NCBI RefSeq assembly: GCF_001194135.2 | Contig: NC_068994.1 | Span: 35,130,811 to 35,194,810 of the forward strand | Reading direction: 5' to 3' | Source: Octopus bimaculoides | Lineage: Eukaryota | Length of the DNA stretch: 64,000 nucleotides | Position numbers and translations under genes: made by a program | Part shown: positions 1-64,000 of the stretch, piece by piece | Layout: the number at the start of each line of letters is the position of its first letter | Position numbering within the stretch: the stretch's first letter is position 1 | The notes under the pieces: model-generated | The model's input: only the letters and a program-made list of their open reading frames with translations | Told to the model about the DNA's origin: nothing | Databases searched by the model: none

Positions 1-518
1 TATATATATATATATATATATTAATAGATGATATCTGTTTTCAAAATGGAGGCTTAAACCTTTAACAGAATAACAATAGCTTCAGAAATATTGCATGTCC
101 AACAAAGATAACCGAATGCAAGTTGTTAGAACTAGAAGAAGAAAGGGGATACAAACAAATGCATATATACACATGCGAGTATCCAAACATATTTGTGTGC
201 ACATGCATGTGTTTGTGCTTAGACACAGAGGAGGAGAAGAATGTGTGAGTGTATGTGTGAATACACACACACATATAGCTAGCTAGCTAGATAGATTTAC
301 ACATACACACACATATACATAGACATTTGTGTATTAGGCATTTGTGTGTATTTTCTTACAAGTTTGTATGTTTAGATATTAAGTGTAGAAAGTAGGAAAA
401 CCATTTTCAGTGTTATTGAAATCTGAAAACAGCAATGAAGGAATAAACATATTGAGCCAAAGTGAACTTTGAATATGAAGCAATGTCTTCTGAGAAACAG
501 ACTGTATGAAAACAAAAG

Positions 519-573
<55 letters not shown>

Positions 574-750
574 TATGTACCTGTGTGTGTGTATCTGTCT
601 GCATACATGTGTATGAATATATACCATTCTTATGTAGTTCATTATCACAGCTAAAGCCTTCTAATATTTAATTTATTTCAGCATTTCTGATTCACACTGT
701 GATGTACATAAAATATGTGTGCATACATGTGTGCATACATACATACATGC

Positions 751-1942
751 TGTTGTCGGGAATTAGTAATAATGGTACACCCCTCCTATGTGATGAATGG
801 AATAACCTAGTCACTCTAAGTAAAGTGAAGTACGTGAAGTACCAGAGTACATAGCAGACAGTCAGAGATAGTGGTGTCTTTGCTGATTTTACTAAGTATA
901 CTGTATACCAAAGTGGGCGTTATAACAATCAAACATTTTAAGGTTATAACAGTAGCAACAAGGATTTAAACAACTCATGAGGAATTAACAACTCACAAGG
1001 CGGTAACAAATTCACAAAATTTTTGTTGTGTGAATTTTACGGAAAAAAAAAATCATAAAATCATGGAAAATTTGTCGGTTAGTTTGCTCAAATTGCAAAA
1101 ACATCAAACAGCAACTGAAGGAAGAATAACTGCAACAACTATAACTGCAAGAACAAAAGCTGAAGTAACAACAATACCATCAACAACAACTGGAAAAGGA
1201 ACAAGAGTGTACCATGTGACACCAAATCCAAATATACCAGCAGGTAGGTCAGCTACAAAGCTGATGTTTGCAAGGAAAATAAAATCAGTCTTTCATAAAT
1301 TGCTACCTCGCAAGAAAAGATGTGCTAGGGAAGACATAGCAAGATTCTTTAAAGTTGGTGAAAAGGTGTATATGGAAAGCAGAGTTAGGAAGAGGGTGTC
1401 ATTTACCAAATGCTTAGGTAAAATAATGTATTGGGTAAAAAGTAGAAAAGGCATACAAAAGAGACACAGGAACCAACTGAAAAAGAGATTCGTGGAAAGT
1501 GAACCAAAGAAGTTGGAGGAACTGATGGAATGGCTGTATGATACGTTCCAAGTACCCAACGCCACTGTAGATGATTGAACCCAGGCGTACAAGTGAGAGG
1601 GAAAGAAAACATATAGAGTTCCTGAAAACAGATGCCATGCACAAAAAATATTAATTTGTATGAAAAAAAAGAAAAACTCAAAAAAAGGAAGGTGGGGTAT
1701 ATAAAAAAATTGCTGAATAAAATGATACTTCCTAAGAAAAACTTAAAATGGGAGATGTTGTAGGGAATTAGTAATAATGGTATACCCATCCCATGTGGCG
1801 AATGGAATAACCTACTCCAAAAGAGAAGTATGTGAAGTACCGGAGTACATAGTAGGAGGTCAGAGATAGTCATGTCTTTATTGGTTTTACTAAGTATACT
1901 GAAGTGGAAGTTATAACACTCCAACATCTTAAGGATATAACA
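751..1942 (+). mobile_element. Internally deleted Gypsy-type LTR retrotransposon (~1.2 kb) with both LTRs
   Basis: Direct repeats 751-951 and 1756-1942, both TGTTGT...TATAACA, roughly 80-85% alike by eye. After the 5' LTR, GTAGCAACAAGGAT is a CpG-decayed TGGCGACGAGGAT (tRNA-Ser-type PBS). Purine tract AAAATGGGAGA precedes the 3' LTR. No clean TSD; the flanks are CA/TA-rich. Confidence 0.88.
1063..1578 (+). pseudogene. Gag-start / integrase C-terminus fusion ORF of the LTR element (171 aa from ATG 1063)
   Basis: LMFARKIKSVFHKLLP, FKVGEKVY and LGKIMYWVK...KRHRNQLKKR match the post-catalytic tail of Gypsy integrases. RRTSERERK follows in another frame. No RT or RNaseH present. Confidence 0.75.
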
Positions 1943-2380
1943 CACACATGCATATATATTTATATCCATGATTGTATAAAGAATGCTCAGACAGCATATA
2001 TACACAGTCTTTACTGAAACATTAGTAAAATACAGTAGATGCTGTAAATACAGTAATACACAGAAAATGATGATTTAACATTTTCATTGAACACTTTCAG
2101 ACTGTTATATGGTTACTTTACATCAGCAGTCTGTTTTAACTTATACATTACCAAATGAAAAAAACTTAGGATGAAGATACTTATGACAATCATATATCTT
2201 TCACTTGTTTCAGTCAGTGGACTGTAGCCATGCTGGAGCATTGTCTTCAAGAGTTTAGTCAAACAAATCAACCGCAGGACTTTTTTTTTGTTTTGTTTTA
2301 AAGTAGGTACTTATTCTTTCAGTTTTTCTTTTTTTTACCTTATTAGAAACATAATTTCTCTCCTGTATTTTTTAATCTAG

Positions 2381-2477
2381 AGGCACAGGCATGGTTGAGT
2401 AGTAAGAAGCTTGCTTCCTAACCACATGGTTTTAGATTCAGTCCCATTGCATGGCACCCGTTGTGTATATATGTGCA

Positions 2478-2530
<53 letters not shown>

Positions 2531-2885
2531 NNNNNNNNNNNNNNNNNNNNNNNNNNNNNNNNNNNNNNNNNNNNNNNNNNNNNNNNNNNNNNNNNNNNNN
2601 NNNNNNNNNNNNNNNNNNNNNNNNNNNNNNNNNNNNNNNNNNNNNNNNNNNNNNNNNNNNNNNNNNNNNNNNNNNNNNNNNNNNNNNNNNNNNCCCCCCC
2701 CATCACTTGACAACTTGTATTGGTGTGTTTACATCACCATACCTTAACAGTTTGGCAATAGAATAAGTACCAGGCCTAAGAAAAAATGTCCTTGGATCAA
2801 TTTGTTTGACTAAAACCCTTCAAAGCAGTGCTCCAGCATGGCTGTATTCGAATGACTGAAACAAGTAAAAGATAAAAGATAAAAT
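2381..2885 (+). mobile_element. tRNA-derived SINE, family A (CORE-like centre), interrupted by N gap 2531-2693
   Basis: A-box-like GGCATGGTTGAGTAGTAAG, B-box-like GATTCAGTCCC, and tail ...ATGACTGAAACAAGTAAAAGATAAAAG shared with many copies in the window. Confidence 0.8.
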
Positions 2886-4780
2886 ATGTAGTATTTTCGT
2901 TTATATAAGGAGTCTAGGACATTTACTCCCCATGGACAATAACCACACCCAAGACGATGATTTAAAAACTTCTTAATATATTGGAGAGGAGGTAATTAAC
3001 CAAAGGGGGTAATTTTCCTTGGGGGTAGCTGCCGTCGGGGGAATTGTTCTCACAGGAGTAATAGCCCTGATACATATGTAAGTATCTTCTACTATAGTCC
3101 TGAGCCATGTGCAAGTGTTTTCTACTATATCCCTGCCTTGTAAGTGAATTTGTTAGACTGAAACCGCATGTGAGTGCGTGCGTGTGTCTGTTTTTTATGT
3201 GTGCATGCATGTGCATCTTTGCGTATGTATTTCTCCCTGCCACTGCTTAACAACTGATATGGGTTCATTTACATGTCTGTGAACAAACTTAGCGTCTCAG
3301 CAAATGAGACCAACAGAATAAGTACCAGATTTTAAAAAGATGAAAAATTACTGAGGTTAGTTTGTTTGACGGAGCACTTCAAAACAATGCCCCTGCATGG
3401 CCACAGTCCAACGACAAACAAGTAAGAGGCAAAAAATAAACTAAAAACATATTTCCAAATGCAAAGGCACAAATACATGCCTAAAACAGTGGCAACATCA
3501 ACCACTTGCTTCTTTAAAGACGAAACACTGCATTAGGTCTTCAAACTTCTTTGAATAAATTCTCAGCCATTGCAACTGTCATCATCATCATCATCATCTA
3601 ATGTCCGTTTTCCATGCTGGCATGGGTTGGATAGTTTGACAGAAGCTGATCAGCTGAAGAGCTGCCCAGGCTCTGTGTCTCTTTTGGCATGGTTTCTATG
3701 AATGGATGCCCTTCCTAACAACAACCACTTTACAAAGTGTAATGGGTGCATTTACACAACACCAGCACAGGTGCTTTTTACATGGCACCAGCACCCATGC
3801 AAGGTAAGGAATGCTCAATCAAACAATTAGTTATACATCAGCCTTGGGTAGTAAGGTTTAATATGCTGCCCAATTTAACACCACTACATTGCACCTTACA
3901 CTCCTTTACTGGAGTTCACTATTTCAATCTTTTGGGCTAGTCTCCTGATTGATGATACTTTCCTTTCCCTATACCTGTCTCTGAAGCCCTTCACCTCCTG
4001 ACTAATGTTGAAAAAAAAAAAAAGCATCTATCCCAGTCATATGATGAAAGTGATAGTTTGACCTTTTGTGATCAGAAGAAAAAGTGAACAATTTTACAGA
4101 GCTTCTCCTAGTATCTATTACCATCAGCTAGCTGATACGGTACAATGAAGATGAAAGTTTTAACTGCAGCATATTTGAACAGGCTGTCTTTGATCAGATA
4201 GTCTAATACTCATCGGTTTTACTACAATATGTCTGTGTGTATGTGTTATTAATGTTATTGTTGTTTATGTTTGGGTTAACCTCCTTTGAGGAGATAAACG
4301 AACAAAGGTGTTTGAGTCATAATAATAGCTTATTTTTAGCCATTGTTTGGCCATCAGAAATATTCTCTAACTTAGAAAATAGGTGAGGATTAGCAACAGG
4401 AAGAGCATCTGATCATAGAAAAAGCTGCCTCAACAAATTCTGTCTGACCCATGCAAGCAGGGAAGGTGAATATATGATGATGATGCAGTATCTCATCTAA
4501 CAGCTTTCTTTTTAATATGGTAGAGTGATTCAAGGTAGATTTGGTTACTACTTTTATTTCAACAAAATAAGAGACTTTGTAAGGCTCTCTCAATGCGTCA
4601 CGTGTATATGTATGTGTACATATGTCCTTGATAGATCCAGTCCAGTAACCCTTTGGAGATGAAGCATGCTGCTGCTTCTACAACAGAAGTAGCACTATTT
4701 TCATTATGTATATACCAATAGAATAACAGTATTGAAACTCAGAATTCTTTGTAAAAAGTAAAAAATTATCCAAATCTCAA

Positions 4781-4992
4781 TCATCATCATCATCATCATC
4801 ATCGTTTAACGTCCGCTTTCCATGCTAGCATGGGTTGGACGATTTGACTGAGGACTGGTGAAACCGGATGGCAACACCAGGCTCCAGTCTGATTTGGCAG
4901 AGTTTCTACAGCTGGATGCCCTTCCTAACGCCAACCACTCAGAGAGTGTAGTGGGTGCTTTTACGTGTCACCCGCACGAAAACGGCCACGCT
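4781..4992 (-). mobile_element. Young 3' fragment of an RTE-type LINE/SINE tail ending in (GAT)n
   Basis: Reverse complement of ...AACCCATGCTAGCATGGAAAGCGGACGTTAAACGATGATGAT. CpGs intact. Same tail type as the LINE end at ~58600-58760. Confidence 0.8.
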
Positions 4993-6150
4993 AAAGAATA
5001 ACACATAGAGATAAATTCTTTCTCTTTACTAGCACAAGGATAGTTGTTCAATAAACCAGCCTGATCATCTTATAAAAAGTTAGATAAATTATACAGTAAG
5101 ATGCAAGTATATATCCATTTGAGAAATATAGTGGGGGTGGTTTACTACACTTTGAAACATAATCTTCAGAAAATAATAACTCAATATTCTGTTTTACACC
5201 TTGAAGACTAGCTATTTTTAAAATTGAGTTTAGGCAAATCTTAGTAATGGGAATTGACTAAACTTTTGCTGTCGGTGACAGGCTCAGCTTAATTTCGGCA
5301 GTAGAGATTGTGCTAAATTTTCTAGAACAGCCAATTTCAAAACTATTTAAAAAAATTTTCTTTGTTATTTATAAGACACAAAGTATTGTTTTACAGAACA
5401 ATTGTATTGGGAGCCTTCTGAGAGTTATGTTCTATAAGAAATGTGAAATGCAATCTGTTGAGAGAATATGGGATTACATAAAAAGGGTACATGAAATTAG
5501 ATATTAATGAACAATAGAAATATGTATTCTACCTCTCTCACACACATACAACATACATAAATATATACATGTGCACACACATTCATACACACAGAGGGAG
5601 GGAAAGAGGTGCTTGAAGTATAAACAAGAGAAAATATCCTCAATACATATAATGCACTTTATTCATTCACTTAAAGCTGATGATTCTCTCAACCAGCAAT
5701 TTTAAGTTTCTTGCTTTGTGTCATATTTCATGTAACAAGAAAAAGAATCTTTTTGCTGCATGGACTACACACAGAAACCGAGTAGCTGTTCAAGAATCAC
5801 CAGTGACAAATGAATATATAACAATAACAACAATAGTTTCTGATTTAGACACAAGGCCATCAATTTTGAGGAGTGAGGATAAACTGATATCACAGACCCC
5901 TTTATTTAACTAGTCCTTTATTTTATCGACCTCTGGGATTTAAGCTCGAAATGTAGAGGTGAAAAAGCAAATAAATAAATAAGGCATTTTATCTGATGCA
6001 CCAACAACACAACATAATTTGTAAGTTGTTTCATGAACAAAGAAAAACGCGCTAAAGTAGATTTGTTATAACACATAGTTAAAGACAGGTACTGTTTCAT
6101 AACTTTAAAATATTATAATATTGTGTGTGTATGTTTTGGATGGATGGATG

Positions 6151-6213
<63 letters not shown>

Positions 6214-9200
6214 GATATATGTGCATACATTAACCTGTTGTTACCAGATTGTCATATCGACAGAAATGGATTATATTCTCTAAACAAGTAACTGATTGAA
6301 GACCATAACATACTCTACTCCCTGAGGTATTCAGTACCTTTTTTTGTATCTGTAAGTTTTGCTCAAACAAACAAAATACAGGGTCAAAGCAAAGACAAGC
6401 CCACACATGCATAGATACATACACATACATAGACACGTGAAATTTTCATGGTTTAGATTTGACAAACTAGTCTCAATTGTTCTTTTGAACTATTTTACTT
6501 CAAATTTATGCCATTAATATCCTTGGGAAAGGCATAAATACCACAAACTAACATTTTCTTTCCCCCACTTCCTTCCTTAGTCACACAGAAGAATATCTGA
6601 TAATAAAAAAGAAGTCAAACATATAACCATTGTTCATACTTGCATCTGATAAATATTTATTGATTAACAGATGTGAATGTGTGTGTAAGTGTATACGTAT
6701 GTGTGTGTGGTGGGGAGTATGGTTATTGAACATAAACACTCTTTGTTTCTTTCACCAGCGCTCACACATATTTTCCGGTGTTATCTCGTAAAATATATGC
6801 ATATATTCTCTTTCAGTAATGCAACGAAACAAACACGACTGTAGACTTAACATTTTATGTGTGATACAAAGAGAGAGAGACATGAGAAAGATGGGGGAAA
6901 GATGATGTGATGAGGTGATTAGGTGATGAGGATCTATATTTTCCAGTTGACACCAACCTCTGGGACTAGAACACCAGAGAAATATCGCGCTGAACTAAAC
7001 TGCAGTCAAGAGACTCTAATAATGGAAGTAGTCTCACTTGGAGATTAAAACTAATGTTAGATATTATCACTAGTAAACAACTGAGAAAAAATCAGCACCC
7101 AGCCATCGACATTTCCAATTTATGAGTGTCACAGAAACTCGAACACATCAACGAAGATGATTCTTGTTTTTTTTTTTACTTTTCTTTCTTCAATGCTCTT
7201 TATTCAAATACTAATAGTAGAGTTCACTTTAAACTGGGCTTTAAAAACCACTGACATGCAATAGGTTAAGAAATATGAATATTTAAATTTCAAAGATATT
7301 TTACTTTTGAGGATTAGAGGTATGTTCCATGGCAGAGAGTTTTTTTGCAGTTTGCAGAAGTAAATTGGTTATGGAAAAAAACTTGGTGGAATTTTAGATT
7401 GGTGTTTTACAGAGATTCCTTGGAGGGAATTCATCAGACAGGAAGAAAAATATGTGATAGCAAATAAAATTTTGGGAACTAGATTTGTGGCTGTGGTAAG
7501 AAGCTATGTGGAAAAGAAAGATGGTGGCAATGATATGTCAGGGCACACCCACAAGTTACAGGAAGATGAAAAGCAGCATGGGTAGGTAAATAAGTTCATA
7601 AGTGCATGAAGGAAAATAACAAATGGATAGAGATGGAGATAGAAGTTAAATGCAGTGAGTGGTGAACATGGTAGAGGTATAGTCAATAATACATATTAAT
7701 ATGTATTTCAACAGTAAGCTTAAACAAGCCAACAAAGGATTCCCTATGTAATTGCTTGACCTACTAAAAAAAACAGCCAAATTTCCCTCAAATTTCACAC
7801 ATAACTACGTTTGAAAAGAAAGGCAAATTAGATAATGTAATCCTGGATTTGTTATGCATAAGAAAATGATGCTATGGTTACTGCAAAAATACCGTTAGCC
7901 AAAAGTATAATTAACCAGAGGTAAGTTGAAGATAAACAGCAAAAACAATTAATAAGTCTACATATAACCTCTGTTAGAAGGTTGCAATTATTAAAAAGAA
8001 GCTTCTCTCTCTCTCTCTCTCTTTCATACACACATGCACACAATGCACCTAAGTTTGAATTTGTGTGTGCGTGTATGTGTGTCCTCTGCTTCATAGTTGA
8101 GTGAAATGAGCTTGAGAGTTTAGTGACATGAGAAAGAATACTTGATCCCAACATGCAAGCTCCTACATATTAAAAAAAGATATGCATGTATGTCATACAT
8201 ATAATACATTATATATACAAATATATACACACACATTACACACACACATGTAAATGGGTTTGTTAAAGTCTACAAGGTGTCAAAAGAAGGTGAGTATAAA
8301 AAAAAGAAAACACCAGCCATCTCAATATTTTATGTAGTCTATGTCTAAAACAAAACACGAACACAATACTGAAACATGCAAAAATACATAAATTCACAAA
8401 TGTGCACTTGCATGCACACACACACAGTCACGTACAGAAATAGACACTCGTGAATTGAAAATATTCAGAAAATACACAGAAACACAAACATAGACTCATT
8501 AGCATAAAATTATTCATAAATGCAAACATACAACCTCCACTCATTCATATCACCCATAAAAAAAATACACAAAGTTACAAATATGCTTACACACACCACA
8601 AATATACCGACATACACAAAAACAGATGTGACAACATCAACACATATACAGACATACTTTCATACACACATACATGCGTGTGTGTGTTTGTGTGTGTGTG
8701 TATGTCTGTGTGCATATATATATATAAATAAACATACACGCACATAAAACACAAAAATATATTTAAACATACATGCAAGTACAGACAAGTACATACACAG
8801 CCACATTCATAAAGGTAGATACACATAAGAGAAGCAGACACACATTAAAACAAACCCATCCATTCTCCAAGCACTTGCATAAAGAAAATTGAACTTATAT
8901 GGAGAAACATGTTTACATTTACATCTCTATTTACACACACAACTTCCCCGAATTCTGTCCTACTCACATGACTAAGTCAATTACACGATCAAAATAATAT
9001 ATCAATAGGCAAGAATCTTTCGTGAATTTTTATCAGAAAATCTGTTATCTATTCTATGTAGCTAGGTAAAGTAGGATGTACACATATGCTTGATGGATTA
9101 TATCAAGAAATTTGGTACTGCAAAACAATCGAAGATGATTGCACATCTGTAAGCACTTAGGATCTGTGAATAAAGTCCTTAAAGTATCGAGGACAGAACA

Positions 9201-9528
9201 TCTTCTTTTTGCTTGGACAGTGTCCAAGAACAGACAAATGCGATTAAGAGGATACCCGAATTGCCTGTTCATTACCTGATGTCACTTCTTCTCTCACTTC
9301 TGGCACATCATGAACTAACATTCCCTTTCACTCCTTATGCAGCATCCACTCTGCCACAGGGCGCTAAATAGTGATGGTCACTCCCTTCAATATTGACGTA
9401 TGAGTGTTTGAAGGTAAGGATATTTAAAAAAAATAAAGTAACGGATTAAAAATAAAGAAGCTGTATCCATTTGCAATGAATGCATGAATGTAATTTGAGT
9501 CCGAGTAAGGAGGATGATGATGATGATG

Positions 9529-9589
<61 letters not shown>

Positions 9590-9785
9590 TAAACAAAATA
9601 ATAATAATAAACAAAATCAATGGTTAAATGGTTATCAGCAAAAAAAAAAAACATTCATCAAAAATAACTGTAATTGAGGAGGCGAGGAAACAACTGAACT
9701 AATACCAAAGATATATGGAATCAAAAAGTGTAACATGAAGGACTGAGACAGAATGTCATTTGACTAAAATATCAAAGACATACAT

Positions 9786-10158
9786 AGGTGCAGGCATGGC
9801 TGTATAGTTAAGAAGCAGGTTTTGCAACCACATGGTTTTGGATTCAGTTCTACCTTGGGTAAGTGTGTCCTACAATAGCTCTGTGCTAACTAATATCTTG
9901 TGAATGAATTTGGTTGAGAGAAACTGTGCGGAAACCTGTCATGTGTATGTATGTGATCATTGCCTACTGCTTGACAACTACTTGTTGGTCTGTTTATATT
10001 CCCATAACTTAGTGGTTTGACAAAAGAGACCGATAGAATACCAGACTTCAAAAGCACGAGTGCTAGTGTTAATTTATTTGACTAAAACACTTCAAGATGT
10101 TGCCCCAGCATGATTGCAGTCCAATGACTGAAACAAGTAAAAGAAAGGTAAAAGAAAG
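9786..10158 (+). mobile_element. SINE family A, near full length
   Basis: Head GGTGCAGGCATGGCTGTATAGTTAAG...GGATTCAGTTC, CCTTGGGTAAGTG core, family tail. Confidence 0.8.
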
Positions 10159-10410
10159 ATATAGACATCAAGAAATATTAATATCATAACTGGAAAAAGA
10201 TTATCAAAGTTATGTGTGAGTGGTCCACTCTAGTATAAGGTGCTGAAACATGGATATTAAATAAAAGTACTGACAAACAGATTATGTCATTGAGATGTAA
10301 GCATATAGAAGACTTTTGAGAATATATCAGAGGCAGAACACAAAGACCAAAAGCTAAGAACTTTATTAGACATTAACAAAGATAGAAAACAAAATATTTT
10401 GGCCAAAAGT

Positions 10411-10820
10411 AAGGCTGTGTGGTTAAGAAGCTCGCTTTGCAACCATGTGGTTTTGGGTTCAGTCCCACTGTGCAGCACCTTGGGCAAGTGTTTTTTTTAC
10501 TGTGGCCCCAGGCTGACCAATACCTTGTGAGAGAATTTGGTAGGCGGAAACTGTGTATAAGCCCATTGTATAGATATATATATAATTATATATGTATGCA
10601 TGTAACTTTTTGTGTTTATCCCCCATCACCACTTGACAACTGGTGTTGGTTTGTTTAAATCCCTGTATAGTGGTTTGGCAAAAGAGACCAACAGAATAAG
10701 TACCAGACTTATATTTAAGTACTGTGGGTGATCTGTCCGACTAAACCCTTCAAGGTGGTGCCCCAGCATGGCTGTAGTCCAATGACTGAAACAAGTAAAA
10801 AAATAAATAAATAAAAGATA
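10411..10820 (+). mobile_element. SINE family A, near full length
   Basis: GGCTGTGTGGTTAAG (A box), GGTTCAGTCCC (B box), CCTTGGGCAAGTG (CORE-like), family tail. Confidence 0.85.
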
Positions 10821-11599
10821 AACGATGTAATTAGTAAAAATGGATTATAGATAGTGTTAATAGAAGGTAAATAAATGAGAGAAGTGAAAGCAGAAAATGA
10901 AGAATTATGTGGATGGAATATATCAAGAATTGAACATATTTAAACTATAGTGAATGTATAAGAGCAGCAGAAGAAAGATGAACATGGTGATCCATGGTAT
11001 TCAACCTCTGAGATGAAACATTTGATGATGATGATGATAATGGTGTGAAGTGTTTCTAGCCAAAAGCAAAACATAGGCTTGATACTCATGGCACAGTAAT
11101 CCCATAATGTATTCACTCACCAATTATCTCTCTCTCATTCTCTCTCCTCTTTCTTTCCTTCCCCCCCCCTCCCCACAAACATATTTAAGGCATATATAAC
11201 ACAGTACGCCTGATCAATAAATGTTATTACTCCAACTTTCCAATTAAGTCATTAGTCATTATTTAGCATTAGTAAAGAAGAAGTTTCCAGCTAGTGATTC
11301 AAAAAATGGCCCAAATAGATATTCAGTTTCTCAAAACTCATTCTACTTATGTGTACATGTAAAAACTGGATGCAGATTAATTTCAAAAACTGAAAGGGGT
11401 TAAAAAGAAAACTTGTGTGAACACCATAGGATCGGGTAGTGATTTTTAGATGACCTATACTGCCTAGAACAGCTTCATCATTATTTCATATCTAAAAATC
11501 AATCAGACATTTTAAATTATATCTAAAAAAAATTCACTTGATTGATTAACATGAAGTTCTTCAACAACCCACAGATTTTTAAAATTTTTATATGATTAA

Positions 11600-11960
11600 G
11601 TCTCAGAAAGCTTAAATGACTGAATTTCATAGACACAAGGAAAACAAGATGATGGGAGTGAGTTTCAAGAGTTTGAGGAAAGAAAATGTTAGAATAAAAG
11701 AACTTATGATGAACAAGAAGCTCAACAGAGAAACAATGCACCTGGGAAGAAAGATGTTATAATAGAGGATACTAGACCAGAAAGCTCATCAGAGCAATGA
11801 TCATGGAAATACTTATAAAAAGACATAATAAAGATCACTTTTGATGATGTGCCAAAGACTCCAACCTAGCAGAAAGATGGCCCACCATAAACCTCTGGCT
11901 TACCAGTTCCAGTCAAACCATCTAATCTATGCCAACATGGAAAACAGCCATTAAATATTG
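11600..11960 (+). mobile_element. Degenerate RTE-type LINE 3' end
   Basis: ENKMMGVSFKSLRKENVRIK resembles the RTE ORF C-terminus and is followed by the family tail CCAGTCAAACCATCTAATCTATGCCAACATGGAAAAC. Confidence 0.55.
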
Positions 11961-12270
11961 ATGATCTTGGATTTGATGAATCATGTTAAGACAATCAAAG
12001 GCAGCACCAATGCAAAGTTGAATGGTGGCCTTACAGAGACGCAAGATGTGCTGCCTCCACCCTTTGCTCTTTCTGCTGACTTTTCCATGTTTGCATCTGG
12101 ATGCTCTTCCTGTCACCAACCATTTCCAAGCATGGTAATATTTTCCTATAGCCAAATATATTTTTCATAGAAGACTGGAAATGAACAACCTCGCTACTAT
12201 GATGATGATGATGATGATGATGAGATGATGATGATGCTCATTTACAATCATCATGTGATGTCTCGGCAAG

Positions 12271-12331
<61 letters not shown>

Positions 12332-12505
12332 ATACATGTATATAATGATGACAACTGTATAGTAATGTAAGACAATAAAAGACAGGTTATAGATCTCATA
12401 ATATAGATGTCTGCTTAGAATTAACATAAGTGGCTAGCTCACTGGTAAAGTGCCTGATGAGAACTCTTTAGGCTGCCATTCCTTCAGACTATGAACAATC
12501 TCCTT

Positions 12506-12583
12506 CTATACATATAAAGAAACAGGCTTTGTTTCTACACTGTTGGAGTTATGAAATTCTTTTGATGAACAGAATGGAAGGTT
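12506..12583 (-). CDS. Pcdh: Protocadherin predicted terminal coding exon (NLPFCSSKEFHNSNSVETKPVSLYV*)
   Basis: Acceptor CATTTTCCTTTTATTGTAG| ending at 12584. Phase 0 matches the donor at 12991. 25 open codons, then TAG at 12508-12506. Confidence 0.65.
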   Translation of the reverse strand, partial: NLPFCSSKEFHNSNSVETKPVSLYV

Positions 12584-12990
12584 CTACAATAAAAGGAAAA
12601 TGTATAAGTGAAAAATAAGCCTCAAAAATAAAAACTGTGTGTGCGTGTTATACATACATACATACACACACACACATACTTTTATATACAGCTTACACTC
12701 CAGGGCACTCCATGTGTGTGTGTGTGTGTGTGTGTGTGCATGTGTGAATTGTGATTCTCAGCTTAAATTAAAAACTTAGTACCCAGTTGATGCAAGAATG
12801 TTTTCTCCTTTCTCTCTCTATATATAAACCTATCAATCTATCTATTTATCTTCGACACAATCCATTCTATAATGAATTGTGTCAAAGAGAGAGAGAGAGA
12901 GTATAGATGGATAAGCCAATAGATATGCATGCTAAATTCTACCAACTTCAGAAATTCATTTTTCTCTATCCTTCTCTCCTTGCTACTTAC

Positions 12991-13124
12991 TGCTCTTTGA
13001 TAACATCTCATCATCCCATTGAAAGAACTATCTGGTAGCAAATCCTTGCCAAGTTCTGTACAGTTTAAATCTTCATTGTCACTAAGAGGACAGGGGTCAA
13101 TTTTATTATTTAACCTCCACTGTT
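12991..13124 (-). CDS. Pcdh: Protocadherin cytoplasmic exon, 134 nt ((E)QWRLNNKIDPCPLSDNED...MMRCYQRA)
   Basis: Acceptor GTTATTTTAG| (phase 1), donor GCA|GTAAGT (phase 0), open frame throughout. Phase matches the upstream 154-nt exon. Confidence 0.72.
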
Positions 13125-13226
13125 CTAAAATAACATCAACCATATTCACCTTACTATACTCCTGAACCTTATAAATTACAATTCCAGGAGAGATCTACCA
13201 GGCTGTGTGCTATGCCTTTGCCTTAC

Positions 13227-13238
13227 TGCCCCAGGAAA
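13227..13238 (-). CDS. Pcdh: Candidate 12-nt frame-preserving microexon (TTTCCTGGGGCA)
   Basis: Flanked by TTTATTTCTGTGTAG| and |GTAAGG. Lies between two phase-1 junctions. Confidence 0.4.
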
Positions 13239-13391
13239 CTACACAGAAATAAATATATATAGACGAATAAATAGATAGATAGATAAATAAGGTGATGCCA
13301 TCTCTTAAATGAAAATATCCTTGATATTTTGTTAAGAGCTGACTGTAAGGTGTAAGGCAGTGCTATTAGAGGTTATTGGCAAAATGTTTAC

Positions 13392-13545
13392 CTGGTAATA
13401 TCTCATAGTGAGTGGTGCTGGCTTCACTCCAGCCTTGTCCACTGTCACTAAGAGAAGACATGGTTGACATCTCATTGAAGTGATCCACTGGTCTAAGCAT
13501 GTGTTGCTCTTCTTTACTGATCTCAATAACACCTTGGAGACTTCC
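13392..13545 (-). CDS. Pcdh: Protocadherin cytoplasmic exon, 154 nt (GSLQGVIEISKEEQHMLRPVDHFNEMSTMSSLSDSGQGWSEASTTHYEILP)
   Basis: Acceptor TCTGTCTTTCACCATTGACAG| (phase 0, matching the donor at 43198), donor CAG|GTAAAC (phase 1). Encodes S-x-x-D-S-G-x-G-x-S, resembling the DSG-x-G-x-S core of protocadherin cytoplasmic tails. Confidence 0.88.
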
Positions 13546-13874
13546 CTGTCAATGGTGAAAGACAGAATGAGTTCAAGTTGTAGTACATTTCGAAATTTAC
13601 ATGTACACTTTAGTAGTACATATATAAATACACACACACACACATACACACATGCGCACACATCTATATATGATGCCCTAGCGTGGCCACAGCCTTTAGG
13701 CTGAAATGCATAAAAAGAATAAAAAACATAGATAAATATGTGTGTGTATGTATTTATGTACACATATAGTTACACACATATATACATATCTAAATTTACA
13801 TATGTGCATACACACACACACATACGCACACACACATATACATATATGTGTATACATCTTTATCTTTAGAAGGC

Positions 13875-14290
13875 ATAATACACTTGATATAAGCAGTTTA
13901 TTTAGTAGGGATTATAATTCACCTTAGGCATTATATTAAGTAAGGATAGAAAATAAACATAACAGGAGCAGTTTATTAAGTAGGAATAATAAAATACTTA
14001 ATATGAGCATTTTATTACGTAGTAATATTGATACACATAACATGCATAACCTGAGTAGTTTATTAAGTAGGGCGTATAATAATACATATAATATGAGTAG
14101 CTATTGAGAAGAAATGATAACACACTTAATACAGAACATCAGTTTATTAATTAGGGATAATAATAATAATAATAATAATAATAGACATAATATAAGCAGT
14201 TTATTAACTGGGCAAAGTAATACATTTAACGTGAGGAGATTATTAAGCAGGAACAATACTATAATTTTTATGAGCAGTTTGTTATAATTG
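13875..14290. repeat. Degenerate ~40-bp minisatellite, about 10 units (ATAATACACTTAATATGAGCAGTTTATTAAGTAGGG-like)
   Basis: Core GCAGTTTATTAAGTAGG recurs at ~13893, 13928, 13968, 14007, 14055, 14097, 14139, 14196, 14235 and 14274. Confidence 0.8.
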
Positions 14291-14483
14291 TGTATTAAAT
14301 GAAAAATGATTCTGAAAAATATTATAAAACACTTTATGAGTTTTAGGGTCCCTAGAGAATGTTACATCAACATGTAGAGTGTTATGGAGCAAAAGTCTAC
14401 CCCTTTTTAACCTACTGAGTAAGGTCCAACAATTACAGATACAATCATCATCATCATCATCATCACCACCAGTAGCAACAATA

Positions 14484-14704
14484 ACAATATTCTTTTCTAC
14501 TCTAGGTACAAGGCCCGAAATTTTGGGGGAGGGGGCCAGCCAATTAGATCGACTTCAGTATGCAACTGGTACTTAATTTATCAACCCCGAAAGGATGAAA
14601 GGTAAAGTTGACCTCAGCGGAATTTGAACTCAGAATGTAAAGACAGATGAAATACTCCTAAGCATTTCGCCCAGCGTACTAACATTTCTGCCAGCTCGCT
14701 GCCT
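14484..14704 (-). mobile_element. tRNA-derived SINE, family B, near full length
   Basis: Minus strand reads GGCAGCGAGCTGGCAGAAATGTTAG...TGAGTTCAAATTCCGCTGAGGTCAACTTTACCTTTCATCCTTTCGGGGTTGATAAATTAAGTACC. Similar copies lie near 5900, 25420, 26303, 27850, 29270, 29501, 32455, 35400, 36340, 36600, 51305 (all minus) and 61310 (plus). Confidence 0.85.
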
Positions 14705-15362
14705 TCACGGCCTCAATAATATTGCTGTTAGTACTATTATTGTTATTGTATTTTTGGTATGTCTTAGGATCATCCCAAGAAAACTGATTTACTACAAAGT
14801 TTGACAAGATGGGAATTTTTCTTTTTTGAATATTTCATGAATAAGGAACCTTTGAATGTGAGTCTGCTCAACTAGTGCTAACCTTTGGCTAAGAAACAAC
14901 AACTAATAGACAAATTTTAATAATAGAAATGAAAACAAGCACAGAAGACTAAACTAAAACATAATGAATAAAAGGCAAGGTCCAAAGAAATTAATGATGA
15001 TTTATGTCAAAAGTTATTTTGACAATTTTAGTTGAAAAATCAAATTTATAAAGTTGGAAAGCTTAATGTAAAATTTAAAAAAACAAGTCAAACATTTTTA
15101 ATATATAAAGGTGGTGCCCCAGCACAGTCATAGCTTCTGGCTAAAATCCATCATAGGATATCAAATCCATGCAAGCATGGAAAAGCAGCAGTACAATGAT
15201 GATGGTGATAATGATTCACATCACTGCTTCTCAGAATTTCTTACCAAGTGCAATTCATTCAGAGTGGTTTAAAAGTTTTAAGTGAATAAATAAATTCTAC
15301 ATGTATTGAGCACTCTGTCTCCCATGTGTGACTATGTATATGTGTTTGTTCATATATACACT

Positions 15363-15427
<65 letters not shown>

Positions 15428-15792
15428 CATTACTGATATGTTTGCTTAGACACACACTCTAGATTTCTGCATCTATATTTAAGATAAAAGAATTTGTTGA
15501 CCTTGTACTCTGCCATCAGAACCAAAATGTTAGAGGCCAATAAATATATTCTTTGAATTTGTAACAAACTATATTATTGTAGATTTTTGTCTTACAATTG
15601 ACAATAAAAATCTAATTACATGCATACCCTGCAGTAAGGGGGAGAGAGAGAGAGAGAGAGAAGAGGTGATTGAGCAATATACAGCAATCTATTGATTTGG
15701 TTGGTTATATATAACAATCAACTTTATTGGAGATTTTTGTCTTGCAGCCTTAGAGCTTAAAATACAAACTGGTTATCTATACATGCATATAT

Positions 15793-15825
<33 letters not shown>

Positions 15826-15931
15826 CATACACACACACACACACATTTGTAAACACATGCACATTCATATATGCATACATATACATATATATTCATATAA
15901 ATACATATATTCATGGATATATATATACATT

Positions 15932-16032
15932 TGGAGCCTGGTGTTGCCATCCGGTTTCACCAGTCCTCAGTCAAATCGTCCAACCCATGCTAGCATGGAA
16001 GGCGGACGTTAAACGATGATGATGATGATGAT
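15932..16032 (+). mobile_element. Young 5'-truncated retroposon tail with (GAT)n
   Basis: Differs at about one base from the reverse complement of 4781-4885. Confidence 0.8.
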
Positions 16033-16108
16033 ATAGTTAAATATATCAATGAAAATCTATATGCATAAATATCTATATTCATTTTATATGTATATATAAA
16101 TAGATGCA

Positions 16109-16155
<47 letters not shown>

Positions 16156-16218
16156 GCACAAATATATATACATAGCTATACATATCAATGGAAATTTATA
16201 TACATAAATATTTATATG

Positions 16219-16344
<126 letters not shown>

Positions 16345-16864
16345 AATACATGTATACATATAGTTACAGATACTAATGAAAATTGGTATAGAGAGAGGGG
16401 GATAGAGTGAGAGAGTGGGTGATTTGAATGTATACATGTATATGTGTGGTTGATTAATAACAATAAACACAATAAATATATTTTTTTTTTTACAAAATCT
16501 GAAATATGCTCGTTCAAAGAAAAGATGTAGTAATTCTCAATAAATCTTGCAATCTAACAGTATTCTATTATATTTTAGCTAGATACGTATGATTTAACAT
16601 CTTTAAACAAATGTTTATAAACTTTGTGTGTGGTAAGTAAAATAAATATTCTCTGTTTGGTTTCTACATTGATAATAGGTCCTGAGCTCTCAAACATCAG
16701 TGAGTGGGGTGTTACCAATATTTAGGAAAACAAGCTAACAATATTTCTACCAATATACATATCTTCAATTGATTATATTCAATTGAAATATTGATTTCAA
16801 CTACATTAGGAAGGTTAAATGGATCTAAAGCAATAATGCATAGTGCATGTGTGTACATATGTGT

Positions 16865-16926
<62 letters not shown>

Positions 16927-17829
16927 CAAGGTGGTATCAAAAATTCTCAGATTAGTTCTGTATCACAGCAACAGATGGCAGCACACAGTTTGCACAGTTA
17001 GAGCTAGCAGTGACTTTCATGAGGTAGTGTGCCGACTGACATCGCTGTGTCTACTTTGCAAGTTATGTGGTTTGTGTTTTTGTGATTGTGTGTATGCTGC
17101 AGTCTGCGATCTTGTCATGGGCTGGAAGCTGGAACAAAGAGCCAACATAAAATTTTGCATTAAACTTGGGAAGTTTGCTACAGAAACATCGCACAAGCTT
17201 TGGCAAGCTTATGACAATGAGGCAATGGGTCATTGCAATGTTTCAAGTGGCACAGGCACTTCAAACATAGAAGAATGTCCTGAGAAGACAATGAGCAATC
17301 TGGAAGACCTGCCACAAGCATCACCCCTGGAAACGTGGAAAAATTTCATTGGTTTGTGCATGAGGATTGTTGGAGGACAATCAATGATGTTTTGAAGTGT
17401 TTGAGGGAGAATGTTTGGTGAAAGTGACTGGATCTATGAAGCACAAAGAATTGGACTCTTCACATCAACTGCACCCTGTCACTGGGCTCTTCTCACTTGG
17501 GATTTCTTGTCAAAAGCAACATGGTATCGCTTCTGCACCCAGTGCCTTTCTCAGATTTTGCACTTGCAGACTTCTATCTCTTCCCTAAGATGAAAATGCA
17601 GCTCAAAGGTTGCTGTTTTAACACCATTGTCAAGATCAAGAGCAAATCGCAGGCCCTCAACTTGCTTACGGAAAACAACTTCCTGAACGGATTCCAGAAG
17701 TGGCAGGAATACTGGGATCGGTGTATTGCTGTGCAAGGTGGCTATTTCAAAGGAGAATGTTAAAACTTAAGTAAATAAATAATCTTTTATTAAACATAAC
17801 TAGCGTGGGAACTTTTTGATACCATCATC
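16927..17829 (+). mobile_element. Internally deleted mariner (DD34D-type) transposon
   Basis: TIR TA-CAAGGTGGTATCAAAAATTCTCAGATTAGTT, with inverted copy AACTAGCGTGGGAACTTTTTGATACCA at ~17798-17824. N-terminus EQRANIKFCIKLGKFATET from ATG 17117. C-terminus HPVPFSDFALADFYLFPKMK...WDRCIAVQGGYF (degenerate YSPDLAPxD). Frameshifted, with the central catalytic part missing. Confidence 0.92.
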
Positions 17830-18891
17830 ATCATTGTGTGTGGATACACATATAATCAACACCATTGAAACATCTATTTCCATGCTGGATTAGGTTGAAA
17901 GGTTCAACAGGTTCCAATGGGACTGAGGGCTACATCCAGTGCTCCAGTGTCTGCTTTGACATGGTTTCTATGGCTGCTTTTATCACATCACCAGCACTAG
18001 TGAAATCACCATGCACAACAAGAAACCCTGAGAGGGAAACTTAATGCTTGAAAATGAGGAGAACAGAGGTGTAAAATACAAGAGAAAAGGGCTGGAGCAG
18101 AACAGGTTTCTTGCTGTAGAGGAGCTACATGACTACTCACTTTTTAGAAGAGGAGTTGGGAGTGATTTGGTTGAGATGGGAAGTGATGACACTTGCCTAA
18201 GGTATCTTGCCGAAGGTATCATGGAACCAGTTTAGCTCACATCCACATGGTTCCAGGTTATGTCCTATTGTCATCCCACTGTAAGGCACATTGGTGTCTT
18301 ATATTTTAGCCCTGGGCCAAGTAAAGTTTTATGAGTGGATATGGTAGACAGAAACTGAAAGAAGCCTGATATATATGTGTATATATATATATAAATATAC
18401 ATGCATAAGTGTGTCTTTGTGTTTGCTCCACATCACTCGTTGGCAGCAGGTTTTGATTTGTTTACATTCCGGTAACATAGCAGTTCAGCAAAAAGACCAA
18501 ACAGAATATCAGGTCTAAAATAATAAGTACCGGAGTTGACTAAAACCCCAGCATGTCCACAGTCTCCTGAATAAAACAAGTAAAAGCTAAAAGATATATA
18601 TATCTTCCATGCCAGTATCTGTCACATCATCATTTTCCATAGGTTTAATGGAACTGTTTCTGAATAGAGTTTCACAAGCTTGTTGTTATTCTCCATCTGT
18701 TTTGTGAGGACTAGTATTGTGAAGTCAGCCTTCAGCACTTTTACAGCTTAATGACCGAAAGTCTACTGACCACAAAACAAAATTTATTTCAAAACAGTTC
18801 ACCTTGTTTATATATAAGAAAGGATCATCTGGTTACTTCTCATTAAGGAAATTAACATCTATGAATTTGTTTGTGTGTATGTGGAGGAAAT

Positions 18892-18994
<103 letters not shown>

Positions 18995-19356
18995 TGTAGT
19001 CATTAAAATGAAACTCTACTCTCCTACATAATTACAGGCTCCAAAATGACCTGTGTAATCAGTACTTCATTAATATTGTAGGATACTATCAGTCTAATAT
19101 GTAAAAGATATGTTTTTTAATACACATACAGGCATACATATATAAGTGTATATGTGAAGTTGTATCAATGTGTATGCATATATGTAATTGTGTGGGTGGA
19201 ATGTTTCTCTTTACTTTATGAATTATAAATGTTCTCGCTTGATGATTGCACTAGACCTTGTTAGAGAATAAGAAATTAGACATATAGATATTTTGTTTGT
19301 GGGTGTGTGTATTTGTGTAGCTATGTAAGTATTTAAGTATATGTATGCCTATGCAT

Positions 19357-19422
<66 letters not shown>

Positions 19423-20529
19423 CATTCCATTATATTGTATGTCTACAGAACCATATTCAGTCCACATCCCATCAATTCTAAGCTTGATTATGTCTCCAAT
19501 GTTTCTATTTCTGTACATTTTAAAACTCCTTACTGTTTACCTATTATCTCTAATCCATACACCCAGACAGATGACACCATCCTTCCTTTCTCATCATCCT
19601 TCCACATGGAATAATTCACATCAAATGAACCAATGAGAGTGGGTGAGTGAGAGAGAGAGAGCATTAAATGGTCAAAAGACCTGTTAGTAATACTAGCCAA
19701 ATTTTTCGCAAATCATGCCCTACCAAAATAAATGGAATAGTCATAGTTGGAAAGCTTCATCAAAAATCAGCTTGATCAGAAGAGACCCGGAGTAAAAGAA
19801 ACTGCACATTAGATTTGATGTATTTGCATAAACAGAGGTACTGAAAATGTCTGCAATGAAGGCATGAAAAACTAGTCTCTTGCAACAGCACCAATGTGTA
19901 GTCCCTATAGCAAAACTATTCCAACACAGGTAAAACTATTCTATAAGTTACAATTTACCTCAATGATCTGAAATAAAAAATATTCAACACTGAACAGTTA
20001 CTCATCTTTATAAAGTATAAACATAACTCAAATACTAGGGAGTATGCAGCTGTTACTCATACAGATCTCTTAGACAATATTTAAAAATCCGAAAACTAAA
20101 AACATTCTCTCAGGCTGATTAGAGAAGATTAACAAAAGTTCATTCACAGAATCACTACAACCACTACCCTATATCTATACCAAATTCTCCCATAATCTGC
20201 TATTTCTTTTGTAACAGCTTTAGGAATTTTGTATGAAATTAAAGAACCCACCCACCCTTTTTGATTCTCTAACTTTATTTTCTATCTTTTAATCACTTTG
20301 TTCCCTCACATCTCTTCCTCTCTTTCCATCTGAGGAAGCAACCCACCTCCTCTTCAGTAAGACACATTTAATCTCTCAACACCTGGCATAAATCCATCTC
20401 CCTCAAAAGTATATCTAAACTCAATTGAAGGCCTCTTGTCTTGCAAGTTACTTGGTGACTTCACTAGTGCCAGTGCCACAAAGGCACCCTCTGCCAAAAA
20501 CACTCTGGAAAGTGGATGGCATTAGGAAA

Positions 20530-21030
20530 AATATGACTGGGTTCTCCTGCTTGTATGGCATGGTGCAGAGTCCTGTTACTAGACGTAGGGTCTTCTAGCA
20601 GCCACCCTCTTGACCCAGGGCAGCACTACCTCTTCCAGGCACTTGATGTAGGCCTCTGTGTTGAGTCTGAGGCTGTGTGGGAAGATAAATAGAGGCATAA
20701 CATTGCCATCACTAGTGATCATTCCAAACACCATGATGTTGACTGGATGTTTGATTTTTATCACTCTCGTCATTTGTCCTCAGATTGACACCCTAAACAC
20801 TCGGAAATCTTTGTACTGGAGCTTCCGGCATGAATGCTAAGCAGCACAGTATGTTGTTTCAAAATTTCTGGCAGAGTGAATGCGTCATGGTGCTGTTTTT
20901 TTCACAGGTGCCCAACTGACCCTACCATATTGTGTAGTCAACAAAATCAAAAACAAACAATGCACATGCACGAAATCAAAAATATAAAATGGCAACAATT
21001 TACCAATCACACACTTTTACATATATATAT
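20530..21030 (-). mobile_element. Tc1/mariner-superfamily transposase fragment with one end
   Basis: KHPVNIMVFGMITSDGNVMPLFIFP...LPWVKRVAARRPYV**QDSAPCHTSRRTQ contains the QDxAPxH second-Asp motif. In-frame stops present. Confidence 0.8.
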
Positions 21031-22323
21031 ATTGTGATATCATGGTTTCTGTAACACACACATGTATAAAACGTGCATGAAATGACTTTGTGGCCAAACA
21101 AATGGTAATATAAAGGAATAAACTTTGTATGTGGCCCCTGTAAGTTGAACCTTGTATGCTTTGGTTAATGCTCAAATCCATCAGAAATATCCAACTAGCT
21201 AGTCATTGTTTCTTTGTCTTATTAAATATAATGATTACGATAAATTTGATTTAATCTCCACTGGTCGTTTTTTTTTTTCCCACCCTTTTTTCTTTTCTTG
21301 TGCTGCGATTCAGTATACAAGAGGCACTCATTCTAACTACATTATTTCAAACCCTTTTTTCATTTCCCCTTTGGATAACAAAATAAGTAAATTGCAGCAG
21401 GAGACAGAGAGGAGATAAATGGTGGTGGGGGGTAGAGGAAAAAAGATGGTGGGGTGTTGGGGGGTAATATTTCATGTCCATGCAACAAGATTAGAATGAG
21501 GAAGGCAGTAAATCTGAATGATGATAATGATAGAAAGGAAGAAAGCGATGATGATTATGATGATGCAATGCTGCTACTGTCAATGATGACGACTATGACA
21601 ACAATAATGGCAACAGTAAAGCATAATGGTGGTATTGATAATAATGAGGCATATTTCTAACAATGATGATGATGATGATGATGATGGATCTAGCAAGAAT
21701 AATGAAAAGATGGGGTAAAACACAAGTGGTAACTTTCAACTGTCATGTTCTGTTTGTCTATCCATCTGCATTAATGTTCGTTTTTATGTTCAGTTATAAT
21801 AAAAACAATTTTACATTAATCTAATGGGTTGCTCTATGCTGTTATAGTCCAACAGTGGCTTAGCTGGTCAAAACTTTGTAGTCACTGTCAACAACATTCT
21901 TCTCTAAGAATAATTTCACTCTCTCTCTCTTCCTCCCTCCCTCTCGTGTGTGTGTGTGTGTGTGTGTATGAGTATTTGGAGTGGCAGTAAAAATATCAAC
22001 ACTCCAGCTAGAAAGCTAGTCATTGCAAGGAGGGAAAGAAAAGGCCCAAGTACAGCTGCAATGGTTTACTTTCAGCAGCACATAAATGAAGTTGGAAGCT
22101 TGTCGAAACCAGACACTGGTTCCTTAGACAAAGTAGCTAATCGTATTCAATTTAACTCAGCCCTGTTTGGAGAGGACTGCCACAAGAATGAATGGAGAAA
22201 CAGGTGTTTCCCACTGGAGGTTTACAGTTGAGGATTCTCAGGTCATTCTCTAAGTAAGGCATATGGAGAAAAAGGAGACCCATCAATGTCAATATAGGGG
22301 CTGGACTGCTGAGAATGCATCTA

Positions 22324-22544
22324 CGAAGGGATGCTGAAAAGTTCCTGGCTTTTAGAGTATCAGAAAATGCCTAGTTGGAGGCCCAACTTTCCAAGATTTT
22401 TTACAGGGCTTAGAAAAACTGAAAGACCACTGCAATAAGAATGTGAATATGAGCGGGAAATATGTTGGATAAAATCTTAATAAACTGATCCACTTGTATT
22501 TTTTTTTTTTAATCCAGAGCCAGAAACTTTTCAGAACCCCCTTG
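22324..22544 (+). mobile_element. Mariner-derived MITE (~220 bp)
   Basis: TA|CGAAGGGATGCTGAAAAGTTCCTGGCT...AGCCAGAAACTTTTCAGAACCCCCTTG|TA gives inverted ends flanked by TA. Internal KLKDHCNKNVNMSGKYVG* resembles a transposase C-terminus. Confidence 0.85.
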
Positions 22545-22929
22545 TAGAATGCATTGGCTGAAAGGAGGTGATCAGTGGAGTTAAGAGAATGCTGCTAGTA
22601 CACAGGCCTAGATTTAATTGACTAATGACAGGTCACCTAGATGAGGCTGTATTTCTCAAGATCTGAAACACTGTGAGTCCAGCATACACTACTGACATAT
22701 CAAATCAATTCATTTATAGATGTATGTAGAACTATATGTGTGTGTATGTGTACATATGCATGTTTGAATGTGAAATGTATATATTATAGGCAAGGCATGG
22801 TTGTCTGGTTAAAGTGTTTGCCACCTATCCACATGGTTTCAGATTCAGTGTAGCACCTTGGGCAAGTGTCTTCTGATTGACCTAAGCCTTGTAAGTGAAT
22901 CTGATAGGCAGAAACTGAAAGAGGCTCAT

Positions 22930-22969
<40 letters not shown>

Positions 22970-23029
22970 CACGCGTGCATGCGCATGTGTGTATTTGTGT
23001 CCCCATGTCTATTATTATTATTATTACTA

Positions 23030-23510
23030 TTATGGCTGGGTTCCAACCTGATCCACAACAACAAAGTCCACCTGCCACGCCTCTTGGTCCATTGTCACTG
23101 CCTCGAGGTCCTAGATACATTCCAGACCAGTGTCTGTAATCAAGTTGTTGATGTAAGTGTAATGACATTTTCCTCTTCCTACATCACCATGAAATGGGTT
23201 CCACAAGGTTAATTTGGATGCTTCCATCTCGGTGACACACACAGTGGCCAGATAGTCGCAGCCATCTTTGCCTGATCTCCTCAGTAACTTTTGTCAGGCA
23301 TTATTGCATGATTGCTGTAAACAAATGTCACTGCGGGTGCTATTTACACTCAGGTACTACTGACTCACACTTCCCAACTTCTTTTGCTATCCATAGTATG
23401 ACTGTAGCTTCAGAAGTTGCGCAAAGCCTTACACACAATCCTTCCTTCCCTTACCATGTCTTTCCCACAGCCATCAAATCACAACTGTTAAATAGGTATC
23501 ATATTTGATT
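23030..23510 (-). mobile_element. RTE-type LINE C-terminal fragment
   Basis: RQRWLRLSGHCVCH and LWNPFHGDVGRGK...YINNLITDTGLE match RTE C-terminal motifs. Confidence 0.75.
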
Positions 23511-25075
23511 GCATAAATGATGCATATTTTTTCCAAAATAAGAAAAAAAAGAGAGTCTCAAAAAGTCCCCTGGATCTCTTATATGTGAAGTTAGGCCTAT
23601 GTTACATACTTTAAAAACATTTTTTGAAAACGTTTTTTTTCTGAATATGTGCTACTGAAATTGAGGTGCATCTAATATGCCTATGTGTCTTTTATGTCAT
23701 CAAATGCAGTACATTAACTGCATCACTCTCACTGGTCAGAGAGAACCTACAAAAGCTATGGTTACAAGCTCTACCTCCAGTCCAATAAAAGAAATATAAA
23801 AGAAAGAAACTTTGTTCATTGAATTGACAGATTTTAATTAAATATTCCATACATATTCAACATTCAGAAAAATATACCTTTGTATGCCAGAAGGAAGAAA
23901 TATTTTCTGTATATATAGTATTTTATTGCATTGTCATGTTGTAGATTTACACATTCATGCATCCATTCAGAAACCCACATACACAAACATAGAGAGAGAA
24001 ATAAATAAATCTAAACATGCTAATACATACAAATATTAACACACAAACACACACCTAGGTGCCATATATGAATGCATGAAAGTATACGTACAGACACTCA
24101 TAGATGTCTTTATGCAAATGTGCACATACATGCATGCATAAACACGACACCATGTACACATGTATACTAAGACATTTTTGTAGCTGAGCCAATGAAAAAT
24201 CTCTGCATGGATTAGTTCTCTTGCTAAAAATAGTAACCAAATCTTCCTGAAATATATGTATTGTGAAATAAATGGAACACATTAGGTAATATGATCCTAT
24301 AGCTACAATATCTGAAAATATGACACAACAGTCATGGGTGGAATATCTTTGATTACAGTTCTACTCATTTACAGCTGTAAGGCCTCTGTCAGTCAATGTT
24401 GTCTATGCATCTGCACATGTATCTTTTATCTTTTACTTGCTTCAATCATTGAACAGTGGCCATACTGGGGCACCACCTTCGAGGGTTTTAGTTGAACAGA
24501 TTAAAGCCCAGTATTCAATTTTTTTTTATTAAATCTGGTACATATCCTTTTCGTTTCCTTTGCCAAACCACTAAGTCACAGGAACATAAACAAACCAACA
24601 CTGGTTGCCAAGCAGCAGTGCAGAGAGCATTCACAGACACAAAGACTTCCACATATCAACATATATACACACACATACACCTACCCCCACTCTCACACCC
24701 CACACCAAATCACTCCACACACTCTAGCACTGACCACTTCCCAGTACCCAAACCACACACCATCATCCACACATTCACACACATCAGAGTCACTAGCCCC
24801 TATTCATGCACACTATTCTCATATACACACACATGCACACCTTCACTTGGGATCACTAGCACTTTATTATCTCCCTTTCTTTCAACCTCTTCTTTCAAAC
24901 TTTTTTCTAATCATTCAACAAGTTTTTTCATTTTTGCTCTGTTTATTTTCTCTTATTCCTTTCTGTTGAAGAGTGTAGGCTTGAAATATAAAAGACTTTC
25001 ATTTTCTCAAACTAATACACCTACCTGTTGTTCATATACCTGTCTTCGTCTTTTATCTTTCTATAAATTTCAACG

Positions 25076-25139
<64 letters not shown>

Positions 25140-28100
25140 AATTCCACACAGGTTCCATCAACCAAATTCATTCACAAAGCATTAGTCAGCCCAGGGCTAT
25201 TTAAGTAGGTGCTGTGCAGTGAAACTGAACCCAAAACCATACAGTTTCAAAGTAAGGTCTTAACCATACAGTTATGCCTGTAAGGATTTATTTCATCAAC
25301 AAATTTTGAAATTCCAGTGGGTTAACTAAGTCCATCAAGTATTTCAGGTCATGTGTCTAAGGGTTATTCTTATATCTATCTGACAGAACAGCTTTTGAAA
25401 AGACTTGAAATTCTGTGAGGAGAAGGCTAGTTGATTACATTGGCCTCAGTGCTCAACTGTCATTTTATTGACCCTGAAATGATGAAAGGCAAAGTTGACC
25501 TCAACAGCATTCAAATTCAGAACATAAAGTCAAATGAAACGCTGTTAAGTATTTTGTGTAGCAAGCTAATGATTCAGCCAGCTCACCTCCTTAACAGTTG
25601 GAAACAATGGCATCAAAACTGATCAATGCTTAAACACACAGGAACTATTTCAAGGAAGTGAGAACCAGGAAATGTACCTCACAGAGAATTAAAAATAGAA
25701 TTTTGGTGCATACAGACACATACTTATACATATATATATATATACGTGTATGTATGTATATATGTATGTGCATAAACACACACGTATTCAGATATGTATA
25801 AGTACATCTATACAGATGTACACATAACCACACAGACACATACATATATATTTATACATAACACAAACAAATATGAATATATATGCACAGACATATCTAC
25901 AAACTTAAGAAGTACACTATCAATGATCAATCAATACAGACTTACTATATTTACTGACTTCCAATTTCGCCATAAAAAAAAAAAAGAAAGAGAACAACCC
26001 CTCCTTTTCAACCAGTCTTGCACTATCTTTAATCAAAATTCTATAACACCAACATCATTGCCACCAATAAATATCACCCCTTTCATCCACCACCCCACCA
26101 ACACTGGCAATGTTCCGCTAAAAATTGGTAAGTGCAATATCTATCATAACTCATTTTCAAATTTAATCAGTAATTAAGAGCATTAAAACTATCTGGCTAT
26201 GTCTCTAAGTAATAACTGCTTCTGATTTAGGCAGAGGGACATACAAATTTTTTAAGGGAAAAGGTCAGTCAATATCGTTTACTCCAGTATTTGACTGGTA
26301 CTAATGGCTTCAAATTTTGGCACAAGGCAAGCAATTTTGAGGGATAGGGTATGTCAATTACATCAACCTCCAGTGATCAGCTGGTACTTATTTTATTGAC
26401 CCCCAAAAGGATAAAAGGTGAAGTCAACTCGGTAGAATGTGAACTCTGAACGTAAAGACTGATGAAATGCCATAAAGTATTTTGCCCAGCGTGCTAACGA
26501 TTCTGCCATCTCACCACTTCTGACTGATACTAATAATAACAATAAAAAAAGTATATCAAGTATATTTTAACAAGAGAATGCTGGTTATATCCTAAAAAAA
26601 TATTTCAAACAATAATTAAAATGAATTACTTCTACTGGTGTTTACCACTCACACCATTTTTCTCTATTTCCCACTGACCTTTCACACTCTCATAAACTTA
26701 TTTGCCCATTCATTCTATCTAATCCTCTTTACCACTGAGGGTGTGCCAGGATACAACTTCTTCACCATCACCTCTCTCTCTCTCGCCAGCATGACACCCA
26801 TTTACCTTTATCATACTCTAACTCATCACCTGGCACAAAGCCATCTCCCTCAGTACTATCCCCACTCAGTTGAGGGGTCTTGTCTTGCAAGTGACTTGGT
26901 GTCCTTGCAGGTGCTACAGCCATGTAAAAAATATCCAGTATACTTGGAAAAGTGAATGGCATTAGGAAGGGTGTTGTTACAGAATCCATGCCAAAGCAAA
27001 CAATAGAGTTTGGTGCAGTCTTCTGGTTCACCAGCTCCTGTCAAAGAGTGCAACCCATGCCAGTGTTCAAAACAGGCATTAAATGAGGATGATGATGATG
27101 AAGAAGACAAAATGGAGTTGTTAAAATTTCTTATTCTCTTACTTATACACTTTATATTCTGTCTCCAATGATGGAATACACAGTATATGGAAATGTGGAT
27201 CAACACATTGATCCATTACCTGGGATATCCAGAAACAGCTATAAGACACTATTATATCATTTTTATTTTATTTTTGCTTACTTTCTTTTACCATTATACC
27301 AATTTAAATGAATTAATAAGCTTGTCCTGCCTTGATTTTGTTTTCCTCTTCTTTGAATTACACCTACTGACTCACAGGTAGGTTACGGATCACCGAATCT
27401 CTCCCTATTGGATGGTGGCAACCACAACTTCAGACCTCATTGTGAACTTGGATCCCAGTAGCTTATCAATTGGAACACTCAAACCGCATACCTATTAGGT
27501 TACCAGTAACTTAAACTCTTCCTCTTCTGTATAATGACACATATAATTAATGTATTACATATGTCGTTAATGGTTGATGACTTGATACCGTAAGAACATG
27601 AACTATCAGAGAATGTTCTATAACAACATCAGACTAATTCTTATATCCTTCACATGAAATATATACAAATAAAAACTGTATTACTTAGCCCATCATTGAT
27701 AGAGAAATGTGAACACTAAATTTAGTGCTCAACAAATAATACACCCCCACCGCACCCCAAAAAATACAGAACATTACAAAACTTGATATCAACAGAAAAG
27801 GATAGACTAGTATCCAGTGGAAATAATGTCAATCTAAACAATATTTTCTACTCTAGGCACAAGGCCCAATGCCAATCTAAATAATAGGTAGAAATTTTCA
27901 TATCAAGTTTCACAAATAAAACAAATAAAAAAAAAAAGGCATAAATGGATATGTGAAGAATATCTTTCAAATCTAGATATTTTACAACAACACTATCTCT
28001 GAAAAATAAACTACAATATATTTGTGTCAAATAACTTGGGTCTAAACAAAATGTGTGATCCCAACAAAGTCATTACCTTCCGAAATAAAGTCATTACATT

Positions 28101-29269
28101 CAGAAATAAAAAAAAGAAACAATAAATAAAATTTTAAAAAATGAAAACATAGGCACAAACTAGCTAAGCAGTTAATCCTATTGCACCATGTTCCTGGTAT
28201 AGCAGGAATAACTTAAATGTAAAGTAGCAGTTTGCGTGGACAAGTATGGTAGTTGACAGACCTATCATTGTTATTCTACCAATTTTTTTTGTTTGTTTTT
28301 TGTTTCTGTCCATTAGTTTGTCTGCAATGTACAAATATGGTAGTTGAGAGATAGGCCTATTACTGTTATTCTCCTGATTTTTTTTCTTTTTTTTTCTTTT
28401 TTTTTTGTGATTCTGTCCACTAGTTTGCTTGCAATCATTATTCTTGAGCTGTGTATGGATTTATTTATTTATCTTTGTGATCAGGGGCCCAGGTAGAAAG
28501 TAGTGTTAGATACAGGGGCCCAAATCTGAGAAGGGTAAGAAGATGGCTTTGCAACCATGTAGTTTTGGGGTTCAGTCCCATTGCACAGCACTGCACCTAA
28601 GGCAGGTGACTTCTACTACAGTCCTGGGATGACTAATCTTTGTGGGTAAATTTGGTGGTTGAAAACTGTGTGGAAGTCCATCATATATATAAGTATGTGT
28701 GTGTGTCTGTGTGTGTCTCTTTGTGTTTGTCCCCACCACCACAAACTTATGATTAAGACATTTCAACCATGTCATCCATTTTTTTTTTTTTTTGTGACTA
28801 CAATATTTAATGTAGCTTTTCTTTAAGATGGTAAAACGTTGATTGAGAGAAATTTGGCTGCTTTTTCTAACAGGTTAAAATGATCACAGAGAGCAGACAT
28901 GGGAAACCATTTTTGAGAAGCAGGCTGTGTGAAGCATGATTCATCACTAGGTAGGCCACACAACTAAAAAACAAAAATTCAAGATAATTTTTTGTCATGC
29001 ATGTCATTCACACAGTCCCATGGGCTGCAAGTTGCCTGTGACTGAGATAAAGAGCCCTTTGTAAATTGTCAGATTGCATTTATGTAGATATGTTTAATGC
29101 ATGGTGCCCCAGCTTGACCACAACCTTAGGGCTGAAACATGCAAAAGAATAAAAGAGTCCACGTCAGTGTATGTTTGTGTGTGTATGTTAAAATACATAA
29201 AATATATACTGAAAGTAAAACAAATATAACAACAATAACAATAATCTTTATAATAATAATCATCTTTTC

Positions 29270-29660
29270 TACCATATGCATAAGGCCTGAAATTTCGTGG
29301 GAGTGGGCCTAGTTGATTACAACTCCCTAAGTGCTCAATTGGTACTTATTTTATCAAACCCCAAAACTAAAAGGCAAAGTCAACTTCAATGAAATTTGAA
29401 CTCAGAAACTAAAGAACCAGAAGAAATGCAGAGAAGCATTTTGTCTGGTGCACTAACAATTCTGCCAGCTCACAGTCGTAACAATGGTAATAATTATAAT
29501 AAAAATAATCCTTTCTACTATAGGCACATGACCTGAAATTTTGATGGAAGAGGGGTAGTTGATTACATCGACCCCAATGCATGACTGGTATTTTTATCAA
29601 CCTTGAAAGGATGAAAAGCAAAGTCAATCTAGGAAGTCTTTGAACTCCAAACATAAAGAT
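29270..29660 (-). mobile_element. Two tandem SINE family B copies
   Basis: Two successive CTTTCTAC(C/T)ATA(T/G)GCA...GAACTC units at 29270-29477 and 29501-29660. Confidence 0.8.
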
Positions 29661-29679
29661 AGATGATGATGATGATGAT

Positions 29680-29828
29680 GTGACACATAAAAGGCACCTG
29701 TGCCAGTAACATGAGAAAGGCACTTGTGCCAGTGGCATGTAAACTGCACCCATGGCAGTGACATGTAAATTGGCACCCCACTGATGACATGTAAAATGGT
29801 ACCCATGCTGGTGACATGTAAAAACACA
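29680..29828 (+). repeat. ~26-bp tandem repeat x6 of a GTGCC-N3-GGCACGTAAAAAGCACC-like motif within a retroposon 3' region
   Basis: CATGTAAA-like cores at ~29686, 29710, 29736, 29762, 29788 and 29815, followed by the GGAAGGGCATCCAGCC tail. Confidence 0.75.
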
Positions 29829-30506
29829 CTCAGCATACTCTGTAAAGTAGCTGGTATTGGGAAGGGCATCCAGCCACAGAAACCAAGCCAAAACAGAAGA
29901 CTGAAGCCTGAGCAGCTCTCCAACTTAACAGCTCTGGTCAAACTATCTAACCTATGCCAGCAATAAAAATGGACATCAAATGATGATGATAATGATGATA
30001 ATTACTATAATAATAATGACTACAAAAGGAGAAAATAACATTAAATAATGTAATAAACTGATGAAGAACAAGAAGAAACAAAAAACAAGACAAAAATAAT
30101 AAATAGAGAAAAAAAGTTGATTATTTAACCCAGCATTTTATAACCTGGCATTTTCTAATGGCAGAGAGTAAAGTAAAATAAGAATGAAATGAAATAAGAC
30201 AAAATAAAATAAAATGAACAATAGCTGAAAAGTGAAGAATTGGAAATTTGCCAAGAGGGGAAGTGCCAACAGATTTTATCAAGGTTCCAATGGAAATAGT
30301 TTGGATGTGATCAAGGACATTTTAAATTTGTTTTATGAGAAAAAGAATGAATGAATATATGAATAAATAATGTTAATCAACAGGTAAAAAAAAAAAAATA
30401 CAAAATTGTATTATGCGTATGAGCATGTATACATTTGTGGGAGTTTCTATATATATATACATATATATGCATATGTGTGTATATATATATATAGATAGAT
30501 AAATAG

Positions 30507-30587
<81 letters not shown>

Positions 30588-33500
30588 TATTTATATATAG
30601 TTTTTATTACAGCCGAAAAAAAAAACTCCACAAATTATCACTCAGAGTTTCACGCTACTGTTTGTTGGACAGTTGTGTGATCATACTAAATTAAAAATTC
30701 TGATGGTACATGTAATATAATATATGATGTAATACAATTCAACAAATAAGCAATTAAATTTGATTGGGTGACTGATTTTCAGAAACATAATGGTGTAGTC
30801 TTGCTACTAGTGAGTAGGGGGATAGAACTTAATGGTGAAATTTATAAATATTTAATAATAAAATTGTAAAAAATCTTGTGTAAAAGCGAATGAAAATGGG
30901 AGGAATATATCCAGAAAATTAGGAATTGCAAATGATTAATTAATAATTAAATGGAACAATTGGATTGCAAATTGGGTATTTAAAAGTTGAGATTATAATA
31001 AGCAATAAATGAGAAATTAAATGAATAAACAAGTGTGCAAAAAATATATATCATTGCAAATGAAAGAAAAAGAAAGAGAAAGAAGAAATGATAGCAATAT
31101 TGGACAGGTAATTGAATTAAAGCAAGACAGAAAAAGGTGACGTTGAGGAAGGAGAAAAAAAACAAAGAAGAGAATTGGAAAAAAGGAGGCCAGAGAGAAC
31201 GAGGAAGCAACTGATATGGGTTATATAAGGGGGAGGGAGAAATAAGTTAGTAAGTTTATGAATGTTTTGTAACCAATGTGTATCGAAGGTATAATTAAGT
31301 AGAAATAGTAAGGTTTAAGAAGATTATAGAAAATATTAGAGAACAATGCATGGGCACACATATACAGCAGAAAGACTAGTGGAAGGTGTGTATATAGAAA
31401 TATATATATATATATATATAAACACACACCCAAATTAAAACCCCTAAACCTGTATGCTTGCACAAATATATACATGTATACTGTATTTAAACACAAGTTT
31501 AAATACAGTATACAAGTGAAAGAGAAAACTGCATTGGTATATGCTTGTGATATGTATGAAAGATGTCAGTTGTATAAGGAAGTGCCAAGCACTCCAAATG
31601 ATAGGAATTTGTGGAAAAAAGAGAGCTAAGAAGCCATAAAGAACCATAAAGAACCTTTCATAGGTGATGACAAAGGTTCTTGAGTGGTGACACAGGGTAC
31701 TGGAGCAGATTTGCCCATCAATGTAACAACAGTGAAACATATTTAAATAGTAGTTGTAATGAAGATTAAGAAAAAGAAAATTGACATTTGGGTTTCTTAC
31801 CTAGGGCCCCTAAAACAATCTGGGAAAACAAAATGCTTTAGGGCACCAGGAGTGGTGCTTTACTCTAAAGTCAAAGGATGTGCGGTTATTTTTGTTTTTA
31901 GGAAGGTGTCTGGCAGATTGTCAAGGAGCCCTCCCTTGCTCTACAGATCGTTTACTGGTTGAATCCCATTCTTAAGTTCTGCTCTCACCACCATCTACAG
32001 TTCTTCCTGTTTCTTTGCTCCAGTTCATCTAATACTCAACTTCTCTGTTTGTGTAACAAGGGATAGCACTGGAGTTGTGTATATTTGTATATGCTACAAG
32101 AATAAACTGTTGTCACCCAACATACATATCTTGCATTATGCTGTCTATGTAACAAGAGACGGTATTAGAACAGTTCATTTCAACACCCTTACCATGACCA
32201 GTCTTCACTTTATTATTTGCCATCATTTTATTAGGTGTCATCTCACTGTATTCTAACCATTCCTTTATTGTTTACAATCACTTATAACCAAGGATGACTT
32301 GATAGCATGTATGATGCTCTCACTAATAGTTTTAGGAACCCATTCAATTGTGAGCAGACACAAATATCCTCTTTGCTCCCTCTGATCCCTGACCCTGTAG
32401 TACATCCAGGGTGTAACAAATGAATGGGAAGAAGGCTGCACCAGCATGCACTGGTATTTCATTTATTGATCCCAGAAGGATAAAAGACCAAGCTAACCTA
32501 GGTAGAATTTGAACTCATACTAATGACCTGACACAAACGCTTACAACAGAGAGGGTTCTACAAAAAGTTACTAAGGGCTAGATTTTAAACCAGTTACAGA
32601 ATTGTCTACCATCCCCTCAAAAAAATCAATGGTTTCTCTCTCATAAGCTTCCATTTACAAAGTTTTGGTCAACTCGAACACCCAAAGTGCCACGCAGTGG
32701 ACTTGAACCTGTAACTATTTGCAGGCAAAGTGAACTCCTGAACAACATGGCCATGCCTGCACTCACTGTTATTCATTTTTTATTCCAAGCAACGACATGC
32801 AAGGACATAACTGGACTGGAATGCTACTACTGTATTTGTGGCCAACTGTTTTGTTTTAACCCATAATCTGCTATTGTCTTATTTCTTCATTTATGTGCAT
32901 GCATGTGTGTGTGTCTGTGTCTGTGTGTATGTGTGCGCGCATTTGAGTGTGCATGCATGTGTTTTATAATATAATTATGTTTGCTAGCTTCAGTGTGTAA
33001 AGTGTAGTATTTTATGACACTTCATAAAAGCCAACAGAGTTCATAGAAACTGTTCTCCTGTTCTATCTTTCTTCTGGACAACTATAGATAGATAGACAAC
33101 AAAAACGATTGCATAGCTGAGAATATTAGAAAACACTTTATCTAAATCATATTTTTTTATGTATTGTGTCTTGTTGCTTGTGTGCGTGTATGTGTGTATG
33201 TGTGTGTGTGTGTTAGTATTGACAAAGCTTCTTGTCACAATTCAGAAACTTTATAATCATTTCTTCTTTCCACCCTACCACTAACCATTTTCTTTTTTTT
33301 TACATTTTTTTTTTCATCTTGTTGTGTGTACTTTCCCAGTCATCCATTCACTCCCTCTCCAGATAATAGACAGGCCTTTGTATCCCTTGAGTTAAGACTA
33401 GTCTATTATTTCTTGAAGGGAACCACACAGTGGACATCTGGCAACCTATGAGAGAAGCCTAGTTTATTAGATTTCAGCTATACTCAACAGAGGGGGGGGG

Positions 33501-34013
33501 GAATCTATAGAGGAAGCCAAGGCAAAAATAAATAACTAAAAAACAAATAATAAAAGTACAAGATAAAAAATAAGATAAAAAGATTAAAAAAATTATAAAC
33601 ATCAAGTTGTATAACTTGACAGTATTGTGTGCAGTGGTTATACACTTTTGTAAAAAAAAGGAAGCCGTAAATATATAAATAAATAAGTGCGTGTGTGTGT
33701 ATATATCTTTTGGAAATATGGTTTAGGTTTTATAGCCTATATAACAATAAAGAAAGCAAGATTAAAAAACATTATATATCATGTGTGTGCATATGCATAA
33801 TTATGATTGTTTCTGTGTGTATATGTGTGTGTGTGTGTATTCATATTTCTATGTTCATGTATGTATTTGCATTTATGTATATTCATATGTAAATGTTCAT
33901 ATTTGCATATTTATGTATATGTGTATATGTGCATGTATGCTCATGTGTTTGTATATATGTACGTGAGAAGGTATGTATGTGTATAAGCATATATGTATGC
34001 ATCTTTGCATGTA

Positions 34014-34058
<45 letters not shown>

Positions 34059-36057
34059 ATTTATATATACAGATAGATATACATGAATGTATGTCTCTGT
34101 ATGTATATACATACGACCTGCACTATGTGTATAGAGAAATATATTTTTTTGAATATAAGTGAAAGACCATAACAAAACAAAATAAAAAAGGAAAGAGGAA
34201 GATAAGACAGGATAAAAATATATAGATATTTGAAGTAAAGTAACCCTGCCCCCCTACCTTAAAAAAAACCCAACAGAAAACAAAAAAAAAGACACACACA
34301 CGCACACACACCGCTCAAAAAAACAAACATAAATCAATATGGAGTTGCAAAAAAAAAAAAAAAAAGAGATGTTTAAACCCAACTGAAAAGTGTTAAGCTT
34401 TTCGAAACAAAACACATCTGATGGATGGGATAAAATGCAACTGGCCACAAACCGATCCCAACACATTTGCATGACAGTACAGTACTACTCGCACCAGTGA
34501 AATTGTCTTCATACACACAAACTACAGATAAATCACCTTCTGCTGTCTTGCTTAACTATCTTTTCACGTCAGTTGAGGCCTATTCATAAATGTCACTCTC
34601 CTGGCTTTTTACCACCACCACCATGACCGCCAAGCCCACCACTGCCATCCCCATCATCGCTCTTATTTCATTGTTTTTTGTTTTTTTTTTGCATTTATCA
34701 TTTTTATTATTATCATTATTACATTCATTATTATTATTATTATTATCATCATTTGCCAGTATATAGGGTTTATAGCCAGTAAATACATATGATCCATTGC
34801 TTCATACACAGGTTTTTATTACCAGCTTATAACAGGGTTTTCACCTCCTCCACTCCACTAATTTTTATTTATTTATTTATTTATTTATTATGTTTAGCTT
34901 CACTGAAAAAAAAAACATGTAAAAAAATGATTTGAAAACAATGAAGGAATATGATAGTGCAAAAGCAAAAGACAGAATAAACAGTTTAAAATCATTTTAA
35001 ATTTAATTTCATTTTAAATTCTATTTTTTTCCCTTTTTTTTTTGTAAACACCCTTTATGTAACTTAATGTCATTAACTGTTAAATTTAATTTGTTCCTTA
35101 AGTAAATTGCTGTAAATTTTAAACTATCAATTAGCACCAATGTCATAATCCCTAACACAGCATTTTTGCTTTTTGTTGTTCTTTTTTGGTCTTTTCGTTA
35201 TGAGGGAAGGCAGTGTCCAAGATCTTTTACAGGACTAGTTGAAAGGAAAAATGTATCGTGTATCCTTAAACCAGAGATCAAGTAAAAATGCTTGCAACAG
35301 AGAGTACTCTGTTAAAAGTACCCCAAGGTGAGGCAGAGGTGTTAAGCTGAGAGATGGATTAGGATTAAGTCTACAACCTATGTAGATTGTACTTATTGTC
35401 AGGATTTGAACTCAGGTGCAAAGAGCCAAAACACACACTGAAAGGTATTTGGTCCAATGTTCTTCAGTTCTGTCAACTGCCCTGGATTAGCACTCAATTT
35501 ATCAACTTCAAAAGGTCGAAAGCAAAATTGACCACAATAGAGCATTTTTGTCCAACATTCCAATAGCCCTGCTAATTCTCCATCTGTATAGGGAAAATGT
35601 GTGTATATGTAATAATGTGTGTAAATGTGAGTAGTACTGTGTGTAAACATATTACTGTGTGTGTGTGTGTGTGTATGTAGTAATGTGTAGATGTAAGTAG
35701 TAAGGTCTGTAAACATTTAGATGTAATTATTTACATATATTCATAAATGCATACGTATTAGCACACACATACACTCACACAAATATACATGCATGTAGAC
35801 ATACATACACAAATGTAAGGATAAACATATACATATTACCATACACTGATAGGTTAAATATACAATAAATGGCAGAATATAAAATGTGGCATTCAGACCA
35901 TCACCAAGAATGCTAACAAAGCAAAAGAAAATAGGAAGATCAAGGAAGATATGGGAAAGAGTGTTGAGGTAAGATCATAGGGTATAAAGTCTCAGACAAG
36001 ATAAAACAGTACATTATTTACATTTGATGGATATCTGTCCTCATCTTGTTTGTTGTT

Positions 36058-36103
36058 AACGCAACATTTTGGCTGATATACCCTCCAGCCTTCATCAGGT
36101 GTC
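36058..36103 (-). ncRNA. Decayed minimal type-I hammerhead ribozyme (Penelope-like)
   Basis: Minus strand: GACAC CTGATGA A GGCTG GAGGGTATAT CAGCC AAAA TG T T GCGTT. The CUGAUGA core and stem II are intact. GAAA reads AAAA and ACGU reads AUGU, both CpG-type transitions. Confidence 0.6.
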
Positions 36104-36178
36104 TTGAGGAAATTTTGAACCTGGGTTCTCATTCCTAAGGTATTTTTCTATGTTATTATTATTATTATTATTATTATT

Positions 36179-36308
36179 CAGGTCACTGCCTGGAATCGAA
36201 CTTGGAATTTTGGGGTTAGTAGCCTGGACTCTTAACCATATGGCATAGTGGTTAAGAACGCAGGCTACTAACCCCAAAATTTTGAGTTCGATTCCAGACA
36301 GTGACCTG
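36179..36308. repeat. 60-bp inverted repeat of tRNA-like SINE heads with a 10-nt loop
   Basis: Arms 36179-36238 and 36249-36308 are complementary at 53/60 positions. The right arm has A box TGGCATAGTGG and B box GAGTTCGATTCC. Confidence 0.9.
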
Positions 36309-36339
36309 TACATTCAGAAAAAGAAAGAGTAAAAAGACA

Positions 36340-36775
36340 TATATCAGCAATAATAACTCTTTATAAATTTGGCACAGGGCCAGTAATTCTGAATGGAGGG
36401 ATAGTTGATTACATAGATCCCAGTACTTGTCCGGTACTTTATTTTATTGACCCTCAAAGGATGAAAAGCAATGTTGACTTTGGTGGTATTTGTACTTAGA
36501 ACACAAAGTGTGAGAAGAAACGCTGCCAAGCATTTTATCTGACACAATCACGATTCTGTCAGCTCACCACTTTTCATAAATAATAATGATAATGATGATG
36601 ACGATTTCAAATTGTGGCACAAGGCCGGTAATATATTGGGGGAGGGGGTAAGTCAACTTGTACTTTTTTTTTTATCGACCCCAAAAGGATGAAAGGCAAA
36701 AGTGGACCTCTGCGGAATTTGAATTCAGAACATAATGATAGAAGTTTGCTGCTAAGAAGTTTTTGCCTGGCAGTA
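36340..36775 (-). mobile_element. Two tandem SINE family B copies
   Basis: Two AAATT(T/G)TGGCACA(G/A)GGCC...GGATGAAA units. Confidence 0.75.
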
Positions 36776-39009
36776 TTGCTCTATACCTGGCAGTATTGCC
36801 AATCCAAAACTTTCTGGAAGTTATCCATATTCATGGACCAGGTGATGTGTTGTGTTCTTGAGTCAAACACATCACTTCTCATTGCTCTAGTCCACTCAGC
36901 TGTAGAAATGAGTTTAGCCTGAAGAGGGATGGGCTCTGCCAAGCTTTCTTGCCCAAGATATGGTGCATGGCTGCAGTACCCTGATGACCCAGTAGGTTTA
37001 AGTACTTGTCATTGTCGATGTCTTCCACCAGGGAAACATATGATGCAGTGCAGCAAAATCCAAAAGAACATAACTGAAAAATAGGGACCCAACTAGAGAA
37101 AAGCAGTAATGACACTCTTGGGTCAAGAACAGTGGAGAAAACTCATCAATGGCCTATGCTCCACAGTGAGCAAAGGGATTGGGCCTAAGTTCTGACAGTG
37201 CTCAAAGTTTCTTTCTTTTCTCTTTCAAAATAGTGGTCATCTGTTCCTTATTAGGAACAGGATTGCTGGGATCTTTCAAGCATCTAGAAGCTTTTCTTGG
37301 AAATTCCCATTCTTTAGTATCTGTGGCTGTACTAGGGGCACTACCTTAGAAGGTTTTACTGGATCCTCTCAAGTACCGATTTCAGTCTGGTGTTTATCCA
37401 GTTATATCGAATTATTTCTGTCGAAGAATTAAGATTTTTTATTTTTGTTTTTTTTTTAAACAATACCAGCTTTAATTGGCAGTACTGTTTCAAACACTTA
37501 AATGCATACTCTCACTCTCTTCTTTCTCTCACATATATGAAGGGCTTCTACACAGTTTCTGTCTACCGATTCCCAATCGCAAAATATTGGTCCATGAAAA
37601 TGTTACAGTAGAAAACATGAGACTATGGTGCCATGCATTGAAACCAAGCCCAGAACAACATGGTAGCAAAGTGAACTTCTTAATCAGGTGGCAATTCCTG
37701 TGACAAATTACCATTCTGCTGGTAATACAAATGTGTATGCTCTGTGATACAGCAACTAATAATTTGCTCTATTAGCTTACACACATGAGCTAAGTAGTAT
37801 TTCTTACATCTCGTAGCATGTCATTTTCTCAACAGAAAATAACACAAACAATAACGATTCTAGAAATAGTTTTTTACATTAGCTATGGCATTTTGCAAAG
37901 ACACACACACACACAAACAGTCATATGGATAGACAGGTGAACAAACAAAAATATAATCTTAAAATATACTTCAATAAACTGACAAAAGTTGGGTGGGGGA
38001 TACTTAGGAAGGAGGACAGCAAGTTTGCCTCTTTCAGAACCTCCAAAAGTGGAGGGAAATGGGAGAAGTTTTTTTAGACTAGAAACCTGGTCAAATTGCT
38101 TGTAAGAGAATGGACTCTGCTATAGTACCCAAAGACTAGCTAGTGGCAATGGATTAAACCTGCCAGAAGAGAACAGAAAAGGCTCCAGAATCTGACTTCC
38201 TTATAGCTTCCATCAAACAAATTTCACTCAAAAGAATTTGGTCAACCAAAGGCTATCATAGAACACTCTCACCAACAGGCCCATGCAATGGGATTGAGCA
38301 CAAAATGAAATAATTGCAATATTTCTCCTTAACCCCACAACTACACCAGCTTAAATTTATATAAAGGGAATAAATTATACTGTATTAGCATATATTAAAA
38401 TATTATATGATATAATACAATATATTGTGTCTATATATGTATAGATGTGGGTGTGTATGTAAATGGTGGGTCACAGGGGTGCCAGTGAATATCAACAACA
38501 ATTTGTGGTTGAATAAAAGCAGCAAACCCATTAAGAAGATTCAAACCACACATCTCTTGATTACAAATCAAACATACTAGCATTTACACTATATGAATAA
38601 ATAAATACATACATAAATATATCTATACACACACGCACACACACTTGAGCACATAAATATATTTGTCTCTATATACACATATATCTTCAAATATGTTCAC
38701 GTTTATGTAGACATGAGTTTATCATAGCTTTATCTATCCATCTTTCTATCTATATATATATATATATATATATATGATTACATACAAACTCACAGATAAA
38801 TATAAGTAGACACAGATATACATATATGTATATTGCATGTGTGTGTGTGTGTGTGTGTATGCATTACCTGTGGAAGAGGTATATATATTTGAATAGTTAT
38901 ATTTTTTATGCATATTTTGTGTGTGTGTGTGTGTGTGTGTATAAAAGATATGCATACATTTATGAACTGCTATATGTATTTTTTATACATGATTTTTATT
39001 TCGTATACA

Positions 39010-39040
<31 letters not shown>

Positions 39041-39281
39041 ACAAAATAAAAAACACATAACTATTCATAAATATATACATATATTATACAGGTGTATATA
39101 CATGTGTATGTATTTATAACAATACATAAATATATACACGCATACAGGAAAATACAAGAAAAAAGCACATGCATTAACAGATGCACACAAAGGATAGTGT
39201 TGAGTTAATCAATGAACTTCTTTGACATTGTTTATCATGAATATATAATGGGGTGGTAAAGGAAGAAAAGAAAAAAGGGAT

Positions 39282-39361
<80 letters not shown>

Positions 39362-40672
39362 ACAGGAATAGCAGAATATTTATCTCAAACATAGTTGTAA
39401 TTTGCAAAGGGCGTAAGAGGAAAATAAGCAAAAAATTCCGTCATCAAAATATATAGAATATTGATGAAATATTTCTGGGTAACGTTATGACTTCACAGAA
39501 GGTGTTTGCAGCAACCAATTTTTTTATTATTTTCTTATTTTTTTGCATTTATCTTCATTTACTTTATTCATTTATTTACTTCTTTTTTTCTTTTTGACTT
39601 GCTAACAATAGTTCCATCAGGCGAAGTTTGCTAATCATCGCAAGGTGCCATATTGGTTGTCTGCTGACAATGTACAACAGAAGATATAGGAAAACTGCCT
39701 CCACCACCCCAGGTCAAAGAACGGTGATATAAGTGGGAGTGGGAACAACAAAGATTAAATATTTAATAAGTGTTTGTCTATATTTTCCTTTTATGACGAT
39801 GATGATGATGATGATAGTAGTGCTGATGATAATGATGAGTATGGTGCTGGTGATGGTGATGGTGAATGTACTGCTACTGATGATGATGATAAAACTCAAC
39901 ACTGTACTATGTACACATGTGTTGGAGCCTCTGCTATCTTCTGTGTGTATGTTTACATGCACATGCACATACACATGCATATACACTCAGCCTCCTCTAC
40001 ATGGATGACTGGAAAATATTTGCAAAGTGTAATAATATCTAGCTGGTTGCTAAAACCCACCAAAAATTGTTTATAAATTCAACCAAAAAGGAATATGGGA
40101 TGCAGCAAATATGTTACAGCTTCTATATGAAGAAGTAAATCAACTAAAACTGTAAACATTAAATTTAACAGACACTGAGTCAGAGAACTACCATCAGAGA
40201 CATCCAAACAAATATTTAAGGGTTGATGAAACTTAAAATGCAACATGCAGAAATGAAGGGGAAAATTAGAGAAGAGTAATTATCAAAAAAAAGTCAGATT
40301 GATAATAAAATCTCAACTCAAAGCTAACAATAAGATTGTGGGTACAAATATGTTAGCAATCCCAATTTTAAACTGGGGCTTCAACAGAAAGAATGAATGG
40401 AAGAGCTGAGACAGAAAAATCAGGAAGCTACTGATAGCTTCCTAAAGTCTTCTCTCCCACCCTCACTGAAAGCAAAAAAAAAACGATTATTGATCAAATA
40501 TTCCTACCACACCCACAAGCAGAGTGGAGCCTGATACAAATAGAAGCCTATTACAACATGACAACAGGGCTAAAAAAAATATTTAGAAGGGGAAGCTAAT
40601 AGCTTCCCATCACTTGTTTCTAAAGTATAATAAAGAAACAAAAGAGGAAAAAAATTTTCCTTTCTGTATAAG

Positions 40673-41048
40673 AGGAGTAGTCATGACTGTGTTTAAGAAA
40701 CTTGCTTTGCAATCTTGGTGCTTGGGGTTCAGTCTCACTGCATGACACCTTGGGTAAGTGTCTCCTACTACAACCTTGGGCTGACCAATGCTTTGTGAGT
40801 GAATTTGGTAGATGGAAACTGTGTGGAAGCTTGTTGTGTATATATGTGTGTGTTTGTGTGAGTATATGTGTGAGCATTCATGTCTTTGTATTTGTCCCCC
40901 ACCAGTACTTGACAACCAGTGTTGGTGTGTTGATGTCTCCATAACTTAGCAGTTAATAAGTGTTGGGTTCGATTTGTTCAACTTAAACTCCTCAAGTAGT
41001 GTCTGCCAGCATGGCCACAGTCTAATGACTGAAACAAGTAAAAGCTAA
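40673..41048 (+). mobile_element. SINE family A
   Basis: GGGTTCAGTCTCAC, CCTTGGGTAAGTG, family tail. Confidence 0.8.
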
Positions 41049-41167
41049 AGGTGTGTAACATAAATGATGAGGTACAAACTGGAAGCAAAATACACTGAAG
41101 AAAAAGATCCGCAAACAAAACTGTAGAAAAGATTAAAAACAAATGGAATTCCAGAAGATGCAGAGGA

Positions 41168-41292
<125 letters not shown>

Positions 41293-42339
41293 TCATTGTA
41301 TTGCTGTATCTAAGAAGACTCACCAGAGAGGAAGTGAGCTATAGTGAAAGACAAATGACAAAAAGTTCAAGAACTCTGGGCTAAAAGTCAGAAACAGCAA
41401 GTCTGATTTTGCGTGGTATAGCCACGAGCAGCTAGATTTTATCTTATACTTGTTTCAGTCATAGGATTGCAGCATCATGGTCTCTTATCTAAAGCATTGA
41501 TTGAAAGGTGAAAAATATTTCAAAATAGTATGACTTTGAAATTGAAGTAAAAAAAAAAAATCTTGGGTAGTAAAATAAAATTTTAAAAAAAAACTGCATC
41601 AATATTTGGAGCACTAGGTAGAATAAAATAAAAATATGAACAAAAACAAATGAACCACACTAGGAATCCTAAAATGTAACCCAGTACAACCTGTTGCATG
41701 GTCATATTGTCAGTGACAAAACCAACAGCCTCACAAAGCTTGCTTGGAGAAGAGAGTGATTTGGACAGCCAGCTGGATGAAAGAAGAAAAATCATCAAAG
41801 GGCAAAGAAACTCATAAGAGTCAATGGCCATCCTGTAGTATGTAAATGGAGGAGTTAACCTCAATAACAAAAAATCCCCAAGCCAGAGTCACGACAAAGT
41901 CATGGGGAATCGGAAGTTGAGTGTATTGATCTTCATTCAGTGAAATTATATGATGCAGTCTGGGTGGAAGAGCCTCTTCAGCCAATGGTCAGTGTAGCAG
42001 ATTACTGCTAGTTAATAGACCCAGTTAACAGATTACTGTTAGTTAATAAAAGTGGCAATTCATGAAATCACTTTTGCTACTTGCAAACACTATGGAGTTC
42101 TGGAACCTCTTGAGGTCACCAACTGAAGTTGGATGACTTGTAGTAGTAGTAATAGTATTTGGTGTTACTGATTCAATACTGACTTATAAGACATCAGACA
42201 TTGTAATGTTTCTCTTGTTCTTTCATTCTCTTCCTCCCTTCCTCTGTTTATGTAAGTTTACTTCTCTTTAAGTGTATGAAGTGAGGGAAAGTGTTTATGT
42301 CAGTCATGTTCAATGAATAAATTGCTCTTGCTCTTGCTC

Positions 42340-42404
<65 letters not shown>

Positions 42405-43197
42405 CTCTATGCATACATTTCTACATGCACATGAAGCATGTTTGCCTCCCACACTAAAAAGTACTGTGACCAAAACATGTCCAATGGCCAGTAAACACTT
42501 TCAAATCACTAACATCCAAATAGACAGATGTGCCAAATTGTCTCATTCCGTTCAAATACCTATATCATTTAGCTATTGTTAGTCAGACCATTTAACTGTA
42601 AATATTTACTATGTGGTGGTACAACTGATTTCCCATATAGGTAGAGGAATCACTCGATTATTAACATGTGTCTTATTAGTTTGTTGTTTGTAACACTGAA
42701 ACAAGGAGCATCAATTTACACACTAGCTTATAATAAGATAGAGATGACAGTTCATTCACTTAGCTGTAAATATGTAATGCAAGCAAATATGCCTCACAAA
42801 AAGAAGCAGTACTACTGTGTATTTTTGAAAATTTCTTTTTAAATCATGCATAAGTAAGTTTTAATCCTCCCAATTGCCTGGACAGAGACAATTTTTACCA
42901 GACTAACCAACTCCATTTTCCCAGCACAACAAAATTATCAAACATCTCTACATGCCAATGTACTTTAGAGTTAACTTTTTTTTAATTATACACACACACA
43001 CACAAACAAACAGAATCACCTATATACTTTAATATCTACACAGTTATACTTTAATGATTAAATAATTTAATAAACAGATTATAAATATCAAAGTATTAAC
43101 ATGAAGTATCAACATGGTTAAGTACAATATCAATATTTTATTATGTTACTATTCAAATATAAAGTTTTCTAAACTAAGAAGAGTAAAACTGACTCAC

Positions 43198-45594
43198 CTG
43201 CTGTGTTAAACCTTGTGTCACAGAGAGAGGCATTCTAGAAGTTGACCCTTTCCAATCCGTTTTACATCCATATTGTGAGTCCCTTTTCAGAAGGGTTGTT
43301 TTAGACTCTTTATTTAAGCCTGGATCTAAAACCATGCTTGCTGGGACATCATACTGTGGATGGTTAGGTTCACAGGTATATTCTGATTGTTTCCTCTCTC
43401 TAGGACAGTTGGTGTTACCAACTACATCACTGTACAGAATGTTTCTCTGGGTGTACTTCTGAATGATGCATATTGCTAATGAAATGACAATAGCCACAGA
43501 TAAGATAATAGCAGCAACAATGATAACTATCATTAGGTTTATATGAATAGTGTCATCTGATTGTTTGGGAACGGTGGTCAACATTTTGGATGTCTGGTTG
43601 CTGACGGTCAACATCAGTGACAGAGTCGTAGTTGCTGACCGCATAGGACTGCCACTGTCTTTGACAACAAACGTTAAACTGTATAACCCTGCATCATTCT
43701 GGTAAACTGGACGGGAGTAAGATAGGACACCTGTGTAGGGTTTTACTGAAAACAACTGTTTTTCATTGCCTCCGATTATTTCATAACTGAGAAATGCATT
43801 CACATGTCTGTCTCTATCTGAGGCTTTCAAAACTGTGATCTCACTCTTACTTTGAGGATGGTAGTGGACATCGAGGTTAAAAGGGTTAACACTAGGAAAG
43901 GTAAAATAAGGAGCATTATCATTTTCATCCATTACTTCAACAATCACATTTTCTGTATTATTCAAAGAAGGTTTGCCATTGTCTTTTACAAAAACTTTAA
44001 ATTCATAAGTCTCTTTTTCTTCTCTGTCCAATGATTGAGTAGTAGAAATAAATCCAAAATTAGAAATCACAAAAGGAAGAATATTTTCATTGTCACTCAA
44101 TAAAATATAAGTGAGTTGACCTCCTAGGCCCATGTCAGGGTCAGTAACATTAATAAATCCAACAGGAAAGTTTGGTTCTTCATTCTCATAGGTTAAAAAC
44201 TTAAATTGGCTTTTAGTAAACTTTGGCTGCACATCATTAACGTCCATTACTTCAATAGAGAATTTTCTTTCTGTCTTTTGTGAAGGTACTCCTTTGTCTT
44301 GGCAACTTATAGTAAAGTCAATGAAACTTTCCTTTTCTCTATCAACAGACTTTTTGACCACAACTTTATATTTCATTCTCCCTAAACTCTTCAACAACAG
44401 TTTATTGTGATGGAGATCACATGTGACCTCTCCATTCTGTCCAACATCATTATCAGTAACCTTAACATAGGCAATAAAACTACCGACTTTCACTCCTTCA
44501 GAAATTGTGGCTGTGTTTTTCATTGATTCAGAAACAAAATTTACTTCTATTGCTGGTGCAGTATTCTGGTGGCCAATCTTATTAACCAGCACAACTGCAG
44601 TTGAACTTAATGGTGGGTTCCCATTATCACTAGCTGTGATGAAAAGCTTGTAGGTTTGTTGTTTATCAAAAGGAAATTGTCGATTCAAAAAGATTTCTCC
44701 AGTTTCTTTATTCAATTCAAAATAATCCATAGCTAGTTTTGCTGTTTTTGAATGAAAACGATACACAACTTTGCCATTCTTACCAGAATCTAAATCTTTT
44801 GCTGATGCAGTGATTACAGCCTGGCTTTTTTGGTGGTTTTCACTAATGGAAACATTGTAAACACTCTGTGTAAAGATAGGAGAATTATCATTCTCATCAG
44901 TGACAGATATTTCAACATTTAAAACACCTTCTTTGGGTGGGTATCCTTCATCACGAGCAATGACTTGCACATTATAAGTATCTTTTACTTCTCTATCTAA
45001 TTTCTTTTCTAAAACAATCCCAAGTTGGGTGGTGCCATCATCTTTACGTGAAAAAGACAAGCTAAAAGGCTCATCTCTGTTCTTTTTTAATTTATAAGTA
45101 ATCTGTGAATTTTCTGATCCCATATCTTTATCAATGGCATTAGGAATTGTTCTTGTTACTCCCTTACTGTAGTCTTCAGAAAACTTGATGTTGATTTGAT
45201 TTTCCTGAAACTCAGGACGATTGTCATTAATGTCTTTAATGATTACTTTTACCTCAATTATTTTCACAAAAGATTCTTCCTTTTGAATAGCAACATCAAC
45301 CATTCTAAAACATTCAGTGTTGTACTTGCACAGAGATTCTGCATCCAGTATTTGATTGGTATATAGTTTGCCAGTCTTGGTTACATTAAACAACTGCAAG
45401 CCTTTACTTTTCTGCAAGCGGCTAAAAGAAATTAAGCTGAGGTCTCGAGACACGAAAATGCCTCGTGAGTTTATGTCAAGCGCAATGTCACCAACATATG
45501 TTCCAAGAATTTGAGCCTCCTCTATTTGGTAAGTGAGATCGGCACAAAGGGAGGTTTCCAATAGAAGCCAGAAAGAAAACAACTGTACAAACAT
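43198..45594 (-). CDS. Pcdh: Protocadherin large coding exon (799 codons): signal peptide, six cadherin repeats, TM, juxtamembrane tail
   Basis: Signal MFVQLFSFWLLLETSLCA. EC1 has C-X5-C (CKYNTEC). LDRE/VDRE, DxNDNxPxF and AxDxGxP motifs recur. TM is INLMIVIIVAAIILSVAIVISLAICII. The exon ends at CAG|GTGAGT (43198/43197), so the last 7 residues of the 806-aa ORF are intronic read-through. Confidence 0.97.
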
Positions 45595-45738
45595 ATTCTG
45601 TTTTAAATATATATATATATATACATATATATATAAATATATTTATATATATATATATCTCAATATATTTGAAACTTCAAAGGGTGTTTTCAAATTGTTT
45701 CAGTCAAGAGGCATCTTACTATGTTTAAACCATGTAAT
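45595..45738 (-). promoter_or_regulatory. Predicted 5' UTR portion preceded by a splice acceptor; contains three uATGs and a (TA)n tract
   Basis: TTTTTTCCTCTTTCAG| ends at 45739. uATGs at 45733, 45714 and 45626. A possible internal intron 45719-45598 (GTAAGA...AAAACAG). Confidence 0.55.
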
Positions 45739-46549
45739 CTGAAAGAGGAAAAAATATATAAATAGATAGATATACAAACAGAATTATTTCTAACATGCAG
45801 GGTTACATACAGAACCATCATAGCTTTCAAAAGATAACGCTATAATAAAAGTAAGACAAAAAAAAAAGCAAAATTAAAACAAAGGAAAAGCAATAAATCT
45901 AATAATGTTTTAGTAGTTTTCCAGATATTTGAAGAACAACAGATTATATGAGCGCATGAAAGGGTTCATATACCAGCAAAATGATTCACATTTCCAAAAT
46001 GATTCCAGCACAAGATCTAATTAGGATATATACATGCCATAGTTCTTTTGTAGGTTTGTTTGTTTTTTTTTGTTGTTATTTTCTTGTTTGTTTATCCTAC
46101 TTTATTACTTTGTCTTTTGTTGTCATTTTGTGTTTGTTTTTTCTTCTTTTTCTTCTTCTTTTTTTTGTGGTGGTATTAGTAATAGGACATTTCAAACACC
46201 CAAACATGTAAAGTGTTATCAATAAACCCCCGAACCGAAGGACAATTGCTAGAGAATACATGTAATATCATTACATGTAAACTTGAAAACATAATGACTG
46301 TGTACAAAACTACAAAACCAGGGTTCTTCAATCGAAAAGTCTGTTTTTCATTTTTTCAAAGTTATCTCTTCAAAACCAATTTTGTCGAGATGAATTGCAA
46401 AATAGGAAAACAAGCAAACAAAATAAGACAAACAACGATGATGGTGGAAATGATGATGTGCTTTTGCTAGCAGAGAATAAGATTCAAACAGAAATATACA
46501 ACCGTAATGCTAAAAGTGATAACAACTGCATAAATGTTGACAAAAACAA

Positions 46550-46910
46550 AGACGATGATGAGAAGTTTGATGATGATGATGATGATGATGACGATGGCAG
46601 TAACAAAGGCAGCAATGATGATGAAGCTGCTATTGACAATGGTGTTAATCATCAGGCTGATGATGATGATGATGATGATGACAATGATGACGACAATGAG
46701 AATGATGATGGTGATGATGACAATGATGGTGATGATGACAATGATGACGACAATGAGAATGATGATGGTGATGAAGGCAATGACAAGATGATGAGTATGG
46801 AAACACCGAAGATAATAATGACAATAATGCCAAATGTCAATACAACTGCAGTGATGATGATGACGATAATAATTATGATGATGATGATGATAATAGCAAT
46901 TATGATGATG
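46550..46910. repeat. Compound (GAT/GAC/AAT)n trinucleotide low-complexity tract
   Basis: Long imperfect GATGATGAC runs that produce spurious Asp-, Met- and His-rich ORFs. Confidence 0.9.
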
Positions 46911-47549
46911 TAGCAGCATGTTTGTCTTCATTTCATTAGCTGTTGTTTTTATTTCGTTTTATTCATTTATTCATTGTTGTTACTTTAGAAAATGGTAAAC
47001 ACAGAAAGAGGTAAACATTTGAAGTTAAGTATATGTTTAAAGGCAAAAGTAGATAAAATGGTGTTAGCAAAGCAAACACTGAAGAGGTTTTTCATCAACA
47101 AAAATATTGTAGTTTATATTTTCACTGCTTTCTAATAAAATTACCATTTCAGAGTTGTTGAACTGACATGATGTACATCTTCGCACAGCTACAGAAATTC
47201 GCATGTCAGGCTTATAATCTATGTTAGAGAAATTAGGTAAACATCAATCACATTTGCTTGCTTCCAACTGAGATAAGCAATAAAGAAAGAAATTATGATT
47301 GAAGTGTAAATGTAATAATGCTATTTAAAAGGTAAAAAGCATCTGTGATCATTATTATTATTAATGGTAGTAGTAGTAGTAGTAGTAATAGTAGTAGTAT
47401 GTGTATGCATTCGTATGTATAAATGCACATATACAAACATATATAAACACACATATACACATTCATGCACACATGCAAATATACACACATATACATAAAC
47501 TCATATGCTTATACATATAGATATGCACACATACTCATAGATATGTATG

Positions 47550-47600
<51 letters not shown>

Positions 47601-48568
47601 NNNNNNNNNNNNNNNNNNNNNNNNNNNNNNNNNNNNNNNNNNNNNNNNNNNNNNNNNNNNNNNNNNNNNNNNNNNNNNNNNNNNNNNNNNNNNNNNNNNN
47701 NNNNNNNNNNNNNNNNNNNNNNNNNNNNNNNNNNNNNNNNNNNNNNNNNNNNNNNNNNNNNNNNNNNNNNNNNNNNNNNNNNNNNNNNNNNNNNNNNNNN
47801 NNNNNNNNNNNNNNNNNNNNNNNNNNNNNNNNNNNNNNNNNNNNNNNNNNNNNNNNNNNNNNNNNNNNNNNNNNNNNNNNNNNNNNNNNNNNNNNNNNNN
47901 NNNNNNNNNNNNNNNNNNNNNNNNNNNNNNNNNNNNNNNNNNNNNNNNNNNNNNNNNNNNNNNNNNNNNNNNNNNNNNNNNNNNNNNNNNNNNNNNNNNN
48001 NNNNNNNNNNNNNNNNNNNNNNNNNNNNNNNNNNNNNNNNNNNNNNNNNNNNNNNNNNNNNNNNNNNNNNNNNNNNNNNNNNNNNNNNNNNNNNNNNNNN
48101 NNNNNNNNNNNNNNNNNNNNNNNNNNNNNNNNNNNNNNNNNNNNNNNNNNNNNNNNNNNNNNNNNNNNNNNNNNNNNNNNNNNNNNNNNNNNNNNNNNNN
48201 NNNNNNNNNNNNNNNNNNNNNNNNNNNNNNNNNNNNNNNNNNNNNNNNNNNNNNNNNNNNNNNNNNNNNNNNNNNNNNNNNNNNNNNNNNNNNNNNNNNN
48301 NNNNNNNNNNNNNNNNNNNNNNNNNNNNNNNNNNNNNNNNNNNNNNNNNNNNNNNNNNNNNNNNNNNNNNNNNNNNNNNNNNNNNNNNNNNNNNNNNNNN
48401 NNNNNNNNNNNNNNNNNNNNNNNNNNNNNNNNNNNNNNNNNNNNNNNNNNNNNNNNNNNNNNNNNNNNNNNNNNNNNNNNNNNNNNNNNNNNNNNNNNNN
48501 NNNNNNNNNNNNNNNNNNNNNNNNNNNNNNNNNNNNNNNNNNNNNNNNNNNNNNNNNNNNNNNNNNNN
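47601..48568. other. Assembly gap (968 N); other gaps at 2531-2693, 49710-49782, 52166-52175, 54759-54768 and 60606-60646
   Basis: Runs of N, mostly bordered by microsatellites. Confidence 0.99.
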
Positions 48569-49457
48569 TATATATATATATGTTTCTTATTCTCTTATTT
48601 TCTGATTCTCTTTTCTAAAAGCCTCATCTTAATATTGTTAAGTTTTCAAATGTGAGAAAATATTTTCATACCAAATATTACTTTGAATGAATGTACAAAG
48701 TTTGTTTACATGGACAATTATTAAATTATTTCACAAAAAAGAAAGAAAGGATAATATAATAAAAAGCCAGATATTTATACAGAATGGTGACATCATATTC
48801 CTTAAATATCATTTATTATGACATTTCTGAGAAACATTCTTCATGGCACATCTAACAGAGTTTAAATGCTGTGTAACACAAACACACATACATGTATGTG
48901 TATGTATGTATATATATATATATAGGCACAGGTTTGGCTATGTGTTAAGTCTGCTTCCCAACTACATGGTTTTGGGTTCAGTCTCACTGCATAGCACCTT
49001 AGGCAAGTGTCTTCTATAATAGCTCTGGGTGAGCCAAAGCCTTGTGAGTGGATTTGGTGGATAGAAACTAAGCAATATACACATCACACACACACATAAA
49101 CTCTATCCAACTAATTCATACATAGAAAAGTCAATGTTAAAATTATGTTGATGATGTGATATCTGTTCTTGTCCCACTATCATATCTCAATAACTGGCAT
49201 AAATCTCCTCCCCTCTCAAATACCCCTTCACACACATTTGGTCAAGAAATGTAATTTTCTTGTTATATTTTGTGGGGGCTTGCAAGTTACTTGGCAACCT
49301 CACTAGTGCTAGTGTTATGCAAAAAGTAGCTTAAACACACTGTTAAGTGATTGACATCAGAAAGGACTTCCAGTCATAGAAACTGTACCAAAACTGAGAC
49401 TGGAGATCAATGCAGCCCAGTTACTCACTGGGACCTCTCAAACTGTCCAGCCCAACT

Positions 49458-49676
49458 TTTTTCTTTTATTTGTTTCAGTCACTAGACTGTGACCATGCTG
49501 GGGCACCGCCTTGAATTTTTAGTGGAACGAATTAGTTTTCATTTTTAAGAAGTGGTACTTATTTTATTGGTCTCTTTTGCCAAACCACTAAGTTATGGGG
49601 ACACAAACATGCCAACACCAGTTATCAAGCAGTGGGGGGGGGACAAACACAAAGACACCCACACACACACACACAA

Positions 49677-49709
<33 letters not shown>

Positions 49710-49956
49710 NNNNNNNNNNNNNNNNNNNNNNNNNNNNNNNNNNNNNNNNNNNNNNNNNNNNNNNNNNNNNNNNNNNNNNNNNTATATATACACATACAAT
49801 GGGCTTCTTTCAGTTTCTATCTACCAAATCCACTCACAAGGCTTTGGTTGGTCCAAGGCTATAGCAGAAGACACTTGCCCAAGGTGCCATGTAATGGAAC
49901 TGTACCCGGAACAGTGTGGTTGGGAAGCAAGCTTCTTACGACACAGCCACACTTGC
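49458..49956 (-). mobile_element. SINE family A (spans gap 49710-49782)
   Basis: Reverse complement of the family head, CORE-like centre and tail. Confidence 0.8.
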
Positions 49957-49979
49957 CACTATAGAAAACAGATATTAAA

Positions 49980-50016
<37 letters not shown>

Positions 50017-51903
50017 TGCGTGCGCATGTGCTATAGTTTGTCATGACAAGACATGATAGTTGTAAATGAATAACATTATCACGCAGAATATGTCCTTTGT
50101 TTCCAATCTTCCATGAAAACATGTCTGGTCATAAGAAATATTACCTTACTTGGAGACAGGTATGGGTTGGTGACAGAAAGGGCATCCAGCTGTAAAAACT
50201 TGCCTCAGAAAATTCCGTCAGTCCCATGTGACCATGGAAAAGTGGATGATGTTGATCATGATCTAATGATTATTTTTAATACAAGGCTGCACATTTAGCA
50301 GAGGCATAGGGAAACAAATCTACACTTGTCCTTAAGTGTTAATAAAGGGCATTAAAAACTGCATTTAGGTAAGAATATTAACTTAAGTAAATACACTACA
50401 AAAATCTCTACAGGGTCATTTAATTTGTCCAGAATAATAGCCAAATCTTTTCCAGAAAAAGGAAGGACACATTCAGTAATTTATTCCTAGATGTCATTAA
50501 AAGACCAGATATTTCTGTCTAAAATGAATTCTGGGCTGAAACAACAACAATAACCTATGAATGAATTGTTGATCTGATAGAGCAGCAATAGTAGCAGCGA
50601 CAGCAGCAGCAATAGTAGCAGCAGCTGCCGACATGTATTAAATGCAATCATCATCTGCTTAAGTAGAATTATCATATATGAGTAATTGATCCAAATTTCA
50701 GCAGTAACCCACTGGACATGCTATGTGTAAGTCTGATATCAGACCAATGGAACACTCTGACATGTGGGCCACTGAATTGCAGTTTTGTACAAGTTCTACA
50801 TATATCTCATATAGGGCCATCTTACCCTGAAAAGCCCTCAAGCAAAGAAATGCTTCCATAAATTAGCATTGAGCCCCTACATACATGGTTACCCACCCCA
50901 TGCACCTGTACAATGTATCCATGTCTTAATTGAACACTGATTCCATTCAGTGTGTTGAGAAACTGGATATCTTTTTTGGCAGATACATTTTCTTTTTCTC
51001 TTAAGGAGAAGCAGTGCCCATGATCCTTTGCAGAGAATCGAAGTCTGGTTGATGGGAGAGAGAGGGAGAAAGATATCCTTAAACCATAGACTTGGTCCAA
51101 ATGCTTGCAACAGAATGGACTCTGTTAAATGTACCCAAGGTTTCAAGTGGTGATGCTAAACAAGGCAATGGATTAAATCTACTAGTTTCAGCTATAGATT
51201 ATGAACAAGTAAGCCATAGAAGAAACTGAACTCAGTAAACAGAGCCAGGACAAATACTGCAAGGTTTCCAATCCAATGTTCTAACAATTCTTCCAACCCA
51301 CAACCCAAAATTGGGACTTCTTTTTATTACCCCTGAAAGGATGAAAGTCAAAGTTGATCTTAGCAGGATTTGAACTCAGAATGAAGAGTTGACTAAGTTT
51401 CAAACTCGGATTACAAAAGGTCATTTTGGAACATGAAGCTTTATTTTTTCCCTTTTCCCTTCCCTTCATACTTATTAACAGTTTCAGTGATTTAAATATG
51501 GTACCATAAAATGCCAAATCCATTAGCATTTTATTTGTGTATTGCTGTTGACTTATGTGACACAGTTCTAGATGAGCAGGTGTTTTATACAATAATATTC
51601 ATAAACTATGGATGGGCAGTAAGTTAACCAAGATTTCGTTGCAATGCTGTATGTAACATTACACAGTTACATATACAAATTTTCATACACACTAACACAC
51701 ACACACATGCACATCAGACAAACAGGCAAGAGACCTGAAGCAAAGATTTAATGTAATACTGGAATTAACAGCTACTAGTGTGAAAAATAGCATATATTAT
51801 TCATGTCATCTCTAGAAGAGGTTTTATGTAAATAACGTCATATACAAATTACACTACATCGATACATAAAAACATAAGCAAGTATATGAGTGTTTGTGTA
51901 TAA

Positions 51904-51962
<59 letters not shown>

Positions 51963-51983
51963 TCATAAATACATATATATATA

Positions 51984-52175
51984 AGGATAGGCATGGCAGT
52001 GCAGTAATAAGTTTGCTTCCCAACAACATGATCACAGGTTCAGTCCCACAGTGTGGCATTTTGAACAAGTGTCTTCTGCTATAGCCTTGGACCAACCAAA
52101 TCCTTGTGAGTAGATTTGGTAGATGGAAACTGAAAGAAGCTTGTCATATATATATATATATATATNNNNNNNNNN

Positions 52176-52217
<42 letters not shown>

Positions 52218-52439
52218 TGTATGTATGTGTATGTGTCTGACTGTCTGTCTCCCACCAGTGCTTCACAACTGGTGTTGGTGTATTTACTGTCCTCATACCT
52301 TAGCAGTTCAGCAAAAGAGACCAATAGAATAAATACCAGGCTTAAAAGAAAAGTACAGGGGTCAATTTGTATGACTAAAATTCTTCAAGGTGGTGTTCCA
52401 GCATGGCTGCTGTCTGATGAGTGAAACAAGCAAAAGAGA

Positions 52440-52440
<1 letters not shown>
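51984..52440 (+). mobile_element. SINE family A
   Basis: GGCATGGCAGTGCAGTAATAAG, GGTTCAGTCCC, family tail. Confidence 0.8.
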
Positions 52441-52474
<34 letters not shown>

Positions 52475-52607
52475 TGTATGTATATAAGACAATGATTCTT
52501 GCAAAAGTAGTCATGTGTCCTTCATTTCGTAATTCATTCACTCACTGTGCTGGGTACTTTATGGCTTTGTGTATTTTCCTTAATGGAAATATACAACAAT
52601 AAATGTG

Positions 52608-52658
<51 letters not shown>

Positions 52659-64000: not shown

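What the first reader, a model, noticed from the sequence alone, without database searches (positions are those of the whole stretch)
12506..13545. Hidden three-exon cytoplasmic cassette, 30 kb from the ectodomain exon, completes a 920-aa protocadherin
Seen: exons of 154, 134 and 78 nt packed in 1.04 kb, each with GT-AG sites and a phase chain 0-1-0 that starts from the phase-0 donor at 43198. The ORF track shows the first in the wrong frame and misses the last. The first encodes STMSSLSDSGQGWSE. Known: a DSG-x-G-x-S core occurs in delta-protocadherin cytoplasmic tails (CM1 region). The length sums to 2397+154+134+78 = 2763 nt, or 920 aa plus stop.
Basis: partly seen in the sequence, partly recalled or inferred. 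Interest (0 to 1): 0.75.

Follow-up and report, generated by a model that had tools for sequence, protein, structure and literature searches.

The report
Octopus protocadherin tail exons, already annotated
The region holds the genuine second exon of an already-annotated Octopus bimaculoides protocadherin gene and one of its short alternative last exons. The proposed middle exon and the 920-aa protein have no support, because the gene's main product (945 aa) ends in a conserved last exon about 10 kb outside the window.

Summary
The window is a 100% match to Octopus bimaculoides chromosome CM046614.1. The gene on the minus strand is RefSeq "protocadherin beta-15" (XP_014776954.1), which has four predicted isoforms.

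- **Exon 13545..13392 (154 nt):** real. It is identical to residues 800-850 of the annotated protein, and 20 other octopod protocadherins (24 proteins including this gene's own isoforms and orthologues) match it up to that donor.
- **Acceptor at 12583:** also real.
- **Exon 13124..12991 (134 nt):** unsupported.
  - It is absent from every isoform in three octopus species and has no similarity to 130 cephalopod protocadherins.
  - All five substitutions against O. sinensis and O. vulgaris fall in four nonsynonymous codons.
  - Its GTAAGT donor reads GTAGCA in both other species.
  - It is no better conserved than 13% of intronic windows.
  - 81 open AG..GT segments exist in the same 808 nt.
- **Main product:** 945 aa (X1). 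It ends in one 287-nt exon 10.5 kb beyond window position 1, which carries the octopod motif WNLPxRNSFTSYxKPLPAVPK.
- **CM1 link:** no support from Pfam, a 1.84-billion-protein profile search, or the literature.

The finding is ordinary and already known.

The parts
43198..45594 (-). Exon 1 (2397 nt, 799 codons). It encodes the signal peptide, six cadherin repeats, the transmembrane helix and the membrane-proximal cytoplasmic segment. The donor is CAG|GTGAGT, phase 0.
   Evidence: The ORF and donor were read directly. Pfam Cadherin matches in 6 stretches at E 2.7e-72. It is identical to XP_014776954.1 (P0125) and 100% identical to GCA_001194135.2.
13546..43197 (-). Intron 1 (29,652 nt).
   Evidence: It is bounded by the exon-1 donor and the exon-2 acceptor ...cattgacag|GG. 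No other protocadherin-like coding piece lies inside it. Identity to O. sinensis is 93.5%, counting substitutions only.
13392..13545 (-). Exon 2 (154 nt, phase 0 in, phase 1 out). It encodes GSLQGVIEISKEEQHMLRPVDHFNEMSTMSSLSDSGQGWSEASTTHYEILP, a conserved cytoplasmic segment present in isoforms X1, X2 and X3.
   Evidence: It is identical to residues 800-850 of P0125. 24 of 130 cephalopod protocadherin proteins (20 other genes plus this gene's own isoforms and orthologues) match it, and the similarity stops at the donor. Identity to O. sinensis is 98.7%, with 1 synonymous and 1 nonsynonymous change, which places it in the top 2% of intronic windows.
12991..13124 (-). It is most likely intronic sequence and not part of the gene's annotated products.
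   Evidence: It is in none of the four isoforms in O. bimaculoides or O. sinensis, nor in the three O. vulgaris models. blastp against 130 cephalopod protocadherins gives no hit at E<=10. The 5 nt differences from O. sinensis and O. vulgaris hit 4 codons, all nonsynonymous, with none synonymous. The donor is GTAAGT here but GTAGCA in both other species. Identity is 96.3%, which 13% of intronic 134-nt windows equal or exceed. It lies within a 103-aa ORF that overruns both proposed sites. In its favour, its codon-composition score is as high as that of exon 2.
12549..12583 (-). Coding part of the alternative last exon of isoform X3 (861 aa). It is spliced directly from exon 2 and read G|AA CCT TCC ... 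TCA TAA, giving EPSILFIKRIS-stop (stop at 12551..12549).
   Evidence: The X3 tails of P0123 and P0129 map here at 100%. The frame was checked by hand against (frame 2 gives PSILFIKRIS*). The acceptor is ttttccttttattgtag|AA. Identity to O. sinensis across 12583..12506 is 77/78.
10715..10785 (-). Coding part of the alternative last exon of isoform X2 (873 aa). It reads G|TC ATT GGA ..., giving VIGLQPCWGTTLKGLVGQITHST-stop, and lies inside a dispersed repeat.
   Evidence: The X2 tail of P0124 maps here at 100%. The sequence and acceptor tttcag|TC were read. A repeat copy at 10085-10145 is 89% identical, and there are at least 10 peptide-level copies in the locus. The coding part is 100% identical in O. 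sinensis.
1..13391 (-). The part of intron 2 (isoform X1) that lies inside the window. The true last exon of the 945-aa product is outside the window, 10,474 nt beyond position 1 (L002 66068..66354, where L002 coordinate = 55595 minus window coordinate). The full intron 2 is 23,864 nt.
   Evidence: tblastn of the X1 tail finds nothing in the window. It finds a 100% match at L002 66067..66351. The acceptor is cttctccag|GTACGAAA and the stop follows ...CCTTATCAG TAA.

Best explanation
**What it is**
The window contains most of one Octopus bimaculoides protocadherin gene on the minus strand. RefSeq calls it "protocadherin beta-15" (XP_014776954.1 and isoforms).

**Structure**
- A 2397-nt first exon encodes the whole ectodomain, the membrane helix and the start of the cytoplasmic tail.
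- It is spliced across a 29.65-kb intron to a 154-nt second exon (13545..13392), which encodes a conserved cytoplasmic segment.
- From the donor of that exon (phase 1) the annotated transcripts choose between three last exons:
  1. A distal 287-nt exon, 23.9 kb downstream and 10.5 kb outside the window. It gives the 945-aa full-length protein with the octopod-conserved end NDVIDLKS...WNLPxRNSFTSYxKPLPAVPK.
  2. A proximal exon starting at 12583. It adds 11 residues and a stop (861 aa).
  3. A repeat-derived exon starting at 10785. It adds 23 residues and a stop (873 aa).
- A fourth isoform skips exon 2 and reads the distal exon out of frame (826 aa).

It is therefore exon 2 plus the proximal alternative last exon, joined through a 134-nt stretch of intron that merely looks like an exon.

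**Shown and inferred**
- Shown here: the exon positions, frames, homology and between-species conservation.
- Inferred: the usage and function of the isoforms. Choosing a proximal last exon would yield receptors with the same adhesive ectodomain but without the conserved C-terminal motifs. These would be tail-less or signalling-deficient variants, as described for vertebrate delta-protocadherin isoforms.
For: - The window is 100% identical to GCA_001194135.2 CM046614.1.
- Exon 1 plus exon 2 equal residues 1-850 of P0125.
- Isoform lengths fit the mapped exons exactly: 799+51+95 = 945, 799+51+23 = 873, 799+51+11 = 861, 799+27 = 826.
- The same four isoforms are annotated in O. sinensis, and matching models exist in O. 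vulgaris.
- The X1, X2 and X3 tails map at 100% in O. bimaculoides and at 100% amino-acid identity in O. sinensis.
- The distal exon has a strong acceptor.
- The tail architecture, an exon-2 type segment ending Y-E-x-L-P-G followed by a last exon with W-N-L-P and K-P-L-P invariant, holds in 17 aligned paralogues from Octopus and Argonauta.
- Locus-wide tblastn finds 21 hits for exon 2 and 38 for the last exon.
- Annotated exons are much better conserved than intron. They are 98.7-100% identical, against an intronic mean of 90.9% over 134-nt windows that count gap columns, and 93.5% for intron 1 counting substitutions only.
- Literature: octopus protocadherins are multi-exonic, with one large exon for the ectodomain and transmembrane helix. 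Each gene has its own final exons, not shared ones (PMC6339937, PMC10084454, PMC9068888).
Against: - The isoform models are computational predictions from RefSeq and from the O. vulgaris genome project. I could not inspect any RNA-seq or long-read junctions.
- The short isoforms X2, X3 and X4 could be splicing noise rather than regulated products.
- The 134-nt segment has a consensus GTAAGT donor in O. bimaculoides. Its codon-composition score (0.089 per codon) is as high as that of exon 2 (0.102), in the top 6% of open intronic segments. Low-level inclusion cannot be excluded.
Confidence: 0.9

Rival explanations
1. The three exons of 154, 134 and 78 nt form the gene's cytoplasmic cassette, and the complete protein is 920 aa.
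For: The coordinates, GT-AG sites and phase chain are correct. The acceptor of the 134-nt segment is conserved in three species. Its reading frame stays open in O. sinensis and O. vulgaris. Its codon composition is coding-like.
Against: - The 920-aa sequence is not in the 15-billion-protein collection.
- No annotated isoform in three species contains the 134-nt exon.
- In contrast, 38 paralogues match the distal last exon that this model omits.
- All 4 changed codons are nonsynonymous, against 16 nonsynonymous and 30 synonymous in exon 1.
- The donor is degraded to GTAGCA in O. sinensis and O. vulgaris.
Confidence: 0.02
2. The 134-nt segment is a young cassette exon specific to O. bimaculoides and used at a low level. 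A 4-nt difference gives it a consensus GTAAGT donor. Its inclusion shifts the frame of the 12583 exon, so a minor 920-aa isoform exists beside X3.
For: O. bimaculoides has GCA|GTAAGT where O. sinensis and O. vulgaris have GCA|GTAGCA. The acceptor has a T-rich tract. The frame is open and the composition coding-like. The downstream acceptor at 12583 is real.
Against: RefSeq models four isoforms of this gene and none includes it. There is no outgroup to say which donor state is ancestral. 81 comparable open AG..GT segments exist in the same 808 nt. Even if it were spliced in, the product would lack the conserved C-terminal motifs and the segment evolves like neutral sequence.
Confidence: 0.08
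3. Only the 945-aa isoform is functional. The proximal last exons at 12583 and 10785, and the exon-2-skipping isoform, are splicing or polyadenylation noise that the annotation pipeline captured.
For: The X2 exon lies in a dispersed repeat. X4 reads the last exon out of frame. The X2, X3 and X4 tails have no homologues among paralogues other than repeat copies.
Against: The same three short isoforms are annotated independently in O. sinensis. The X3 and X2 coding parts are 98.7% and 100% identical between species, in the top 2% and top 0.3% of intronic windows. Other paralogues also have short-tail isoforms, for example P0002.
Confidence: 0.3

Closest known systems
Octopus bimaculoides RefSeq gene "protocadherin beta-15" (XP_014776954.1 / XP_014776955.1 X1 945 aa; XP_014776956.1 / XP_052829034.1 X2 873 aa; XP_052829035.1 X3 861 aa; XP_014776957.1 X4 826 aa). 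Orthologues: O. sinensis XP_029645579.1 and O. vulgaris CAI9732389-91.
   Same: It is the same locus. The window is 100% identical to the assembly. Exon 1, exon 2 and the X2 and X3 last exons map exactly in the window.
The octopod expanded protocadherin family (168 genes in O. bimaculoides; Albertin 2015 as cited in PMC6339937 and PMC9068888).
   Same: There is one large exon for the ectodomain, the transmembrane helix and the proximal tail, followed by a few small private cytoplasmic exons. The paralogue tails align with an exon-2 type segment and a last exon carrying WNLP...KPLP.
   Different: This gene is an ordinary member. The DSGxGxS core of its exon 2 is found in only 12-13 of 41 paralogues with a recognisable exon 2.
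Vertebrate delta-protocadherins (PCDH1/7/9/11 and PCDH8/10/17/18/19).
   Same: Both have isoforms with an identical ectodomain and different cytoplasmic tails (PMC7339444). Both are multi-exon genes with a large first exon.
   Different: The defining cytoplasmic motifs CM1, CM2 and CM3 were not detected. Pfam finds no cytoplasmic family. A tail profile searched against 1.84 billion proteins hits only octopod sequences. Styfhals et al. report no CM1-3 in octopus (PMC6339937).
Vertebrate clustered protocadherins (alpha, beta, gamma).
   Same: Both have a single large variable-type exon encoding six cadherin repeats and the membrane helix, and both show tandem genomic clustering (PMC10084454).
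   Different: There are no shared constant exons. The last exon belongs to this gene alone, no other protocadherin first exon lies between exon 1 and the last exon, and paralogues have their own diverged tails. This agrees with PMC9068888.

Membership tests
Protocadherin (cadherin superfamily), octopod expansion | Six tandem extracellular cadherin repeats. | tested here: met
   Pfam PF00028 Cadherin matches in 6 stretches at E 2.7e-72, and PF08266 Cadherin_2 matches at the N-terminus.
Protocadherin (cadherin superfamily), octopod expansion | The ectodomain and transmembrane helix are encoded by one large exon. | tested here: met
   There is an uninterrupted 2397-nt ORF at 45594..43198. It includes the hydrophobic stretch INLMIVIIVAAIILSVAIVISLAICII, seen by eye, and ends at a GTGAGT donor. 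No transmembrane predictor was run.
Protocadherin (cadherin superfamily), octopod expansion | A private downstream cytoplasmic exon 2 ending Y-E-x-L-P-G, and a last exon with the octopod motifs NDVIDLKS and WNLPxRNSFTSYxKPLPAVPK. | tested here: met
   Exon 2 is at 13545..13392. The last exon is at L002 66068..66354, outside the window. The alignment of 17 paralogue tails has W, N, L, P, F, K, P, L, P invariant. The tail profile hits only octopod proteins.
Vertebrate delta-protocadherins | Conserved cytoplasmic motifs CM1 and CM2 (plus CM3 RRVTF in delta-1). | tested here: not met
   Pfam finds no family on the 234-aa cytoplasmic region at E<=10. A profile of the tail finds 28 representatives among 1.84 billion, and every one of the 9 named among the 10 representatives looked up is from Octopus or Argonauta. 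No RRVTF is present in P0125. The literature reports no CM1-3 in octopus (PMC6339937). Caveat: a 7-residue motif is below what these searches can detect, and no vertebrate sequence was aligned directly.
Vertebrate clustered protocadherins | Many variable first exons spliced to shared constant exons. | tested here: not met
   Only one protocadherin first exon lies in the 56-kb gene span, and its last exon is private. Paralogue tails are diverged copies rather than one shared sequence. PMC9068888 states that cephalopods do not use shared final exons.
   It is absent from all isoforms. It has no homologue in 130 proteins. It shows 0 synonymous and 4 nonsynonymous changed codons. The donor consensus is lost in two sister species. 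Its conservation sits at the 87th percentile of intronic windows. RNA evidence is not testable with these tools.

The most novel reading that the evidence does not exclude
The DSGxGxS core in exon 2 (SDSGQGWSE) is shared by about a third of octopod paralogues that have a recognisable exon 2. It could be a functional short linear motif, for example a phosphorylation-dependent degron or kinase site matching D-S-G-x(2,3)-[ST]. That would be a first cytoplasmic link between the independently expanded cephalopod and vertebrate protocadherins. My searches cannot detect or exclude a 7-residue motif. The pattern assignment rests on memory, not on a test run here.
Probability: 0.08. Interest if true: 0.4.

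Novelty: already known. Interest (0 to 1): 0.08.

Why it matters
As found, it matters little. The locus is one ordinary member of the well-described octopus protocadherin expansion, and its exon structure and isoforms are already in RefSeq. The check is still useful in two ways.

1. A plausible GT-AG and phase chain built from sequence alone got two of three elements right, yet produced a wrong protein. The true conserved last exon lies outside the window, and an intronic ORF with good-looking splice sites was taken for an exon.
2. This gene, like vertebrate delta-protocadherins, is annotated with tail-truncating alternative last exons that are well conserved between octopus species. This could be followed up with existing RNA-seq to ask whether tail-less receptors are regulated products.

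Tried and rejected
1. **Word-index search with the 121-aa reader tail.** It returned nothing, but this is a false negative. P0001 and P0125 contain exon 2 verbatim and were not retrieved, so I gave this null no weight.
2. **Looking up isoform X3 of O. sinensis by exact sequence.** Only the longest product of a gene is indexed, so I used X1 instead.
4. **Short hits from the profile search, as possible transcript evidence for junctions.** They are ORFs that read through the exon-2 donor or the last-exon acceptor, so they come from genomic contigs and not from spliced RNA.
5. **Literature search for the string SGKGDS, to verify the recalled delta-protocadherin motif.** It gave only irrelevant hits. 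Albertin 2015 is not held.
6. **A tblastn alignment of P0002 that extends past the exon-2 donor to 13282.** It contains stop codons and is spurious.
7. **Pfam on four long intronic ORFs.** It found nothing.
8. **Third homologue search with the 103-aa intronic ORF.** I did not run it. It is expensive, and it was unlikely to help given the false negative.

Full report
**1. What is at the coordinates**

On the minus strand, the ORF 45594..43198 is 2397 nt and ends CAG|GTGAGT in phase 0.
- 13545..13392 (154 nt) has acceptor ...cattgacag| and donor |gtaaac.
- 13124..12991 (134 nt) has acceptor ...gttattttag| and donor |gtaagt.
- 12583..12506 (78 nt) has acceptor ...ttattgtag| and ends in TAG.

The concatenate is 2763 nt and translates without an internal stop to 920 aa. 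The first small exon encodes ...STMSSLSDSGQGWSE.... The observation as arithmetic is therefore confirmed.

**2. Identity of the locus**

- The big exon has about 1200 protocadherin homologues. The closest are from Octopus and Argonauta.
- The best cluster holds "protocadherin beta-15" isoforms X1-X4 of O. bimaculoides and O. sinensis, plus three O. vulgaris models.
- P0125 (XP_014776954.1, 945 aa) is identical to the window's exon 1 plus the 154-nt exon.
- The window matches O. bimaculoides GCA_001194135.2 chromosome CM046614.1 at 100% over all non-gap sequence. The mapping is L002 coordinate = 55595 minus window coordinate.
- The gene is already annotated.

**3. The annotated exon structure, mapped back**

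Isoform tails were mapped by tblastn:

| Isoform | Length | Composition | Position of last exon |
|---|---|---|---|
| X1 | 945 aa | exon 1 + exon 2 + 95 aa (GTKSCQTELVPK...WNLPMRNSFTSYAKPLPAVPKVPYQ) | L002 66068..66354, 10,474 nt beyond window position 1 |
| X2 | 873 aa | exon 1 + exon 2 + VIGLQPCWGTTLKGLVGQITHST | window 10785..10715 |
| X3 | 861 aa | exon 1 + exon 2 + EPSILFIKRIS | window 12583..12549 |
| X4 | 826 aa | exon 1 + distal exon read one base out of frame (VRNLAKQNW...) | same distal exon as X1 |

- The X1 last exon has acceptor cttctccag|GTACGAAA. Its tail has no match in the window.
- The X2 exon has acceptor tttcag|TC and lies inside a dispersed repeat.
TCA TAA. This is frame 2.
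- The lengths add up exactly: 799+51+95, 799+51+23, 799+51+11 and 799+27.
- Across the whole 56-kb gene span, the only protocadherin-like pieces are exon 1, exon 2, the X2 exon and the distal exon.

**4. The first small exon is real beyond doubt**

- 24 of 130 cephalopod protocadherin proteins (20 other genes plus this gene's own isoforms and orthologues) match it. Paralogues are 36-71% identical, and every meaningful alignment stops at ...YE(T/I)LP(G), which is at the donor 13392.
- It differs from O. sinensis at 2 of 154 nt, one synonymous and one nonsynonymous. That makes it better conserved than 98% of intronic windows.

**5. The middle 134-nt exon is not supported**

Evidence against:
- It is absent from all isoforms in three species.
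In the 17 full-length paralogue tails aligned here, exon 2 joins directly to the conserved last exon.
- Against O. sinensis and O. vulgaris it has 5 nt differences in 4 codons: K>T, D>A, P>Q and M>I. All are nonsynonymous and none synonymous.
- Exon 1 shows 30 synonymous and 16 nonsynonymous changed codons over 506 synonymous and 1891 nonsynonymous sites.
- At the exon-1 nonsynonymous rate, about one change would be expected in the 111 nonsynonymous sites of this segment. This estimate is my own arithmetic.
- The true last exon has no amino-acid change between the two species.
- The donor reads GCA|GTAAGT in O. bimaculoides but GCA|GTAGCA in both O. sinensis and O. vulgaris.
- Its identity of 96.3% equals that of the flanking intron (95.5%) and is reached by 13% of intronic 134-nt windows.
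- GT-AG plus an open frame is cheap here. There are 81 candidates in the 808 nt between 13391 and 12584, and at least 8 in each of 36 equal-sized pieces of intron 1.
- The segment sits in a 103-aa ORF that overruns both proposed sites.

Evidence in its favour:
- The acceptor is conserved and the frame stays open in the sister species.
- A codon-composition score is as high as for exon 2, in the top 6% of open intronic segments.

I therefore cannot exclude low-level inclusion specific to O. bimaculoides.

**6. The CM1 claim**

- The STMSS..DSGxGWSE stretch is the conserved core of exon 2 in part of the family. D-S-G-x(2,3)-[ST] occurs in 12 of 41 paralogues with a recognisable exon 2.
- Pfam finds no cytoplasmic family on the 234-aa tail, even at E<=10.
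- A profile of 17 paralogue tails was searched exhaustively against 1.84 billion representative proteins. It finds 28 hits, and every one of the 9 named among the 10 representatives I looked up is from Octopus or Argonauta. No vertebrate delta-protocadherin and no squid protein appears among them.
- Styfhals et al. report no CM1, CM2 or CM3 in octopus protocadherins. They also cite Wang and Ragsdale as finding no analogy with vertebrate intracellular motifs (PMC6339937).
- The CM1 link is thus unsupported. A 7-residue resemblance is beyond what these tests can settle, and I could not verify the vertebrate motif itself.

**7. How it most likely works**

Shown:
- There is one large ectodomain and transmembrane exon, a 29.65-kb intron and a constitutive 154-nt cytoplasmic exon.
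- The annotated transcripts then choose among a distal conserved last exon and two proximal last exons.

Inferred:
- The distal choice gives the full receptor, with the octopod-specific C-terminal motifs (NDVIDLKS, WNLPxRNSFTSYxKPLPAVPK) that presumably dock cytoplasmic partners.
- The proximal choices give receptors with the same adhesive ectodomain but a truncated tail.
- This is comparable to the tail-variant isoforms of vertebrate delta-protocadherins (PMC7339444).
- The proximal exons are unusually well conserved between species, which argues mildly for function. They might still be noise (rival 3).

**8. Comparison with what is known, and novelty**

The gene fits published descriptions of octopus protocadherins. 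They are multi-exonic, with a large first exon and private final exons rather than shared constant exons (PMC6339937, PMC10084454, PMC9068888). Everything in the finding that is real is already in public annotation, and the part that would be new is not supported.

Verdict: already known, low interest.

Noticed in passing
window 10715-10803 (-), copy at 10085-10145; further copies in L002 and L001: The alternative last exon of isoform X2 is an exonised piece of a dispersed repeat. A second copy 658 nt away is 89% identical, and at least 10 peptide-level copies (VIGLQPCWGTTLK-like) lie in the locus on both strands. The exon's 23-aa coding part is nevertheless 100% identical in O. sinensis.
   Followed up: partly
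window 54543-54758 and 54769-54984, with a 10-N gap at 54759-54768: Two 216-nt stretches flanking a 10-N gap are identical to each other. This is most likely a duplicated-flank assembly artefact at a gap.
   Followed up: no
window 47465-48655 (+): Three overlapping ORFs of 352-396 aa, in all three frames, run through the 968-N assembly gap 47601-48568. They are artefacts of the gap and not genes.
   Followed up: yes
L002 66068-66148 (outside the window) and isoform X4: Annotated isoform X4 skips the 154-nt exon, so the conserved last exon is read one base out of frame (VRNLAKQNWSRKQLKSPHHLPLTDLRT-stop). The same model exists in O. sinensis and O. vulgaris. It may be a non-productive or tail-less product.
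   Followed up: partly
window 16847-17395 (+), 1030-1578 (+), 24492-25208 (+), 29409-29891 (-): These are long ORFs in the introns and the flank. Two look transposon-like by eye, but Pfam finds no family at E<=0.01 for any of them.
   Followed up: partly
tool behaviour: The word-indexed homologue search with the 121-aa tail returned nothing, although P0001 and P0125 contain its first 51 residues nearly verbatim. Short queries can give false negatives in that tool.
   Followed up: yes
window 12263-12343, 12640-12750, 13613-13870, 9496-9618: (CA)n, (GT)n and (ATA)n microsatellites flank the small exons. Several differ in length between O. bimaculoides and O. sinensis, which accounts for most alignment gaps in the intron.
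   Followed up: no
tail profile A1: The octopod protocadherin tail (exon-2 type segment plus last exon) has only 28 representatives among 1.84 billion proteins. Every named one among the 10 looked up is from Octopus or Argonauta, and no squid or other mollusc is among them. The cytoplasmic tail therefore seems to be an octopod-specific invention at the level HMMER can detect.
   Followed up: partly
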